DNA of 64,000 nucleotides from Candidatus Heimdallarchaeota archaeon. Lineage in GTDB: Archaea > Asgardarchaeota > Heimdallarchaeia > JABLTI01. A model generated the notes under the pieces. The model was not told the origin of the DNA, ran no database searches, and saw nothing but the letters and a program-made list of their open reading frames with translations. Shown one piece after another: positions 1 to 64,000 of this stretch; position 1 is the first letter of the stretch; each line of letters opens with the position of its first letter. The DNA is taken from contig JABCTZ010000019.1 in assembly GCA_018238155.1 (NCBI GenBank), positions 64,001-128,000 on the forward strand. Direction: 5' to 3'. The position numbers and the translations under genes were made by a program.

Positions 1-235
1 TACTCATTTCTTATCCCACTTATTCAAGTGTTTTTTTCTTTTTAACTGTAATTATTAATCCATCAATATTCTATCCCTTATTTTGAGATATTTTTTTACT
101 GTGTAAATATGTTTGATAGTTATTTTTTACGAATATGCTCTTGTTTTATACTTTATTTTTTTTCGAATCCGAGAGTGTCTATTTTTTCCCTTCGAATGAT
201 TTTTGAATGGTAAATCTTCTAACATCTAGACTACT

Positions 236-1144
236 ATGCATCTTATTGTTTTAGGAAGTATAACCGAGGATGTTATTAAAACACCAAATGGTACTGAGCA
301 AAGACATATTGGTGGAGTTCCTATTTATGCTGCTGCTACTGCCAAAGCTCTAGGAGAGAATATTGGCATTGTCTCTAAAGTTGGTACAGATTTTCCTATT
401 AAAAATCTTAAAACAATCAATTCATTAGATGCTGATTTGAATGGTTTTATGATTTCCGGTCAAACTTCAATGCGGTTTGAAAATAAATACAAAGCATCTG
501 GGAAAAGAACGCAAAAAGTACTTTCGTTTTCAGAGAAAATAACTTTCAAAGATATCCCTGAAATATATTATTCTGTACCATGTATTCACCTCGGTCCTGT
601 TTTTAATGAGATTACTCCTCAATTAATTGATGAAGTTCGAGATATTTTTAAAATCGTTTCTTTAGATGGTCAAGGTTTTACAAGAAGTATAGATAAAGGC
701 AATGGATCCATTGTTCTAAAACCTTGGTTAGATTACAAAGAATATTTCCCAAAATTAGATGTTTTGAAAGTAGATGATATTGAATTGAAAGGAATTACTG
801 GGACAACTCGTCTTAAGGATGCCATTGATCTTGCACTCGCTACTGATCTGAAAACGTTAGTTATTACTCGAGCGCATAAAGGGGCGATTATCTACCATCT
901 TAAGAAACGATATGATATACCTACTATTCAAACAGATGTTGTTGATGCGACAGGCGCAGGTGATGCCTTTATTATTGCATACCTTCTTGAGTATATTATT
1001 ACCAATGACTGTTATTATTCTGGACTGATTGCTGCTGCCGTAGCATCATTTACAATATCATTTTCTGGTCCTGAACCTCAATACACTCGAGATGATGTTA
1101 TTTCTAAATTGAAACAAACACAAACGAATTTTCAGTTGAAATAA
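236..1144 (+). CDS. PfkB/ribokinase-family carbohydrate kinase
   Basis: N-terminal GG motif (HIGGVPIYAA) and C-terminal PfkB signature VVDATGAGDAF. Confidence 0.9.
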   Translation: MHLIVLGSITEDVIKTPNGTEQRHIGGVPIYAAATAKALGENIGIVSKVGTDFPIKNLKTINSLDADLNGFMISGQTSMRFENKYKASGKRTQKVLSFSEKITFKDIPEIYYSVPCIHLGPVFNEITPQLIDEVRDIFKIVSLDGQGFTRSIDKGNGSIVLKPWLDYKEYFPKLDVLKVDDIELKGITGTTRLKDAIDLALATDLKTLVITRAHKGAIIYHLKKRYDIPTIQTDVVDATGAGDAFIIAYLLEYIITNDCYYSGLIAAAVASFTISFSGPEPQYTRDDVISKLKQTQTNFQLK

Positions 1145-1241
1145 TTGCCTTTGTTACCATTATTGTTATATGTTTATTTAGCTATCTTTTTCAAAGAGTT
1201 CTACTCAATGAAAACTAACACAAACGTTTAGGTGTACAATT

Positions 1242-2207
1242 ATGAGTGAAGATTACGATTATCGATTAGAAGATCCCAGTGTTGAACGTATTGATGAATT
1301 TGTTGATACAAAGATTCTTCTAGCAAAATCAAATGTGTCTGATGCAGAAGCTGATACCTTATTCAATAAAGAAAAGGCGGATGTTTTCAAAGGTATTTTC
1401 AAGCGACCAAAATCAAATGAAGTAGTTATTAAAAAAATAACTAAGGGGCTTGAACCATATTTAGTTATAGGTGGACGATATGAAATTCGCTATCTCACTG
1501 AAAGAACATATGATGTTGATTTGTTAGACGATGCAGTTTCAGTCTTTATTTTAGGCGAAGAACTTACAGTTGAAAAAAGTGAAGAAGAAGAAACCGAAGT
1601 TGAAATTAAATCAGAAAAGAAGAAAGGTTTCTTTGATGGACTTTTCAGCAGTGGAAAAAAGAAACCAGCTTCAAAACCCGAGCTTCAAATAAAAGGAATT
1701 GAACATATTTTCTCTGAGAGTGAAATCATGGAAGCAAGGAATTATGCCGGGATTTCAATTAACCCCGAAAACTTAGAAGAAGCTGATTTTACTGATATGG
1801 GTTTACCTTTCTTAAAAGGTGAAGGATCAGTTGTACCAAAAGAATATATCGATATGGACAAATTCATTGCTGAATTAATAGAAGAATTTGCTACTAGACC
1901 AGAACATGCACAAAGAGTTCTTTTTGAAAAACTAGCTTTAACTGATAAGAAAATATACTTTTATCCAGTTTACTGGGCTGAAATGATTTACAAAGATAAA
2001 GATACAAAAAATGTTCGATTAGATGCAGTTACTAAGAAAATCGTTGCTCCAAAAGGAAAACGCTTTGCCCCTCCAATGGATGGATCTTTCTCTCATATTG
2101 AAGAGAGTAGTATAGTAGATGATGGAACAAAAACTTGCCCTGGTTGTGGCGTCGAAATTGATGATGAAATCACTTTTTGTCCAGATTGTGGTGTAAAAGT
2201 AACCTAA
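1242..2207 (+). CDS. Acidic hypothetical protein with C-terminal zinc ribbon
   Basis: C-terminal CPGCG-x10-CPDCG; SD-like AGGTG upstream. Confidence 0.75.
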   Translation: MSEDYDYRLEDPSVERIDEFVDTKILLAKSNVSDAEADTLFNKEKADVFKGIFKRPKSNEVVIKKITKGLEPYLVIGGRYEIRYLTERTYDVDLLDDAVSVFILGEELTVEKSEEEETEVEIKSEKKKGFFDGLFSSGKKKPASKPELQIKGIEHIFSESEIMEARNYAGISINPENLEEADFTDMGLPFLKGEGSVVPKEYIDMDKFIAELIEEFATRPEHAQRVLFEKLALTDKKIYFYPVYWAEMIYKDKDTKNVRLDAVTKKIVAPKGKRFAPPMDGSFSHIEESSIVDDGTKTCPGCGVEIDDEITFCPDCGVKVT

Positions 2208-2270
2208 TTCAATTGTAACATGTTTTATTTTATCGCCCTTTTCTGGGGTAATAAAATATTCCTTTATTTT

Positions 2271-2750
2271 TCAACTCTTTACCTCTAATTCTACAACACC
2301 AACTTTTTCATATAGTTTGAGCATTTTGTATAGATACTGAATACTAGTTTTCCCAATATCACATTTTATTAGCTCAGCAATTTCATCTAGTGTTCTCTTC
2401 CCATCAATCCAAAAAACACCTTATGTAAGAACTGCGTGCATATCTTTATGCTCTTTATCTATTTCTTTCATCTTTTCGAAATCATCTAATGATAGGTCAC
2501 TTAAGCTGAGACCCGTGATTGGTCCTCTAAAAACTCGTTTTGGAATTATTTCCTTAATCTTTTCTTTTTCTAATTTTCTTTGTTTTTCTTTTAGCTTTGG
2601 TTGTATATTCAATGCCAGAATGATAATATCTATCGGACCATTGTATGAACATTGGTGTTCCAATGCCTATGTCTGGATCTCCTAATACTATATGATCTGA
2701 TCCTCCCGAAAATGGTTGATCATTGGCAAATTTGAATAGAGCAGTTACCC
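2271..2750 (-). pseudogene. Degraded paralogue of the DUF4910/M28 peptidase at 10112..12220
   Basis: Minus strand reads FANDQPFSGGSDHIVLGDPDIGIGTPMFIQWSDRYYHSG, then in another frame RGPITGL...VFWIDGKRTLDEIAE. Internal deletion, in-frame TAA at 2421-2423 and a frameshift near 2325. Confidence 0.9.
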
Positions 2751-2921
2751 AGCTTACAGGCAGAGAAGGAATTTGAACAACTAAAGAAGAAAGCTTACTT
2801 ACTCATTAAAGAAGTATATAGGAATGAATTGGTGAGAATAGCCCGTTTGGATCTCTATGCTTACAAGAAGGAACATAGCTCTGGATTCTACTATCAGATT
2901 GATTTAGATGGAGGATTGTGA
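2751..2921 (+). pseudogene. Headless 3' fragment of an unknown gene
   Basis: Open frame SLQAEKEFEQLKKKAYLLIKEVYRNELVRIARLDLYAYKKEHSSGFYYQIDLDGGL* with no start codon at its 5' end; contains the GGAGG SD for the next gene. Confidence 0.5.
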
Positions 2922-2927
2922 GTTAGA

Positions 2928-3458
2928 ATGACAACAATAACACAAGAACAACAGGAACAAGAAGAACAAACAAAACTTGTTACCATTATTCCAGACAAGA
3001 AATTAGACTTACTGACAGTAACATTCTCACAAAACCTCGTCATTGCTGATGACCTTTTCAAAGAAGTGGCAGCATTTTTACCAATATTTGATCAAGACAG
3101 CGATTATAAAATAGTGCTCTCTCTCGAGAGATTTATTGAGTTCATTAAGAAGGAATCAATCCTACCAATTCTTACAAGAGCAGTAGAGGAGTTACAATTA
3201 GAATTCATTGAATATGCTTGGAACTACATTTTGCGAGTAGTAGACCAAGAATTATCACCAATCTATGAAAACATACAACGGTTAATGGTCGAAGGCAAAC
3301 TAACTTTTGAGCAAGAACAACAAGAATTACAGACTTTAGAAAAAATGACTGAAGCAGTAATAGAACGAAAATGTCTCTGGGACATCAGTTTACACACAGT
3401 AGAACGAGCCAACGAATACGAACAAGAACAAAAACAATTGGAGGAAAAGAACAAATGA
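2928..3458 (+). CDS. Hypothetical Glu/Gln-rich protein (island gene 1)
   Basis: GGAGG SD, ATG start, ATGA overlap with next gene. Confidence 0.75.
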   Translation: MTTITQEQQEQEEQTKLVTIIPDKKLDLLTVTFSQNLVIADDLFKEVAAFLPIFDQDSDYKIVLSLERFIEFIKKESILPILTRAVEELQLEFIEYAWNYILRVVDQELSPIYENIQRLMVEGKLTFEQEQQELQTLEKMTEAVIERKCLWDISLHTVERANEYEQEQKQLEEKNK

Positions 3459-3901
3459 CAGACAAAGAATTCTTCCAACTTGATCCAGAAGCACTATTGA
3501 AGAAGTATCAAGCATTACAAAAAAAGAGAACGAGGGTAATAATTCCCTCAAACGTCAATATTCGTTCAATGTTCAAAAATGAACACAAAGATTACTATCA
3601 AAGTTATCTGGAAAGCTTCTATCAAGAAGATCTCAATGAATGGTATCCTGTGAAATCTTGTCTCTTTCCAGACCAAGAACCTCGTGACTTAGACCACTTT
3701 GACGAAGGACACTTTGACCAACCATCCCCGGATATTTATTCACAAGTGAAATCGGAAATTATCCGGGAGAAAGTATCCGAATTACTACATCTATTCGTTG
3801 ATTTCTATACACAAACGATGTTAGACTCGTTCGATAATTTAGTTGACGAGATCATTGCCTTGTTTATGATGAAAATATTTTGGGAGGTAACAAAGAGATG
3901 A
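3455..3901 (+). CDS. Hypothetical protein (island gene 2; start revised to MTDKEFF)
   Basis: ATGA overlap at 3455-3458 with GGAGG upstream. Confidence 0.75.
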   Translation: MTDKEFFQLDPEALLKKYQALQKKRTRVIIPSNVNIRSMFKNEHKDYYQSYLESFYQEDLNEWYPVKSCLFPDQEPRDLDHFDEGHFDQPSPDIYSQVKSEIIREKVSELLHLFVDFYTQTMLDSFDNLVDEIIALFMMKIFWEVTKR

Positions 3902-4668
3902 CAGAAACATTTAGATTAGCTGTTGGATTAGATTTACAATCCTATGTTCTCATTTTCTGTATTGTTGTTGTAGGAGTGGCTCTTTGTATCTTCCTATTCG
4001 TTTCGATCCTCTATTATATCCAAAAAGTCAGTGAGAAGAAAAACAAGGTTCACCAGGACAAATCTATTACTTTGAAAAATGAAATCATTAAACAAACGAT
4101 GACTTTAGAAGAGATGAATGAGAGATTAGCAATATTACAACCAGAGGATTCATTCAATAGAACAATTACTTTGCTTGGTCAGATCATGCCCGACTTCTTG
4201 CGATATTTGAAAATTCGTCCTTTCAATAATTCAGAAGCAAATGACTATTACTATGTCTACTTACAAATCCTCAACCTCTGCATAAACATTATTCCATTGA
4301 GAAGTAAAGTTGATTACAAATCATTCGTTAAAGAATATCAGAAAGAATTACAGCTGATTAACAAGCGTTTCAGAGAAATAGCAAGTCATGAGTGGCTTCG
4401 AGATATGGATGTATGTCTATTTGAAATATACCGATTCGTGTCTCAAAATCAAACGGAAATGGTAGACCTACGAACAGTGCAATTCTTGCTAAATAACAAT
4501 CAGGATCTAATTATTAATCATGTGGATGACAAGACTTTCTATCATCTATCTAAAAAAGATTATAATCAATTTGGAGTAGAACTAAGAGGAGAATTCTTCG
4601 AAAAGAATTACTTTACAGAGAAAAGAGTATTCTATAAGAAGAAAGACCGTTCAGAGTTCTACCATTAA
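3898..4668 (+). CDS. Hypothetical single-TM protein (island gene 3; start revised to MTETFRL)
   Basis: GGGAGGT SD, ATGA overlap at 3898-3901, hydrophobic segment YVLIFCIVVVGVALCIFLFVSILYYI. Confidence 0.75.
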   Translation: MTETFRLAVGLDLQSYVLIFCIVVVGVALCIFLFVSILYYIQKVSEKKNKVHQDKSITLKNEIIKQTMTLEEMNERLAILQPEDSFNRTITLLGQIMPDFLRYLKIRPFNNSEANDYYYVYLQILNLCINIIPLRSKVDYKSFVKEYQKELQLINKRFREIASHEWLRDMDVCLFEIYRFVSQNQTEMVDLRTVQFLLNNNQDLIINHVDDKTFYHLSKKDYNQFGVELRGEFFEKNYFTEKRVFYKKKDRSEFYH

Positions 4669-4920
4669 TTTTTCTTTTTTTAGTTTAGATTCTTCATTGA
4701 AGGAGGTTCAATAAGTTGCAGTGGGTAACAATTACTTGTGATAAATCTGAAAGGATTGTCTCCATTGTTTTCGCAGAGAATCTTGATCCCTTCCTTTCTC
4801 GTTGCCTTTTTATGTTCCTTTCTCTATTTTCTGGTAGGTAATGCTTATGACTAAAACTAATGTTCATGACCTTGTCCACGAGTTAGCGAAAGAAAAAACC
4901 GGAACTTATAAGAAAGAAAC

Positions 4921-5046
4921 ATGGGAGTACTGCTAACTGAATTTAAAAAACATCACAAGAAAACAATAGATAAGAATTTGGTTAAGGAATTGAATTATAT
5001 AAGAAAACACATTAGAAATCCTTTAGTTCATCCAGAAATTTACTAA
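4921..5046 (+). pseudogene. Probable HEPN-domain C-terminal remnant
   Basis: Translates MGVLLTEFKKHHKKTIDKNLVKELNYIRKHIRNPLVHPEIY*, with an R-N-x3-H motif. Confidence 0.45.
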
Positions 5047-5111
5047 TAAAAAGAAATAAGGGAAATAAATTCCCTATTTTTCTATAATATACGGTGGTTT
5101 TTTTTAAATTA

Positions 5112-6044
5112 CTAATTAAACCACGTATAGGATGAATAGTCTTCTTTCTGTGGATATGATGGCCAATCATCCTCAGCGTCATCAAAGTTCACTTTAGCAG
5201 CATTAAAAGCCGCTACAGCAGTATATCCATAATCAACCCAGTAAAAGAAGTCATGTGAAAACCTGCCTTCCATGCCATCACCATAATCATGTCTATAAGA
5301 ATAATTATCCGTATCCGAGGAAGACATGACTAAATAAGGTGTTTCATCAAAATCCTCAGGCCAGCCACCAGATTTACACGAATCGACAAAAAGGAACACC
5401 CTTTCTGCTTCCCAATCGTCTAAGTAACCCTTGAATTCCTCTGAAGTTATATTTTGAGTTTCCATATTATCAAAATCAGTAATTGAATTTCCTCCTGAAT
5501 AGTCTCCGTGTCCCATAACATACACAAATATTGTATCCAAAAAAATTACATAATCAGCTATATCTTCACACTTTCCTTCAACATCATCACAATCAGCAAT
5601 TATTTCGACTATAAATCCTTCATTTTCCAATATCCCTTCATATCGTTCCATAGGACCTTGGTCTGCTGCATTATTTGCATAGAAAAGGTAGGCTAATTTA
5701 TAAGCATCAGCCGTCAATTCGAAATCGTATGTTCCTCCAGTAGTAACAGATTCAATCTCTGTATCAAAACGTTCTCCTCTCATAACATAAAGATAATACG
5801 GTGAATAACCACTAAGAGTTGCAGTGAAGCTGTATTGACCATTGCTATCGGTAGTGTCAGCCCCAAGTATATTTAAAAGGCTGTCATAAAGTACAACACC
5901 AGCACCACTTATTGGAATCTCAGATGGGGTCTCAACTGTACCCTGAAAGGTTTTTAAGCCTTGTACTGCAACAAAAGGTGTAGTAATTCCAACTATAATT
6001 AAGACTATCATAAAAAGACTAATTTCTTTTTTCAATTTTACCAT
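5112..6044 (-). CDS. Secreted clan CD (caspase/legumain-like) cysteine peptidase with N-terminal beta-sandwich domain
   Basis: Signal peptide-like N-terminus; carboxypeptidase-regulatory-like segment (GTVET..PISGAGVVLY..TTDSNGQYSF); dyad motifs VYVMGHG and LFVDSCKSGG; GGAGG SD before ATG 6044. Confidence 0.8.
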   Translation of the reverse strand: MVKLKKEISLFMIVLIIVGITTPFVAVQGLKTFQGTVETPSEIPISGAGVVLYDSLLNILGADTTDSNGQYSFTATLSGYSPYYLYVMRGERFDTEIESVTTGGTYDFELTADAYKLAYLFYANNAADQGPMERYEGILENEGFIVEIIADCDDVEGKCEDIADYVIFLDTIFVYVMGHGDYSGGNSITDFDNMETQNITSEEFKGYLDDWEAERVFLFVDSCKSGGWPEDFDETPYLVMSSSDTDNYSYRHDYGDGMEGRFSHDFFYWVDYGYTAVAAFNAAKVNFDDAEDDWPSYPQKEDYSSYTWFN

Positions 6045-6233
6045 TAACTCTCCTCCTTGATTTATCAAAAATAAATAATGGTTGATTATAATCTGTTTTT
6101 TAAAATTTTAAATCTATTGCATTAAAATTGCGAAAATATCTAATGTAAGAATTAAAATGATCTAAATTATCAATTATATTATTGTTTATAGAAAGTGTTT
6201 TCATTTTTTAGGTAATACAAAGATCATAAGTAG

Positions 6234-7871
6234 TTACTTCCGTTTCTTAGAGAAAATGAGTATGATGACAAGTATGAATGCGATTGTTGGCATAACAGCT
6301 ATGAATACCAAGAAACCATCAACAGGATGAGAAGGGGTAGCAGGTAGGGGAGTATCAACATCGGGTAGGGGGGTATCAACAAATTTCACAATAAACATGT
6401 CACTAAAATCACTGGTTGTATTATCATAAGCATTTAAGGTTGGAAATTCAGTTGACCAAGTTTTACCTATAATATAACAACTGCCATTCTCAGCAGTAGT
6501 AATTCCATAACCCATATCAGTTGAATTCCCACCAAGGTAGGTGCTCCAGAAGAGTGATCCAGTAGAGGAAAATTTCATAACAAAAGTATCATAGCCATGT
6601 GCTTTGGAATCATCATACGCATTGAGAGTGGGAAAATTCTTGGAACCAGTATACCCTACGACATAGCAGCTCCCGTTACTTGTGGTAGCAACATCAGAAC
6701 CACGTTCGCCACTACTTCCGCCAAGGAAAGAGCTCCAGAGAAACGAACCATTAGAATCAAACTTGGCAAGAAATGCATCACCGCCCCTCCCATAGGTGTT
6801 GTTATACCCATGTTGTGTCGGAAAATCAGGTGAAGCAGTATAACCTGTGACATAACAGCTGCCATCACTTGCAGTAGTAATGCCCAACGCTTCATCCCAA
6901 TAAATCCCACCAAAGTAGGTACTCCAGAGCAAGGAACCATTCTTGGCAAACTTCGAAAGATAGACATCCCAGTCACCATTCTGGGTAGTATCATAAGCGT
7001 TCTGTGTCGGAAAATCAGGTGATGAAGTAAAACCTGTAATATAGCAGCTTCCATCACTGGTCACAGTAATCCCATATCCCACATCAATTCTGTTCCCACC
7101 AACGTAAGAACTCCACAGAAGGGTACCATTCGAAGCAAATTTGGTAAGAAAGATGTCTTTACTACCACCATTATACGTACTCTCATAGGCATTGAGAGTG
7201 GGAAAATCGCTGGATGTGGTTTCTCCTGTAACATAACAGCTCCCATCAGTCGCAACAGCTATACTATGCCCAATATCCAAGTCACCCCCACCACCAAGGT
7301 AGGTACTCCAGAGTAATGAGCCATTTGCTGCGAACTTGGCAACAAACGCATCAGTTAAACCTCCGTTAAATGTATTATCAAAAGCATTTTTGGTTGGAAA
7401 ATCGCTGGATGTTGTTTCTCCTGTTACATAACAGCTTCCATCACTCGCAACAGCTATGCTACGCGCAACGTCAACCATACCTCCCCCTCCAAGGTAAGTA
7501 CTCCAAAGCAGTGAATTATTACTTGCAAATTTCGTTATTATCGCATCATTGCTACCATTCAAAGTATTATCATATGCATTTTTGGTTGGAAAGTCGCTGG
7601 ATTTGCTTTGCCCTGTGACGTAATAGCTTCCATCGTTAGTCACAGCAATACCTTCTCCATTTTCCCCTCCAGCTTCACCACCAAGGAAGGTGCTATAATT
7701 CAGCTTAGGATAAATAGCTGGTAAAGTTTCAGAACAAGTTACTGTGTGAATAGGATCAAAAGGAAATTTTAGTTGAGGTATTGAAAAAAGTATTATACTA
7801 ATAAGAAGAACAATGCCCAAACGGTTGAGAACCAACCGAAAAGATTTTACCACACAAATCCCCATTAACAT
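6234..7871 (-). CDS. SBBP-repeat beta-propeller surface protein with C-terminal TM anchor
   Basis: Seven repeats of WSTYLGG..D.G..IAV.SDGSCYVTG.T.S.DFPT.NAYD; N-terminal hydrophobic segment; C-terminal TM plus KKRK. Confidence 0.9.
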   Translation of the reverse strand: MLMGICVVKSFRLVLNRLGIVLLISIILFSIPQLKFPFDPIHTVTCSETLPAIYPKLNYSTFLGGEAGGENGEGIAVTNDGSYYVTGQSKSSDFPTKNAYDNTLNGSNDAIITKFASNNSLLWSTYLGGGGMVDVARSIAVASDGSCYVTGETTSSDFPTKNAFDNTFNGGLTDAFVAKFAANGSLLWSTYLGGGGDLDIGHSIAVATDGSCYVTGETTSSDFPTLNAYESTYNGGSKDIFLTKFASNGTLLWSSYVGGNRIDVGYGITVTSDGSCYITGFTSSPDFPTQNAYDTTQNGDWDVYLSKFAKNGSLLWSTYFGGIYWDEALGITTASDGSCYVTGYTASPDFPTQHGYNNTYGRGGDAFLAKFDSNGSFLWSSFLGGSSGERGSDVATTSNGSCYVVGYTGSKNFPTLNAYDDSKAHGYDTFVMKFSSTGSLFWSTYLGGNSTDMGYGITTAENGSCYIIGKTWSTEFPTLNAYDNTTSDFSDMFIVKFVDTPLPDVDTPLPATPSHPVDGFLVFIAVMPTIAFILVIILIFSKKRK

Positions 7872-7920
7872 ACTAACTCAAACATCTATAAATTTTGCTA
7901 CCAGTGAAAAGAAAAATAAA

Positions 7921-8328
7921 TTGTTAGAAATCTGTGGACAATCTTGTAATAATGGACATTGTAATGGTTTTGCTTTTAGTAGGTATAGATTACCCCGTTT
8001 AAAGACTCATGAATTAGAGGGATTAATAGAAGAGAAACAATTCTTCTCATTTTGTTTTCGAGAAGTGAAACAGAAGAAAGATTTTCCGTGTGCGTTACTA
8101 TACTATCTTGGTCATTTAATTGATAATCGAATTATAGATATTGTTAAAGCTCAAATGATTTTGGAGGAAGGTTTAGTTTTCTTTTCAGAACAGAATCATT
8201 TAGAGAAAGAACGTGAAAGCATTAGAAAAAATCTCTCCACTTCTCCATCCGAGAGTCCTTATGGTCTTGATAATGAATTAGAGAAAGATGATTTCAATGT
8301 TGAGGAGTTTGATGATTTTGAGTGGTAG
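7921..8328 (+). CDS. Hypothetical protein, start uncertain or 5'-truncated
   Basis: Open frame with acidic C-terminus overlapping the next gene; the longer ORF call overlaps the SBBP gene start. Confidence 0.5.
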   Translation: MLEICGQSCNNGHCNGFAFSRYRLPRLKTHELEGLIEEKQFFSFCFREVKQKKDFPCALLYYLGHLIDNRIIDIVKAQMILEEGLVFFSEQNHLEKERESIRKNLSTSPSESPYGLDNELEKDDFNVEEFDDFEW

Positions 8329-9340
8329 ATTTTTCGAAGAAAAACATAGGGAATTATTCATTCGAAAATGCCCTCGACCTGCAAGAGAACCTTATACTAA
8401 ATGTCTCTATAATATCTGGAAAGAGTTGATTGATGATCTTCAGGCAATAGACCAAGATTTGGAGAAGGTTATACGAGGAAGGAAAGGAAACAGAGAAGTT
8501 GATCCTTTACTACTAAATGATATTCTACAAGATTTAGAAGTGAAAGTTAGAGAACGATTATTAGAAACAAAAAAGGGAATTGATTTCCTTGAACAAGAAG
8601 GCATAAATGGACTAAAGATGGTTGTCTATTGTGTGCTTAACTGTGGAAAATTGGTTTCTGGTTTCTATAAGAAAAGTAACAAAATCAGTGAAATGAAATT
8701 GGCACTTTTGCACGAGGTAATCATCTATTATTATCTTAAAGGAGATAATAACGTTAGTAATAGTACTATCCAACAATATGAGAAAATGATTGAGAAACGA
8801 AAGAAACTGAAAAAAGAGGGGAAATTAAAGAAAAGAGACCCAGTAGATTTGTCTGTTTTCAAAGAAGTAGAGGAATATGAAACTAACAAAGATACCAAAA
8901 ATACTATTCTTAACGCTTGGGATGATTTCTCAAAGAGAGACGACAAACCGATGTTAGAGAAAATAGAACAAAGAGACGAATTAGAAGATAAGGTCGAATC
9001 TTTAGAAGAGAATATTCTTGATATTGAATCACTCTTAGATTTTAATTTTACTCAAATATTAGAAGGAGATGAAGAATTGACAGATGTTTTACTGGATTTT
9101 TGTCCCAAAGGAGAACGACAAGATTTTACTTGTGAAGTAGATAATGAATTTTACAATCTTGTGTCAACAAGATTAATCCATTCTTTTCTGAAGAATACAG
9201 AATTATTCAAAGAGATAGATTTGACAGCAGAGTGTCTTGTAGAAGAAAAACCAGATGTCACTAAACTTCGAAGGAAAGTAGACTTGTATATTCGAAGGTA
9301 CGGAAAACATTGGGACTGGACTCCAGAATTAAAGAATTAG
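8312..9340 (+). CDS. Hypothetical helical protein (island)
   Basis: Long ORF; GAGGAG SD at 8302-8307; no recognised motif. Confidence 0.75.
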   Translation: MILSGRFFEEKHRELFIRKCPRPAREPYTKCLYNIWKELIDDLQAIDQDLEKVIRGRKGNREVDPLLLNDILQDLEVKVRERLLETKKGIDFLEQEGINGLKMVVYCVLNCGKLVSGFYKKSNKISEMKLALLHEVIIYYYLKGDNNVSNSTIQQYEKMIEKRKKLKKEGKLKKRDPVDLSVFKEVEEYETNKDTKNTILNAWDDFSKRDDKPMLEKIEQRDELEDKVESLEENILDIESLLDFNFTQILEGDEELTDVLLDFCPKGERQDFTCEVDNEFYNLVSTRLIHSFLKNTELFKEIDLTAECLVEEKPDVTKLRRKVDLYIRRYGKHWDWTPELKN

Positions 9341-9433
9341 TTCATTCTCTGTACTATCTGTCATTTAGTTCGACATATTGTTCTTTTATCCAAGCTTGAT
9401 AAAAAGCAAGGTGTAGAGGTTTTCTTTAAGTAT

Positions 9434-10051
9434 ATGGGTGAAATTTACGAACTTGATCAAGATACTGTTTTGAAGAAACAAAAAGATGCGTTGGAGTTTT
9501 TCAAGGTAGAGGGAGAACTACAAAAAGCTTCCCGAGAGAAAATGACTCATTCTCCTTTACCGCAAAATTTTAGAATAGAAGAAACGAAAGAATTTTTTGA
9601 GAAAGTTGCTGTAACAATAGACTATGATAAGTTTACACCTGAGGAGATAGTTGATAAGAGAAGTATCGCTAAAAGTTTGTTAGGAATTACTGAGAATGGA
9701 AATTCGGATTGGATTAAAAACAAAACAAAAATCTGGAAGAAAGAAGTCGAATTACGACAATTTTTGGCATTAGAGATATTGGACGGAATGGATGGTTTAA
9801 GTAAAAAAGAAAAATCGGTTATTCGACAAGAAGAAAAGAGCTCTGAGCAGTCAGTTATCCACGATGAACAAGTAAAACAATATAAGATAAAGTGTGATGA
9901 ATGTAAGAAAACGATTGATTTTGATGTGTGTGGTAAGAATTCGAAAATTATTTTAGATAATATAAACAGGTCTAGAAAAGACCTTCAGCGGCTTTGGAGA
10001 GAACGAGAAGATTTGAGACCGTGTATAGCAAACGAACTACTAAGAAAATAA
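9434..10051 (+). CDS. Hypothetical protein with C-terminal CxxC (island)
   Basis: 205-aa ORF; KCDECKK..VCGK. Confidence 0.7.
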   Translation: MGEIYELDQDTVLKKQKDALEFFKVEGELQKASREKMTHSPLPQNFRIEETKEFFEKVAVTIDYDKFTPEEIVDKRSIAKSLLGITENGNSDWIKNKTKIWKKEVELRQFLALEILDGMDGLSKKEKSVIRQEEKSSEQSVIHDEQVKQYKIKCDECKKTIDFDVCGKNSKIILDNINRSRKDLQRLWREREDLRPCIANELLRK

Positions 10052-10111
10052 AAAAGATGGAATACATTTATGCAAAATCTCATAAGCTTTTCTTTCTGAA
10101 TTAATCCATTA

Positions 10112-12220
10112 TCATATTAATTTTATAATTCCTTCTTTTTCATATTGTTTCATGATTTTTACTAATAATGGAATGCTTACTTCCCCACGCTGTTGCTTTA
10201 CTTTTTCTGCTATTTCTGCTATCGTTCTTCTTCCATCTATCCAAAAAATAGCTGTCTTTACTGTTTGCATCATTTCTTTGTGATCTTTAGCAATTTTCTC
10301 ATATTCCAATTGTTGTTCATAGCTTATATCTAAACGATTTAAGCTTGTTATTGGTCCTCGATATTTCTTTACTGGTATAAGCATCTCTTCTTTAGTATCC
10401 GCTGAATCTTCTTTTCCGTCTGGCTCTTTGGGTGTTATTTTTAAGCTATTTCCAAGTTTAGTTATTATCTCTTTTACTTGAACAAGCTCTTCCTTTGTTA
10501 TTTTGTTGATGAGATTCTCTTCACTTTGAATTAATGCTGTGAAATCCTCTTTGTCATCTTTCTCGGAAAGAAGTTTGGAGATTGATTTTAGTGCTAAAAT
10601 TTCTCTTTCTCTTCTAAAGTCTAACATGCCTTCCAATTTAATCAAATAGTCATAAAGTAGATTTCCTCTTTTTTCCTGATTAACCTCTTTTTGTAATTTT
10701 TCCATCAAGCTACTGGTATATTCTCTACTGAATTTTATTAGCCGTTCTCTACCTTTACTGCCAACTTCTTGAACAATCCATATTATTTCAGAATAACCAG
10801 CATTGGCAATAAAATAACAATAAGTTCCAACAATAGAACCTACAATATCCAACATATCTGTTGAAATTTTATCAAGTGTATCCTCTCCGGTGTGATAATA
10901 TCTGTCTGGCCATTGTATTAGCATAGGCGTTCCAATACCAATATCTGGAAAACCGAGTATTGCGTGGTCTGATCCACCAGAGAATGGTTGATCGTTTGCA
11001 TTTTTGAAAGTAGCAATGGAACCCGTCTCAGTGAAGTTTGTTACTTCTTTTCCCCTTCTATGTAAAATAGCACTAAGAACCTCATTTACATAAGAGGGGC
11101 AGGCATCGTGTGTCCGCTCCATAACTAATGTACGCCCACCACCGATAGATTGATCCGCGCCAACCATATCTGTGTTCAGTGCAGCAACAAAATTCTCTAT
11201 TTTCTTTTCATTACTTGCTAAATAACAAAAGGTTCCAGTAAATTCTGCCATTAACAAAAACCTAATGCTTCTTTTTGGTTTTTCTAATTTTCCGCTTTCA
11301 ATAAGGGAATTTAGTGTTCTGGCAATTTCAATAAGTGTTCCACAACCTGAGGCATTGTCTACTGCTCCTGGTTTTGGATGACAAAGGTGAGCAACAGCAA
11401 GAATTTCTTGACCTTTAATTTTACCTGGAATTGTGAAATCGACTACTTCCATTTCTCCATCGTAAAAACTCGCATCTATCTTTGCATGTAGTTTCACATG
11501 TTTCTGTTTTTTTCCTTCTTTTTTTGTTTCTTTATCAATATTTTTTATTAGATTTCTAAGCTGATTACCTTGTTCTGATGAGAGAACAAAACCAAATGCA
11601 TCTCCTTCATCTCCCTCTGTTCCATACCAAAATGATGTGTACCTACGTGCAGTAGGAAAGTTCTCTCTTGTTCTTACAGGTGGTAATTCACTCACCAAAT
11701 CGTAAATAATACCCGCTGCACCAAGTTTATTTATAGCAAGTAATCGTATTTTTTTCAAATCTGGGTCATCAGTCAGAATGAATTTATTCTTTATATCATA
11801 TTTTTTCATTTCATTTTCGGATAATCCTTTAGGGAGAATTATTACTTCGGCTGATATTCCCTCTTCACCAGTTGCTTTTGAGCGTTGAATAACTGAACAA
11901 GGACTTTCAAAGAATCGGCATAGAATCTTTGCTTTATTTGTAGGTTCTACAAGCTCAAGTGAAGCTGATTTTATACTCCATTCTTTTGGTACCGGACATC
12001 CCCAATATTTGTTATTACCTTTTGCAGGATATTTATGAATTTTAACAAATGGAATTGAATGCTCTTTTAGTTTCTTATTACAAAATTCAGCTGCCTCTCG
12101 AAAACCCGGCGAGGATTGTATGCGATGAAAATTAGCTATTCCCCCGATAAGCTCTTTAGCATTTTTCCCTGAGAATTCTTTTGAAATTTCGGTTAAGATT
12201 TTTTGAAACATTACAAACAT
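10112..12220 (-). CDS. DUF4910-containing M28-like Zn aminopeptidase with PA domain and C-terminal wHTH
   Basis: AHLCHPKPGAVDNASG, AEFTGT, NTDMVG, GGSDH, YYHT. Confidence 0.9.
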   Translation of the reverse strand: MFVMFQKILTEISKEFSGKNAKELIGGIANFHRIQSSPGFREAAEFCNKKLKEHSIPFVKIHKYPAKGNNKYWGCPVPKEWSIKSASLELVEPTNKAKILCRFFESPCSVIQRSKATGEEGISAEVIILPKGLSENEMKKYDIKNKFILTDDPDLKKIRLLAINKLGAAGIIYDLVSELPPVRTRENFPTARRYTSFWYGTEGDEGDAFGFVLSSEQGNQLRNLIKNIDKETKKEGKKQKHVKLHAKIDASFYDGEMEVVDFTIPGKIKGQEILAVAHLCHPKPGAVDNASGCGTLIEIARTLNSLIESGKLEKPKRSIRFLLMAEFTGTFCYLASNEKKIENFVAALNTDMVGADQSIGGGRTLVMERTHDACPSYVNEVLSAILHRRGKEVTNFTETGSIATFKNANDQPFSGGSDHAILGFPDIGIGTPMLIQWPDRYYHTGEDTLDKISTDMLDIVGSIVGTYCYFIANAGYSEIIWIVQEVGSKGRERLIKFSREYTSSLMEKLQKEVNQEKRGNLLYDYLIKLEGMLDFRREREILALKSISKLLSEKDDKEDFTALIQSEENLINKITKEELVQVKEIITKLGNSLKITPKEPDGKEDSADTKEEMLIPVKKYRGPITSLNRLDISYEQQLEYEKIAKDHKEMMQTVKTAIFWIDGRRTIAEIAEKVKQQRGEVSIPLLVKIMKQYEKEGIIKLI

Positions 12221-12349
12221 ACTGTTACTTTACTGTATAAACCTTTTTTACGAAAACATCCACAAATATTATTATATTTTAAATCATTGTAGTGCAAGAA
12301 CAAATCTATCTACTATATGATATTTTGATAGAAAAAGAGAGTGTATTAG

Positions 12350-13621
12350 TTGAATGAAACAGAATTCCCTTTGAAACCATTACCTGAGAGAGACGATCTC
12401 TATTTTCCAGATCTAGATTTGAATATTTCTAAAGTCGTACCTACAGCCTTGTCCTTATTAGGAATGGATTTTGATACAAGCAAATTACTGAATAAATATT
12501 TGGAACGAAAAGAAGGTTGGAAAACTATTAAAAGTTCGAAAATATCAAAGGTTGTGGTTCTTGTTTTAGATGCTTTGGGTTTTGAATCCTTTAAGCGTTA
12601 TTCCTTATTGCTTAAGAATTGTTATAAAAGAAACGGTGTTGCTATTTCTTCTGTATTTCCAACGATTACAAGCACCTGTATGGTTACAATTCATCAAGGA
12701 TCAATGCCAATAAAACATGGTATTGTAGGACAAAAAATACGTTTTACTGAGATTGGCACTATTGTTGATACTTTGACCCTAAGAACAAAAGATACTCGTT
12801 TTGGTAATCTTGAAACTGCCGGTGTTAAGGTTAAAAATTTTCTCTGGGAAGATTTTCTTCTAAATGATAATAGTCCAATCATTAGTATAGATTTGATAGA
12901 AAATCACATAGCAAATACTGGTCTATCTCATTTGTTGCATGAACATCCTCATTCTATTGGATATTCCAGCCATGTTGATTGTTTTGCCGCTGCTAAAAGA
13001 ATTCTAGAAACACCTGTAAATCGTCCTCTGTTTTTAAAAATCTATATTGGATCAATTGATAGTATCTCTCATAGATATACTACTGACAGTCATGTATTAG
13101 AGGACGAAATTAGAAGTATTGAAGAGATATTATTCAAGTTCTTCGAACGATTAGACTCTCAAATTGCTTCAGAAACGGCTATTTTTATAACCGCTGATCA
13201 TGGACAAGAAAATTTAACTCCTGAAAAGAAAATAGTGGTCACAGAAGAAGAGGAGGATTATTTGAAAAACTTGCTTGAATCAAGAGGAAGAAGCGGGAGG
13301 GTAGTTCATTTGTTTTCTCGACCTGGAAAACACGAAGCGGTTGTTCAATGGTTTAAAGTTAAAATTGGTGATAATGGTGTTGTCCTTACTCCTAACATGT
13401 ACCCTGATTTTATGGGTGAGGGTGCTAATTCTTCAAAAGTAATAGACCGTATTGGTGATGTTCAAGTGGTGTTGGGTAAAAATGCTTCAATATTCTTTGG
13501 TCATTCTGGTGATTATGATACGACATTCCATTTAGGTTTAAATGCAACTCATGGCTCATTAAGCAGAGATGAATTAATTGTTCCACTATTATTTGGAAGA
13601 ATAGCTGATTTTGTAAAATAA
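12350..13621 (+). CDS. Alkaline phosphatase superfamily (nucleotide pyrophosphatase/phosphodiesterase-like)
   Basis: LVLDALG, SVFPTIT, D..SH, ITADHGQ, HGSLS..E..VPL. Confidence 0.88.
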   Translation: MNETEFPLKPLPERDDLYFPDLDLNISKVVPTALSLLGMDFDTSKLLNKYLERKEGWKTIKSSKISKVVVLVLDALGFESFKRYSLLLKNCYKRNGVAISSVFPTITSTCMVTIHQGSMPIKHGIVGQKIRFTEIGTIVDTLTLRTKDTRFGNLETAGVKVKNFLWEDFLLNDNSPIISIDLIENHIANTGLSHLLHEHPHSIGYSSHVDCFAAAKRILETPVNRPLFLKIYIGSIDSISHRYTTDSHVLEDEIRSIEEILFKFFERLDSQIASETAIFITADHGQENLTPEKKIVVTEEEEDYLKNLLESRGRSGRVVHLFSRPGKHEAVVQWFKVKIGDNGVVLTPNMYPDFMGEGANSSKVIDRIGDVQVVLGKNASIFFGHSGDYDTTFHLGLNATHGSLSRDELIVPLLFGRIADFVK

Positions 13622-13691
13622 TGAAAAGAAAGAAAAAGGATTAACCACGGTCGATTCCTATTTCGTCAACCGTGCAATTTGGGGAGAAAAC

Positions 13692-13985
13692 CTATTTCTT
13701 TTTGCTAATAGTAATCTCAATTGCTGAGACATTAGCTGTTCCACCTTCGCGTCGTTCAATTTTCTCAGTGCTAATTTCAATTTTCTTAATTTGAGCATCT
13801 GTTACGAATCGATGACGAATAATTTCAGCAGTATCAACAGCACGGCTAATAGCACGCCCTCTTGCTTTCAAAATTAAATCTTGATTGCCTTCGTTCAGTT
13901 GAGTAATACAAGCGAGAACGTAGGACATAACGGTTTTAGAGCCAATGAATACAACATTGGGTTCGGATGCTTTGGATTTTGACAT
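13692..13985 (-). CDS. albA: DNA/RNA-binding protein Alba
   Basis: [35 protein letters not shown]. Confidence 0.97.
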
Positions 13986-14114
13986 TGTAGAATCACCTAA
14001 GTAGTCGATGTGTTATTTGTGATTGTCAATCAACCAGCTTATGAAAATATATCTTTTTCTGTTGGTTTAGTTGATTTTAAGAAAAAAATAGCTAAAAAAC
14101 AAGATGAATATCAC

Positions 14115-14957
14115 TTATTCATCTTTTCCTGCGTAAGCTTTCAATAAATCAAAATCACGTATCATGCCAATGATATCTCCTTTTGAATTGATAACTGGCA
14201 TTTGGTAAAGGGCCATTCGTCTCATCTTCTTTGCCACATCACTAAGAGTAGCTTTACTGAAGGTGGTAACAACTTCTTTGGTCATGATTTCTTTTAATGG
14301 TGTACTTGGCAAAGTCAAATCTTTTGTATGGATAATAATAGTTGAAACAGCGTCCCAACTTCCTTCTTTTCCTTCACCAGTAGTATTATCACTTCTTTTT
14401 TCGCTGCTCACAGCTTCAAAGAATTTAACAAAATCAACTACAGTGATTATACCAACCATTGCTGCTTTATCGTCAAAAACTAATGCTGATTCTGCTTCAG
14501 CAAAGGCCATCATTTTCTGAGCAACTGGTAATGGAGTTTCTTGCCATATACTTAAAACGGAACTGGACATGTATTCTTCAATTGTTTTTTCAGAAGATGT
14601 TATTGCAATTACTTTAGCAATTATATCTCCAATAGTAATCATTCCAATAAATCCTCTGGAGTTTATCACCGGCATTTGTCTGAAATCATTTTCAGTCATT
14701 ATTTTGATTGCTTCTGAAATTGCTGTTTTTGGAGAAATTGTCCTTGGATTTTTCGTCATTAAAAGTGCTAATTGGGTTTCAGATGGTTTACTTACAATAT
14801 CAGTTTCGGTAATAATTCCAACCACTTGTTTTGTACCTTCTTTTAAAACGGGAAAACTGGTTATTTCATGTTCTCGTATTAATTCAAATAAATCATCTCT
14901 TGAACCTGGAACTATAGCACATACCGGATCAGTAGTCATTACATCTTGGACTTTCAA
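14115..14957 (-). CDS. Four-CBS-domain protein
   Basis: Repeated IMT/VMT..PV..GIIT..D CBS pattern; TTG start with GGAGG SD. Confidence 0.9.
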   Translation of the reverse strand: MKVQDVMTTDPVCAIVPGSRDDLFELIREHEITSFPVLKEGTKQVVGIITETDIVSKPSETQLALLMTKNPRTISPKTAISEAIKIMTENDFRQMPVINSRGFIGMITIGDIIAKVIAITSSEKTIEEYMSSSVLSIWQETPLPVAQKMMAFAEAESALVFDDKAAMVGIITVVDFVKFFEAVSSEKRSDNTTGEGKEGSWDAVSTIIIHTKDLTLPSTPLKEIMTKEVVTTFSKATLSDVAKKMRRMALYQMPVINSKGDIIGMIRDFDLLKAYAGKDE

Positions 14958-15103
14958 ATTGGCACATCCTCCGTTGATTTGTTTTTATTTACCTCTGAGA
15001 ATGATAAAAATATCATAACTTATGTGAACTATATTTTAGCTCTTAAAAAGAGTTTTTACACTCTTTACATAGTTATTTGCTTTCCTATCTAATAAACTTC
15101 TCA

Positions 15104-16129
15104 TTAACATACACGTGGTATCTGTTCACCAATAGGCTTTTCAATTATTCTGTGACCACCGACAAGTGTTTTTGATATCACATATCCTGGTCGTTCTTCT
15201 CGGACTTCACCAATTATTGCTGCTGCTTCTCCATGTGGTACTTTTTTTATTGCTTCTAAAATCTCGACTGCTTTATCTGCTTTGACGCCAATGATTACTC
15301 TGCCTTCACAAGTAACACCTAGAGGTTCTAATCCTAGCATTTCGCTCGCAGCATTTACAGCAGGTTTGATTGGTATTTTCTCATCTTCAACCCAAATACT
15401 CACTTTCGATTTTTCTGCTAATTCATTTAATGCAGAAGCTAATCCTCCTCGAGTAGGATCTTTCATTGAAATTACTCCACCTATTTCTAATGCGGTATTT
15501 ACAATATCTTGAACTGATGCAACATCTGAGATCAATTCCGTATCAAATGAAATTCCTTCTCTGCCTGCCATTAATGCAATTCCATGATCACCAACAGTTC
15601 CGGAGACAATTATTTTATCACCAGGCTTCAAATTTGAATCCCTAATATCTAAATTATCGTCTTCAATAATGCCAATACCAGAAGTAATAACCACAATTTG
15701 ATCTAAGGTTCCTTTTGGCATTACTTTAGTATCTCCCGCGATAATTGCAACATTTGTTTGTTTTGCGGTTTCCGCCATTGAATCTACGATTCTCTGTAAA
15801 TCCTTAATAGCAAATCCTTCCTCTATAATCAAGCTTGAAAGTATAGCAATGGGTCTTCCTCCCATAACACAAATATCATTTACGGTTCCCGTTATTGCTA
15901 GCTGCCCAAGGTCTCCACCTGGAAAGAAAATTGGATGAACTGTATGTCCATCAATGGATGTAACTATTCGTTTATCTCCTATTTGAATAGTTGCTCCATC
16001 ATCTTTTTCATCAAGACCAATGCCATCACCAACTTTTCTTAAAGAGATGTTTTTCATAATAAGCTCTAAAAGCTCATCCATTTTTGTTCCGCCAGCACCA
16101 TGGGCAATATCAATATGTTCCGGTAACAT
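15104..16129 (-). CDS. hypE: [NiFe]-hydrogenase maturation carbamoyl dehydratase HypE
   Basis: AHGAGG, PIFFPGGDLG.LA..GTVND, GDTKV, MKDPTRGG, C-terminal PRVC. Confidence 0.96.
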   Translation of the reverse strand: MLPEHIDIAHGAGGTKMDELLELIMKNISLRKVGDGIGLDEKDDGATIQIGDKRIVTSIDGHTVHPIFFPGGDLGQLAITGTVNDICVMGGRPIAILSSLIIEEGFAIKDLQRIVDSMAETAKQTNVAIIAGDTKVMPKGTLDQIVVITSGIGIIEDDNLDIRDSNLKPGDKIIVSGTVGDHGIALMAGREGISFDTELISDVASVQDIVNTALEIGGVISMKDPTRGGLASALNELAEKSKVSIWVEDEKIPIKPAVNAASEMLGLEPLGVTCEGRVIIGVKADKAVEILEAIKKVPHGEAAAIIGEVREERPGYVISKTLVGGHRIIEKPIGEQIPRVC

Positions 16130-16306
16130 TTTCTTCAGCTCGAGAATACTCAACATCCAAATGGATTTTGGAGTATAATAAATGGGTATAGATTCCTTCA
16201 TATATTTAGAATTAGTGATTTTTTTCATATATAAAGAGTCGAAAATTTGACTAAACTTTTTAATCGGAAAATATTCTCAGTAATAAGAAAATACTTGGTG
16301 AATTAT

Positions 16307-16597
16307 ATGAGTAAAATAAAAGCATCCCATATTTTAGTTCCAAAACAAGGACAAGCACAAGAAATACTTAATCAGTTGCAATCAGTTCCAACTGGAAGAA
16401 GAGCTGATCTCTTCAAAAAACTAGCTAAGAGTAAATCTACTTGTTCTTCTGCAAAAAAAGGTGGTAGTCTTGGTTCCTTTGGTCGCGGTCAAATGGTTAG
16501 AGAATTCGATAAAGCTGTCTTTGCTTTAGAAGTAGGTCAAATGTCTGGTTTAGTTAAAACAAAGTTTGGCTATCATATCATTTTACGGACCGGATAG
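16307..16597 (+). CDS. Single-domain parvulin peptidyl-prolyl isomerase
   Basis: ASHILV, S.C.S..KGGSLG.FGRGQMV.EF, VKTKFGYHII; GGTGA SD before ATG 16307. Confidence 0.93.
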   Translation: MSKIKASHILVPKQGQAQEILNQLQSVPTGRRADLFKKLAKSKSTCSSAKKGGSLGSFGRGQMVREFDKAVFALEVGQMSGLVKTKFGYHIILRTG

Positions 16598-16649
16598 GTT
16601 CTTGTCTTTTGACACTCTTCTTTTTTTTCTCTTATGCGAAATTGACTTG

Positions 16650-16853
16650 TTAGTTGTTAGCTTTAAACCAATGAACACAATTAACTGGGCAATCATCAAT
16701 CACTTTTTGAACTGCAGCTGGTTTCGCATTAGTTGGTCCATACACTTCAGATATACCTTCTGGTGTTAACCTGAAAACCTCTGGAAGGGATAAAGTGCAA
16801 AGACCACATCCAGCACACTCATAACGATTTATTCGTGGTACTTTAATCATCAT
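16650..16853 (-). CDS. Single-cluster ferredoxin
   Basis: CAGCGLC..PEVF...CPVNC; exact start uncertain. Confidence 0.88.
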   Translation of the reverse strand: MMIKVPRINRYECAGCGLCTLSLPEVFRLTPEGISEVYGPTNAKPAAVQKVIDDCPVNCVHWFKANN

Positions 16854-17010
16854 TATAATCATCTTAGAGAAGTTTCTTGATATAGATTGAGAAGGTCTTT
16901 ATTTTTCTTTTGCCTACAATTAATTACTGAATATTGTGATTTAAAATGAAAAAAATAAGGTGGAAAGAAGAATTCTTCCCAAACAATGAAAAAATTGTTT
17001 GATTATTCTC

Positions 17011-18165
17011 CTATTCTAGGTTTTCCTTACCTCGTTTGAATGCTTTTGTCATTTTCTTTCCTAACCCTTTCTGTTCAATAATTTCCATTTGATCGTGCTG
17101 ATATAATTCACGCATTTTTGCAGTATATTCTTCAACTTCAGCAATTGGATATTTAGTGAATAAGTGACAGCGAACTGTATGTTGAGGTGCTACTTGTCTT
17201 AGTAATGGAATATCAGTTTTACATAATTCCATTGTGTGAGAACACCTTGGATGGAATCGACAACCAGGGGGAGGAGTGATTAAACTTGGAATAGAACCAG
17301 GAATAATAGTTAACTCATCATCCTTTCTTGTCTCAGGTTTTGGAATTGCGCCTAATAAAGCAATAGTGTAAGGATGCATTGGATTCTTGAACAATTCAAT
17401 GGTTGTAGCATATTCTACAATATATCCTGCGTACATAACTGTTGTATAATCACAAAGTTCTGCAATTACTCCAAGATCGTGAGTAATAAGCATAATTGAC
17501 ATATTGAATTCATTTCGAATTGCTTTGAAAATGTTCAAAATTTGTGCTTGAATAGTGACGTCAAGAGCAGTTGTTGGTTCATCTGCTACAAGTAATTCTG
17601 GGTTGCATGAGAGAGCCATTGCAATCATAACTCTTTGTCTCATACCTCCTGAGAACATAAATGGATAATCGTCAACTCGATCGGCAGCACTTGGAATTCC
17701 TACAAGATCCATAATCTTGATAGAATTTTCTCTTGCAGTTTGAAGATCAACATCTTGGTGCAATCGAATTGCCTCCATGATTTGGTCTCCAACAGTTAGT
17801 ACTGGATTGAGAGAAGTCATTGGGTCTTGGAAAATCATTGCAATTTTGTTTCCTCTGATAGTTCGCATTTCTGCATCAGATTTCTTTCTAAGATCTTCAC
17901 CTCTGAACCAAACTTCACCTTCAATGATTTTTCCAGGAGGGTCTGGTACAATTCCCATAACTGATAGTGCGCTTACTGATTTTCCACAACCAGATTCGCC
18001 TACAATACCAAGAGTTTTGGATTCGTAAACTTTATAGCCTACGTTTTCAAGTGCTTTTACTACGCCTTCTTCTGTAAAGAAATAAGTCCTAATACCACGG
18101 ACATCTAATAAAACGCCTTCTTCTTCTGGGGGGCGTAATTCTTCTTGAAATGTCATGTCGCTCAT
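17011..18165 (-). CDS. Oligopeptide/dipeptide ABC transporter ATPase (OppD/DppD type)
   Basis: [25 protein letters not shown]-terminal GCRFHPRC. Confidence 0.95.
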
Positions 18166-18423
18166 TTTGTTTTTCTCCGAAACAAGTTCGTTAAGCATTC
18201 CGTCAAATATTTTTTTACTCTTATGTTCTATTAAAGAATTTTCATCTATTTAATTTGTTACTATTAGTTTGTGGTTTTACTCGCGAATTTAGTCAAATTA
18301 AACAGACTTCTTCACTTAATTTTTTTATTAAGCAGTTTCTATTATAAAATCAAATTTAAAATTGTTATGTTTGTTCTGTGGTTTCACTTTTTAAGTATAT
18401 TAGCTGAAGAAACAGTTCAAGCA

Positions 18424-19119
18424 TTACTTTTCTATGTTAGAGACATTTCCATTCTTATTGAATGATATATTTTCCAGAGCAGGCTTGATAGCTCGATTCA
18501 TAATCTCTGGAACGAATGCAAAGAAGATTGTATTACTTGCTACTCGAATAGCTGTTACAGGTAAACCAATTGCTAAGCTAGCAAAATAGCTGATAAATTG
18601 TAAATCCAGAAAAATTATCATTCCAATATTTACTAACAAATCATAGCTTAACGTAAGCAAACCACCAATGATTCCGATGAAAATTCTCCAAGAAAAGGAT
18701 GAATTTGCATGAAATATTCTACTTAGCAATCCTCCACTTATTCCTACTAGAAGAAAGCCAAGAATTTTGAAAGGAAAAATGGGTAAACCAACACCAAGAA
18801 AAGCGCTGACAATAATTTCAAAAAGTATTGTAGAGAAGATTGCTTGGATAGCACCAAATTTTGGTCCTAATGTTAATCCTCCCAAGAAAATCGTTAAGGT
18901 CATTAATTCAAAGTATGGGATCCAGATAAAGGAGATTGATAATACTGGACCAAGAGCAGTAAAAATCGCCAAGATAGCTATTTTTAGTGATATTCGTTGC
19001 GGTGAATAGTCTTGCAATACTTCTTCCGTTTCAGCAATTCTATTTGAAAGCCTTTCCTCAGAAAGGTCATTGTCTTCCTCTCTGAGAGTGGTCTCTTGAT
19101 TATCAATTGATTGTTGCAT
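18424..19119 (-). CDS. ECF transporter S component (CbrT-like)
   Basis: About six TMs; IAILAIFTAL (AxxxA), IP.FE..T...F..G...GP..G. Confidence 0.75.
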   Translation of the reverse strand: MQQSIDNQETTLREEDNDLSEERLSNRIAETEEVLQDYSPQRISLKIAILAIFTALGPVLSISFIWIPYFELMTLTIFLGGLTLGPKFGAIQAIFSTILFEIIVSAFLGVGLPIFPFKILGFLLVGISGGLLSRIFHANSSFSWRIFIGIIGGLLTLSYDLLVNIGMIIFLDLQFISYFASLAIGLPVTAIRVASNTIFFAFVPEIMNRAIKPALENISFNKNGNVSNIEK

Positions 19120-19126
19120 TCAAGTA

Positions 19127-19876
19127 TCAACTTCTTCTTCGATTTATCTTCAAAGTAAGGGTTAGTAATGATATTGATACTAAGAAACATATTAGTCCGG
19201 GTTGTGGTACACTGGGTGTAATTGAAGGAAGTGGTATTGATGAACTACTCAAGTGTATTTCCAAATTAAACCCAAATGCGCTTGTTTTTCCAAAAACAAG
19301 AACACCAGTTTCTATTTCATATACTAATTCTGTTTGTTGTGAACTATCATTGAGTTTGAATTTGACTGTGCTAACTTCCTTTCCAAGAATAGTGGCTTTC
19401 GAATCTGTGTCAATAGTGATGTTAACGTTAGCACTAAAGGGAGTAACTTCTCCTAATGTCATCCAATCTTTCTCAAGAGAAATTAGTCCTCCAACCCAAG
19501 GATAATAAGAAAATGCTAAGTTTGTACCAATTGCATGATCATTGGTCGCCAATGATAAATTACCCATATTCAAACTTCCTTTAGTGTAATCTTTGTTTTC
19601 AATTTGGATAACATCATTAACATTGTATGATATCTCATCATTAATATTTGCATGCCAATTTGCAATTGTAAACCATAACGTGCTATTAATCCATATATTT
19701 GTACCAGTGGATATATCATCTATCACCCAGCTGAAACTTTCTCCTGGATATAATACAACAGGTAAACTTCCTGAAGCGAATTTTTGATTGTTTGTTAAAC
19801 CAAAAGTCATTTGTAACAATATAATAACAAAAAAAATTTTGCTAATTCTCAGTGTTCTTTTTGATGGATAAGACAT
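19127..19876 (-). CDS. Exported protein with C-terminal TM anchor
   Basis: Signal peptide-like N-terminus, beta-rich body, Pro/Ser linker, TM then basic tail. Confidence 0.75.
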   Translation of the reverse strand: MSYPSKRTLRISKIFFVIILLQMTFGLTNNQKFASGSLPVVLYPGESFSWVIDDISTGTNIWINSTLWFTIANWHANINDEISYNVNDVIQIENKDYTKGSLNMGNLSLATNDHAIGTNLAFSYYPWVGGLISLEKDWMTLGEVTPFSANVNITIDTDSKATILGKEVSTVKFKLNDSSQQTELVYEIETGVLVFGKTSAFGFNLEIHLSSSSIPLPSITPSVPQPGLICFLVSISLLTLTLKINRRRS

Positions 19877-19889
19877 TTTTCTTCCTCTA

Positions 19890-20354
19890 TTATGTTTTAA
19901 AAATCCAGCTTACAATTGTGCTTTCAAATGCTCGTAAATTATATCTATCTGCAGCAACATTGCCTGATTCATCGTCAACCAAATATTGCCAATTATGCGT
20001 TAAATCTTCAGTAACTCCTCCAATGCTAGTAATATATTTGCCATTTGGGTAGTCTTCATATTCTACTGTTAGATTTGCATAAAGAAGAATAGAGTATGCT
20101 GTAGCAGATCGATTTGTTGGAATTGTTATTGTTATATTGATGGTTTGCCGTTCGTCGTTAAAATCAACAAACAATTGCACAGTAATTTCTCCCTCGATAT
20201 CGTTATTAACGCCATATCCAATTTTCTCTCTTAGAGAATCCGGTAAAATTCCATTAAAAGGTCCAAAGAGCAATCCTGACGTGATAACTAGAACAATTAT
20301 TGTTCCACCAATTATCGAAAGTATCTTGTGATTCTTTGAAATGAAATCCTTCAT
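19890..20354 (-). CDS. DUF4430 (transcobalamin C-terminal-like) membrane-anchored protein
   Basis: G.YITSIGGV.....NWQYLVD......AAD.Y. Confidence 0.85.
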   Translation of the reverse strand: MKDFISKNHKILSIIGGTIIVLVITSGLLFGPFNGILPDSLREKIGYGVNNDIEGEITVQLFVDFNDERQTINITITIPTNRSATAYSILLYANLTVEYEDYPNGKYITSIGGVTEDLTHNWQYLVDDESGNVAADRYNLRAFESTIVSWIFKT

Positions 20355-20512
20355 CTGTTTTACCCTCTTTTTTGATTTGCGTTATAAATGGGTTAATTTA
20401 ACCTATTTATTAACTTTCAGTCAGCACAGACGTAAATTCAGAAGAGAAAAAATATTCCGAAAGTTTTTAAGTGAAAATTGTTATACTTGGCTTATAATTC
20501 TGAGGGAAGACT

Positions 20513-22117
20513 ATGTCAAAAACAGCTGAGACAAAATTGGAAACTACAATTGAAAGAGTTGTAGTGTATCTTGATGGTGCCAGAATTTTTCGTTCTGGAA
20601 AAACTGAATTGAAGAAAGGTTATCAGTTAGTAAGAGTAGCAGGACTATCCAAGAAACTGATAAAAGATAGCGTTAGAGTTTCTGGGAAAGGAAAAGGCTC
20701 ACTGGGTGCAATTGATATTGAAACAAAATATCAAGAGCAAGTATCTCATGAAGGTCTAAAGAAACTCATAGAAGAAGAAAAAACTCTTCAAAAAGAATTA
20801 ACCACTTTGCAAGAAAAGTTAAACTTTGCTCGACATCAAAATGATAAAATGTTAATTTTGAGTGAAAACTTTGCTACTGAATTTCCTCAATGGTTGGCAT
20901 CCGGAGAATCCCAAATCGTTACTCTCTCTGAATTTCTTGATTTTGAAACAAAATCAAATGATATAAATATGAAGAAACGTCGAAAATTAGAAGATGATAT
21001 TGAAAAATTGACCCTTAAAATTCAAACGCTGCGAGCAGAGATAAATGATTTTAGAAATTTGTCACATGTTGAACAAACAACCGATATTGTCATTGGTGTA
21101 GATGTAACCCAAGCTGGTCCTTTTATCTTTGACTTTTCTTATCAAGCAAAAGGTGTTAGCTGGGAACCAAGCTATGATGTTGATTTAAAAATTGAAAATG
21201 CTGTTCTAAAAGGCGTTGCTTTAGTAAATAATCGTACATTAGAGGATTGGACAGATGTTGCCTTAACTATATCCACTGCAGTATTCAAACCTATTAGAAT
21301 TCATGAACCAAATCCATTTTACATTGATATTTATTCTCCTCGACCTCCTCCAAGTCCTGGCAGACGTCGCTCAGCTCCTGCACCAATGAGGAAAATGAAG
21401 AAAGCATCCTTAGAAATGATTAAGGAATCTGTAAGAGAAGAAGCTGAGATGGAAGATTTAATGGACATGGAATTACCTAGTGCAGTAATCAAAGAAAGTT
21501 CCTCTGGTGTTCAAAGCTTTGAAATATCTGGTAAATGGTCTATTCCTTCAGACGGGAACAATCATCCTATCACATTGACTACTCATGAATTAAAGACACT
21601 CAAAGAATTCTATTGGAGTGCAACAGCTTCATTGGGTGTAATTGCATTAGACAAGATTACAAATGGTGATGCAATAATTCTCGCAGGAAATGCAAAAGTG
21701 TATGCTGATGGAGAGTTCATAGGTGAAACATTTATTGATCAGATTGCTCCTGGAGAAGAATTCAAACTTGGTGCACGTGAAGAATTAAAGATGAAAGCTG
21801 AAAAGAAGCTTCTCAAACGTATGAAAGAGAAAGCAGGTTTGGTCAAAGGAAAACGATCCATCTCTTATAAATATGAGTTGAAGATCAATAATTACCGAAA
21901 ATTGGATGCTGCTATAACTATCAAAGATGTTATACCATACTCACACTCTGAAAGAATTAAAGTTAAAAACTTTGAACATAGTATAGAACCTGTAAATGAT
22001 AATCTTGGCATTCAAACGTGGAATTTAAAAATTAAACCGGGTGAGGAATACAAAGTAACCTATTCTTATGAAGTTGAATGGGAGAAAGAGTATTCCATAT
22101 CACCACCATTACCGTGA
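20513..22117 (+). CDS. DUF4140/DUF4139 (MuiA-family) protein
   Basis: IERVVVYLDGARIFR, SWEPSYD, N.T.EDW.DV.L.IST. Confidence 0.9.
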   Translation: MSKTAETKLETTIERVVVYLDGARIFRSGKTELKKGYQLVRVAGLSKKLIKDSVRVSGKGKGSLGAIDIETKYQEQVSHEGLKKLIEEEKTLQKELTTLQEKLNFARHQNDKMLILSENFATEFPQWLASGESQIVTLSEFLDFETKSNDINMKKRRKLEDDIEKLTLKIQTLRAEINDFRNLSHVEQTTDIVIGVDVTQAGPFIFDFSYQAKGVSWEPSYDVDLKIENAVLKGVALVNNRTLEDWTDVALTISTAVFKPIRIHEPNPFYIDIYSPRPPPSPGRRRSAPAPMRKMKKASLEMIKESVREEAEMEDLMDMELPSAVIKESSSGVQSFEISGKWSIPSDGNNHPITLTTHELKTLKEFYWSATASLGVIALDKITNGDAIILAGNAKVYADGEFIGETFIDQIAPGEEFKLGAREELKMKAEKKLLKRMKEKAGLVKGKRSISYKYELKINNYRKLDAAITIKDVIPYSHSERIKVKNFEHSIEPVNDNLGIQTWNLKIKPGEEYKVTYSYEVEWEKEYSISPPLP

Positions 22118-22130
22118 GGATACATAATAA

Positions 22131-22580
22131 ATGAGATTGCGAATTCTTCCAATGAATCCTCATTGGTTAATCAAAGAGACAAACAATGTTGATAAGAACC
22201 AAAATGGTAAGATCATTTTCAATTCTTCTCGACATTCCGTTTCTATCTTTTTTGCTTCTACAACAGCATCTTTAGTTCTTCGAAGAACAGATGAATTGCT
22301 AAAATATACTCTTTCCAATGATGAGTATAATCTTATTTCCACCACTAAATTAAATAATATTGAAAAACTAATCAAGTGGACGAATACTTCACGTGAAGAA
22401 GCTTTCAGAATTACTCTTAAAAGATTTCTAGTAAAAATAGTACAGAATGATGTTACAATTGGAAAATGTAGATTCATTTCTAAACATAAATTAATACTAA
22501 CAATTAATCCTGAAGTAGATATCCCCATTGCAATTCTTATTGGAAGTTTAATTCCATTCATTAGAAAAATGTCTTCTTAA
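22131..22580 (+). CDS. Hypothetical protein, possible LURP-one/Tubby-C-like fold
   Basis: Beta-rich body ending L.INPEVD plus hydrophobic helix. Confidence 0.5.
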   Translation: MRLRILPMNPHWLIKETNNVDKNQNGKIIFNSSRHSVSIFFASTTASLVLRRTDELLKYTLSNDEYNLISTTKLNNIEKLIKWTNTSREEAFRITLKRFLVKIVQNDVTIGKCRFISKHKLILTINPEVDIPIAILIGSLIPFIRKMSS

Positions 22581-22730
22581 TTATTCTCAAGTGTTCTTTT
22601 TCTTCTTCCTCGTTTTTAATCCCTCATTATAATTGGCTTTTTGAGAAATGTTTTGATTATTTGCTAGAACTTGTATTAGTAATTTTCAAAAGTTTAGAAA
22701 GAATAAATATACTCAAAAGCTAAACAATAT

Positions 22731-24272
22731 ATGATTAAAGCAATGTCTGAAGAAACTAAGGAGAAAGGAGCAAAATCTAAGAGTAAATTTTCACTTAGTT
22801 CACTTCAAATTGATAGAAAATTTCTGATTATTGCTCTATTTCTTATGATCTCTATTGTAACAGTTGTTTTTGCTACCCGAAACTTGTTTGAAACCGATAT
22901 TAGTGACTGGACCGTTACTCAAGGAAGGTTCGAAGGAAAAGATGGAGTAATGATTGGTACCTTGCCTTCTCATAACTGGGCTTATCATGACAGTGAAGTT
23001 GCATATGGGGAATGGCAATGGCAATTTCGATATGGCACCAAAGGCTCTGCTTCAGTAATTTTTATTGGTTCTGAACAAGAGCAAAGTGTTTTTTCGCATT
23101 CTACTCAAGGATATAAAATTGACTTTGAGATAACCAAACAAGTATCTTTGAAACGCATTGATGGTCTATACAATGAAAAGGTATTAGGTTCTACTCATGT
23201 TCCTATCGAAACTGGTAATGTTTATACAATTAGAGTTCGTCGTTTCACAAATAGCACTTTCCACGTTATAATAAATGAGCAATACGAATTTTCTACAAAT
23301 GATGCTACTTACACAACCTCAGAAGTTTTTGAATTGGATTGGGTTTTCAGTCAAACTCTTATTTGGGTTGATGTAAATGATGAAGTCAATGATAATAGTT
23401 GGTCTGATTATTTTGTTGGTTTACCTCAAGCACGCTCTACTAATATTTTCACTCAAATTGCTCTCTATACTCCATTTATTGCTTTGGCATCAGTTATTTT
23501 ATTCTATGTTTTTAGATTATTGATTACTGAAGGAAGCTGGACAAGATTTGTTATTCCGCTAATTTTGGCAATTATAGTTGGTGTGGGTGTCGCACTTCTC
23601 TTTGATTATTTAAGAGATATTTTAGCATATACAAATCCGGCACCTTCTGGAGTTCTTCCTTCTGTTACTATCGAAAATACCTCTATCATTTCACCTATAT
23701 CATCCGGATCTTCAAATTCATCTTCAAATCCCGGGGAAAATAGTACTCCTGGTATTCTTCCACCAATCGGAAAAACATCAATATCAATAATTTTACTCGT
23801 TGTCTCTGGTATATTCATTTTGCTTGCAGTGGGTTTTGTAATGTTTGATTTCCTCAAAAAGAGGGATGATGAATTCCATGATAAAATCATTGATGAAAAT
23901 GTTCGTTGGTTGCCAAAAGCTTCTGAAGAAGACCATCGAAAGAGAGTTATCCGTGCATATCATAAAACGTCGTATGATTTAATTGATTACGGAGCAAAAT
24001 CAGAACGCAGTATGACTCCCGGAGAGTTTGAACATTCTGTTACAGAAAAATTAGCTGTACCTGAAGAACCTATCGAAGAAATAACTGATTTGTATGAAAT
24101 CGCTCGATTTAGTGAGCAAAAGATTAGTTCCACGATGTCTAAAAAAGCTGAAAGACATTTTGATAGTATCTCAAATGATTTACGAGAGAAAAAGAAGGAT
24201 CCCAACAAAGACGAAGAGATACATCCTCAAAATGAGGAGGAGGATGACAAGCAAATAAAGGAGGATAAATAA
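22731..24272 (+). CDS. Membrane protein with lectin-like extracellular domain and C-terminal DUF4129
   Basis: Several TMs; VIRAY...SMTPGEF...ITDLYEIARFS. Confidence 0.8.
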   Translation: MIKAMSEETKEKGAKSKSKFSLSSLQIDRKFLIIALFLMISIVTVVFATRNLFETDISDWTVTQGRFEGKDGVMIGTLPSHNWAYHDSEVAYGEWQWQFRYGTKGSASVIFIGSEQEQSVFSHSTQGYKIDFEITKQVSLKRIDGLYNEKVLGSTHVPIETGNVYTIRVRRFTNSTFHVIINEQYEFSTNDATYTTSEVFELDWVFSQTLIWVDVNDEVNDNSWSDYFVGLPQARSTNIFTQIALYTPFIALASVILFYVFRLLITEGSWTRFVIPLILAIIVGVGVALLFDYLRDILAYTNPAPSGVLPSVTIENTSIISPISSGSSNSSSNPGENSTPGILPPIGKTSISIILLVVSGIFILLAVGFVMFDFLKKRDDEFHDKIIDENVRWLPKASEEDHRKRVIRAYHKTSYDLIDYGAKSERSMTPGEFEHSVTEKLAVPEEPIEEITDLYEIARFSEQKISSTMSKKAERHFDSISNDLREKKKDPNKDEEIHPQNEEEDDKQIKEDK

Positions 24273-24273
24273 T

Positions 24274-24807
24274 ATGGCTGTAACACCCCAATTTCTTGAA
24301 ACGGCTTGGCTGCTATTATTCTTTGTAAGCATAATTTTCATCTTTATGATAATCTTTAGTGAGCTTGGAGAACAAACAAGAAAAATAAAGCATTGGTGTA
24401 AAATTTCTTATGGAAAAATGCTTCCTCGAATAAGTTTGTCTTTTCAACATTTTCAGCGAAAAGGTGAGTTACTCACAAATACTAGCTCCAATATCTGTAG
24501 ATCAATCCATGGAGATATGATTGTTTACCTAAAGGCATCTAAAGGACTTAATGATAAAGAGATTGTTGAACTTCTTGAAGATAAAATACAGCTTGAACAA
24601 ATATTTCAAAATGATGATATCGTTCTATTTCTTCAAGATCCAAATTTTTGGTTAAGAATGGATGATTCAGAACCATCATTTCTTTACAAAATGCTTGAAC
24701 CTTTACGAGCGATTTTTAAGGAAAAAAAACTTGAAAATAATTTATTTTACATTCGATTAGCTATTTTAATCAATACTTTTCAAAAAATTTTAGAAACTGG
24801 TGGTTAA
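24274..24807 (+). CDS. Hypothetical membrane-anchored protein
   Basis: N-terminal TM; 1 nt after the DUF4129 gene. Confidence 0.7.
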   Translation: MAVTPQFLETAWLLLFFVSIIFIFMIIFSELGEQTRKIKHWCKISYGKMLPRISLSFQHFQRKGELLTNTSSNICRSIHGDMIVYLKASKGLNDKEIVELLEDKIQLEQIFQNDDIVLFLQDPNFWLRMDDSEPSFLYKMLEPLRAIFKEKKLENNLFYIRLAILINTFQKILETGG

Positions 24808-25556
24808 GAATATTTCGAATGTGATTTTGCAAATTCTTCTTCCATTTGTTCTCTTTTCTTTTTCAATAAAATTTGCTCAATATCTGGTGTCAATGTCTTT
24901 CGACTTATGATTAATAAAACTATTAGACTTACGATCATAAAAATTGCGAATAAAATATCGCTTTGTAAAAATTCAAAGAGGTAATAACCAATGATACTTA
25001 AGATGATTGATAAACCGAAGAGAATACCACTTAAACGCAGTAAGAATTTAAAATATCTGCTAATAGTTACAGACGCATGATAGTATACTCCTCCTTCAGA
25101 TATGGAAATAACATCTTCTACTAACGGATCTATGATAAGGATTATTCTTGTAACTTCATGGTAGATAATGAGTACAACAAAGAGTAATATAACTTCTAAA
25201 TAGAAAGCTGATAATACAAGTATCCAAACGCCATAAATTAGTGTTGAGAGAACAAGGCAGAATTTTCTTCCCTGTATGAAACCAAAAATAGCAATTAAAG
25301 ATGGGATTAAACATGCAGTAATAAATCCTATTGCTGTAAAAGTAACTGTTGTTTGTGAATCTATTAATCGTAAAGGTGAAACTAGAATAATTACAAAAAC
25401 CATTGCCAAAGCAATAAATTGTAAGTTCAGTTTTTTTCTTCTAAAAATTTCTGCTGTGGGTTCAGTTATCCGAGAGAGAACTTTCTTTGTATCTCCATCG
25501 GTGATATATTCTATTTCCTCTTCCTCTTTGGAATGTTTTCGTTTCAAATCGGTCAC
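24804..25556 (-). CDS. Hypothetical polytopic membrane protein
   Basis: About six hydrophobic segments; abuts the DUF58 gene. Confidence 0.75.
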   Translation of the reverse strand: MTDLKRKHSKEEEEIEYITDGDTKKVLSRITEPTAEIFRRKKLNLQFIALAMVFVIILVSPLRLIDSQTTVTFTAIGFITACLIPSLIAIFGFIQGRKFCLVLSTLIYGVWILVLSAFYLEVILLFVVLIIYHEVTRIILIIDPLVEDVISISEGGVYYHASVTISRYFKFLLRLSGILFGLSIILSIIGYYLFEFLQSDILFAIFMIVSLIVLLIISRKTLTPDIEQILLKKKREQMEEEFAKSHSKYS

Positions 25557-26849
25557 TTATCTGTTCCCTCCTCTTCTTACAGATATTTGTTTTAGTTTAT
25601 TCATGAATACACTGAAAGGAACAGAAATATCCCATTCAATAACAATGACTCCTTTTTGATAAACTTTAATTATCTCAGTTTTTCTTCGAATCTTCAAGTT
25701 TTGATGAACCAAAACATTTGCCGGATTTTCTTTATCTTTGATAAACCGCCATTCTGAATCTATGATTGCAGGTACAAGGAAAAAGCTATTTCTTCTCCTT
25801 CGAGCGGTTTGTACCAGAATATTATTAATTCGTTTATCGATTAATGGTGTGATAAAGATAGTTAAGCAATTATTTGGAAAATATTGGTCTAGATTATTGT
25901 CTAATCTCTGTTTTAGAATATTGAACCGGTCAATTTTAGTTGCTTGTACATCAATTAATTTCTCAGTAAACTTCATTAATTGCTGCCTTGAACTACTCAA
26001 ATCAAATCTATCAACAACATCACGAATGACTACCAAACCAACTCTACACTTGTATTTTAGAAAGTGCTCTGTTAGGGAAAGAACAGCTTTTATTTCTTCA
26101 TCTAAAACCGAACCTGTCTTTTCAGTTGCATCAAGAACCATCAAAAGATCTGCTGATCGGAATAGTTCATATTCATTTGTGAACAATTTGTTATATTTTG
26201 CCGTTGCGGACCAGTTTATTCTTCCAATAGAATCCGAAGAAGTGAATTCTCGTACACCTGAAAAATCTAGTCCCTCTCCTTTTAATTTTGAATGGAATGG
26301 TCCGTCCGAGATTTTCGGATATTTTGTTCTAAAAGGCATATCTTTTATCAATTCGAAATTTGGAATAACAATTAAATCGCTTATTGTTTCTTCATATGTT
26401 GCAACAGTGTACACTGAGTTTGTAAAATTTCGTGCTCTTATATGCGTTGGTCCAATATTCCATCTTCCTCTATAATCGCACCTAATTTCATAGCGTACAG
26501 TTGTCTCCTCACCAGGATCCAGAGTTGTCATTACGTGATTGCTTCCCTTTTTCAAGCTAACTTGCATTGGAAGCGTATCAAGTATTTCCAGCATTTCAAC
26601 AGTTTTCTTTCCATGGTTTTTGATTTTCAAAGTGATTTTGACATGTTCTCCTTCTTGATATCTCGTTTGTTCGATTTCTCGAATAACTTCTAAATCAAGT
26701 TCTTCCGGAGGTTGTATAACAAAATACGTTAGTGTAAGGATAGTTAGAGGAATTAAGGCTAACAAAATCAACCAATTTCTAAATCCCATGCCAAGTAAAA
26801 GAATAGCGAAAAATGATGCAAGAGTCCATCTTATCTTTGGTGTGAACAT
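25557..26849 (-). CDS. DUF58 (VWA-like) protein, MoxR partner
   Basis: G.GLDFSGVREF..SD..RINWSATAK. Confidence 0.92.
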   Translation of the reverse strand: MFTPKIRWTLASFFAILLLGMGFRNWLILLALIPLTILTLTYFVIQPPEELDLEVIREIEQTRYQEGEHVKITLKIKNHGKKTVEMLEILDTLPMQVSLKKGSNHVMTTLDPGEETTVRYEIRCDYRGRWNIGPTHIRARNFTNSVYTVATYEETISDLIVIPNFELIKDMPFRTKYPKISDGPFHSKLKGEGLDFSGVREFTSSDSIGRINWSATAKYNKLFTNEYELFRSADLLMVLDATEKTGSVLDEEIKAVLSLTEHFLKYKCRVGLVVIRDVVDRFDLSSSRQQLMKFTEKLIDVQATKIDRFNILKQRLDNNLDQYFPNNCLTIFITPLIDKRINNILVQTARRRRNSFFLVPAIIDSEWRFIKDKENPANVLVHQNLKIRRKTEIIKVYQKGVIVIEWDISVPFSVFMNKLKQISVRRGGNR

Positions 26850-26900
26850 AATTCTGCCTCATTTCTTCATTTGTTCTCTTGATTTCTCTGAATGGTCTTT

Positions 26901-27854
26901 CTAATCTAATCGAGGAGCTTTAATCTTTGTTAAGATTCGCGCTAAAACTTCTTCTGATTTAATACCCGTTAACCAGCTTCCTGTAGTAAGAATAATTCGA
27001 TGTTCCAAGGCAGGAATCACTACTTTCTTTACATCATCCGGATTAACGAAATTTCGGCCGTTTATTACTGCACTTGCTCTTGAAAGGTGAAGTAAAGATA
27101 AGCTTCCTCTAGGACTTGCTCCAACTTCTATTCTATCACTTTCTCTAGTAGTTCTAACAATATCTACAATGTATTGTTTAATTCGGTCATCAATGTGAAC
27201 TTCTTCCACAACATCCATAATTTGGGTAAGCTCTTCTTCGTCTGTAATAACGTTTAATTCAAATTCCTCACGTTTACGTATAATTCTACGATTTAGAATT
27301 TCAATTTCTTCAGCTATATTTGGATAACCGACACTTATTTTCATAATGAATCTATCTAATTGGGCTTCTGGTAATGGAAATGTTCCTTCAAACTCAATTG
27401 GATTTTGTGTCGCTAAAACATGGAATGGGTGAGGGAGTGGATAGGTTACTCCATCGATAGTAACATGTTGTTCTTGCATCGCTTCAAGAAGTGCTGATTG
27501 AGTTTTTGGTGAAGCTCGATTTATTTCATCTACAAGAAGAAGGTTTGTAAATACTGGTCCTTCTCTAAAGAAGAATTCTTGTTTCTTTTGATTATAAATT
27601 GTTGAACCCGTTACATCTGCCGGTAAAAGATCGGGGGTGCATTGTATACGCGTGAAATCACATTTCATAACTTGAGCGAATGCCTTGATCATCATCGTTT
27701 TTGCTAGACCTGGGACATCTTCCAACAAGAGATTACCTTTCGCTAAAATTCCGATGAGAATTTTTTCAAGCACATCTTCTTTACCAACAATGATTTTTCC
27801 AACTTCACTCAAAATAGACTTTGTAACAGCTGAGGCTTTATCTGGTTTCATCAT
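26901..27854 (-). CDS. MoxR-family AAA+ ATPase
   Basis: EDVPGLAKT, RIQCTPDLLPAD, DEINRASPKTQSALLEAM, FPLPEAQLDRF. Confidence 0.96.
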   Translation of the reverse strand: MMKPDKASAVTKSILSEVGKIIVGKEDVLEKILIGILAKGNLLLEDVPGLAKTMMIKAFAQVMKCDFTRIQCTPDLLPADVTGSTIYNQKKQEFFFREGPVFTNLLLVDEINRASPKTQSALLEAMQEQHVTIDGVTYPLPHPFHVLATQNPIEFEGTFPLPEAQLDRFIMKISVGYPNIAEEIEILNRRIIRKREEFELNVITDEEELTQIMDVVEEVHIDDRIKQYIVDIVRTTRESDRIEVGASPRGSLSLLHLSRASAVINGRNFVNPDDVKKVVIPALEHRIILTTGSWLTGIKSEEVLARILTKIKAPRLD

Positions 27855-28165
27855 ACATCCCACTGTATATACGATTTATTTACCTATTATACGGTTTCGA
27901 TTCTACTGCCAAATCAAATACAAACATTTTTTTTACTCAAGGTAAATTTGTTCTAAGTTAGCGTTTTAAATTTCTACATATCATTGCTAACCTTGAGATA
28001 TTTTATCACCCTCTCTTTTAAGGATGTTTTTTCCTTTGCCTTTTCTAATTCTCTTATCTCGCATTATTTCCATTTATCTGAATAATAGAAACACAAGATT
28101 ATCAGAAAGTTTAAAGAATAGACATCCGAAAGAATGGATACTGATTAATTAGAGGATTACCAATA

Positions 28166-28372
28166 ATGAGCAGAAGACAAAAATCTAGTGGCGGTAGTGG
28201 AGGAGGAGCAATGCCTGCAACAGGTGCAGGTTTAATCAGATTCTTCGAAGAAGATACTCCTGGAATTAAGATTGGACCTTATGCTGTAATGATCTTTGCA
28301 GTTGTATTAATTGTCGTTGTTTTAGCTGGTCCTTGGGTATTAAAGTTATTCACAGGCACATCAACTACTTAA
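28166..28372 (+). CDS. secG: Preprotein translocase subunit Sec61beta (archaeal SecG)
   Basis: GAGLIRFFEED..GIKIGP plus single TM. Confidence 0.95.
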   Translation: MSRRQKSSGGSGGGAMPATGAGLIRFFEEDTPGIKIGPYAVMIFAVVLIVVVLAGPWVLKLFTGTSTT

Positions 28373-28385
28373 TTCACTAGTTAAG

Positions 28386-28409
28386 CTTTTGATGAGAAAC
28401 CATCAAAAG
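28386..28409 (+). terminator. Hairpin between convergent secG and scpA
   Basis: CTTTTGATG-agaaac-CATCAAAAG perfect 9-bp stem. Confidence 0.55.
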
Positions 28410-28471
28410 TCTTTCATTCTATTTATATTTTAGAAAAAATAATAATTGTTTCACTAATTTTTGAAGATAAA

Positions 28472-29368
28472 TTACTTTTCTTCTTCAAAGAGCATATCAC
28501 TTTCTTCAATGAAATCATTCTCTTCGTCAATTTCTGTAATAGTAACACCGGCCTCTGCAAGAGCTCCTTCTCCTCCATCTCTTAGTTTTTTCTCAATTAC
28601 CTTCTCTAAACCACCTAAAAATTCCTCTTCATTATCTCTGATTGGTATGATAGTAATAATTGCTAAATCTTCATCTTGGAATAATTGCATTTTTAATTCA
28701 TAACATAAATATAAAATACAAAGGAATGTACGAATAATTGTGACTCGCTCAGAATTTTGTTTTATTAACTCATCAAATCTAATTGGTCGTTTGTATTTTT
28801 CATGTAAATGAACTAATTTTCTATAAACATCCTTTTTGAGTTTAGCTATTTTTGTTGCTTCTTCATCAATAAGTCTTATTGGTTTAGCAGGCAGTTGCAA
28901 AGGTTGAATGAGAGCTTTTCTCTTTCCAATGGCTACTCTTTGCTTATACCTTACCTCTTGCTTGAGCAATCCTTGGAATGCATAAACTAATTCATTAAAT
29001 GTTACTGGTCTTTGAGAAATATGGTATGACGGGCTTATTTCCGGAATATCAAACCCTAAAGCTTCCAAATCTTCTTTATTATCATCTATTTCTTCAATAA
29101 GTTTAATGAGATCGCTTACTTTTGCACGATACAAAATTGCTGCTGAAAGAATAGCTCTACCTAGTACTGGAAAATTTATGTCATCAGTATCTTTCATTTC
29201 TTGAACGAATCGAGTAATCAAATCAGCAATCTCTAAATCCCAAGGATTAACCTTGCGAAATTGAGTTATATCAGTAAGTAATCTAAAAGGTGCACGTAGC
29301 CAGAAAGGATAATCATCATTGATTCCTTGGTTTTCTTCTTGATTTAATCCAAAGTCTCTATCCGCCAT
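28472..29368 (-). CDS. scpA: Kleisin ScpA
   Basis: VNPWDLEIADL...F, GRAILSAAILYR.K, TFLCILYL...L.Q; directly downstream of smc. Confidence 0.9.
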   Translation of the reverse strand: MADRDFGLNQEENQGINDDYPFWLRAPFRLLTDITQFRKVNPWDLEIADLITRFVQEMKDTDDINFPVLGRAILSAAILYRAKVSDLIKLIEEIDDNKEDLEALGFDIPEISPSYHISQRPVTFNELVYAFQGLLKQEVRYKQRVAIGKRKALIQPLQLPAKPIRLIDEEATKIAKLKKDVYRKLVHLHEKYKRPIRFDELIKQNSERVTIIRTFLCILYLCYELKMQLFQDEDLAIITIIPIRDNEEEFLGGLEKVIEKKLRDGGEGALAEAGVTITEIDEENDFIEESDMLFEEEK

Positions 29369-29445
29369 TTGCTTTACACCTATTATTATTGCTCTCTTTG
29401 TTTTTTTTATATTAAGCTATCAAAATTTAATTTTTTGAATGAGTG

Positions 29446-32400
29446 CTAATAATCATAAATTTCTGCTTCAGATGGTAAATCCGTTTTCTCAACAATTTTC
29501 ATTACTTCATCTAATGATACCGTAACAATTTGTGAAATTCGGTCTTCACCTGCAGTTACACCAAATATCTTTTCTGCTGCAGCAATCATTGGTGCTCTTA
29601 AACTAATAACTATTATTTGTGTTGCTTTGCTCATTTCACGAATTAGCGCGGCAACTTTGTGGACATTATTGAGATCTAAGAAGGCATCAATTTCATCCAG
29701 GACATAGAATGGGGCCGGTTTATATCTTTGTATGGCGAATATCATCGCTAGTGCTGTGAGCGATTTCTCACCACCTGAAAGAGATAACATACTGACGATT
29801 TTCTTTCCTCCTGGATTAGCAGAAATGAGAACTCCTCCATTGAACGGATCATCAGGGTCTTCTAATTCTACCTTTGCTCTGCCATCTGGTGAAAGAATAC
29901 CAAAGACTCTATTGAAATCTTTAGAAATATTGTTGAAAATAGCCATGAATTTATCCCGTTTTTCGCTTTCAATGTCGTTTATTGCTTTGCTAATAGCATC
30001 AAAATCTCTTTCAACGAATTTTCTTTTGTCTACTAATTCATTATTTAATTCAAGTTCTTCTTCATATTGGGAAACTGCTTTCATATTTATCTCTGGGAGG
30101 GCATCAAGTTCTGCTTTTAGTCCAGTAATCACTTCTCTTAGAACAGAGATATCAATTTCTTCATCCTCTGCAAAAATATATGGTAAATCTCTTTCTGCGG
30201 CAATTTCTTCTAATTCAATTATTTGTCCTTCGTTATTCGATTTTTCATTAACAAACCTTTCAACCATAATAATTATTTGATTTTGTTCTTGTCTTTCTTC
30301 TTCCAGGCTTATTCTCATATTTGCTTGTTCTTCTTCTAACCTTTCTTGTTCATTTTGACTTTCTTCAATTAGAGAGATCAATTTATCTCGTTTCTCTTTC
30401 TTTTGAGAAATCACGGCAGCAATTTCATCAACAGTTTTTTGTAGGAGTGTAACTTCATTCACTAATTCTGGTTCATCTTTCTCAATACTTTCGATTCTAT
30501 TTTGAATTTCTTCGAATGTTTTTCTATTCGTTTCTAAACTAGCAGAAGTCTTGAATTGTTGCATTTTCAAGTCATTAATTATATCTCCAATTTCAACTTG
30601 CTGGCTTTCTTTAATCTTTATTTCAGTGAGAACATCCTGAATACCACTTGTATCAAGTTCTTCTTTAAGCTTCATTTCTGACTCTGATAATTTTTCAAGA
30701 GTAATAGCAATATCTTTTCTAGAATTCAATAAATCGTCAATTTTTACTTCTAAATCTTCAGACTCTTTTGAGAGTTGTTCTAATTCTTTTTGTATTCGAA
30801 TGTTTTCCTGACTTCTTATTTCAATCTCTTCTTGGATTATATTTATATCTCGTTCTCTCAAATCTCCATTTCTTATTACATCACTTAGTTGCGGTTGAAG
30901 ATCTTCATTCAATTCCTTTGCTATATCTGTTCGATATTCTAATAATCTATGACGTTCTTCTTGTAGTATTTCATATTCTTCTTCCATATCTGGAAGTTTT
31001 CCTTCTTCTTCAATTATTAACGAGATTTTTGATGCTGCCCTCGCCTTATAAAAACCACCTGTTATAGCTCCTGACGGATTGACTACATCACCATCTAAAG
31101 TTATAGCTTTATAAGAGAAACCTATTTTTCGTGCTGTATCGAGATTTTTAACAATAACTGCTTGCCCAAAAACAAATTCGGCTGCCTTTCGATATTTCTC
31201 CTCAAATTCTACCAAATCTATAGCTTTACCGATTACTCCTTTTTCTTTTATATCTGTGGTAATAATATATGGTCTCAATTTATTGAGAGGTAAAAAGGTT
31301 ACACGACCAGCTTTTGCTTTTTTAACCATCATTACACATTGTGCTGCTACTTCATCTGTTTCAACTACAATATGATTAGTACGATTGCCGGCAGTAATAT
31401 TCAATGCAATAGAATATTTTGGATGTGTTTTACAAATTTCCCCAATAGTACCGTAGATTCCTTGTATTTTCCCTGATTCTCTTGCTTCCAAAACAAGTTT
31501 TATTCCCCTATCTCTACTTGTTATCTCTGCCATAATTTTCTTTGTAGTTTCTAATTCTGTTTGAATTTGTTTAATATTGATAGCTTTATCTCGCAAGTTA
31601 TGTTCATTTTCAATTAGTTCTTGTTCAACTGTATCCAACTCTGTCTTTAATTCACTCACTTTGACATTTAGTTTTCTTGCGAGTTCATTATAATCACTAA
31701 TTTCAGTAGTATACTTTGCTTTTCGACTTAGAAAAGTAGCAAGAATACCTGCAACTTCCACCACTCTCTTCTCTCGTTCACTTAGTTTAGATTTAGTAAT
31801 GTTAATATTGTTGTTAAAAATCGCCAATTGAGATTCAATATCTGCTCTTCGCTTATTCATCTCCGCAGTGGTTGAGCGTATTTCTTCTAATTGATTCATT
31901 ACTTCACTGGTTTTTGATGTTTCAAGCATCTGTCTTTTTAGATCAAGTTCCTCTTTGATCTTCGTGAGTGTGCTATCAGTACCGTCTAATTGTTCTTTAG
32001 TTGAAAGATTATCACTTGCAAGATCTGAATTCTCTAATTGTATAGTATTCAATTCTTCTTTTGCAGAAATTTTATTTTCTTTTAGTTGTTCTAATTCACG
32101 TTCTTTCTGAGCTTTATTTGATACGTTAATAGACTGGTTTTTAGTTAACTCCTCAATTTCACTTGTAAGAGTATTGAAAGACTGTGTTGTAGCATCTTTT
32201 ACTTTTGCTTTTGCTTCTTTGAGTTTTTTATCGTATGATACAATTGCTACAGTCAGCTGATCAATAGTTTCCTCAGAACTCTTCTTTTTCTCTTTCAAGT
32301 CATCTATTTTTGAGACAATTTCAACAATTCTGTCTTTAAGTTGTCTTATTCGAGCATGAATAAGTTTTGCTTCGGTATTCTTAATACGAATGGTTAATTC

Positions 32401-33063
32401 TTGGTATCTTATTGCATCTTCTTTTTCTTTTTCTAGTCTTGCAAGATTCTTCATTGATTCTTCTAATCTTACTGTAGCAATTCGTAATTTCGTTCGTGCA
32501 TCATCAAGGTTTTTCTGAGCCTTTTCCTTTTTTTCATCATAAGAGGCTATCCCAGCAATTTCTTCAAAAAGTCCTCTGACTTGCAAAGGAGACATGTTTG
32601 CAAAATTAGCTATTTCACCTTGTCGAATAACATTGTAACCGTCAATTGAGATGCCGCACATTGCAATAGTATCAATAATTTCACCTCGAGTGATTTTTGA
32701 ACCATTTAGATAATATTCGCTTCTTCCATCAAGATGCACTTTTCTACTGATATGAACTTCATCCGTTGCTATCGGAATTTGTTTTGGTTCTGCAGCGTTG
32801 TCTAGAACTAGAGTGACTCTTGAATTTGAAGCCGTTTTTTGCCCTTCTTTTGTTCCCGAAAAAATTACTCCTGATAACTTATCACTACGAATTGTTTTAG
32901 AACTAAGTTGACCAATTACAAATTGTATTGCATCTGAAATATTGGATTTCCCACAACCATTTGGTCCACTAATAACCGTTAAGCCTTTGGTTAAGTGAAG
33001 TACAACTTTACGACGACCATAACTCTTGAAATTTTCGAGAATTAATCTTTTAATATGAACCAG
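29446..33063 (-). CDS. smc: Chromosome segregation protein SMC (1205 aa, CTG start)
   Basis: Frame extends upstream of the ORF call and includes LENFKSY and Walker A GPNGCGKS; hinge GRVTFLPL, signature LSGGEKS, Walker B LDEID. Confidence 0.96.
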   Translation of the reverse strand: MVHIKRLILENFKSYGRRKVVLHLTKGLTVISGPNGCGKSNISDAIQFVIGQLSSKTIRSDKLSGVIFSGTKEGQKTASNSRVTLVLDNAAEPKQIPIATDEVHISRKVHLDGRSEYYLNGSKITRGEIIDTIAMCGISIDGYNVIRQGEIANFANMSPLQVRGLFEEIAGIASYDEKKEKAQKNLDDARTKLRIATVRLEESMKNLARLEKEKEDAIRYQELTIRIKNTEAKLIHARIRQLKDRIVEIVSKIDDLKEKKKSSEETIDQLTVAIVSYDKKLKEAKAKVKDATTQSFNTLTSEIEELTKNQSINVSNKAQKERELEQLKENKISAKEELNTIQLENSDLASDNLSTKEQLDGTDSTLTKIKEELDLKRQMLETSKTSEVMNQLEEIRSTTAEMNKRRADIESQLAIFNNNINITKSKLSEREKRVVEVAGILATFLSRKAKYTTEISDYNELARKLNVKVSELKTELDTVEQELIENEHNLRDKAINIKQIQTELETTKKIMAEITSRDRGIKLVLEARESGKIQGIYGTIGEICKTHPKYSIALNITAGNRTNHIVVETDEVAAQCVMMVKKAKAGRVTFLPLNKLRPYIITTDIKEKGVIGKAIDLVEFEEKYRKAAEFVFGQAVIVKNLDTARKIGFSYKAITLDGDVVNPSGAITGGFYKARAASKISLIIEEEGKLPDMEEEYEILQEERHRLLEYRTDIAKELNEDLQPQLSDVIRNGDLRERDINIIQEEIEIRSQENIRIQKELEQLSKESEDLEVKIDDLLNSRKDIAITLEKLSESEMKLKEELDTSGIQDVLTEIKIKESQQVEIGDIINDLKMQQFKTSASLETNRKTFEEIQNRIESIEKDEPELVNEVTLLQKTVDEIAAVISQKKEKRDKLISLIEESQNEQERLEEEQANMRISLEEERQEQNQIIIMVERFVNEKSNNEGQIIELEEIAAERDLPYIFAEDEEIDISVLREVITGLKAELDALPEINMKAVSQYEEELELNNELVDKRKFVERDFDAISKAINDIESEKRDKFMAIFNNISKDFNRVFGILSPDGRAKVELEDPDDPFNGGVLISANPGGKKIVSMLSLSGGEKSLTALAMIFAIQRYKPAPFYVLDEIDAFLDLNNVHKVAALIREMSKATQIIVISLRAPMIAAAEKIFGVTAGEDRISQIVTVSLDEVMKIVEKTDLPSEAEIYDY

Positions 33064-33344
33064 TAGTAATTCACCTGCGTGTTGTCCTCACAACATTATA
33101 TCAAATATACATCCGACATTATTTCTCTTATGAAATAATATTACTATTCTTCTAAATGAAACTATTTTTATCTCAGCAAATTCTTTCTCTTTTTAAATGG
33201 TTTTGAGACTTCTACATCAAATTATTTCACTCTTATCAAAAAGGATTGTATTATCCATAACTTATCTTCATATCCCATTTAATTCATTTAAATAAAAAAA
33301 AATGAAGTCGAAGGAAATTACTTTGATAAAATGAATTTCTCCTT

Positions 33345-33707
33345 CTAAATGAGTTTCTCAATTTGAGTAGCAAAAGTTCGTAGATTCTTTTTAATGATTC
33401 CTACTTGGGAACGCGCATCTTCCCCGTAAAATCCCACTAAAATGGCTTTCTTGGAAACAATAATGGTAATATATCCTTCCTCAATTTCACCATCGATGAT
33501 TTTTACTTTCTTCTTATCAAGGGATTCACTAAGTTTTTTCATCGCTCGAACGACAACTGAAGCACTTGAGAGTATAAAGTCATGTTTTAACTCTACAAGA
33601 GTATCTGCCCAAAGCTTTGTTCCATCTAATTTTCCGATTAGGAGACCTTCTAATTCGGGTATTTTATCACGAAATTCTGTTGCTGCATTAACTAATTTTT
33701 CTGACAT
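33345..33707 (-). CDS. Roadblock/LC7-domain protein
   Basis: PELEGLLIGKLDGTKL..A pattern, helix, three strands, C-terminal G....helix. Confidence 0.7.
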   Translation of the reverse strand: MSEKLVNAATEFRDKIPELEGLLIGKLDGTKLWADTLVELKHDFILSSASVVVRAMKKLSESLDKKKVKIIDGEIEEGYITIIVSKKAILVGFYGEDARSQVGIIKKNLRTFATQIEKLI

Positions 33708-33788
33708 AGTTCATCCCGCTCTATCATTCTAATCTTAATAATAATAACTTTTCTTTAGTAACAATTGAGCTTTTATAATTGAATTTAA

Positions 33789-34889
33789 TCATTTGGATAA
33801 AGAATGATAATCTTCCGGGTAGAGTATGAACTCATTGCCCACACATTCTTTCGTTCCAAGAATTATTTGGAGAAAAGAACGCTTATTTTTCACATCTATT
33901 ACTTTTTCAAGCAATCCTCTTATGATGATTTTCTCTCCCTTTATGAAATATCCTGTTAATGCTCCTTCAAAAGAAAGCACTCTTTCTAAAGGCAAATCAG
34001 GTATTTGAGCTGTTTTTGATAGGAACTCACAATTATCAATTTGATAAATTGCAGGATAAGCAAATCCGAGATCACTATTTGTAATTTCACACTCTACATC
34101 TACAGCAAAAATCGGTGAAAATACTTCATCACCATATTTAAATGGTAATTCGGATGGTATTGGACTAAAAACTAGCGATAAATCAGTCTCACCAAATATT
34201 GATAACCATTTTTTCTTAGCTATATATTTGCTTGCTAATTTCATTGGTAAACCAGATTTTTTTGCCATGCTTCTTTCATAACGCATTCTCTTTTGTTGTG
34301 CCATTTCTTTGATCTCAGGAAAAACTTCGTAAATAATAGGGAATTCTTCATTAAAATTCTGTGCAAAGTCATTTCCATAAACAATGAAATCAATGTCTGA
34401 TTTTTTTGTTTGTGCTTTCCAAACAATAGATCCTGTTATACCCATTTTATTGAAAGGAATTTTTAAGTTGTCCCGTAATAATTCAGCTAATTTTTTTACT
34501 TTTGTTTCTATATCATCTAATCTGCTTTCCTCATTTATTATTTCCATCAAACGTTCTTCAGGATAAAAATAACGTTTAATTCGTTTAATTGGCACGGCCA
34601 AAAAATCAACGCTATATACTTCACTATGATAAAAGTAGCTTGGCTCTTTTGTTTTAAAATTAATTAGATTGTCTTGATGCCCTTCTAAACTGTAACTCTT
34701 TAACATCCTTTTATACTTCAAACCAGTCTCTCGAGAGACCCAATGACTTTCCCCGAGATCATATTTTACAATGCAAAGTTTTCTATCTTCAGGATGATGC
34801 CATGTAAGCACTTGACAAATACGATTCTTATCGTCCATAAAATAGTCTAAATGCAATGATTCTCGTTTGAATGTTAAATTTCCATGCAC
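33789..34889 (-). CDS. Archaeal predicted nucleotidyltransferase (COG1665-like)
   Basis: GITGSI.......SDIDFIVYG; C-terminal OB-like GEKIIIRGLLEKV. Confidence 0.82.
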   Translation of the reverse strand: MHGNLTFKRESLHLDYFMDDKNRICQVLTWHHPEDRKLCIVKYDLGESHWVSRETGLKYKRMLKSYSLEGHQDNLINFKTKEPSYFYHSEVYSVDFLAVPIKRIKRYFYPEERLMEIINEESRLDDIETKVKKLAELLRDNLKIPFNKMGITGSIVWKAQTKKSDIDFIVYGNDFAQNFNEEFPIIYEVFPEIKEMAQQKRMRYERSMAKKSGLPMKLASKYIAKKKWLSIFGETDLSLVFSPIPSELPFKYGDEVFSPIFAVDVECEITNSDLGFAYPAIYQIDNCEFLSKTAQIPDLPLERVLSFEGALTGYFIKGEKIIIRGLLEKVIDVKNKRSFLQIILGTKECVGNEFILYPEDYHSLSK

Positions 34890-35044
34890 TGATTAATCAC
34901 CATTGAACAAAAGAATGAGCTGTTCTTCTCAATTTTAAGACTTTCTTCAAATTAAACTATTAATAAAATGAATTGTTTTTTAATGAGAACTTCTAATATC
35001 TCTAGTATAATAACAATTCATCGAACTTTAGAAGTGACTTAGAC

Positions 35045-35863
35045 ATGCCAAAAGTGAAACCAGAAGACGAAGCACAATTATATTTTCTCTCTGGAAAGAA
35101 GGCGTTTGAGGTTGGAAATTCGGATGATGCATTTCAAGATTTAAATTTGGCACTAAAATATTATCATCATTCAACCGAGCACGCAATTTTAGCAGAGATG
35201 CATCGAATGTTAGGAGAACTCTATTATGACAAAGGAAAAATGATTGAATCCCGAAATCATTACAAAAGAGCTTTTCAATCATTTAAGAACTTCAATCAAA
35301 AAATTGGGATGGCCGATTGTTTCGATAAGATAGCAATTACTTTCATATTACAAGGTGAATTAGAACATGCAGAAGATTATCAAGAAAAAGCACTAGATAT
35401 CAGAAAAAACACTCCTGATAAAAGAGGGTTAGCTCGTGGATTAAAAAATCTAGCAATTATAAAATATAAAATGGGCACTGATCTCAAAAAAGCATTAGAA
35501 ATGTTGGACCATGCAATCTCTCTTGCTTCAAAAAGTAAAGAACCTCAGCTAGTTATTAACATCTGTTTAGATAAAGCAAAAGTAGAGATAAAACTCGGAT
35601 TGTTGGAAGAAGCAATGAAAAGTAACGTTATTGCAAGACGATTCAGCAAAAAACATTCATTAAAATTACCAGATGAAAGCCAAGATGAATTTGCTGATTT
35701 ATTGATTCAATTGGGGTTAAATGCTTACGATGATGGGGCAATGGAACAGGCATTAAAATACTTAAAAAATGCCACATTAATTCTAAAAACAAATGATAAA
35801 CAAATATCCTCTTCTATTGCAGATATCATTTCAAAACTGGAGGAAAAATATGTTTCAAATTAA
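35045..35863 (+). CDS. Tetratricopeptide repeat protein
   Basis: Repeated LG..Y...G....A...Y..A pattern. Confidence 0.88.
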   Translation: MPKVKPEDEAQLYFLSGKKAFEVGNSDDAFQDLNLALKYYHHSTEHAILAEMHRMLGELYYDKGKMIESRNHYKRAFQSFKNFNQKIGMADCFDKIAITFILQGELEHAEDYQEKALDIRKNTPDKRGLARGLKNLAIIKYKMGTDLKKALEMLDHAISLASKSKEPQLVINICLDKAKVEIKLGLLEEAMKSNVIARRFSKKHSLKLPDESQDEFADLLIQLGLNAYDDGAMEQALKYLKNATLILKTNDKQISSSIADIISKLEEKYVSN

Positions 35864-35879
35864 TGAAAAAAACTTTTGA

Positions 35880-35984
35880 TGGGCGGGAGGGGATTTGAAC
35901 CCCCGAACTCTTGATTTTTCGCAAAAATAGATTAATCTATTTTTGACCCGAACCAAGTATCATACCGTACTAGACTACCCACCC
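35880..35984 (-). tRNA. tRNA-Pro(CGG) with 31-nt canonical BHB intron (35916..35946)
   Basis: Acceptor GGGTGGG/CCCGCCC, T-loop TTCAAAT, anticodon stem CTTGG/TCAAG; spliced loop UUCGGGA; BHB helix UUCG/CGAA with GGU and AAA bulges; CCA not encoded. Confidence 0.95.
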
Positions 35985-36138
35985 AGGATTACTTCTATCG
36001 TATTTAAATCGTTTAATAAAAAATTTTTTCTATCAATAATAATTGATGTAAATTGTTTCAATTAGTGATAAGAAAGGTTATTAGTTTCACTGTCAGTATT
36101 TTCCTATATAAACAGATGACTGATAGGAGAGCCTTTCC

Positions 36139-36975
36139 ATGAACGGTATAAAAAAAGTAGCTGTCATTTCTCGATTGTCACAAGATAAACACAAGAAATT
36201 AGCTAAAGAAGTTGTTAGCATTTTCGAAAATTATGAAGTCGATGTTTATATGAATGAACCTTTCGCCAAAGTAATGAAGTATTCTAATTCAATATCGATG
36301 GAAAAATTAAACACTGTCGATTTAGTAATCGCTCTAGGTGGGGATGGTACTATTCTATGGACAGCTCGTTATTCTGATGAAGTACCTATTTTTGGAATTA
36401 ACGCGGGTTATCTTGGTTTTCTTACTACAGCCACTTTAGAAAAAAGTGAAATAAGCCTTCAACGGATAATGACAGGTGATTTTGTTCTAGAGCGTTGTAT
36501 GCGTTTGAGGATTCTCTTAGATGGAAAAGCATTATCTACAGCATTAAATGAAGTTTATGTCACCAATGAGAAAAATGCTCAAATATGTAATTTGAATTTT
36601 GAAGTTGATGGATTTGACTTTGGTAATCATAGACTTGATGGTTTACTAGTTTCTACTCCAGTTGGTTCTACTGCTTATGCTCTTTCAGCTGGTGGTTCAA
36701 TAATTGAACCAAAAATCAAAGCAATGCAAATTGTTCCTGTGAATAGCGTTACAAGGCGCATTCGACCTTTTGTTGTTCCAGGTGATTCAAAGGTTACCAT
36801 CTCTATTCCTTCATATTCTACAAAAAAAGTAGCTATTGTTATAGATGGTAATGAAGAAAACAAATTTCCAAGTGACTCTAAACTAGAAGTAACTCAAGCT
36901 AAACGAGAAACAGTTTTTCTCCGATTTCCAGATCATGGATTTTTCAATAGATTGCAAGATAAATTGGGATTCTAA
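36139..36975 (+). CDS. nadK: NAD(+) kinase
   Basis: LGGDGT, GINAGYLGFL, ALNE, DGLLVSTPVGSTAYALSAGG. Confidence 0.96.
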   Translation: MNGIKKVAVISRLSQDKHKKLAKEVVSIFENYEVDVYMNEPFAKVMKYSNSISMEKLNTVDLVIALGGDGTILWTARYSDEVPIFGINAGYLGFLTTATLEKSEISLQRIMTGDFVLERCMRLRILLDGKALSTALNEVYVTNEKNAQICNLNFEVDGFDFGNHRLDGLLVSTPVGSTAYALSAGGSIIEPKIKAMQIVPVNSVTRRIRPFVVPGDSKVTISIPSYSTKKVAIVIDGNEENKFPSDSKLEVTQAKRETVFLRFPDHGFFNRLQDKLGF

Positions 36976-36992
36976 TCACTCGAGGTGAAATT

Positions 36993-37526
36993 GTGTCTGC
37001 AAAGAAAATGAGAAAAAAAGCATTTGTTATTGATGCTTCCGCGATATTTAATGGTGTATTGAGTCATAATCTTCTTGGCAAGAAATATCTCCCACAATGT
37101 GTGACATATGAAATTGAAGGGATGTATCGAGGAGAAGCGCTTTTAGAGGAAATTGCTGTAAAGAAAGATGTAATTATTACTATCCCTGATAAAACAGCTT
37201 TTACCGAAGTGAATAATCAAGCAAATGAAACAGGGGATATTGCGGAGCTTTCTGAATGTGATATGAATGTTGTTGCAATAGCTTATGAATTGCAATTAAA
37301 GAATAATTTAGTAGAAATTATTACTGATGATTATGATATCCAAAACCTAGCAAATCATATGGGTATCTCTTACAAAGGAATATATTGGAAAGGCATAACT
37401 TGGGTACATGAATATACTTGGATCTGTACTGGTTGTAGATTTAAAAGCAAAAAACAAATGGACACTTGTTTCGAATGTGGTTCTTCTATGAAGAAGAAAG
37501 TTCAAAGAAAGAAAAAAAGGAGCTAA
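36993..37526 (+). CDS. nob1: Nob1-like PIN endonuclease with Zn ribbon
   Basis: VIDASAI, ETGD..ELS..D, TDDYDIQNLA, CTGC..CFECG. Confidence 0.92.
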   Translation: MSAKKMRKKAFVIDASAIFNGVLSHNLLGKKYLPQCVTYEIEGMYRGEALLEEIAVKKDVIITIPDKTAFTEVNNQANETGDIAELSECDMNVVAIAYELQLKNNLVEIITDDYDIQNLANHMGISYKGIYWKGITWVHEYTWICTGCRFKSKKQMDTCFECGSSMKKKVQRKKKRS

Positions 37527-37530
37527 TAAC

Positions 37531-38382
37531 ATGTCTCTTAATACTGCGAAGGTAACTAAACGTGGACTAATACTCACTGATTCAAAGAAAATCTCCTTAA
37601 TTGTCCCATTGAAAATCACTCGAGATAAAGTACAAAAAGATGATAATTCTAAAATAGATCTTAATAGACCTCTTTTTCTCCTCCTTGCTGAAAATCTTAG
37701 TAGATATTCTATTATTTTTAATAAGACATCCAAAACTGACTTTGAATTGTTACTGACTTGTTATTTTACTGCATCTCAACAGACAACTCTATTTCAGAAT
37801 TCACAAAATACCTTGAAACGTCTTAGCCTACTTTTATCTGATAATAATTTTAACATTGACCCTCTTTCACCTCAAGATTTTCTTAATCAGATAAAAAATA
37901 AATTACCAAAAAGTATTGTTGAAGTGGCTCCACAAATATATGAAATTGTAACACCAAAAGGTGTCTTTTATCAAACAACAGCAAAATTCTTGATCAATCA
38001 TTTCTTTGAAAAGAAAGCTTTCTTTTCTTTTTTAACTGATTTCTTAGCAATTCTTCCTAATGGATGGACAAGTATAGACATCAAAAATACAAAGAAGCAC
38101 ATCAAAGATAAAATGCAATATATTTCAGAAATTGCAATAACTGTCAATCTTAGCGATTCTGATATGGTATCCTTACAATTAGATCAAAAGAAATTACGCT
38201 CTCTTTTGCAATTTTTTTCCAAGGTTTGGATTGATGAACCTGAAGGTCTGATAACTTTGGTAAAAATCGATGAATTTCAAAAAAATTATGGAAAGATTAT
38301 TTTCGGTCAAGGTTGGAAATTCTTTCCGGTAGATTATGAAGGTATTTTGGATTTCAGTTCACTTTTAAAACTCCTGCCATAA
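37531..38382 (+). CDS. Hypothetical protein
   Basis: 283-aa ORF 4 nt after nob1. Confidence 0.7.
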   Translation: MSLNTAKVTKRGLILTDSKKISLIVPLKITRDKVQKDDNSKIDLNRPLFLLLAENLSRYSIIFNKTSKTDFELLLTCYFTASQQTTLFQNSQNTLKRLSLLLSDNNFNIDPLSPQDFLNQIKNKLPKSIVEVAPQIYEIVTPKGVFYQTTAKFLINHFFEKKAFFSFLTDFLAILPNGWTSIDIKNTKKHIKDKMQYISEIAITVNLSDSDMVSLQLDQKKLRSLLQFFSKVWIDEPEGLITLVKIDEFQKNYGKIIFGQGWKFFPVDYEGILDFSSLLKLLP

Positions 38383-38544
38383 AAATAAACTAATTTAAAA
38401 TAATTCCCCCAACTCAACACAATCTTTTTAATCAATACGTTGTTTTTTGGAGATATCGCAATCGCGTGTTACTGTCACCGTACTCTTTAACAACCTTTTA
38501 TCGTTATTGATGTGCGGTATAAACTACACTAGTAAGTGATTAAT

Positions 38545-39192
38545 ATGGATATAAACAAAACGACAGAAGCCGTTGCTGCTCTTAAAAAAGCATCTAAAAA
38601 ACGAAAGTTTATTGAAAGCATTGATATTGCTGTAAACTTTAAAGATTTAGATCTTAAAGTACCTAGCAACCGTTTTAATTTCCAGACAACCTTACCTCAT
38701 GCTATTCGCAAAAAACCACAAGTAGCTATTTTTGCTTCTGGTGAAATTGCTGTGAATGCTCGCAATGCAGGTGTCAAGACTGTCTTGGGAAAAACTGAAC
38801 TTGAAGCTTTAGGAAAACTTCCTAAAGAAATTAGAAAGTTAGCAAGAGAACATGATTTCTTTCTCGCTGAACCTTCTTTGATGCCTTTGATTGCCCGATT
38901 TCTCGGTAAATATTTGGCTCCTCGAGGAAAGATGCCTCAACCAATTGCGCCAAACGTAGATATTCCCTCTCTTCTTGTACGTTTTACTCGAACGTCTAGA
39001 TTACGTATAAAGGAAAATCCTGTTGTAATTACTAAAGTTGGCACTGTTAAAATGGATAATAAAGCAATAGCTGATAATATTGCCGCAGTTATTCACACTC
39101 TAGAAGCTCGCTTAGAGAAAGGTATGATGAATATACGTTCTGCTAATATTAAGACTACTATGGGTAAGTCGTTTAGAATTGAGGTGCACTAA
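38545..39192 (+). CDS. rpl1: 50S ribosomal protein L1 (uL1)
   Basis: RKFIESIDIAVN, LGKYLAPRGKMP, IKTTMG. Confidence 0.97.
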   Translation: MDINKTTEAVAALKKASKKRKFIESIDIAVNFKDLDLKVPSNRFNFQTTLPHAIRKKPQVAIFASGEIAVNARNAGVKTVLGKTELEALGKLPKEIRKLAREHDFFLAEPSLMPLIARFLGKYLAPRGKMPQPIAPNVDIPSLLVRFTRTSRLRIKENPVVITKVGTVKMDNKAIADNIAAVIHTLEARLEKGMMNIRSANIKTTMGKSFRIEVH

Positions 39193-40200
39193 ATGAGCAA
39201 AGCAGTATATCTCCATGAACCCAACCCAAGCAATAAACGTCAACTGAAAGAATTGGTTGAAATTCTTGGTTCTTACAATAATATTGGGATAACTAAGGTT
39301 GAAAATATTGCCTCTAAGACCATCCAACGTATTCGACATGATATGCGTGGAGAAACTGTTCTCAAAATAGCTAAGAATACTTTGATGCGTTTGGCTCTAG
39401 AAGAAGCAGCTAAAAAAGACAAAGGCTTAAGCAAATTGTTGGATTATATTCAAGGATCATGTGCATTCATTTTCACTAATGGCAATCCATTCAAAGTAGC
39501 AAACTATCTTGAGAAAAAGAAAATTCCAACAGCAGCAAAAGAAGGACAAATCGCTCCAAAAGATATTAGTATCTCTGCAAGGGATACTGGTTTTGCTCCA
39601 GGTCCAGTTATAGGTGAACTTCAATCTATTGGTTTATTAACCAGAATTGAAGGTGGAACCATTAAGATAATTGAAGATGCAGTTGTTTGTAAAGCTGGCG
39701 ACAAAGTCTCCAAGACCTTGACTAACGTTCTTAATCGTTTAGGCATTGAACCTTTCGATGCTGGATTATCTGTTGATGTTATTTATAGCGCAGGTAATCT
39801 AATGGTTCATGATGACCTTATCGTTGATTTCGATGAAATCATGAATAATCTCGTGAAAGCTCATCAAGACGCTGTTGCACTATCCCTTGGTGCTAACATT
39901 CCAATGAAAGAAAATATTGACCAACTACTCGGCAGAACTCTTAGAGAAGCTCTCTCCTTAGCCATTGAAACCAATTTCATTACTCCGGAAACTGCTGGAA
40001 CCATTCTCGCAAAGACACAATTAGAAGCAATGATTCTCGCAAAAGCAATTGCTACACAAGATCCAAGCATTATTCCACCAGAATTACTTGCTGCTACTCA
40101 AGCTGTTGCAGCTACAACTACCACACCTGAACCAAGTACTCCTGAACCTGAAGAAGAGGAAGAAGAAGAAGACTCTGGTATGGGTTCATTGTTTGGTTAG
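39193..40200 (+). CDS. rplP0: 50S ribosomal protein L10/P0 (uL10)
   Basis: KNTLMRLAL, DTGFAPGP, C-terminal EEEEEEEDSGMGSLFG. Confidence 0.97.
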   Translation: MSKAVYLHEPNPSNKRQLKELVEILGSYNNIGITKVENIASKTIQRIRHDMRGETVLKIAKNTLMRLALEEAAKKDKGLSKLLDYIQGSCAFIFTNGNPFKVANYLEKKKIPTAAKEGQIAPKDISISARDTGFAPGPVIGELQSIGLLTRIEGGTIKIIEDAVVCKAGDKVSKTLTNVLNRLGIEPFDAGLSVDVIYSAGNLMVHDDLIVDFDEIMNNLVKAHQDAVALSLGANIPMKENIDQLLGRTLREALSLAIETNFITPETAGTILAKTQLEAMILAKAIATQDPSIIPPELLAATQAVAATTTTPEPSTPEPEEEEEEEDSGMGSLFG

Positions 40201-40222
40201 TTTGTCAAAAATGTTATCTGAC

Positions 40223-40268
40223 TCTCGATTTCCAACAAAAGGAAATTCGAGAAACAATTCTTTTTTTT
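40223..40268 (+). terminator. Hairpin plus T-tract after rplP0
   Basis: TCTCGA-TTTCC / GGAAA-t-TCGAGA stem followed by an oligo-T run. Confidence 0.6.
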
Positions 40269-40390
40269 ATTATTGTTTAATTAGTTCTTAAACTATCTAT
40301 TATGAAATCATCATTCAATCGAAACCTTCATAAGAATAGTAGATTTATCGCTCATATTGAACACGGAACTTTTAAAGGAACCTGGAACAA

Positions 40391-40681
40391 ATGAAAGATA
40401 AAATAGCTGGTTATTCGATATTTCTGTCATCACTGATAGTTTTAGGTGCATATTGGACCTTTACAATATGGGGGCTTGCAGATTGGACAAAAGGAAATTC
40501 ATTCCTCACCAATCAAATTACGATTATTTTGATTGCCGCTCCTATCCTCTTAGGCTTGCTTGTAATTCTTGCTATAGCAGCTTGGATAGGTTGGACTATG
40601 GCAAGAACTCCTCCTCCCGCACCAATAGACCTTGAAGATTTTGAAAGCGTAGAAGAGATCGAGGAAAAAACAGAGAAATAA
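40391..40681 (+). CDS. Small two-TM membrane protein, DPM2-like
   Basis: D..G.....SLI...Y and A.P...GLL...L.....I...M..T pattern; acidic tail after TPPP. Confidence 0.6.
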   Translation: MKDKIAGYSIFLSSLIVLGAYWTFTIWGLADWTKGNSFLTNQITIILIAAPILLGLLVILAIAAWIGWTMARTPPPAPIDLEDFESVEEIEEKTEK

Positions 40682-40827
40682 GGTTTTTATCTTCTTTCCT
40701 TTTTTTTGTTAAAATAATCTATTTATTTCTTTTTTATCTATTTTTTAGCATAAAAGTCACTAAAGTGCTCAATAGCAAATGATATATTTAATGAAAACCT
40801 TTTTTTGTTTAACATCCTATCTTTGTT

Positions 40828-41850
40828 GTGAGTGGATATGAAACGATGGATATACGTAGCATTTCAAGTCAGAATTTAATTCCAATTATTGATCCAACTA
40901 ATCTTCGTCAAAGTCCTGATGAATTTCTTGCGGAGAACGGAGGATTCCTAAGTGAAGTTGCAGTGGTTGGTAAATCCACTTCTGGATTTGTACACTTCCG
41001 GAGTGCAACAGCTCCAACTAATCGAGATACAAATGAATTTTTCTCAACATTTTCAACTATTGCTGATTCAATTGGCATTAAAGTATATGCTATTGTTAAT
41101 GGATTAGCAGATAACTTCTTTGGTAAAAACCCAAGTTATTCTGCGATTAAAGATGGTGGAAATTCAAACAGTAGTTTTGTTGACCCATTTAAAGATTCAT
41201 ATACCACTTACCTGAAATCAATTATTGATGAGGTAAGCAATTATCCAATTCAAGGAATACTCCTTGATAATATTCGTTTTCCTCGTGAGGAATACAGTTT
41301 CTGTGAAAGTTGCAGACGCTCATTTTCTAGCGCATATGGAATTGAACGAATGTTTTCATTAGGTGATATTCAAAGAGATCCCAATTTAGGGGCGGAATGG
41401 CTTAATTGGCGTAAAAATAGAATTGAAACAATTTTACGAGATCTTCAGCAGACACTTACACTGAAAAAAGACTTGTCTGTTTCTATAACAATGGATATTG
41501 ACCCTACGTTAGATGGTCCAATTGGAGCTTTGAAACATTTCGGTCAAGATATAAATGTAATAGGAAATTATGGTATTCCGACAATTCACTTATCTGCTTG
41601 GACTCCATATCCAGCTTCTCCAACTACTCCTGAGTTTAAGCTTTTACAAAAGAATCTAGATTTCGCTAAGAAATATCAAGCTAGAACTCAACAAGATGTC
41701 AATCTTTTCCTATGGGGTGTTGAAGATGAATCTGTTTTACCTTTAATTGATGATCTTAAAAAAGAGATAAAATTCAAGAATATCTTCATACAAAACCACT
41801 GGCCAAGTGACTATCAGAAGCGTAGAGAAATCCATCTCGGTTTAGTTTAA
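40828..41850 (+). CDS. Glycoside hydrolase-like TIM-barrel (GHL10/DUF187-like)
   Basis: FVDP, YPIQGILLDNIRFP, FCESCRRSF, W..WR..RI. Confidence 0.72.
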   Translation: MSGYETMDIRSISSQNLIPIIDPTNLRQSPDEFLAENGGFLSEVAVVGKSTSGFVHFRSATAPTNRDTNEFFSTFSTIADSIGIKVYAIVNGLADNFFGKNPSYSAIKDGGNSNSSFVDPFKDSYTTYLKSIIDEVSNYPIQGILLDNIRFPREEYSFCESCRRSFSSAYGIERMFSLGDIQRDPNLGAEWLNWRKNRIETILRDLQQTLTLKKDLSVSITMDIDPTLDGPIGALKHFGQDINVIGNYGIPTIHLSAWTPYPASPTTPEFKLLQKNLDFAKKYQARTQQDVNLFLWGVEDESVLPLIDDLKKEIKFKNIFIQNHWPSDYQKRREIHLGLV

Positions 41851-41955
41851 ACAATGAAGAAGATGTTTTTCTTATTTCTATTTTTTTCTATTTTGTCACT
41901 ACTCATATATTTATATAGAAAGTTAGAAATAACAAGCAAACATATTTAATTAGTA

Positions 41956-43179
41956 ATGACAGGTGTTTTACCTTTGACAGAGGAAATTTTCAAAAAAAGC
42001 GTCACTAGTTTAGAAGAAGCATATTCCATATTAATTAATGGGGAATCTAATTCCAGCCAAGAAGCAGAATTACGAATATCTATAATTGATATTTTATCTT
42101 CTTTGGATGTTTCATTAATAAGCGAGAAAGAAAAAAACAACGAATTCATTGAATTTCTTAATTCTACAAGGGATAAGGTACTTGAATGGAACCCACATAA
42201 TCAATGGTTTAGACATCAAAAGCAATTAACTGAAATTGTGTACAAAGTTATTGTACAAGCTAAAAACGTAGTATTTACAAGAGCTGATGCTTCTGAAGCA
42301 TCTAAAATAAAAGATGAATTAGCTACACTGAAATCCGAATTAAATGATTTACGTTCACTTATGGCTAATTTAGTAAAAGAACAAACTATTGTTTCAAATT
42401 CTTCAAAAAGCGAGGAGATAAAAGATTCGACTCTTGAACAACAAACCGAACCAATAGAGAAAAAAGAAGCAGAGGAAGAACAAGATACAACAATTGATCC
42501 TCCTATTATTCTTCCAATTGAACTTGACCTTCAAAAAACAAAAGAAGACATAAATGAAGAAGAACCTCTTCCTCCTGTAATCGAATCATTAGAAAAAGAA
42601 GAAGTTTTAGAGCAAGACGAGATTTCATCATTTCAAGCAACATCTACAATCCGGAAACTCTCCGAAAAAACCTCTCCAGAGAGTGAACCTGAAACTGTAC
42701 TATCTCAAATGAGATCCATAATTACAGAAGCTGAGAAAGAAACAAAAAAACAAATTTCTTCATTTGTAGAGAAATTATCTCTAGAAGAGAATTCTCAATC
42801 TGCTGTTGAAGATGAAATTATTCTTCCTATTATTCCTGAGGAAACCTCGATAAAACAAGTACCTCTTCAATCCGAAGAACAAATTGTCTCTCAAAAATCA
42901 GATAATAAGGATTCTTTGGTGAAACCTTCTGAAGTTCTGAAGCAACAAAATTCTATTGTCAATTCTCAATCAACTGCTAGTGGGGATCCTTATATGCAAC
43001 TTCTCACTCTTGAAGCAGAAAAATATCGTTTAGAGAAAGCAATTGAAAAAAATGAAACTGACTTTCAAGAAGGATTAAAAAGTAAATTGGAATTCGATGA
43101 GAATATCCAACTTATCAATAATGAGCTAGTGACTATTAGAGAACAAATTTCCTCTCTTAGAGAGAAGCTGACTTCTTAG
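41956..43179 (+). CDS. Acidic protein with long low-complexity linker and C-terminal steadiness-box-like hairpin
   Basis: Helical N-domain, E/P/S-rich linker, C-terminal YMQLLTLEAE...FQEG......F. Confidence 0.7.
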   Translation: MTGVLPLTEEIFKKSVTSLEEAYSILINGESNSSQEAELRISIIDILSSLDVSLISEKEKNNEFIEFLNSTRDKVLEWNPHNQWFRHQKQLTEIVYKVIVQAKNVVFTRADASEASKIKDELATLKSELNDLRSLMANLVKEQTIVSNSSKSEEIKDSTLEQQTEPIEKKEAEEEQDTTIDPPIILPIELDLQKTKEDINEEEPLPPVIESLEKEEVLEQDEISSFQATSTIRKLSEKTSPESEPETVLSQMRSIITEAEKETKKQISSFVEKLSLEENSQSAVEDEIILPIIPEETSIKQVPLQSEEQIVSQKSDNKDSLVKPSEVLKQQNSIVNSQSTASGDPYMQLLTLEAEKYRLEKAIEKNETDFQEGLKSKLEFDENIQLINNELVTIREQISSLREKLTS

Positions 43180-43249
43180 AATTGAGTTTTCAATGAATAG
43201 CATAAGAGTCGAAATTTAATTGGTTTGTACAATTCAAAGGTTGATGAAA

Positions 43250-43684
43250 ATGAAAACTATGATAATGGAACAACAAAAAGTGCATTTGCTAAAACTGGAA
43301 AAAGGTGATGAAGTCCTTTCAAGTATTATTCACTATGTAAAAGAGCAAAAAATAGCTGGTGGTTTCCTAACAGGAATTGGTGCTCTTGAAAAAGGCAAGT
43401 ATGGTTATTTTGATGTTAGTAAGAAAAAATATCTTAATACTCCTTTTGATGAAGTTGAGGTTTTAGCTTGTAATGGAAATATTTCTATTAATAAAGACAC
43501 AAAGGAACCTATTGCCCATATTCACATTATTGTTGGTGAAGAAGATGGTAAAGCTGTTGGTGGACACCTTGTTGAAGGCTTTGTTTCAGTTACTTTAGAA
43601 ATACACTTAGTTGAAACTCGACCGGGAATTTTTAGAACAAAAGATAAAGACTTCGGATTATATTTGTTAAATCCGAAAAACTGA
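43250..43684 (+). CDS. PPC-domain (DUF296) protein
   Basis: L..G.E.L, GIGAL, GNIS, HIH, GGHL; start uncertain. Confidence 0.9.
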   Translation: MKTMIMEQQKVHLLKLEKGDEVLSSIIHYVKEQKIAGGFLTGIGALEKGKYGYFDVSKKKYLNTPFDEVEVLACNGNISINKDTKEPIAHIHIIVGEEDGKAVGGHLVEGFVSVTLEIHLVETRPGIFRTKDKDFGLYLLNPKN

Positions 43685-43707
43685 GGATTTTTCAATAATC
43701 CCAAGTT

Positions 43708-44109
43708 TTATTCATCTTTGGCGGGAATCATTTCTATTCGATATATTCCTTGCCTTCCGCTTAAAACAATTGGATCTGTTTTTTTATCTCTAAAAAGTGA
43801 ATCTAGGTTTACTTCATAAATTCCTTTTTGCCTCAATTTTATTGCTGGTATATTGTCAGTTTCTAATTCCCCTACTCTATCTTCTCCTGCTTCATCTCTT
43901 ATCAACTTTGGAATAATTTCATATTTGGTTACTGAGTAATCTTCTATTGTTTCACATAAGAATTTTGGAATTGTTTTTATTATAGCTGGTTTCTCAGAAG
44001 TTGTTGTGATGGTTTTAAACACTCTAGAGCCACACTTGGTACAACCAACAGTAAGCAGATTAGCCGTTTTTTCAAGATTAGCGTTACATTTTGCACAGAT
44101 AAATTCCAT
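43708..44109 (-). CDS. DUF2072-type Zn-ribbon protein (OapC-like)
   Basis: CAKC...GCTKCGSRVF and C-terminal GIYEVNLDSLF...G.YRI. Confidence 0.75.
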   Translation of the reverse strand: MEFICAKCNANLEKTANLLTVGCTKCGSRVFKTITTTSEKPAIIKTIPKFLCETIEDYSVTKYEIIPKLIRDEAGEDRVGELETDNIPAIKLRQKGIYEVNLDSLFRDKKTDPIVLSGRQGIYRIEMIPAKDE

Positions 44110-44301
44110 GATTGATTTCCTGAGGGTTGCTCAGATGTTTTTTTCTAATATTTGGTTTCCAATCCTCATTAGAAAGATATGTGTTTAATAAAATGTAAGT
44201 TGAGATTATCAAAAGCATATATGGATGTTATCTTAAAAAACAAACAAAATCGAAAATAGTGATGAAAGAAATGATTTAGAAAGAAGAAAAAGGAAAAAGA
44301 G

Positions 44302-44847
44302 CTAAGCTTTTTCTTTATTCATTTTGTATTTCTGATATATTTTTTCTCCAACATCAATTTTCAATGAAAATGGAGTAGGCAATTTATCTCCACCCATTTT
44401 CAAGGCTCTATAAGCACTTTCTACATGTTCTGGAAAAGTATGGATTGTTACTAATGCTTGATTTGCTCTTATTCTTGCAGCAAGATCCATTGGTTTACCA
44501 AAAGAACGGCGCATACCATCCTGTAACCTATCAGCACCGGCAAAAGCCATCATTTTATTTTCACGTAAGATGTGATGGGGATATATTCTAATTATTAAGT
44601 GGTAGTTTTCAATACCTGCTTTCTTTCCCATATATCGATTGGTCATCATTCTTACAGCATCTAAAGCAACGTGTCGAACTTGGCAGGCTTCCTTGGAATA
44701 AAGGGAAACTGAAACTGGAAATGTGGCAGTTTTATTGCCAGCCTCAAAACTAGTGATTTTAGAAGCCGGAATACTTCGAACATATTTTTTACGCGTATAA
44801 GGTGGTCCTGCAATTTTTGTATAACAACGTGCGGGTCTTCTTGCCAT
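44302..44847 (-). CDS. rpl10e: 50S ribosomal protein L10e (uL16)
   Basis: MARRPARCY, YPHHILRENKM..AGADRLQDGMRRSFGKP. Confidence 0.97.
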   Translation of the reverse strand: MARRPARCYTKIAGPPYTRKKYVRSIPASKITSFEAGNKTATFPVSVSLYSKEACQVRHVALDAVRMMTNRYMGKKAGIENYHLIIRIYPHHILRENKMMAFAGADRLQDGMRRSFGKPMDLAARIRANQALVTIHTFPEHVESAYRALKMGGDKLPTPFSLKIDVGEKIYQKYKMNKEKA

Positions 44848-45099
44848 GTGTATCAACTCATAATTACTTGACGAGGTGAAGCATCTTTTAAAGCTTGTCA
44901 TTTTTCAAGTAAATAGTGATAAAAATCTTGTTATTCACCAGTAAATAAAAGAACATATTTAATAATTTGACATTAGAAATTGCCTTTAAAATACTAGTAT
45001 TTAATGAAAAATATGAAAAAAAGTAAATAATCCTAAAAGCAATTCTTTTTTTAGTTAGTTGTTAAATGATTCTATATAACTAAGTAAAGGTAGAAAAAA

Positions 45100-45879
45100 A
45101 TGGTAGAATATAGATGTCCAGTTTGTAGTAAGCCCGTTTTGCCGAATTTTACATTCTGCAAATCATGTGGTGCAAGATTATCGAAAGATCTTTTTCAGAA
45201 AAGAAAAACATCTCAAGCTCGAAAAGAAATGCATTCATCTTCCATGAGTCCTGGTTCAGAGGTCGACGAATCAGCTGAAGAAATTGTCCTTGATCAAGAG
45301 ATTGTCCATGCTTTATCTATTAAAGGTCGATTAATAGTCATAGATCAAGAAATGGAAGAAATTCTAGAAGAAATTGAGAATCTTGAAGAACGAGTGAAAG
45401 TTGGTCTTATTCCAAAAGAGGATGCAAAAGAACGTGTAACTGAACTTAATAGGCGTTTTGTAGAAATCAGACTTGATAAGAAAAAGATTGCAAAAGGCAG
45501 TGCTCAAATACCTATTTTCGAGTTAATGAAGAAAAAGGATGACAGTGAAGATCATTTATTGAAGCTTGAAGGATTGAAGAAAGATAAAAGCATTAGCCAG
45601 AAAACTTATGAGAAAATGAAAGATGAATATAAGGCTACTATCTCTGATTCAGAAAAGCATATCACTACTGAAATAATTAAAATGGAACGCTGGAAAGATC
45701 AACTTAAAAAAGAACTTGGCGAGAAAAGAGAATTATTGGAAACATTATTCGTTCGGAAGTCAACAGGTGAGCTTTCTGAAAAAGAATATAACGAAGAAAA
45801 GGAAGAGCTTTCTGAAGAAATTAAGAACTGGGAAGCTGCTTATGAAGAATTGAAGAAGACACTTAGAAAATTAAAATAA
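45100..45879 (+). CDS. Zn-ribbon plus CdvA-like coiled-coil protein
   Basis: CPVC..FCKSCG; three G/S-[LI]-[SP]..Y helical-hairpin turns. Confidence 0.7.
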   Translation: MVEYRCPVCSKPVLPNFTFCKSCGARLSKDLFQKRKTSQARKEMHSSSMSPGSEVDESAEEIVLDQEIVHALSIKGRLIVIDQEMEEILEEIENLEERVKVGLIPKEDAKERVTELNRRFVEIRLDKKKIAKGSAQIPIFELMKKKDDSEDHLLKLEGLKKDKSISQKTYEKMKDEYKATISDSEKHITTEIIKMERWKDQLKKELGEKRELLETLFVRKSTGELSEKEYNEEKEELSEEIKNWEAAYEELKKTLRKLK

Positions 45880-45940
45880 TTTTCTAATTTTTTATTTTTT
45901 AACTTTTTTGTAATTTTTTTAGCGATTGAGTTTCTAAGCA

Positions 45941-46663
45941 TTATTTTTTTGTCTTTGATATTTCTTCTTTTATCTCCTCTTCATCGTCATCACCAACAGT
46001 TTTAGTTTCCCATGGACCAAGTTCAATTTTCATAAAAATATCCTCTGAATTGGGACATTCAATACGCAGAGACATAGTGTGTTGGGATCTTTCAACGATT
46101 TCAGGGGTCATACATCCCTCTTCTAATTTTTCAATCAGAAATTGGATATATCTTTCTGTAAGAACATTGAGACTTCCAGCTATTAACTCTTTACCTAATT
46201 CTCCTGGAAAATACTTTACTGTTCTACCATCTCGAATAACATCGATTAATTCTGCTTCTGCTAATCGCTTAATATGGTGACGAACAGTATCATGATGAAT
46301 GCCTAACTTTTCTGCTATTTCAGTTTGATAACAACCTGAATTATTCACTATTTGATCGAAAACTTTTGCTGCAGTATTATTTTTCAATATCGCAAAAGCA
46401 CGTTCTGCTGATTCAGAACGAAGCATCTTTGGGAAAAACAGTCTCTTTCCACCAAATTTATCTGATTTGATTAGACCATCCTTTTCGAGCATTCGGAGAT
46501 GCCAAGATAGTGTTCCTTGAGGTGCTGCTAAGGCACAAACAATTTCATAAAAATATGATCCTGGAGTTTCACAAACTAATTGATAAATCTCTCTTCGAAG
46601 TGGATGCATTAAAAGTGATAATCGTTTTTCACGATATTTTTTGCTGCCAGACAGAGCATTCAT
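45941..46663 (-). CDS. Tandem winged-HTH (ArsR-like) transcriptional regulator
   Basis: RREIYQLV...PG...EI...L..WHLR.LE..GLI; second unit Q.EIAEKL...HHIKRL. Confidence 0.88.
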   Translation of the reverse strand: MNALSGSKKYREKRLSLLMHPLRREIYQLVCETPGSYFYEIVCALAAPQGTLSWHLRMLEKDGLIKSDKFGGKRLFFPKMLRSESAERAFAILKNNTAAKVFDQIVNNSGCYQTEIAEKLGIHHDTVRHHIKRLAEAELIDVIRDGRTVKYFPGELGKELIAGSLNVLTERYIQFLIEKLEEGCMTPEIVERSQHTMSLRIECPNSEDIFMKIELGPWETKTVGDDDEEEIKEEISKTKK

Positions 46664-47023
46664 ACTCCTATTTTAATTGTTATTATAGTCTCTATATTTC
46701 ATTCATCAAATTAATAACGTGCTATAATACTTATATCTTTAGGTGACCAATTTAAAGTATCAAATCATCCACATAATATTCTCCTTTAATAATTGGTTCT
46801 GTACACTTTTTTTCATCCAGTAGAGTATATTTCAAAAAAAATCTGAAAATGGTTCTTTTTTTATTGTAAAATCATTGAAAAAATCATTAAAACCGTGTGC
46901 TTACGATTAAGTTTTTAAAAGAAAATGTGTATAAGATAGTATACAAAGGTAAAACTAATAAGCAAGCAAAGGATATTTTTAATAAAGCAAATAATTTAAA
47001 ATTCTCTTGAAGGAGAGGCATTA

Positions 47024-47446
47024 ATGACAACTGAAGTAACTGTAGCAAAGATGTGTAAGCTTGAAGTAGGACAACCCATTCAACTTCCCCAGACTTTCTT
47101 AGATGCGTTGAAGCCTGAAGAAGGAAATTATGCGGTTATGATTCTCGCTCCTAGTACGAAAATTATTAGAATAATTCCTACAACTAGTGATAAAGTATAC
47201 AAAGTAGGAATTGAGATTGGAAAATTAAGTCCTGACTTTTTAAAGAAAATGGGCTCTCTTTTCATGAAAGCGGGTATAAAAACATTATATTCCACTGGAT
47301 TATGTTTCACTCAAGAAAGCTGTGTCTATGAAGGTTATATTGACTCCAAAGAATTCAAAAATGTCAATATGGAAACCATCAAAGAAGAGCTAACTGATAT
47401 AGATGGTGTATCAAAAGTTGATATCTCAACTCTAGAGATACCATAA
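47024..47446 (+). CDS. Hypothetical protein, possible AbrB-like plus ACT-like domains
   Basis: GQPIQLP..F..AL...EG N-terminus; C-terminal L..IDGVSKVDI; GGAGAGG SD. Confidence 0.6.
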   Translation: MTTEVTVAKMCKLEVGQPIQLPQTFLDALKPEEGNYAVMILAPSTKIIRIIPTTSDKVYKVGIEIGKLSPDFLKKMGSLFMKAGIKTLYSTGLCFTQESCVYEGYIDSKEFKNVNMETIKEELTDIDGVSKVDISTLEIP

Positions 47447-47532
47447 GGGTTATTTGTTTAACCCTATCTTTATAATTTCTTTTACTCAAAGAATCTAATT
47501 ACCTTATAAAATACCATTTTTTTTTCTATTAA

Positions 47533-48156
47533 TTATGATGTTAGTTTCCTCTTAGTTTTTGTTGCTGATGTTTTAGAAGGACTCTGATTTAAGCTTTCTA
47601 CAATTTCCAACATTTGTAATTCAGTTTTGGATGATAAGTCATCTATTTGATCTTTAATATTCTCCAAACTTTTTTCAACTGTTTTCATTGTTTCTTTATT
47701 TGAGCTTGTAATTTGTCTATCAAGTTGTTTCAAGGAATCACTTATTGGTTTTACTCCTTTTACTAACTCAGTTTGAATTAGTTTTCTAACTTCTCGAATT
47801 GATTCATTGGATAATCCTACTTCTGCAAGATTCCCATTGCCTGCTAATTCTGTAGCTTGTTGAACTTTGGCAATTTCCTTTCCTTGAATCTTCAAAACTT
47901 TCTTGATTTTGTTGATGTTATCATTAATTATTTCAGAAAGTATCATTTGTTGAGCTAGTATTTCTTTAAGATTTTGTAATTCCTTTTCAAGATTGGGGAT
48001 AAGTTTAGCAATATCTTTTCGTGTGTCTAGAACCTCACCGAATAATCCATCTACTACTTTATGGAAGCCTTCTACAGTTGGAACATTTCCACTTGGGGTT
48101 TTGATAGTATCAATTTTGAATTCCTGTTTCTTTTTGGAACTATTATTCATTTTTAT
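47533..48156 (-). CDS. Coiled-coil hypothetical protein
   Basis: Heptad-rich ORF of about 207 aa. Confidence 0.7.
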   Translation of the reverse strand: MKMNNSSKKKQEFKIDTIKTPSGNVPTVEGFHKVVDGLFGEVLDTRKDIAKLIPNLEKELQNLKEILAQQMILSEIINDNINKIKKVLKIQGKEIAKVQQATELAGNGNLAEVGLSNESIREVRKLIQTELVKGVKPISDSLKQLDRQITSSNKETMKTVEKSLENIKDQIDDLSSKTELQMLEIVESLNQSPSKTSATKTKRKLTS

Positions 48157-48191
48157 GACCAACTCTTTGATTCATTAAATTCAAATAATCT

Positions 48192-48545
48192 CTAAAGTTT
48201 GACTTTTTGCAAACTCTCTAAACGAAGAGTCTGTTGACAGACAGGGCATTTTCCCTTTACTCTAAGCCAATCTGAAATATGTTTTTGATGAAACATTGAT
48301 TCACACATAGGGCATTGTGTTGCATTTTGATTTCCTTTCAAGGAAAGCTTACAAATCATACAAACCGCTGGTTTTTTCTCTTCAAGAGTCCACCGACCAA
48401 TATTATTTAAAGTGAAATTCAATGCTTTGCCTGTTATTTTCTTACCATTGGTTACAGTATTAGAATCTGCTTTTGAAGTAACAAAATCAATATGTTCTCC
48501 AAGCATTTTTTCTGAATTTCCACTAATCGTGTTCATATGTCTCAC
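48192..48545 (-). CDS. RING-finger protein (E3-ligase-like)
   Basis: CMIC-x12-CPMC-x3-FHQKH-x3-W-x6-CPVC. Confidence 0.85.
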   Translation of the reverse strand: MRHMNTISGNSEKMLGEHIDFVTSKADSNTVTNGKKITGKALNFTLNNIGRWTLEEKKPAVCMICKLSLKGNQNATQCPMCESMFHQKHISDWLRVKGKCPVCQQTLRLESLQKVKL

Positions 48546-48804
48546 AACGAAGTGATTGCTTCATACAATCTATTTTTTATTATCTATGCAAATATTAAGT
48601 ATACTTTGCTTAAAACCTTTTACAATTACCATTATTTGGTATTTCATTGAAAACATCTATTCTTCCTTTTTAAAGAGCGACTTTTTATCCGTATAATTTC
48701 TATACCTTTTTATTTGATGCCTAAACATTTCTTCTTAGTAAATAATAGTCTAGACACATAAGGTTTATTACTATCTAACTTTATGATACTTTAATATAAA
48801 GTCA

Positions 48805-49173
48805 TTGTGGGATGTTATATCATTGAGTGGCAGGGACATACATATAAGCGACGATATCAGTAAATTGATACGAAAAAGCCTTGAGGAAACAGAAATTTCT
48901 AAGGATATGGTAGTATATAGTCAAAGAACGGCATTTGTTTATGGAGAAGAAGAGAACGCAAATAAACATATTCCTATTGAAGAATACCTTCTTGATATTC
49001 TTGAAAACAAAGGGCCAATCACGCGAGGAACTTTAGTTTCTTTAACAAATATCCCTCGAACAACTTTGTACGATGTATTATCGAAAATGATCATGAAAGG
49101 ACAAATTGAGAAAAAACCATTTAGAACAGACAAACGAGGACGTCCAAAAATTCTTTTTGCAATTAAAGAATAA
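48805..49173 (+). CDS. TrmB-like winged-HTH protein
   Basis: GPITRGTL...TNIPRTTLYDVL..M...G......RGRPK..F. Confidence 0.82.
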   Translation: MWDVISLSGRDIHISDDISKLIRKSLEETEISKDMVVYSQRTAFVYGEEENANKHIPIEEYLLDILENKGPITRGTLVSLTNIPRTTLYDVLSKMIMKGQIEKKPFRTDKRGRPKILFAIKE

Positions 49174-49220
49174 TAAAATGATTTATTTCAAATTTTGAAA
49201 AGGAAAATGGATAGTTGTCT

Positions 49221-52200
49221 TTAGAATTCTATTGAGTCAATTTCACTTAGAAATTCCTTTAAGATATTTTCAGACACTCCATCTACTTCTATTTTTTTCA
49301 TTTTCTCCTCTTGGAGAGCTAATTCTTCGAGTTTTTTACGCTCTTGTACTGCTTCAGAATTTGAATCTACACTTTCACTTTTCACGTTTTCTTCTACTAG
49401 TGATAGAACCCAATTATCAAGTAAATCTTCATCTAATCCTTGTAAAAGATTTTTTAAAGTAGATTTTACTTCTGCAGGGGTATCTTTTGTAGGATCTTTT
49501 GAGTAAACAAGTGGGGCAATGTATTTACCTCGACGTCGTTTAGCACCTGGCACAGGTAAAATTGGTTCTTCTCTATGCTTCTTTGCTATTGCTGCTTTTC
49601 TGTGCCAAGTACCATCTTTTTTATTAAATTCGACTTGTTTTGTTGAACCTGATGCTTTTACCATCTCGAAAATATGTGCAACTTTATTTTTTGAGAGCAT
49701 CAAATAAATGATCAATTTCATACGCTCATTAGAAGAGAGTTTATCCAATGATCCCTCATTTACCTTTGCTTTTAGAACAGCTTTTTCTTCGGAAAGTAGT
49801 TTAGATTCATCAATGGAAATATCAAGTAAATCAATCATTTCTGCTGTTAATTCTTTTTTAGGAGCAAATTCTTTCTGAATCTTCTGAAAATTTCGTTGCA
49901 TTTCAAGTGGTAATTTTTCAATGATTTGATTAGATGTTCCCGCTTTTCCGAGTAACACTGCTATTGTTTTATAACAGTCTATTGTCCAGCTTTCTAATGC
50001 TCTCATAGCTCGTCCACGTAATTGTTGCCACGCTGTAACATCTCGAGTTGCGGTAGCATCAATAAGAATATCTGGTGTTCGCACATCCCATCCAGTTCTA
50101 GCCCATGCGGAAACAAATATTAATTGAATTGGTAGCTCTTCTGAATCCAAAAAATCAGATACTAGGTCGTAAATTAATTGTTTTTGCCTTCCAGAAGGCA
50201 TTTTCAAATAATAATAATCTACTAAATCACCAGTTGCAGTTTGTAAGACACCTTTATTTGCAAATTCAATTTTTCGTGCAATAATTCCATAATCGTAAAG
50301 TTTGAGAACAATATTGTCAATACGAATAGAGGGGTTTGCAATACGATCCTTTAACAGCTTTATAGAAAGATTTAGTGCGTCATCCATAACAGTCATTTCA
50401 TCAATGAAATCCCCTAAAGGTTCAAACACCTTATTTGCAAACTCCGAAAATCTGGCTCGATATACTTTTCTTAATGATTTGGCATAGGTGCTCATCAATT
50501 CTTTGAATGTTAAATACATGAAATTACTTAATTGTTCTTGGAACGGCAGTTCAAAAATCAATTCCATGAAAATTCGTTCAGTTAATTTATCAACTATAAC
50601 TTCATTTCGTACGAACTCAGCCATCATTATGTGTAACGGTTTTTCAAGTTCCGGATTAAAACTAATATACATTTCAGAAGATTGTACAGCAATTGGATTA
50701 TACTTTAATATATTGGTACTCAAACTTTGAGCAAAGCTACCTCCAACACCAGAAAACCCTGGAGAACCTATACCCGTATCATCTTCAACCTTGATAGTTC
50801 GTCCTGTATCAAATATAACTACTCCTTTCACATCTCTGATTTCTTCTTCTGCATTGATAATTGATTGGAATGTTCCCACACGTCCCTCGCCTATTTTTGT
50901 TCTAGCCCAGGTGTCTAATGTTTTGTATATTCCGACCATAGTTGAACACATAATCTTTCTAACTTTCTTTGATGTTTCCTTTCTATCTTTACTTTCTTTG
51001 CGAATATCGTAGAATGTTTTTCGTTTAGGCATTCGTTTCCCATATTTTTCACTTTTTATCATTTTTTGAAGGCTGGGGATACGAATTAATTGTTCAAGTC
51101 GCATTACTAATTGTTCTGTCTCTTCAACGATTTCTCGTGCCGCATTGGCGTGTTGAGAATTATAAGCTAATGAAATATCTGACCAGCTATTGTAGATTTG
51201 TACAGTCTGTACTAGATTCGTATCAATAAGTGATAGAGGTCTTTTTTCTCTATTTGGTGACCAGTCAAGGAATTTAGATTTTAATTTTTCATTAACCATA
51301 TCTCTTCGATAACTTTGATACATACCAAGTAATTCTTTACAAATGAATAAACGGTCATTCATGGGAATCTTTTGGAATTCCCTTCGAAGGTTATTATCTC
51401 CAAAATAATTCCATAATTGCTTCATATTCATTTTAAGCTCGTTATGCAATTCTCTGATAGCCTTTTCTCGTCCTGAATAAGCAAAAGTGACTCCTAATTC
51501 TGCTATAGGTGCAACAAATCCATGCATAACTAATTCTTTTTCTGGGACAATGTAAATGAGTTTCAATTTTAACTTCTTGAAATCTTTTTCATAAGCTTTA
51601 GCTGTACCAGAAAAACCAATGAGGTTCTCTATATGAGCTCCTTTAAAGATCTTAACTAATCGTTTAGCAACTTCGTTAGTTGCACTTCCTTCTTGTTCAA
51701 CGATTTTGTGGGCTTCATCGAAAATAACATGCCTAATACCTAACCAATTAATTAATTGTCTAAGTTCTTTTTCTTTCTTAGTTTTTGCTCCTAATACTTG
51801 AGCGAGAGAAGTATAAGTAAGAATTATTATTGGTGGAATTTCTCTTGTCTTTTGAATGAAATTTTCAAGCTGGGTAATCGTTCCAGAAAATACAAAACTT
51901 GGTGAAATCTGTAATCCAATTTCATTGAAGCAAATTGAATCTACCCATTGGGATTGATAATTTTGTGTTGGAACCAGTACTAAGATTGATTCATTGAAAC
52001 GTAACTTGCGGGTCCAATCTTGGATACACATCATTCCCATTAGTGTTTTACCTGAACCTGTTGGGGAGTCAATAATATTGCCATTATACTTTTCTCCTTT
52101 AAACATATAATAGGCTTCTAATTGGTATGGTCGAGGAATTGGAGAATTAATTATGTCTTGATGTGGAATTTTGAGAATATCTATTTTTGGTTTTTTCACC

Positions 52201-53450
52201 TTTGTTGTTTTTGCTACTTTTTCCTTTCTTTCAACAACATCTCCTGTTGTAGTTTCCTCGCTTTTATTTTGTAATTCCTTCACCTTTAAGCGTTTAGCGA
52301 TGAGGGATTTTTGTTCATTAAGATTAACTTCCTTTGGTCTTGCTTCTTCCCTTCCAATTCTTTCACGAAGAATACCGATAGAAATAGTCGTCATATCAAG
52401 CTCAAAATGCAAATCATCAAGTAAGATTTTTTGAAGTTCATCAAGTTTACCATAAACATCCTCAATTCGATAAAACCCATTTTCCTGCAATCCCTTGTAT
52501 ATTTCAGGTGGGAATAAAGCAGAAAGCTCTTCCCGACCAATATCTTCTCGACGATACATCTTCACATCGGGAGCAAAAGTATACTCGAATATTATATCTG
52601 GTATTGCTGCAGTTATTTCTGCTGGAATATAAGGAAGTGGAGGTGGAGCTAAATCAATCACCCTTTCTATTTTTTTGATGAATTCTTCTTCAACAAGAGT
52701 TTCAAGATAGAATTGGATAGATTCTGCCTTTAGTAATTCTAAAACGAATTTTTCCTCACCTTGTTGAACTTCCCTCAGAATTTCTTTGATGCTCAATGGA
52801 ATACTGCTTTTCTCAAGTATTTCAACAAGAACATCTTTTACGTATTCTTTTCGCATTTCCATATCAATTGTTTGTGGTTTTGGGATAACTTTTGAATTCA
52901 TTCGATGCATTTCGATTAAAACATCGTACAACATTCGAATATTTAGTAACATTACTCTTCCACGGAGCATATCATTTTGAGCGAGTGCATCACGATATGC
53001 CTCCACAGAACGCATATACATTTTGTTTGTTCGCCAAAAATATTTTAACTGCTGCTCTTCAGCATTTTCTTTTAAAACTCTGCTAAATTTCTCTTGTACA
53101 GTTGTACAATAACCTGTTGCATTCCAGAAATCATCTGCCCCTAGTACTTTGAAAATATCTTCCTCAGAAGTAACTTGATTAAGCATATCATCTACACTTT
53201 TGGTAGCTTCTTTGGTCTTCTTAAGTTCAATTACCTGTCTCTCGAGATCTTTTTCTTCATCGAAGAGTGGTTGGTCTTCCTCTACAACTGCAAAAATATC
53301 TGGGCTATATTCTTCCATATAGACGTTTTCATCTGTGACTTTATCATCTTCTGTTGTAATAATATCTTCAATTGGCGTATCAGGTTCAATCTCTTCTTTT
53401 TTGAAGACCCTTTTTATCCATCCGAAAAATCTCTTAAACATGTTTTGCAC
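49221..53450 (-). CDS. Large SF2 DEAH helicase (ResIII/XPB-like) with long N-terminal extension
   Basis: RPYQ, SPTGSGKT, LVPT, DEAH, GFSGT, TGWD, QLRGRAMR. Confidence 0.9.
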   Translation of the reverse strand: MQNMFKRFFGWIKRVFKKEEIEPDTPIEDIITTEDDKVTDENVYMEEYSPDIFAVVEEDQPLFDEEKDLERQVIELKKTKEATKSVDDMLNQVTSEEDIFKVLGADDFWNATGYCTTVQEKFSRVLKENAEEQQLKYFWRTNKMYMRSVEAYRDALAQNDMLRGRVMLLNIRMLYDVLIEMHRMNSKVIPKPQTIDMEMRKEYVKDVLVEILEKSSIPLSIKEILREVQQGEEKFVLELLKAESIQFYLETLVEEEFIKKIERVIDLAPPPLPYIPAEITAAIPDIIFEYTFAPDVKMYRREDIGREELSALFPPEIYKGLQENGFYRIEDVYGKLDELQKILLDDLHFELDMTTISIGILRERIGREEARPKEVNLNEQKSLIAKRLKVKELQNKSEETTTGDVVERKEKVAKTTKVKKPKIDILKIPHQDIINSPIPRPYQLEAYYMFKGEKYNGNIIDSPTGSGKTLMGMMCIQDWTRKLRFNESILVLVPTQNYQSQWVDSICFNEIGLQISPSFVFSGTITQLENFIQKTREIPPIIILTYTSLAQVLGAKTKKEKELRQLINWLGIRHVIFDEAHKIVEQEGSATNEVAKRLVKIFKGAHIENLIGFSGTAKAYEKDFKKLKLKLIYIVPEKELVMHGFVAPIAELGVTFAYSGREKAIRELHNELKMNMKQLWNYFGDNNLRREFQKIPMNDRLFICKELLGMYQSYRRDMVNEKLKSKFLDWSPNREKRPLSLIDTNLVQTVQIYNSWSDISLAYNSQHANAAREIVEETEQLVMRLEQLIRIPSLQKMIKSEKYGKRMPKRKTFYDIRKESKDRKETSKKVRKIMCSTMVGIYKTLDTWARTKIGEGRVGTFQSIINAEEEIRDVKGVVIFDTGRTIKVEDDTGIGSPGFSGVGGSFAQSLSTNILKYNPIAVQSSEMYISFNPELEKPLHIMMAEFVRNEVIVDKLTERIFMELIFELPFQEQLSNFMYLTFKELMSTYAKSLRKVYRARFSEFANKVFEPLGDFIDEMTVMDDALNLSIKLLKDRIANPSIRIDNIVLKLYDYGIIARKIEFANKGVLQTATGDLVDYYYLKMPSGRQKQLIYDLVSDFLDSEELPIQLIFVSAWARTGWDVRTPDILIDATATRDVTAWQQLRGRAMRALESWTIDCYKTIAVLLGKAGTSNQIIEKLPLEMQRNFQKIQKEFAPKKELTAEMIDLLDISIDESKLLSEEKAVLKAKVNEGSLDKLSSNERMKLIIYLMLSKNKVAHIFEMVKASGSTKQVEFNKKDGTWHRKAAIAKKHREEPILPVPGAKRRRGKYIAPLVYSKDPTKDTPAEVKSTLKNLLQGLDEDLLDNWVLSLVEENVKSESVDSNSEAVQERKKLEELALQEEKMKKIEVDGVSENILKEFLSEIDSIEF

Positions 53451-53597
53451 AGTCCTAGCTACGCGAGACTATTTTATGATATTCTCTTCATTTTTTACTT
53501 TATTTATCAACTAAAATAGAGTAGTTGATGTTAAATGATAGTAATAACTACCTCATCTTCAAAATCTTAAAATGTTGAAGTGGTTTTTTAATATATC

Positions 53598-54335
53598 CTA
53601 TTGGATATGAAATTGTTTTTTGATTACTTCTTTTACTATCGATTCCAATGATTTCATTAGTGGATTAAAGGAGCTTGGTCTATATTTTCGTTTAAAATGC
53701 CCGTTGGTATCTAAAAGGATGTCTCGAGGAGTGTTCCGCAAAATCTGCTGTAAGTCACTTTTTGCTTGTTGGCAAGAACCATTAAAGATATGATCTTTCA
53801 AATTTGGGAACAAATCACTAACTCCTGCACTCTCAAAGAGTTGCTGTATGTGTCGTTGGGATATTTTTCTGCCCCAAGGTAAATCTTGTTTATTAACGAA
53901 AACGGTAAATGGTATTTTCTTATTAATGATATCCTCACCCTTCAATTCTTTTAATTCTCTAAGTGACCAAATGTTTTCTTCCCAATTATCTAAATCAGCA
54001 TCTATGACTATTACTAATCCATGAATGCCTTGTAAAACAACTTTTCTAGTTTCTCGTAATCTTCTTTGTCCTGCAGTTGTAAAAACATGGATTTTGAAAA
54101 GATATTCATCAGTTTCTGGTTTCGCACCAAATCCAAAAACTGCCTGATCAAAGAATACAGTTCTACCGGTTTGCTGGTCTGCAACAGTAACAAAATCGAA
54201 TACTCCTTTGGGATTCTCTAAAGATTTCATAACCTTAACAGCTGTTATTGTAAATGTTTTTCCAGACATTGTCGGACCCCAATAACAGATTTTTAAGGAT
54301 CTTATTGTTCGATATTTATGTATTAGCACAATCAA
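53598..54335 (-). CDS. MglA-type small GTPase
   Basis: KICYWGPTMSGKT, GRTVFFD, TTAGQ, NKQDLP. Confidence 0.88.
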   Translation of the reverse strand: MIVLIHKYRTIRSLKICYWGPTMSGKTFTITAVKVMKSLENPKGVFDFVTVADQQTGRTVFFDQAVFGFGAKPETDEYLFKIHVFTTAGQRRLRETRKVVLQGIHGLVIVIDADLDNWEENIWSLRELKELKGEDIINKKIPFTVFVNKQDLPWGRKISQRHIQQLFESAGVSDLFPNLKDHIFNGSCQQAKSDLQQILRNTPRDILLDTNGHFKRKYRPSSFNPLMKSLESIVKEVIKKQFHIQ

Positions 54336-54426
54336 ACCTCAAGTTAGTTTTTTTTCGCTATTTGTATTAATTAAAGATACTTTTTGCATACAAAAAATGT
54401 TTTGATTTGACATTTTCCATTTGTTA

Positions 54427-55545
54427 TTATTCTATAGGAATTATTGCTTCCCCACACTTGGAGCATTTATCTGCCCAAGGAATTCTTGCATTGCATTGTG
54501 AACATATCCGTAAGATTTCAGTAGATTTGCTGGTTGGAGTAAGGATGGGTTCTGGAATAGGATATATCATAAGTGGTTGTGGGTCAGGTATCTTATCAAT
54601 TTCAATTTCTTTCTCATCAATAGTACCTTTAATTCTGTCAATATATGGATTAACTAAATCTAATCTTTTGTTAGCGGCTTCTAATAATTCGGTATTATTT
54701 TCAGAAAGTTTTGCTGCGTTTTCAAAATAACTTCTAGCTTTCAGTAAATACATATAGGCTTTATCTGATTCACTTCGATTTGAAAGTCCGACTGCAATAT
54801 AGAAACAAGACATTCCCAATTCAGTAGAAGCCAGTATTTTCACTCGATTGTCAGATTCTTCTGGAAGGTCAAAATTCATCATAGCAAATTTATAAGAAGC
54901 TGCACCCGCGAAAAGCTTCGATGCTTTGTCAAAATCACCTTGTTTACGAGCTAAAAATGCTTCTGATTTTGTAATTTCTGCTTCAATTTCCAGTTTCCTT
55001 AACAAAAGCATTTGGTAGAACGGTTTTGCATAATGATTTTCTTGATCTGGTGATAATTTTTCAATAAATTCTATAGCGCTTAGTAGTGCTGCTAATGATG
55101 AGATATGATAATATCTATACTGTAAACTAGTTTGAACATTTGATATGGCTCTTGATTGATAGACTGCAGATACAAGATAAAGTAGAATGGCTATTTCATA
55201 ATTCTCTTCTACAACTCTACCAAGATATCCATCATCTAAAGAAATCCAGCGAGTTTTTAGGCCTATAGCTTCAAATTTTGTTTTTCCAAAGCTATTAGCA
55301 AATATATTTGAGATTGTTTGCAATGCTTTTATTTGACTTGATGAATTTTTAGATGGAAAAATTTGTTCTACATATTCTGGAAGGGTTGCTTTTAATTCAG
55401 AAATAATTTTCACTGTCTTTTGATTTGCACTCGTTTCATCAATAGTTTCAATGAGTTTCAGAAAACCTATCAAGAAATCTTTCTCTTCTTCAAGATATAT
55501 GGAAATCAATTTTGGGTCAAAGGGAATTTTATAAAGGGCTTTCAT
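54427..55545 (-). CDS. Alpha-helical (TPR-like) protein with C-terminal Zn ribbon
   Basis: Ala-rich helical repeats, Pro-rich linker, CSQC-x8-CSKC. Confidence 0.72.
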   Translation of the reverse strand: MKALYKIPFDPKLISIYLEEEKDFLIGFLKLIETIDETSANQKTVKIISELKATLPEYVEQIFPSKNSSSQIKALQTISNIFANSFGKTKFEAIGLKTRWISLDDGYLGRVVEENYEIAILLYLVSAVYQSRAISNVQTSLQYRYYHISSLAALLSAIEFIEKLSPDQENHYAKPFYQMLLLRKLEIEAEITKSEAFLARKQGDFDKASKLFAGAASYKFAMMNFDLPEESDNRVKILASTELGMSCFYIAVGLSNRSESDKAYMYLLKARSYFENAAKLSENNTELLEAANKRLDLVNPYIDRIKGTIDEKEIEIDKIPDPQPLMIYPIPEPILTPTSKSTEILRICSQCNARIPWADKCSKCGEAIIPIE

Positions 55546-55568
55546 TTGTTAATCACTTCTTTCCAATA

Positions 55569-56258
55569 TTATTCAACTATGATGATTGCCCCAATTGCAT
55601 CATCTAAGGATGGCCTATCAGGCATCATTTCTTTCTTGGTTTTTTCATTTGTTTCTACTTTCTTTAATTGAGGAGGACCACCGCGAGCTGGTCTATCTAC
55701 GCTAGGAGCTGGTCTTGATCTTGTTGTTGCAGCAGTTGTAGTACCTGAGGTTGGATGTGTTGCTGGTTGGCCATCCCTCAAGTCTGTCATGACTTTGGTC
55801 ATTACTTCAGCAAATTGACCAAAAACAGCTTGTAATGATTCTGAATCTTTCGATTCTTCTGAACTACCTGTATTTAAGCCATAAATTCCACGTTCGATTC
55901 TCATTTTCAATCTAATAGAATCGCGAACCCATTCAGCTCTTCCTCTGGTGGCAACATTTTCATTAATATATTCAATAATGTCCATGTGTTTAGCTGGACT
56001 AAGAGTAACAACAATATTCATTGTTTCAGAACTAATTGTTTCTGTTTTGTCACCTTTCAATGAAATGCTACGTTTTATAGTTGAGATTAGAGTTCTTCTT
56101 TTGCCTTTATTCAAATCTCGACTAACTTCTTTTGATTCTTCTTTCCACTTCTGTGGAATTGTCTTCTTCGACTTTTTACTTGAAGTACTCTTCTTCTTCT
56201 TTTTTTTATCTTTGGAAGTTTTGGATGTTGGTTTTTTAGAGCTCATTGAATCCATCAT
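55569..56258 (-). CDS. ParR-like ribbon-helix-helix protein with Lys-rich N-terminus and disordered tail
   Basis: NIVVTLS...DIIEYIN.....RAEWVRDSIR (strand-helix-helix); overlaps the 3' end of the actin-like gene. Confidence 0.65.
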   Translation of the reverse strand: MMDSMSSKKPTSKTSKDKKKKKKSTSSKKSKKTIPQKWKEESKEVSRDLNKGKRRTLISTIKRSISLKGDKTETISSETMNIVVTLSPAKHMDIIEYINENVATRGRAEWVRDSIRLKMRIERGIYGLNTGSSEESKDSESLQAVFGQFAEVMTKVMTDLRDGQPATHPTSGTTTAATTRSRPAPSVDRPARGGPPQLKKVETNEKTKKEMMPDRPSLDDAIGAIIIVE

Positions 56259-57309
56259 CTCCTAATCTATTCACAAAAGTTCTTGCGAACATTTCAAATC
56301 CCATAGCATTAGACATTACGGGATCCTCTGGCATTGCAAGCATTTCTGGGTGATCAGCTAAACCTGCTTGTTCAAATCCTGCTCTTAATCGGTCACCAAA
56401 AATATGCATACCTCCTCCACAAAGGATGACTTTTTCTATAATTGCATCAGGTGGCAAAGTGCCTATTAATCGGTTTACTTCATCCAAAATGACATCTGAA
56501 ATAATTTCTATATGATATTCTTTCATACTTGCAATATCCCATTTTTCTCCTTGAATTGTAAGAATGTCTTTTTGCTGAGAAAGAGATGTCATAAGATCAA
56601 AAGGGCGAATTATTTTACCCGTTTGATTTTGCAATTCTTGGGCAATTCTATGTGTTAGAGTGTCGGTTGCTTCTTCTAAGCTCCCCGAAGCTTGACGCAT
56701 AATTCTTCCTTCGTACAAGGTTAAGATGTCTGTTGAACCATGTCCAACATCGATAACAATAGCATCTACCGCTCGCGCCTCCCCTTCAGTTTTAAGGGTG
56801 TGATAATACGTTCCAAAAGGCTCTGGCATTACTATGCAATTTTTTATTGTTAATTTCCGGTGAAATTTTTCACCAGTAGCTTCATTTTCAATTTTAAGAT
56901 CTAAATCTCCTTTCAACCCTTTAGCAAGTTTAGTCATTTCCTTTTTAGAAGAAGCTACAGGTACACCTGTTGCCATAATAATTTGATCGTGATCTTTTTT
57001 AGTAATTAAAGCAAGAACCGCTTTTATTGCTAAGATAGCATCTTCAATACTTTTTACTTTCCCTTCGCTAGCTATTGCTCGTTTTATTTCGCTCTGTAAT
57101 CTTGCAAGTTCACCAACATAAAGACTCTTTTCTCCATCAGAAATAACTAAATTTTTCTCTAAAGATTTATCGCCACTAAATCCACTCCAACCTTGTAATG
57201 GAGTGCCAACTATAGAAGGAATCTTCTTTAGGTTATCGGCACAAGAGAGTTTTATTGTTGATGTTCCTAAATCGATACCAATTGCTCGATATGTGGGTCT
57301 TAAAGACAT
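56236..57309 (-). CDS. ParM/StbA-family actin-like ATPase
   Basis: Phosphate-1 GIDLGTSTIK, TGVPV, connect-1 MPEPFG, phosphate-2 IDVGHGSTD, adenosine LCGGG, connect-2 DPVMSNAMGF. Confidence 0.92.
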   Translation of the reverse strand: MSLRPTYRAIGIDLGTSTIKLSCADNLKKIPSIVGTPLQGWSGFSGDKSLEKNLVISDGEKSLYVGELARLQSEIKRAIASEGKVKSIEDAILAIKAVLALITKKDHDQIIMATGVPVASSKKEMTKLAKGLKGDLDLKIENEATGEKFHRKLTIKNCIVMPEPFGTYYHTLKTEGEARAVDAIVIDVGHGSTDILTLYEGRIMRQASGSLEEATDTLTHRIAQELQNQTGKIIRPFDLMTSLSQQKDILTIQGEKWDIASMKEYHIEIISDVILDEVNRLIGTLPPDAIIEKVILCGGGMHIFGDRLRAGFEQAGLADHPEMLAMPEDPVMSNAMGFEMFARTFVNRLGDDGFNEL

Positions 57310-57571
57310 TGTGTATTTACTTCCCCCTAAGGGTTGAATTTTGTATTATATTATTAACTAGATTTTAATACACTTAAAACCTATTGAATTATTCATACAT
57401 AATAGTAAAAAGTGTTGCCATTTTAGCATATAATTTCACTATGAAATAGACTTCTGTGGAACAACTTTTAATATTCATTTAATATTCGAGTATATGTAGT
57501 TTTATTAAAACGGATTTTTATTTCAAAAAGCATTAATTATAAAAATCAAGAAATATTGTTGGTGTGTAAAG

Positions 57572-57853
57572 ATGTTCAAAGATTTATCAACAAAAGAGCT
57601 AAAAGACCTATATGCTAATCGACCATGGATAAATAAAACAGCGTTAACAAATCTCTTTTTGTCTGCTTTTGCAGAAGCAGTTATTCCTGCATTGGATAAA
57701 GCCATGGAACGAATGTACAAAATTCTTTCAAGTACTGAATTCATTGCAAAAATGGAAGAGGAAGTAATTGACGAATCTGTTGCTCGAGTAATTGAAATGA
57801 TAAAAGACGAACTTCGTGAAGAGATAGTTAAAGGAATGGCTTTTGAAGAATGA
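57572..57853 (+). CDS. Small helical hypothetical protein, divergent from the actin-like gene
   Basis: 93-aa ORF with GGTG upstream and a short hairpin downstream. Confidence 0.7.
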   Translation: MFKDLSTKELKDLYANRPWINKTALTNLFLSAFAEAVIPALDKAMERMYKILSSTEFIAKMEEEVIDESVARVIEMIKDELREEIVKGMAFEE

Positions 57854-57911
57854 GCTTAGAGAGATAAACTCTCTTTCACTATTCTTGTTTTTCTTTGTAA
57901 AAAACTCCAGC

Positions 57912-58583
57912 TTATTCTCTAATTTTTGGTTTTACTGATTTCACCCAATTAATCCATTCATCCATTGACTCATTTCTTTTTAGTGCAACTGAGAAAGTGA
58001 GAATTTCCGGTTGGATTTCTTTTGCATGGTTGAAGAGAATTTTCTCTGTGAAATCTGGAAAATATTCCAATAGATCTGCTTTAGTAATTACTACAACATC
58101 AGCTTCCTTGTAAATAACTGGATATTTCTTTGGTTTATGTGGTCCTTCGGGTACACTAGCAATAATTACTCGATAATCTTCTCCAAGATCATGTGAGGAT
58201 GGGCAAACTAAATTTCCAACATTTTCTATAAATAATATATCAATACTAGATAGATCCATTTTTTTCAAAGCATTTCTGATTAATGGTGCATCTAAGTGAC
58301 ACATTCCACCAGTATTAATTTGAAGAACATCTACTCCAAGAGCCATAATTCTTTCAGCATCAATAGTTGTTGCTAGATCTCCTTCAATAACAGCTATTTT
58401 CTTTTCCCCTTGTAATCTTATAATGGTATTTTCAATGAGAGTTGTTTTTCCACCACCAGGTGATCCCATAATATTAATACAAATGAGGTTATTTGCTCTA
58501 AGTAGAGCTCTATTTTCGTCAGCGATTTGTTCATTTATTTTTGCTACTCTCTCTAATACAGGAATTTTTTTTGTTTTGTTCAA
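57912..58583 (-). CDS. hypB: Hydrogenase nickel-insertion GTPase HypB
   Basis: GSPGGGKT, IEGDL.T..DA, NTGGMCHLDA, ENVGNLVCP, ITKAD. Confidence 0.96.
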   Translation of the reverse strand: MNKTKKIPVLERVAKINEQIADENRALLRANNLICINIMGSPGGGKTTLIENTIIRLQGEKKIAVIEGDLATTIDAERIMALGVDVLQINTGGMCHLDAPLIRNALKKMDLSSIDILFIENVGNLVCPSSHDLGEDYRVIIASVPEGPHKPKKYPVIYKEADVVVITKADLLEYFPDFTEKILFNHAKEIQPEILTFSVALKRNESMDEWINWVKSVKPKIRE

Positions 58584-58868
58584 TTTCAGTATCTCAAATT
58601 CATTAAAGAAACGATGAGCTAATTTAATCTAATGTAATTTCTTATTATTAATACTACAGAAATAACCTTTCTTTAATAAAAATTGGTGTGATTTGAGAAG
58701 TGCAGATAATGACATTCAGTTGTGTACATATGAAATTTGATGAAATCTGGAGTTAACTTTTAAAGTTGGGTGTACATTAACTAATTGTAACATTCAAAAT
58801 AGATATCAAGTATGTGAGAGGAATCTCTCTATAGTAAAGATTTGCTAGTGTTATCGGGGAAGCTCTTC

Positions 58869-59501
58869 ATGGAATCCGTTAATAAAACCGACTTTAAACC
58901 TAGGATAGAAGAAAATTATCTAAAAATAGTTTTAGTGGGTGATTCTAATGTTGGCAAAACTACTCTTCTTAATGCATTAGTCGGTTCCGGAGAAACAGGG
59001 CGGGGGTATTCAGTCTCGCTTGAGATACCTATTGAAATAAAGAAAGGAGATAAGAAAGAACTTGTTGTTGGAAGGATTTATGATTTAAGATCTCAACGAT
59101 ACTTTCCTTTTCTACACTCTCTGTATTATAATAATGCAAAGGGAGCAATTATTGTTTTTGATATTACAGATAAGAATTCATTCAAATCATTAACAAAATG
59201 GCGCGATATTATTTGGGGGCATGTTGGGAATATTCCTCTACTTGTTTGTGGAAATAAAACCGATCTAAAAAATTCAAACGAAGAACAGGTTTTCCAACAA
59301 GAAGTACTAGCATTAATAAAATCATTTTCTAAAAATCGAGCAATGAAAACAACCTATATTGAACTGTCTGCTGAAAAAAGGATAATTGCATATACAGCTG
59401 AAAAAATGAAGAAATCACAATTGAAAGATATTTATCCAACAATCGATGCATTTAGAGACCCATTTGTACATTGGATTAAGGGACTTGCAAAGAAAACATG
59501 A
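58869..59501 (+). CDS. Rab/Ras-like small GTPase with degenerate G3
   Basis: KIVLVGDSNVGKT, IYDLRSQ, YY..A.GAIIVFDIT...SF, GNKTD, ELSA. Confidence 0.88.
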   Translation: MESVNKTDFKPRIEENYLKIVLVGDSNVGKTTLLNALVGSGETGRGYSVSLEIPIEIKKGDKKELVVGRIYDLRSQRYFPFLHSLYYNNAKGAIIVFDITDKNSFKSLTKWRDIIWGHVGNIPLLVCGNKTDLKNSNEEQVFQQEVLALIKSFSKNRAMKTTYIELSAEKRIIAYTAEKMKKSQLKDIYPTIDAFRDPFVHWIKGLAKKT

Positions 59502-59590
59502 AATTCAAAAGTCTTTATAGGCAAGTGTTACTTTTAGTAAATAGATGCGATGTTAGAATTTTCAACGAAATAGAAAAAAGATGAGTAAAA

Positions 59591-60580
59591 ATGATTCAAT
59601 CGGTAATAGTGAATGATGAAGCGTATCAACAAATGTTCAAATATGTCATTGAATTTGCTAATCCTGAAAGACCATATAGACAATGGAGGGAAGTGATTGG
59701 CTGGCTTGTTGGTAAGGTAGAAGGTGAGACTGTAACAGTAATCAAAGCTATTCCGATGACTAGTGGAAATTCTATTTTCGTTGAAATGTCTGATTATACC
59801 ATTATTCCAAAGATTGCAGAGGAAGCAGAAAGTATCAATGCTGTTATTGTCGGTTGGTTCCACAGCCATCCCTCATTTGGTTTTTTCTTATCTGGAGTTG
59901 ATATCAGAACACAACGTTATCAGCAAAGTCTATTTGATAATGCAATCGCCTTAGTCTGCGATCCAACAAAAATAACTTCGATAGAATCAGGAATTCACGG
60001 GTATCAAGTATATATGGATGAAGAACATAGAGGAAGAGAATATCGGGAATTAGATATTCTAATAGAAACTGAAGCTATGTACCCTGACCTTCTTTCTAAA
60101 TTCTTGGAAGAACAAGGAATTACACGATCCTTCTCAGATGCTATCTCACATGAAGAACTTTCAGCATTATATGCTCTCGAAGGAATTACACCACCACAAT
60201 TGGCTGCATTAAAAGCGAAACAATTATTGCCTTCCGAACAAAGTGCTAGACCAGTATTAGAAGGGGAGTATATTGTTAGTGATTTAATCAAAGCAAAAGA
60301 AGATTGTTATATTCAAATACGAATATCAAATACTGGCAAGGGTGTTGCTTGGTCAGTTGATCTTAATTTTAATCCAGGATTAGATTTTAAATTGTTTTCA
60401 ATGTATCCTCATCGAATAATTGATCAATTGAATTACGAAACTACTATCATTGAAACTTTCAAATTAAAACCTGTGAGAAAAGGGGAATTGCTTCTTCCTA
60501 GAACAATAATCAATTATAAATTAGCAAATGAGAAGCGGTACTATATTGTTGTACCTGCGCTCACAATCCTTGCAATATAG
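59591..60580 (+). CDS. JAMM/MPN+ metalloprotease fused to a C-terminal Ig-like domain
   Basis: EVIGWLVG, GWFHSHPSFGFFLSGVDIRTQ; C-terminal ISNTG..A..V.L. Confidence 0.9.
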   Translation: MIQSVIVNDEAYQQMFKYVIEFANPERPYRQWREVIGWLVGKVEGETVTVIKAIPMTSGNSIFVEMSDYTIIPKIAEEAESINAVIVGWFHSHPSFGFFLSGVDIRTQRYQQSLFDNAIALVCDPTKITSIESGIHGYQVYMDEEHRGREYRELDILIETEAMYPDLLSKFLEEQGITRSFSDAISHEELSALYALEGITPPQLAALKAKQLLPSEQSARPVLEGEYIVSDLIKAKEDCYIQIRISNTGKGVAWSVDLNFNPGLDFKLFSMYPHRIIDQLNYETTIIETFKLKPVRKGELLLPRTIINYKLANEKRYYIVVPALTILAI

Positions 60581-60601
60581 GAAATAAAAAATTGAAATGA
60601 A

Positions 60602-60627
60602 AAATCACTTATATTTACAAGTGATTT
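60602..60627. terminator. Hairpin between convergent genes
   Basis: AAATCACTT-atatttac-AAGTGATTT. Confidence 0.5.
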
Positions 60628-60638
60628 AATTCTTTCTC

Positions 60639-61244
60639 TTATTTTTTAGCCCGACGATCTTTTACCCAACCAACAATACCCAGAACGATAAAAGATAGAA
60701 TTCCAATCGAAAGCAAGACTAGAACTGCCCAAATATAAACTGGTGAGGGTGGTCTTTTGTATTGTACAGTAATCGTTGCATTTTCACTGAATGGTCGTAC
60801 AAATGGAGTTTCAACTACGCTTTCAATATTAATGAACAGGATATTCACCGATAGATTATAACTTCTACCGATAGTGAGGTTCATCATTGTTTGAAAATAA
60901 ATTGTTTTTGCTTCAAAAGGAGTAACTCTATAGCGAGGGTCATCTTCCGCAAATTGTTCAGAAGAAACTAAAGTAGTTTCAATAGTTCCATTATCATATG
61001 TATATTCAAAGTCTACTCTCAGTTGAGTTATTCTAAATATATCTTCTGAGTGATTATTGAATATTGTACCTCCAAAGAGATAATCATCTTTTTGATAAAC
61101 ATCTCCATTTGGGGAGATAAGATCATAAAAAACTAAGTCTCCGTTAGCTCCAGAAACTATGTTTAAGTGTTGTGGTTGGAAAACCATTGACAGAGAAAGT
61201 AAACAAGTGATAATGAAAATAACATAAGCTGTCTTTTTGTTCAT
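60639..61244 (-). CDS. Type I membrane protein, TRAP-alpha-like
   Basis: Signal peptide, Ig-like ectodomain with NxS/T sequons, TM, basic tail; start at MNKKTAY. Confidence 0.65.
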   Translation of the reverse strand: MNKKTAYVIFIITCLLSLSMVFQPQHLNIVSGANGDLVFYDLISPNGDVYQKDDYLFGGTIFNNHSEDIFRITQLRVDFEYTYDNGTIETTLVSSEQFAEDDPRYRVTPFEAKTIYFQTMMNLTIGRSYNLSVNILFINIESVVETPFVRPFSENATITVQYKRPPSPVYIWAVLVLLSIGILSFIVLGIVGWVKDRRAKK

Positions 61245-61380
61245 AAGGATTACACTTCTTTGGTTGTTAAGACTTAATATCAATATTCAACTATTTAATC
61301 GAAACTCTATTTTGTTTTCGTTCATTAGATACTTTTAAACATTTCTTCAAGCTAGCTTTGGATGAATTCTTCCATCATGG

Positions 61381-62007
61381 TTAGATGAATAATGATTTTG
61401 CGACATCAGTTCTTATAGAACGATATTTTTGTTCTAGACGTGCTTCAAAAGTATTATCTATGGTAATAGATTCATCATCTAAATGAACAATAACTCCACC
61501 AATGGAATTAATTGTTTCTGTGGCTAACTTGAGTGAGGATTTAGTACCGCTCTTCTTAGTAACTTCCTTAGCTAAATTTGCAAGTTCTTTCAATTTAGCT
61601 TTATCTGCCTTTCGAGCTTTTACTAAGAGATTTCCTCCACCAATTGCAATTCCTGCTTCAACAATGAGTGAGCTAAGAACTTTGGTGTAAGCTGGCTTTG
61701 AGACAAATTTCTTTAATTCTTCTTTAGCAGAAGTGAATGTTTTGGTAATTTCTTCTTCTTTCTTTTGCAAGATTTCTCGACGTGCTTGTAGGTTAATTGA
61801 AGCAATTTGTTGTTTTTCCAATTCTGTTATAGTTTTGGATTTCATTTCAATGATTTCTTCTTTTTCTCGTTCAGCAATTATTTTCCCTTTTTCTAGGATT
61901 TCTAGTGTTTGCTGTTTTGCTTCTTTAGTAAACTCACGTGCTTCATTTTTAGCATTGCTAATTATATCCTCGACCATTTGATTGATTCTTTCTTCTTCAG
62001 CAGACAA
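61381..62007 (-). CDS. atpE: A/V-type ATP synthase subunit E
   Basis: Long N-terminal helix; GGVIV...ITIDNTFEARL; TTG start with GAGGAGG SD. Confidence 0.92.
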   Translation of the reverse strand: MSAEEERINQMVEDIISNAKNEAREFTKEAKQQTLEILEKGKIIAEREKEEIIEMKSKTITELEKQQIASINLQARREILQKKEEEITKTFTSAKEELKKFVSKPAYTKVLSSLIVEAGIAIGGGNLLVKARKADKAKLKELANLAKEVTKKSGTKSSLKLATETINSIGGVIVHLDDESITIDNTFEARLEQKYRSIRTDVAKSLFI

Positions 62008-62262
62008 TTTACTTGCTCCTCCTCAGATTAGCGAGTTGTTTTCAAAATCAATTCTCATAATTAAAAATATTTTGACACGAGCTCCAAATATCTGCCTTTA
62101 AACACTATCATTTGTTCTTTTGTAAAAAAAATGTCTAATAACAAATTTTTCAGTTGTTCCAAAATTGTTTTAACAAAGTTTTTTCTCAATTCTGATTTGA
62201 TTGATGTATATTCAAACAACAAGATAATGAATGAGAAAAGCAGTAATTTAGGTGAAATGAAA

Positions 62263-63477
62263 ATGGTTGACGCATCCGGAAAATTAACTCAAGCACCAAG
62301 AGTGAAAGGATTAGAATACGCAATTCGAGATATCAGTGCTGAAGCAAGAAAATTATCTGCTCAAGGGAAGGATCTAATTTGGTTAAATATTGGCGATCCA
62401 AATAAATATGATTTTGAAACACCAAAGAATATTGTTGATGCTTTTGTTGAAGCTGCACGTGAAAACAAGAGTTTCTATTCAGAATCTCAAGGTATTGTTT
62501 CGTTACGTGAAGCAATTGTTGAAAAAGAGAAGAAAATAAATGGCGCAAAGAATCTCTCTATTGATGATATACATGTTACTGCTGGAATCTCAGAAGGAAT
62601 TATGTTTCTTTTTGCTTCTCTTCTAAGTCCAGGTGATGAGATTTTAATTCCAGGTCCAGCCTATCCGTCTTATATGGCGTTTCCAAAATTCTATGATGCT
62701 AAAAGTGTTACTTATCGTACAGTTAGCACTGATAATTGGCAACCAGATGAGGATGATATTAGAAGTAAAATTACCGATAAAACAAAAGCAATTCTGATCA
62801 TTAATCCAAATAATCCTACTGGTGCAGTATATCGAGAAAAAGAATTGAAACAGATTGTAGATATTGCAGGTGAACATAATTTGCCAATAATTGCAGATGA
62901 AATCTATGATCGATTGTCTTTTGATCAGAAATTCATTGGTATGCCATCTGTTGCAAAGGATGTTCCATTATTTATGATGAATGGTTTCTCTAAAGTTTAC
63001 TTAATGCCAGGATGGCGTGTTGGTTATTGTTATCTCCAAGATCCTGACGATAAACTTAGAGAAGTCTATGAAGGTATCATTAAATTGGGGCGACTTAGAC
63101 TGTGTGTCAACACTCCAGCTCAATATGGATGTACAGAGGCTTTAACGGGTCCACAAGACCACATCAAAGAAACAGTTGAAAAATTAAGAAAACGAAGAGA
63201 TATTATCTATAAGCGCCTAAATGAAATTGAAGGGATTTCAACCCAAAAACCAGAAGCAGCTTTCTATATCTTTCCTAAAATTGAGAACCTTGGAAAATAT
63301 AAAAATGATAAAGAATTCATTCTTGCACTCTTAAAGGAAGAAGGAGTGGTAGGAGTATTTGGAAGCGGCTTTGATCCAACATATGGTAGTGGTTATTTCA
63401 GATTAGTATTCCTTTCTCAAGAAGAAATAATTAGTGATGCTATGAATCGGCTTGAAAGATTCATGAAAAAAATATAG
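62263..63477 (+). CDS. Class I/II PLP aminotransferase (alanine aminotransferase-like)
   Basis: YAIRD, LNIGDP, INPNNPTG, ADEIYD, GFSKVYLMPGWRVG; GGTGA SD before ATG 62263. Confidence 0.93.
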   Translation: MVDASGKLTQAPRVKGLEYAIRDISAEARKLSAQGKDLIWLNIGDPNKYDFETPKNIVDAFVEAARENKSFYSESQGIVSLREAIVEKEKKINGAKNLSIDDIHVTAGISEGIMFLFASLLSPGDEILIPGPAYPSYMAFPKFYDAKSVTYRTVSTDNWQPDEDDIRSKITDKTKAILIINPNNPTGAVYREKELKQIVDIAGEHNLPIIADEIYDRLSFDQKFIGMPSVAKDVPLFMMNGFSKVYLMPGWRVGYCYLQDPDDKLREVYEGIIKLGRLRLCVNTPAQYGCTEALTGPQDHIKETVEKLRKRRDIIYKRLNEIEGISTQKPEAAFYIFPKIENLGKYKNDKEFILALLKEEGVVGVFGSGFDPTYGSGYFRLVFLSQEEIISDAMNRLERFMKKI

Positions 63478-63527
63478 CTAAGAAGATAATAGAAAATTAC
63501 AAACTATTATTCTTCCTTCTTTTTCTT

Positions 63528-64000
63528 TCATTGATTTAACCAATTCAACATCGTATCTAGTTCTGTTTGTTGCTTAATCAATTCAGTATAATCTAAATTC
63601 AAACGTTTGTAAACTCTACACATAATATCTCGTGTAAGATTTGATCCTATCTCACGTTCAATATTGTTTTGTAAAACTCTGAAAAGTATTTCTAATCGAC
63701 CAATAATAGCTATTAAATCTACCTCCAAACTGAGAACTTTCTTCAGATTATTTCGGTCAATCAAGTATTCATTACTATCACTAATTAAACGGGTGAGCTC
63801 ATCATCTTTAATGAGCAAAAGTGCTGCAGTATTTCTTTTTATACGGGATAGTGTTCGCAAATCTAACCAATTATCTGATTCGTCAAAAATAAGTTGGAAG
63901 AGGTCATCAATAAATTCAAGGGAACGTGTGAATTGAAATGCTTTCTTATCGAGAACAACTTTCCATTTTGGAAGCACTTCTAGAAAACGTTCAGAAACAA
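63528..64000 (-). CDS. Hypothetical protein, 5' part beyond the window
   Basis: Frame stays open from the GTG at 63977 to the window edge. Confidence 0.65.
   Translation of the reverse strand, partial: VSERFLEVLPKWKVVLDKKAFQFTRSLEFIDDLFQLIFDESDNWLDLRTLSRIKRNTAALLLIKDDELTRLISDSNEYLIDRNNLKKVLSLEVDLIAIIGRLEILFRVLQNNIEREIGSNLTRDIMCRVYKRLNLDYTELIKQQTELDTMLNWLNQ

Follow-up and report, generated by a model that had tools for sequence, protein, structure and literature searches.

MglA contacts MreB only in its GTP-bound form, and MglA-GTP binds the flexible linker of GltJ beside a four-cysteine zinc ribbon, which ties MglA to the MreB platform (PMC11135422). The Group 1 MglA GTPases are defined by an arginine beside the G2 threonine, a TVPGQ motif, and an insertion between G1 and G2 (Wuichet and Sogaard-Andersen 2014; PMC4316618). 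Orphan MglA homologues number 59 on record; among those that function is SofG, which retains the Arg finger and is not stimulated by MglB (PMC4316618). MglA-type GTPases of Asgard genomes have already been reported as MglA1 and MglA2-5 groups (bioRxiv 10.1101/2024.02.28.582541; PMC10933270), and the passages of these papers that deal with MglA make no mention of a long-form clade, of orphan status beside an MglA-Roadblock pair, or of a linkage to actin or gelsolin genes.

Here, we analyzed a long-form MglA-type GTPase, P0001, encoded in a window of 64,000 nucleotides (the whole stretch of DNA studied) from the genome of a Candidatus Heimdallarchaeota archaeon (4.08 Mb, 46 contigs, 90.7% complete). 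Like the MglA proteins of M. xanthus and T. thermophilus, P0001 has an additional G1-G2 segment, an arginine by the G2 threonine, the TxxGQ motif, and the NKxD motif. In contrast to bacterial MglA, it is longer by ∼50 residues, inserted between G4 and the last helix; it comes from an archaeal host; and its neighborhood holds genes for a ParM-type actin and a Bro1-fold protein in place of mglB. Identity to MglA is 18 to 24% in structural alignments and 34 to 37% in local phmmer alignments of the G domain. SofG and the Bdellovibrio MglA resemble P0001 as functional MglA-family GTPases without a coupled MglB, but they are bacterial, carry other extensions, and are related to it at the family level. 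SofG works with a bactofilin scaffold, a cytoskeletal polymer. GltJ finds a counterpart in the neighboring protein P0002, which also has a Pro-rich linker followed by a four-Cys zinc ribbon. This is an analogy and not homology. GltJ is membrane bound and contains a GYF domain, whereas the zinc ribbon of P0002 lies C terminal to a Bro1-fold domain. Finally, the gene row of the window recalls the ParMRC type II partition systems, in which the gene for an actin-fold ATPase is likewise followed by that for a ribbon-helix-helix (RHH)-type adaptor. Classical ParMRC systems, which also comprise a centromere-like repeat site, contain, to our knowledge, no GTPase, Bro1-fold protein, or helicase, and they differ from the row described here in that the latter is chromosomal and vertically inherited.

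The features of the locus are collected in Table 1. Residue numbers of P0001 are counted from the TTG at 54335. The family of the window genome is designated f1; the class genomes are the 83 genomes of its Heimdall class, and the phylum sample comprises 400 genomes.

Table 1. Features of the P0001 locus and its surroundings, in window coordinates
Feature	Position	Strand	Description
120-aa ORF first called roadblock	33345..33707	-	Candidate divergent Roadblock/LAMTOR-like protein
P0005, SF2 helicase	49221..53450	-	1,409 aa, last gene of the row; Pfam DEAD and ResIII
P0001, long-form MglA-type GTPase, CDS	53598..54329	-	243 aa from GTG 54329
P0001, maximal ORF	53598..54335	-	245 aa from TTG 54335
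P0001, G5 (S187..A191) and ∼50 extra residues	53676..53882	-	Includes R219-P220; from alignment and model
P0001, G4 NKQD (N148-D151)	53883..53894	-	Guanine specificity
P0001, G3/switch II TTAGQ (T86-Q90)	54066..54080	-	Aligns to MglA TVPGQ; Gln90 predicted catalytic
P0001, switch I/G2 GRTVFFD (G57-D63)	54147..54167	-	Candidate Arg finger R58 beside invariant T59; aligns to MglA TDRTLFFD
P0001, G1 P-loop GPTMSGKT (G20-T27)	54255..54278	-	Read from sequence
Intergenic spacer	54330..54426	-	GAGGT ribosome-binding site 54336-54340, A/T-rich TTTAATTAATA stretch, T6 run
T6 run	54392-54397	-	Inside the spacer between the GTPase and zinc-ribbon genes
P0002, Bro1-fold helical protein with C-terminal four-Cys zinc ribbon	54427..55545	-	Candidate effector
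P0003, ParR-like adaptor	55569..56258	-	RHH-patterned core and charged tail, by sequence reading
P0004, ParM/Alp-type actin-fold ATPase	56236..57309	-	Pfam ALP_N 5.9e-15, MreB-like_C 8.6e-14

We compared the 12 orthologous loci around the start of the gene. The equivalent of codon 3 is an ATG, GTG, or TTG in all 12, and each is preceded by a GAGGT-like Shine-Dalgarno site. A start-type triplet at or beside the position of codon 1 occurs in only five loci (the window, G006, G008, G004, and G005), and in G004 and G005 the TTG near codon 1 is one base out of frame. The public gene calls for this protein are 243 aa long. On the basis of these calls and of the 12 loci compared, the GTG at 54329 is most likely the true start. 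The gap to the zinc-ribbon gene from this start is therefore 97 nt; the 91-nt gap given in the initial annotation, along with the co-orientation of the two genes, is correct when measured from the TTG. The two closest relatives of the window locus, G006 and G008, both carry a start-type triplet near codon 1.

The spacer upstream of the GTPase gene measures 97 nt in the window and 26 to 67 nt in 9 of 11 relatives, with an overall span of 26 to 97 nt in f1, and its ribosome-binding site is conserved. The T6 run within it is indeed present, but its proposed role as a terminator ahead of the GTPase gene was not borne out, since a T run was found in just 2 of the 12 orthologous loci (T6 in the window and T5 in the sister genome G008) and in none of the other 10. 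Furthermore, two f1 loci have a spacer of just 26 nt, which therefore leaves no room there for a terminator and a promoter. Judged from these alignments, the T6 run would be at most a leaky, strain-specific signal. Because the run is not conserved and spacers shrink to 26 nt, cotranscription with the upstream gene is probably the conserved arrangement in f1. A sigma-70 scan, whose model is uninformative for an archaeal host, returned 8 promoter-like sites versus 6.1 expected, and the same scan, equally uninformative for an archaeon in this regard, returned no hairpin terminators.

The MglA hallmarks first noticed in P0001, including the arginine of GRTVFFD and the TxxGQ motif, were confirmed at the levels of motif, sequence, and fold. 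In an alignment of 33 family sequences, G20, G25, K26, T59, D63, G89, N148, K149, and D151 are invariant and R219-P220 is nearly so. The G3 motif of most Ras-superfamily proteins is DxxGQ; that of P0001 keeps the Thr and the Gly-Gln of MglA, with Thr-Ala in place of Val-Pro. A phmmer search against PDB sequences gave as the four best distinct sequences the MglA proteins of M. xanthus and T. thermophilus (E values of 7e-15 to 9e-14), the next family being Arl13B (2e-6). In the phmmer alignment, R58 falls on the arginine finger of MglA. T27 and T59 are 32 residues apart, and this segment was aligned to MglA with three short gaps on the MglA side, totaling four residues. Profile databases were less specific: Pfam returned Arf and Ras matches that exceed the cutoffs but are modest and partial, the Arf match spanning only profile positions 58 to 147 of 174, and NCBIfam returned only a weak match to the small_GTP domain, under the cutoff.

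An AF2 model of P0001 built on the 33-sequence alignment (mean pLDDT of 88.7, pTM of 0.86) showed an extra strand at residues 45 to 52, ahead of the strand formed by residues 59 to 71. When this model was searched with Foldseek, the top 12 matches were MglA chains (E values of 3e-14 to 6e-11), with Rab and Arl proteins ranking below. VIA-align gave Z scores of 19.8 to 24.7 for 11 MglA entries and of 18.5 or less for every other entry, including EF-Tu (≤18.5), Arf and Rab proteins (∼17.5), and two solved Asgard ArfR proteins (17.4 to 18.0). Its best entries were GTP-analogue forms of MglA complexed with MglB, with root mean square deviations (rmsd) of 1.5 to 2.0 over 174 to 185 residues; the comparison with MglA-GTPgammaS reached a Z score of 24.7 and an rmsd of 2.0 over 185 residues. 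Residues 7 to 243 of the model map onto residues 6 to 193 of MglA, so the ∼50 extra residues are insertions between G4 and the last helix and not a tail. These insertions are modeled at a pLDDT of >90, and the region is conserved up to about residue 240 across the long-form homologues.

Of the Group 1 features, P0001 has the G1 to G4 motifs, the arginine by the G2 threonine, the threonine of G3, and the G1-G2 insertion with its extra strand; it lacks coupling to an adjacent gene for MglB (Roadblock), a usual but nonobligatory MglA trait. P0001 is thus an MglA GTPase of the Group 1 type, and its motifs suggest that it would be a catalytically competent nucleotide switch. An identity as an Arf, Arf-like, or SR-beta protein was considered and rejected, as Thr86 replaces the Asp of G3 and MglA outscores both Arl13B (7e-15 versus 2e-6) and ArfR. 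Relatives of P0001 in Candidatus Heimdallarchaeota metagenome-assembled genomes carry public names such as "ADP-ribosylation factor-like," "signal recognition particle receptor subunit beta," or hypothetical, so the MglA assignment corrects a public annotation as Arf-like or SRP-receptor beta.

The window genome carries two MglA-type genes, namely, P0001 and, on another contig, a canonical 187-aa form with 35% identity to P0001 over the G domain. A match to P0001 was found in 82 of the 83 class genomes. Most of them hold two long copies, matching up to about residue 240, and one short copy; f1 genomes have a single long-form copy. Outside the class, the phylum sample yielded long-form matches in four more Asgard families (f28, f29, f32, and f33) and none among the 135 genomes of its largest family. 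A set of 1.84 billion representative proteins contained ∼20 full-length matches, the other strong matches spanning residues 13 to 155 only. In a maximum likelihood tree, the long forms make up a clade (support of 100/98) that stands apart from the short MglA proteins that these genomes also encode, and the Heimdall short MglA groups with bacterial representatives among the short forms. The backbone within the long-form clade is poorly supported, with the f1 group on the longest stem (1.36). P0001 therefore belongs to a long-form subfamily of the Heimdall group, a clade distinct from short MglA. Even without any coupling to actin, the long forms are a new and clearly delimited orphan subfamily among the MglA GTPases.

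We then considered the Roadblock genes. The genome of the window has eight Robl_LC7 matches above the Pfam cutoff, none of which lies in the 64-kb window or less than 10 kb from the GTPase gene. The nearest is 10.6 kb away, just beyond the end of the window (G000:C17:128954-129214), in agreement with the earlier observation that no MglB gene adjoins the GTPase gene. The 120-aa ORF that had been taken for the only roadblock gene, about 20 kb off, did not keep this status: it has no match to Pfam Roadblock even at an E value of ≤1, and a real Robl_LC7 gene is nearer. Its language-model features score 0.92 to LAMTOR3/Robl clusters, and its C terminus is weakly similar by BLAST to a genuine Roadblock protein (E value of 0.015), so it may at best be a divergent Roadblock/LAMTOR-like protein. 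In all five genomes checked outside f1 (G017, G035, G057, G069, and G074, from three families), the short MglA gene has an adjacent Robl_LC7 gene at 61 to 290 nt, on both sides in two genomes, and the long forms of these genomes have no Robl_LC7 gene nearer than 6 to ∼100 kb. Within f1, the short MglA gene also stands without an adjacent Roadblock gene, and a ∼400-aa gene occupies that place; a 96-aa ORF upstream of the canonical MglA gene of the window genome has no Pfam match. The lack of an adjacent MglB characterizes the long-form clade as a whole.

The linkage of the GTPase to an actin gene extends beyond the window genome, as the proposed comparison of synteny across genomes made clear. 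The row reads G3E-type GTPase, ParM-like actin, RHH protein, P0002, long MglA, SF2 helicase, and it has the same order in 12 of 12 genomes from two genera, that is, at all f1 loci that were traceable (in G008, G009, and G011 the contig ends within the helicase gene). Identity of the GTPase across these loci is 65 to 92%. The row is chromosomal, and its position and flanking genes are fixed in all 12 genomes; it is vertically inherited. Its actin, P0004, matches NCBIfam ParM with an E value of 2e-19 and 70 bits, relative to a curated cutoff of 417 bits. P0003 has no Pfam match and is kept in the row in the 12 genomes. P0002 was found in 12 of the 83 class genomes, all of them in f1. Its AF2 model (pLDDT of 86.9, pTM of 0.89) gave, in Foldseek, 21 best PDB matches that are all Bro1 domains (HD-PTP, ALIX, yeast Bro1, and BROX), with E values of 1e-6 to 2.5e-3 and TM scores of ∼0.5 to 0.65. 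The C terminus of P0002 consists of a conserved Pro-rich DPQPLM linker and then the zinc ribbon, whose C348, C351, C361, and C364 are invariant. The helicase P0005 is restricted to f1, bar one probably mis-binned contig, and the gap between it and the GTPase gene measures 147 nt in the window and ∼150 to 210 nt in 11 relatives, on the same strand. A complex prediction with actin residues 1 to 345, P0002, and GTPase residues 10 to 245 with GTP, run without controls, scored 0.17 against a mark of 0.32, a value that counts neither for nor against a complex.

We next asked how far the GTPase follows the actin. The ParM-like actin family was found only in f1 (three paralogues), f2, and f3, with no match at an E value of ≤1e-30 in the 39 genomes of f4 to f7. 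The long-form GTPase is present in 39 genomes of f4 to f7 (36 of them at ≤1e-24), all without ParM-like actin. Therefore, the P0001 family is not a dedicated regulator of the ParM-like filament, and its core job does not depend on this actin. Of the initial proposal that P0001 is a GTPase switch acting on this filament, the linkage thus finds support in f1 and f3, but the notion of a dedicated regulator fails on the 39 genomes lacking the actin.

Of the 29 actin-bearing genomes of f3, 26 have a long-form paralogue 135 to 1,514 nt upstream of a gene of the same actin family, on the same strand. Two complete genomes have a distance of 135 to 139 nt; in the others, at ∼0.8 to 1.5 kb, a gene on the opposite strand stands between the two. 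Thus, the GTPase and actin genes do not form one operon in most f3 genomes. Small ORFs between the two genes look spurious or unrelated to RHH adaptors. The exceptions are one genome with the genes 7.8 kb apart on opposite strands and two genomes in which they fall on different contigs. The actin contig of f2, 7.8 kb long, carries no GTPase gene. We estimated the chance of finding the GTPase gene within 2 kb of the actin gene at ∼0.2 to 0.3% per genome. In the actin-linked paralogue of f3 and f2, a Glu replaces the catalytic Gln. An approximately unbiased (AU) test did not reject a single clade of the f1 GTPase and the f3/f2 paralogue (P = 0.09). If the two are orthologous, the distribution of the GTPase would match that of the actin; if they are not, the linkage to actin arose twice. 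In an actin tree that had no outgroup and covered the three f1 paralogues and f3, the stem of the f1 row actin measured 0.7, and the long branches of the f1 GTPase (1.36) and of this actin are consistent with joint change.

A third lineage showed a different linkage. The closest homologue outside f1, with ∼40% identity, is found in f6 and f7 as the third gene of a row made up of a gelsolin-domain protein (PF00626, 23.4 bits versus a cutoff of 21), a 178-aa Ras-family GTPase, and the long MglA. This row occurs in 20 of 22 f6 genomes and 1 of 2 f7 genomes (21/24). In f4, f5, f28, f29, and f33, the neighbors of the long forms are metabolic or unrelated. We found no consistent cytoskeletal link around the long forms of f28, f29, f32, and f33, the neighbors there being an Mrp/NUBPL ATPase, a Drg-type GTPase, a short coiled-coil protein, a Ras-like gene, and unknowns.

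From these data, we tentatively favor, with somewhat less than even confidence, the view that P0001 is an orphan GTPase switch of the Group 1 MglA type that is linked to the cytoskeletal row through effector binding. The long form would have separated from the canonical MglA-MglB pair and would work without a GAP gene of its own nearby. In f1, it would probably be cotranscribed with the ParM-like actin, the ParR-like adaptor, and the Bro1-fold zinc-ribbon protein, and its GTP-bound form would bind an effector within the row. The likeliest effector is P0002; alternatively, the GTPase would bind the filament itself. In Myxococcus, MglA-GTP acts on MreB, AglZ, and GltJ, and by this analogy effector binding would set the place or the time of activity of the filament system. 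For GTP hydrolysis, the protein would rely on its own Arg58 and Gln90, possibly helped in trans by one of the at least eight Roadblock proteins encoded elsewhere in the genome. Several observations speak against an effector-coupled role in the row. The strongest is that the GTPase family is far wider than the actin and that the sole long copy of f1 presumably retains a core job that does not depend on this actin. In addition, the orthology between the f1 and f3 genes is poorly supported, the actin contig of f2 has no GTPase gene, the pair is 7.8 kb apart in one f3 genome and interrupted by an opposite-strand gene in most others, and the long forms of f4, f5, f28, f29, and f33 have metabolic or unrelated neighbors.

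The long-form GTPase might instead be a housekeeping switch in polarity, membrane function, or trafficking, whose position in the actin row is inherited synteny without coupling, an account that we regard as possible but on balance rather doubtful. It agrees well with the near universality of the GTPase in the class and its presence in four further families, also where this actin is absent, and with neighbors that vary by lineage and are often metabolic. P0002 and P0005 are moreover f1-only additions, and synteny within one family or class can last without selection. What this account explains less well is that the same actin family lies nearby in two families with different local gene orders; proximity within 2 kb by chance was estimated to be rare in any one genome. 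The f1 row is also a tight same-strand cluster with gaps down to 26 nt, and the third lineage ties the GTPase family to a gelsolin-domain gene.

A second alternative is that the GTPase serves the SF2 helicase, for instance by loading or timing a DNA translocase, and that the actin and its adaptor form the segregation part of the same DNA-handling machine. The helicase gene does follow the GTPase gene on the same strand in every f1 locus, and the row includes an RHH protein of a DNA-binding type, yet the helicase is limited to f1, while the GTPase and actin genes are also close in f3 without it. Since the gap between the GTPase and helicase genes exceeds the other gaps of the row, and since we are aware of no MglA-type GTPase that acts on a helicase, we consider this option quite improbable. 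That the row is a partition cassette of a mobile element or a defense system with the GTPase as an accessory, as the plasmid type II partition architecture of a ParM-like actin with an RHH partner and the large helicase at the row end might suggest, is scarcely credible given the same chromosomal position and flanking genes in the 12 genomes of two genera, the lack of a PADLOC match for any of six row proteins, the absence of an integrase or replicase among the neighbors examined, and the flat GC content.

Control of the actin cytoskeleton by small GTPases is a hallmark of the eukaryotic cell. In the archaeal lineage closest to eukaryotes, the long forms represent an MglA-type switch that duplicated off an MglA-Roadblock pair and gained conserved insertions, and they repeatedly adjoin genes for actin-family proteins or actin regulators. 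A broader proposal would be that this enlarged, Roadblock-free MglA switches actin-family cytoskeletons, acting on a ParM-like filament through a Bro1-fold adaptor in one lineage and on a gelsolin-regulated actin in another, as a prokaryotic forerunner or a parallel invention of the eukaryotic control; in this general form, we consider it unlikely. Should the coupling in f1 prove true, the GTPase, the Bro1-fold adaptor, the RHH adaptor, and the ParM-like actin would provide a small and tractable set for tests of the control of a filament by a GTPase.

Yet another group of long-form paralogues, present in f3 and f5, adjoins genes for a NERD-like protein, a 590-aa coiled-coil protein, and an NYN-domain protein.

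Within at most 6 kb, the window holds three GTPases of different kinds, a G3E NTPase, a Ras-family GTPase and the long-form MglA GTPase of the actin row, and all three are kept across the window's own family (f1). The first two flank this row. These neighbors and further genes of the window are listed in the table, together with the related loci that we found elsewhere in the same genome (G000) and in other families of the same Heimdall class (f2, f3, f5, f6 and f7).

Features in the window, in G000 and in related genomes (L, extracted locus; G:C, genome and contig)
Feature	Position	Strand	Details
SMC protein	window 29446-32739	-	adjoins Roadblock-like ORF 33345-33707
RING-finger protein	window 48192-48545	-	zf-RING_2, 2.7e-7
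CobW/HypB/UreG-type (G3E) NTPase	window 57912-58583	-	Pfam 2.7e-21
Ras-family GTPase, 219 aa	window 58842-59501	+	divergently transcribed; Pfam 1.7e-22
JAB/MPN protease, TRAP-beta-like C-terminal part	window 59591-60580	+	22.0 bits, just below the 22.4-bit cut-off
Ras/Arf-like GTPase domain fused to C-terminal thioredoxin-like domain, 294 aa	L071:5754-6638 = G000:C17:131754-132638		
Bona fide Roadblock gene	L071:2832-3245		
Gene upstream of short MglA, read as two ORFs	L002:102-1370 (G000:C6)		
Two ParM-like actin paralogues	L065:9141-10235 (G000:C15), L066:9360-10463 (G000:C3)		56% and 51% identity
Actin-linked long-form paralogue, f2 and f3	L056:9380-10138, L058:9414-10172, L060:9605-10369, and relatives		
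Another long-form paralogue with neighbors, f3 and f5	L055:6726-9362, L062:10513-13494, L061:8570-11274		
Gelsolin-domain protein, 178-aa Ras GTPase and long-form MglA	L045:7838-10141 = G074:C6:206337-208619		conserved gene row
P0005-type helicase	G059:C124:1-3810		3.8-kb contig

Long-form MglA genes occur in several other settings. In the actin-linked paralogue of f2 and f3, Glu replaces the catalytic Gln (xxPGE) and the Arg beside the G2 Thr is retained. Another paralogue, in f3 and f5, precedes genes for a NERD/Mrr-like protein, a coiled-coil protein of 473 to 590 aa, whose similarity to the crescentin rod is sub-threshold, and an NYN-domain protein. A third arrangement, with genes for a gelsolin-domain protein and a Ras GTPase, was present in 20 of 22 f6 genomes and in one of the two f7 genomes; a Sua5/YrdC gene comes next after its long-form MglA.

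G000 itself encodes three ParM-like actins, the most divergent being that of the row, and the two additional paralogues are without a GTPase, RHH or Bro1-fold neighbor. A bona fide Roadblock gene of this genome lies 2.5 kb from the gene for the GTPase-thioredoxin-like fusion. Upstream of the canonical short MglA, G000 has a gene that reads as two ORFs of 318 and 96 aa, whereas the corresponding gene of relatives is a single ORF (336 to 419 aa), a difference that points to a frameshift or to faulty assembly.

The row's helicase (P0005) was found only in f1, apart from one helicase with 76% identity to it in an f6 genome. The contamination of that genome is 7%, and the short contig carrying the helicase was probably mis-binned.

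Follow-up and report, generated by a model that had tools for sequence, protein, structure and literature searches.

The 64,000-nucleotide stretch of DNA analysed here (the window), from a Heimdall-group Asgard archaeon, encodes a chromosomal ParR-like adaptor protein ending in a two-part C-terminal peptide, which we propose, with a probability of about 0.6, docks onto the ParM/ALP-family actin-like ATPase (ALP) encoded by the neighbouring gene. The tail is composed of element 1, which contains an LKK(V/I)E core, and element 2, which forms the free C terminus, and is probably an ALP-docking peptide of the ParR, CorR and arcadin-2 type. A preliminary description of this DNA had singled out the string LKKVETNEK in the tail as a β-thymosin- or WH2-like motif and had suggested from it a possible link between ParR-type and WH2-type actin regulators. 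The features of the adaptor gene and its surroundings are listed below in window coordinates.

55569–56258, minus strand: gene of the ParR-like adaptor, 229 amino acids as listed (open reading frame and translation).
56109–56246, minus strand: N-terminal extension of the adaptor, Lys/Ser/Thr-rich, low-complexity and variable in length (alignment; pLDDT below 50).
55890–56027, minus strand: ribbon-helix-helix (RHH) core, residues 78–123, with MNIVVTL extended and helices at residues 92–101 and 104–122.
55776–55844, minus strand: conserved third helix, residues 139–161 (alignment; helix predicted with low confidence).
55686–55775, minus strand: variable Thr/Pro/Arg-rich linker, residues 162–191 (alignments without conserved columns; pLDDT below 50).
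55653–55685, minus strand: tail element 1, RGGPPQLKKVE, residues 192–202, containing the LKKV first noticed in the preliminary description.
55626–55652, minus strand: charged spacer of near-fixed length, residues 203–211, including the non-conserved TNEK of the thymosin-like 9-mer.
55572–55625, minus strand: tail element 2, MPDRPSLDDAIGAIIIVE, residues 212–229, the best-conserved part and the free C terminus, common to other tail families.
56236–57309, minus strand: ParM/ALP-family actin-like ATPase gene, 357 amino acids (Pfam matches), the presumed tail target.
54427–55545, minus strand: 372-amino-acid helical protein with a C-terminal Zn ribbon and without the tail, the next gene in the conserved cluster.
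53598–54335, minus strand: small Arf/Ras-superfamily GTPase, 245 amino acids (Pfam Arf 29.2 bits, Ras 24.5 bits; synteny).
57385–57395, no strand assigned: conserved palindrome, TGAATAATTCA here, consensus ATGAATTAATTCAT (four orthologous upstream regions aligned).

As listed, the adaptor reading frame shares 23 nt with the ALP gene. Met5, at 56246, is probably the conserved start, since it is nearly invariant among the aligned homologues and the adaptor overlaps the ALP gene by 11 nt at orthologous loci, which is the overlap obtained here when counting from this methionine. The C-terminal part of the frame (55569–56258, minus strand) reads ...RSRPAPSVDRPARGGPPQ-LKKVETNEK-TKKEMMPDRPSLDDAIGAIIIVE before the stop codon, so that LKKVETNEK does lie at 55641–55667 on the minus strand (residues 198–206 of 229), preceded by the Thr/Pro/Arg linker and followed by the PDRPSLDDAIGAIIIVE end, as had been described. 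That end had been taken for an amphipathic helix: AlphaFold2 places a short helix at residues 218–222, but with a pLDDT of only ~55–60, and the last residues, AIIIVE (TVIVSVE in relatives), are rich in β-branched residues, so a strand is as possible as a helix.

The RHH core was modelled alone because the full-length AlphaFold2 model of the adaptor was of unusably low quality (mean pLDDT 55.6), and the resulting model has a pLDDT above 90 for residues 84–123. An exhaustive VIA-align search with this model (48,161 structural comparisons) ranked 2q2k_B first (Z 5.4, rmsd 1.3, 44 residues aligned) and 2jd3_B second (Z 4.7, rmsd 3.5, 50 residues aligned), which are the ParR proteins of pSK41 and pB171, respectively, both type II partition adaptors (PMC3074162); ranks 3–20 were occupied almost throughout by RHH proteins. 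Such modest Z values are in keeping with a domain of only ~45 residues. Foldseek returned no significant match for the core, the best again being pB171 ParR (2jd3_A, E 3.9), and the nearest Pfam-bearing clusters in an ESM Atlas feature search were RHH/CopG, with values of 0.82–0.83 that lie below the trustworthy level. Searches of Pfam, NCBIfam and the PDB, with the single sequence and with a 45-sequence profile, gave no match and no similarity to ParR. By its modelled structure the adaptor has a ParR-like RHH fold, for which DNA binding is predicted. Residues G147, Q148 and F149 of the third helix are invariant, and this helix is a possible oligomerisation element.

Upstream of the ALP gene, the conserved palindrome is positioned just downstream of a TATA-like box, TTTTTAC, and ~80 nt from the ALP start. 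Its sequence and placement make it a candidate operator of the RHH protein. A search for parC-like iterons, covering the 260 nt upstream and the corresponding stretch at three orthologous loci, revealed no array; a centromere, if present, may be distant or degenerate.

The RHH protein had been described earlier as lying next to an actin-fold gene, and the pairing is borne out as a ParR-like RHH adaptor adjoining a ParM/ALP gene. The ALP matches Pfam ALP_N at 56.2 bits (cut-off 26.3) and MreB-like_C at 52.6 bits (cut-off 27.8), and its best relatives of solved structure are pCBH ParM (3.5e-6), Dh-cParM1, Ta0583 and CorM (9rmi, E 0.003). Its score against the NCBIfam ParM model PRK13917, 70 bits, is far under the cut-off of 417, and the ALP is therefore a member of the family rather than an orthologue of plasmid ParM. 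The idea that it might be an intermediate between ParM and actin found little support, its BLAST match to the true actin of the same genome reaching only E 0.001 over 50 residues of the phosphate-2 region. An ALP_N/ParM-family gene lies directly upstream of the adaptor gene in all 11 of the 11 genomes checked from its taxonomic family, and gene order is conserved for ~12 kb, on contigs that are chromosomal and as long as 876 kb. The conserved cluster also holds GTPases and an SF2 helicase, and in one genome of a sister family a similar GTPase gene immediately precedes the ALP gene. The 372-residue protein has weak, sub-threshold matches to DUF2225, DZR and TPR; its synteny is kept at L001 and L004, and L003 has a 370-amino-acid gene there on the opposite strand. 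Three ALP genes and two tail-bearing proteins are encoded in the genome as a whole. A search with PF00022 had given two of each, but the ALP-profile search shows the third ALP, and the notion of one tail protein per ALP gene was discarded; the other two ALP genes have no tail-bearing neighbour.

Conservation of the tail was followed in 79 representative homologues of the adaptor (family A), every one from Heimdall/Asgard assemblies. In this alignment of orthologues, a comparison that the preliminary description had called for, LKK(V/I)E is retained, as is the terminal segment, and the linker varies; the tail is second only to the RHH core in conservation, and its terminal segment is nearly invariant. 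The core pattern [LIV][KR]K[VILM][ED] is kept in 77 of the 79 representatives, down to ~33% identity, at a fixed distance of 14–19 residues (mode 18) from the RPxLDD of element 2. The family consensus of element 1 is GGPPx[LIV]KK[VI][ED], in which P196 and K200 are invariant and G193, P195, K199 and E202 are conserved to at least 90%. Element 2 follows the pattern KP[DE]RPxLDDA[IM]xxI[IV]V.E at the free C terminus; even homologues of 24–35% identity retain P213, R215, P216, L218 and D220 without exception. It had been cautioned that a 9-mer in a Lys-rich protein can arise by chance. This holds for the full string, since LKK[VT]ET.EK is kept in only 3 of the 79 representatives, the closest relatives, and is no better than chance, but the LKK core is beyond chance because of its retention at fixed spacing and because LKK[VT]E occurs only once among the 3441 crude open reading frames of the genome. 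Checked by eye, the tail fits neither a SUMO-type ψ-K-x-E site nor an ESCRT MIM motif.

In its general form the tail consists of a P-x-hydrophobic element, ~10–15 further residues, and RPxLDD followed by a hydrophobic end, and it closes unrelated Asgard proteins. These include RHH-like proteins that end in the two-part tail (family B), TPR-containing Loki-type proteins of 397–434 amino acids from other Asgard families (family C), and ~305-amino-acid proteins of a sister family. Element 2 is common to all of these and to family A. Only the P-x-[LIV] of element 1 is invariant across all tail-bearing families: the element is basic in family A, neutral in family B and acidic in the sister family, and the wider tails read APKIGxAK, PEIDVVEG or DLDLSDAI at this place, which makes the LKK lysines lineage-specific. 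Three matches of the tail HMM in family f18 proved false, since they fall on KRPSLDDVFLAYTGRAL in the interior of another protein, and were excluded. The 372-residue window protein shows no detectable homology to the Loki-type tail-bearing TPR proteins (E 0.71).

The distribution of the tail was compared with that of the ALP clade across 30 taxonomic families and 301 genomes. Six of the seven families with the tail also have the clade, and 21 families have neither (Fisher's exact test, p = 0.0003, a purely descriptive value, since related lineages are not independent samples). Against docking on the ALP, two genomes, G276 and G297, have a tail match without an ALP match at E ≤ 1e-20.

Complex prediction of the ALP with adaptor residues 186–229, for which purpose-built alignments were supplied, gave a median score of 0.48 (runs of 0.48, 0.69 and 0.42), with a best value of 0.06 among three controls. 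Contacts agreed between runs by at least 66%, the partner pLDDT was at least 55, and the tool grades the result as 'weak support'. Of 80 solved complexes, 58 reach the mark applied, as do 2 of 110 mismatched pairs; the score of 0.48 falls in the range at or under 0.60, in which 7 of the 80 solved complexes and both passing mismatches are found. Likeness to known structures may add to this score, since ParM–ParR peptide complexes have already been solved.

The free C-terminal peptides of ParR and of arcadin-2 (residues 187–203; PMC5173319), as well as that of CorR (residues 150–162; bioRxiv 10.1101/2025.06.27.661541), bind actin-like partners. From end to end, the adaptor comprises a basic disordered N terminus, the RHH core, the conserved helix, the variable linker and the probable two-part docking peptide. 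By analogy with the peptides just named, its free C-terminal element 2 would insert into the hydrophobic groove of the neighbouring ParM/ALP protein. Element 1, located 14–19 residues upstream, may provide a second contact, hydrophobic and basic, on the same or the next ALP subunit. The DNA-bound (or self-regulating) adaptor would thereby be coupled to an ALP filament. LKK(V/I)E itself represents, in this lineage, a more general P-x-hydrophobic-x-x-hydrophobic-(E/D)-G element.

The tail might instead dock on another partner, such as the co-clustered small GTPase, the 372-residue protein or a lineage-wide hub, and its adjacency to the ALP gene would then reflect a shared pathway. Several observations point this way. 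Family B had been expected beside an ALP gene in other genomes, where no such adjacency was found, and the ~305-residue tail proteins of the sister family are likewise encoded away from ALP genes. The window's own family and the sister family both show linkage between a small GTPase gene and the ALP gene. In G297 the neighbours of the tail gene encode two GTPases and a TPR/Zn-ribbon protein, and the 9.5 kb there contain no ALP gene. The score of the tail–ALP complex is itself weak. Nevertheless, we consider this explanation unlikely, given that the ALP gene is adjacent at all 11 family-A loci checked and that two family-C tail genes (G183 and G240) are directly downstream of ALP genes; that the distribution of the tail parallels that of the ALP clade; that unrelated-protein controls scored no higher than 0.06; and that there are strong precedents for ParR-like C-terminal peptides binding ParM-like proteins.

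Docking on the ALP could also be confined to element 2 (RPSLDDAIGAIIIVE), with LKK(V/I)E serving a separate role such as a DNA or RNA contact, a regulatory or modification site, or intramolecular masking of the tail. A single short C-terminal peptide is enough in the known systems, and element 2 is invariant across the tail families whereas element 1 changes character. However, the families retain both the P-x-hydrophobic beginning of element 1 and the distance from there to element 2; a single composite binding surface is the simplest explanation for this, and we regard a separate role for LKK(V/I)E as distinctly doubtful.

The remaining alternatives concern actin itself. In the groove, the ParR and arcadin-2 peptides lie in the direction opposite to that of thymosin β4 (PMC5173319), and an identical N-to-C string therefore cannot give equivalent contacts. 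It is very improbable that the two-part tail is an archaeal counterpart of the WH2/thymosin binding mode, with its terminal segment in the groove of an actin-fold protein, LKK(V/I)E as a surface contact and the chain reversed, and that it may also engage true actin in Heimdall-group archaea. If so, a ParMR-like DNA- or filament-based system would be coupled to actin, as a prokaryotic precedent or ancestor of LKKV-type regulators.

In WH2 domains, LKK(T/V) is directly preceded by a defining amphipathic helix, about three turns long, that occupies the hydrophobic cleft of actin. As the preliminary description had itself warned, this helix is replaced in the adaptor: the preceding RPARGGPPQ contains the conserved Gly-Gly-Pro-Pro and no helix is predicted for it. 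The order is also inverted, with the motif first and the only helix-like segment C-terminal to it. The Pfam WH2 profile (PF02205) touches the tail weakly, at E 0.12; the score of 12.6 bits is far below the cut-off of 23.1, and the match spans the LKKV half only, positions 17–27 of 28. The Thymosin profile (PF01290) gave no match to the tail up to E 10, and neither profile matched the whole protein. The string LKKVETNEK is identical to LKKTETQEK of thymosin β4 (residues 17–25) at seven of nine positions, in this genome and its closest relatives, and the likeness beyond LKKxE is coincidental. The LKK(T/V)-type core is present within family A (77 of 79), and its two lysines, critical in thymosin β4 (PMC2174335), are kept in 76–79 of the 79 members but lost in the tails of families B and C and the sister family. 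A WH2-like LRRV contacts actin in Asgard gelsolins (PMC7444086), and the genome under study has genes for a bona fide actin (PF00022, 445.6 bits; G000:C45:43051-44163) and an Arp-like protein. Even so, that LKK(V/I)E is a true, perhaps homologous, WH2/β-thymosin-type motif, binding real actin or binding the ALP in WH2 fashion, is the least probable of the readings, since beyond the failures of profile, helix, order, string and groove direction, the tail follows the ALP clade in distribution and the ALP is only remotely similar to actin. The suggested link between ParR-type and WH2-type regulators thus survives in one half, a ParR-like adaptor beside an ALP gene with a conserved LKK(V/I)E, but not in the other, and LKK(V/I)E is at most a functional analogy to WH2/β-thymosin without membership of the family.

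Under the favoured reading, in which the tail docks on the ALP, the adaptor can be set against several known systems. As in the ParR proteins of type II ParMRC systems (R1, pB171 and pSK41), there is an RHH core, a gene overlapping the upstream ParM-family gene, and a flexible linker ending in a conserved free C-terminal peptide, which in R1 ParR binds the hydrophobic groove of ParM (PMC5173319). Unlike plasmid ParR, the adaptor is chromosomal and archaeal, has no detectable sequence similarity to ParR, and carries a long Lys-rich N-terminal extension; its cluster holds GTPases and a helicase, its tail is two-part and occurs on non-RHH proteins too, and an iteron-type parC was not found upstream. 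CorM and CorR of Anabaena sp. PCC 7120 are likewise a chromosomal pair of ParM-like and ParR-like proteins, CorM being among the solved relatives of the ALP. They represent a chromosomal ParMR system repurposed as a cortical cytoskeleton, in which the CorR peptide is needed for CorM recruitment (bioRxiv 10.1101/2025.06.27.661541). In contrast to the adaptor, CorR has an N-terminal membrane-binding amphipathic helix and no DNA binding, whereas the N terminus of the adaptor is Lys/Ser-rich and basic; the domain of life and the gene neighbourhood also differ.

Arcadin-2 of Pyrobaculum resembles the adaptor in being archaeal, in its C-terminal peptide and in sharing a gene cluster with an actin-fold protein. 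The arcadin-2 peptide binds the hydrophobic groove of crenactin, and the authors described arcadin-2 as functionally reminiscent of thymosin β4, probably by convergence (PMC5173319). Arcadin-2 differs in lacking an RHH domain, in targeting and depolymerising crenactin, a close relative of actin, and in showing no sequence similarity. With WH2 and β-thymosin proteins, the adaptor shares a disordered, Pro-flanked region holding a short L-K-K-(V/T)-E string and a presumed partner that is an actin-fold ATPase, but genomic evidence points to a ParM-like protein as this partner, not actin.

The eukaryote-like actin system of Asgard archaea is a subject of study, but many of these archaea also retain chromosomal genes for ParM-like filaments, on whose function or partners no paper was found in the literature searched. 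A portable C-terminal peptide that marks likely filament partners would offer a handle, at the level of sequence, on the interactome of these filaments. The present evidence does not push the origin of WH2/thymosin back into the archaea; rather, the tail would extend a recurring theme, seen in ParR, CorR, arcadin-2 and WH2, in which short peptides regulate actin-fold proteins through the hydrophobic groove.

The adaptor ends in a free C-terminal peptide, and its gene overlaps the 3′ end of the gene for a 357-residue actin-like protein (ALP). After a Thr/Pro/Arg-rich stretch the adaptor reads RGGPPQ-LKKVETNEK-TKKEMMPDRPSLDDAIGAIIIVE, followed by the stop codon. The preliminary description, which had proposed a β-thymosin/WH2-like motif here, placed the nonapeptide exactly, and the motif observation itself is real. 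The features concerned are:

55569–56258, minus strand: adaptor ORF, translated, 229 residues
55641–55667, minus strand: LKKVETNEK, residues 198–206 in the translation of the adaptor ORF
56236–57309: ALP gene, 357 residues, Pfam ALP_N and MreB-like_C above threshold
57385–57413: TATA-like TTTTTAC box with a palindrome just downstream (consensus ATGAATTAATTCAT), conserved in the regions upstream of four orthologous ALP genes

The nearest solved relatives of the ALP are ParMs, Ta0583 and CorM. The G+C content of the window is 32–36%, and nearly all homologues of the adaptor and the ALP with a named source belong to assemblies of Heimdall-group or other Asgard archaea.

None of the sequence-based methods gave the adaptor a name, and its full-length structure model was of poor quality. 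Modelled alone, the core (pLDDT above 90 for residues 84–123) runs from an extended segment into two helices. Structural alignment of this model with 48,161 representative solved chains ranked 2q2k_B first (Z 5.4, rmsd 1.3 over 44 residues) and 2jd3_B second (Z 4.7), values that are modest, as expected of a 45-residue domain, and with which other ribbon–helix–helix (RHH) proteins tie within about 1 unit. These two entries are the ParRs of pSK41 and pB171, the two adaptors from ParM-type partition systems with solved structures (PMC3074162); ranks 3–20 are nearly all RHH proteins, including TacA, PutA, CopA, NikR, omega, ORF56 and AmrZ. Assignment of the modelled core to the RHH fold is sound, and the label ‘ParR-like’ is based on this fold and the gene context together.

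The representative search gave 79 adaptor homologues, down to 33% identity. Their alignment shows a nearly invariant core, MNIV(I/V)TLSPAKH.DIIEYI...GGRAEWVRDSIRLKMRIE, and a conserved helix near GQFAEVM; the linker has no conserved columns, and the tail after it is conserved. Of 79 representatives whose end is intact, 77 carry [LIV][KR]K[VILM][ED], 75 carry PPx[LIV][KR]K and 68 have GGPP; the LKK core precedes RPxL(D/E)D by 14–19 residues (mode 18). Across the genome of the window, LKK[VT]E occurs once in 3,441 crude ORFs, against 5.3 occurrences expected from composition; selection therefore acts on the LKK core. The full nonapeptide is not conserved: LKK[VT]ET.EK is found in only three of the 79, all closest relatives, and elsewhere positions 6–9 vary (T/V/I/S, K/E/D, E/D and D/K/E/S). 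Beyond a conserved LKKxE and an acidic/basic spacer, the seven-of-nine match to LKKTETQEK, residues 17–25 of thymosin β4 (PMC2174335), is coincidental.

Like the adaptor tail, the partner-binding peptides of ParR, CorR and arcadin-2 lie at a free C terminus, and they bind the respective actin-like partners (ParR of R1 and arcadin-2 residues 187–203, PMC5173319; CorR residues 150–162, bioRxiv 10.1101/2025.06.27.661541). The ParR and arcadin-2 peptides occupy the hydrophobic groove of subdomains IA and IIA, where WH2, thymosin, gelsolin and cofilin bind actin (PMC5173319), so the suggested link between ParR-type and WH2-type regulators is legitimate as a structural ‘works like’ analogy, but it fails as family membership. 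The Pfam WH2 profile scores the adaptor motif at 12.6 bits against a cut-off of 23.1, over its LKKV half only, and the Pfam Thymosin search with the motif gave zero matches. WH2 domains have an amphipathic helix before the motif, whereas the adaptor has Gly-Gly-Pro-Pro there; in WH2 and thymosin the motif follows the groove-binding segment, whereas in the adaptor it precedes the groove-binding candidate. Thymosin, moreover, runs through the groove in the direction opposite to ParR and arcadin-2 (PMC5173319), and therefore the same N-to-C string would not make equivalent contacts. The ALP itself is only remotely similar to the true actin of the same genome (E 0.001 over 50 residues). The WH2/thymosin likeness is analogy only. 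Contact of the tail with true actin is unsupported; it is conceivable because Asgard gelsolins carry WH2-like LRRV motifs (PMC7444086) and this genome encodes a real actin.

Three orthologous loci (L001, L003 and L004), on chromosomal contigs of 72–876 kb, were compared, two of them fully covered and the third ending at a contig edge. A gene order of approximately 12 kb (window 49221–61244) recurs in both fully covered loci and, from the 93-residue gene onward, in the third:

Gene 1: JAB protease
Gene 2: Ras-like GTPase
Gene 3: CobW/HypB-type GTPase
Gene 4: 93-residue protein, opposite strand
Genes 5 and 6: ALP, then RHH adaptor
Gene 7: ~372-residue helical/Zn-ribbon protein
Gene 8: ~244-residue Arf/Ras-superfamily GTPase
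Gene 9: ~1400-residue SF2 helicase

This conserved order suggests one functional system exceeding a ParMR pair. Across the phylum, sampled in 301 genomes, the adaptor family is present in all ten from the window’s taxonomic family, outside which only two weak tail-only matches were obtained; the ALP gene lies directly upstream of the adaptor in 11 of 11 loci of that family. No parC-like iteron array was found upstream of the ALP gene in the window or the orthologous regions, and the palindrome there, closer in appearance to an operator than to a centromere, is a candidate for the operator that the RHH protein uses.

The window’s genome has three ALP genes, as do most genomes of the genus, and neither of the other two paralogues (G000:C15:223140–224234 and G000:C3:82359–83408) has a tail-bearing neighbour. 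In a complete sister-family genome (L049, G026:C1:1288500–1296500), a 252-residue small GTPase (ORF 880–1638), which has a GRTVFFD segment in common with the window’s 245-residue GTPase, directly precedes the single ALP (1756–2802), and no RHH gene follows, so the GTPase–ALP link predates the adaptor. Distant adaptor paralogues (P0085 and P0086, in loci L006 and L007 at ~5001–7600) are convergent to another ALP paralogue, which is itself followed by a gene for a ~237-residue protein of another family, and their tails read ...L(K/R)KM(E/D)G...RPxLDDAMDS.IVG.

The tail comprises element 1, containing LKK(V/I)E, and element 2, RPxLDD with a hydrophobic end. In a six-frame scan of the window’s genome, [RK]PxL[DE]D falls in the last 30 residues before the stop in exactly two proteins, the adaptor and the following:

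G000:C19:93405–94118 (L013:1486–2199), minus strand: 237-residue family B protein, on another contig and unlinked to the adaptor, 45 homologues

Family B ends ...RDLG.APKIG.AK.IDG....[DE]RPLLDDVLDTVIVSVE; element 2 is common to it and the adaptor, whereas the Lys pair of element 1 is gone in most members. The 237-residue protein combines an RPLLDDVL..VIV end with an RHH-like N-terminal pattern, and its conserved neighbours include no ALP gene; they are a lipoate-protein ligase and, outside this genome, proteasome subunits.

Further carriers were sought with a tail-only profile (alignment A7), which found family C, mutually homologous proteins of 397–434 residues, one with sub-threshold TPR matches, that end ...PEI(K/D)(K/I/V)VEG....RPKLDDMLD.IIV.E and whose genes directly follow ALP genes in genomes G183 and G240, but not in G297. 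Sister-family proteins of ~305 residues end ...DLDLSDAI.EGE....PPDRPDLE(D/E)VLDDILISG. Because only the Pro, the Leu/Ile/Val two residues on and then R-P-x-L-x-D are invariant across all carriers, LKK(V/I)E is one lineage’s form of P-x-hydrophobic-x-x-hydrophobic-(E/D)-G. In the Loki-type genome G183 (C17, locus L016), two ALP paralogues adjoin divergently (ORFs 1605–2654 minus and 2763–3785 plus), and a 429-residue tail-bearing protein with sub-threshold TPR matches follows one of them. In G297 (C193, locus L017; ORFs 1210–3534, 4981–7401 and 7451–8518), flanking the 397-residue carrier are two Arf/Roc-like GTPases, an 806-residue protein that combines TPRs with Zn-ribbon-like CxxC pairs, and a 355-residue coiled-coil protein, whose C-terminal part (IWVWKGQSAS...) appeared gelsolin-like by eye and was not confirmed by Pfam.

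The ALP profile was searched in the same way against the same 301 genomes. The ALP clade is present in taxonomic families f1 (10/10), f2 (27/29), f5, f14 (2/68), f21, f24, f26 and f29 and was not found by this search in the large families f3, f4, f11 and f17. Tail-profile matches occur in f1, f2, f5, f14, f24, f29 and f30, three matches in f18 having been removed as false. The ALP clade accompanies the tail in six of the seven families that have the tail, and 21 families have neither tail nor ALP clade (Fisher p = 0.0003, descriptive only, as related genomes are non-independent, the calls are threshold-dependent and many genomes are incomplete).

One complex prediction, of the ALP (57-row alignment) with adaptor residues 186–229, used alignments of our own making and scored 0.48, 0.69 and 0.42 in three runs (median 0.48, graded ‘weak support’ by the tool), against 0.06 for the best of three controls. 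Of 80 solved complexes 58 reach the pass mark, as do 2 of 110 mismatched pairs; scores of 0.60 or less include only seven of those 80 and both passing mismatches. The runs share at least 66% of contacts, with a partner pLDDT of at least 55, and likeness to ParM–ParR peptide complexes already in the PDB may contribute to the score. Given the strong gene-context prior, the predicted complex somewhat raises the odds that the tail, taken as a whole, binds the ALP.

What the analysis shows is an RHH adaptor whose gene accompanies that of an ALP; a variable linker leads to its conserved, two-part free C-terminal peptide, which recurs on further proteins of lineages that have an ALP. Better supported than a WH2/thymosin motif is the finding that a chromosomal ParR-like adaptor in Asgard archaea bears a portable docking tail associated with the ALP. 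The RHH dimer would bind DNA, possibly the conserved palindrome, in which case the adaptor would be an autoregulator of its operon. Docking on the ALP would fall to the terminal RPSLDDAIGAIIIVE segment, with the groove as its most likely site; the segment may form a short helix and then a strand-like end, as proposed from a short predicted helix and beta-branched residues, with LKK(V/I)E supplying a putative additional hydrophobic-plus-basic contact. Docking may cap or nucleate filaments, as ParR does, recruit, as CorR does, or sequester, as arcadin-2 does.
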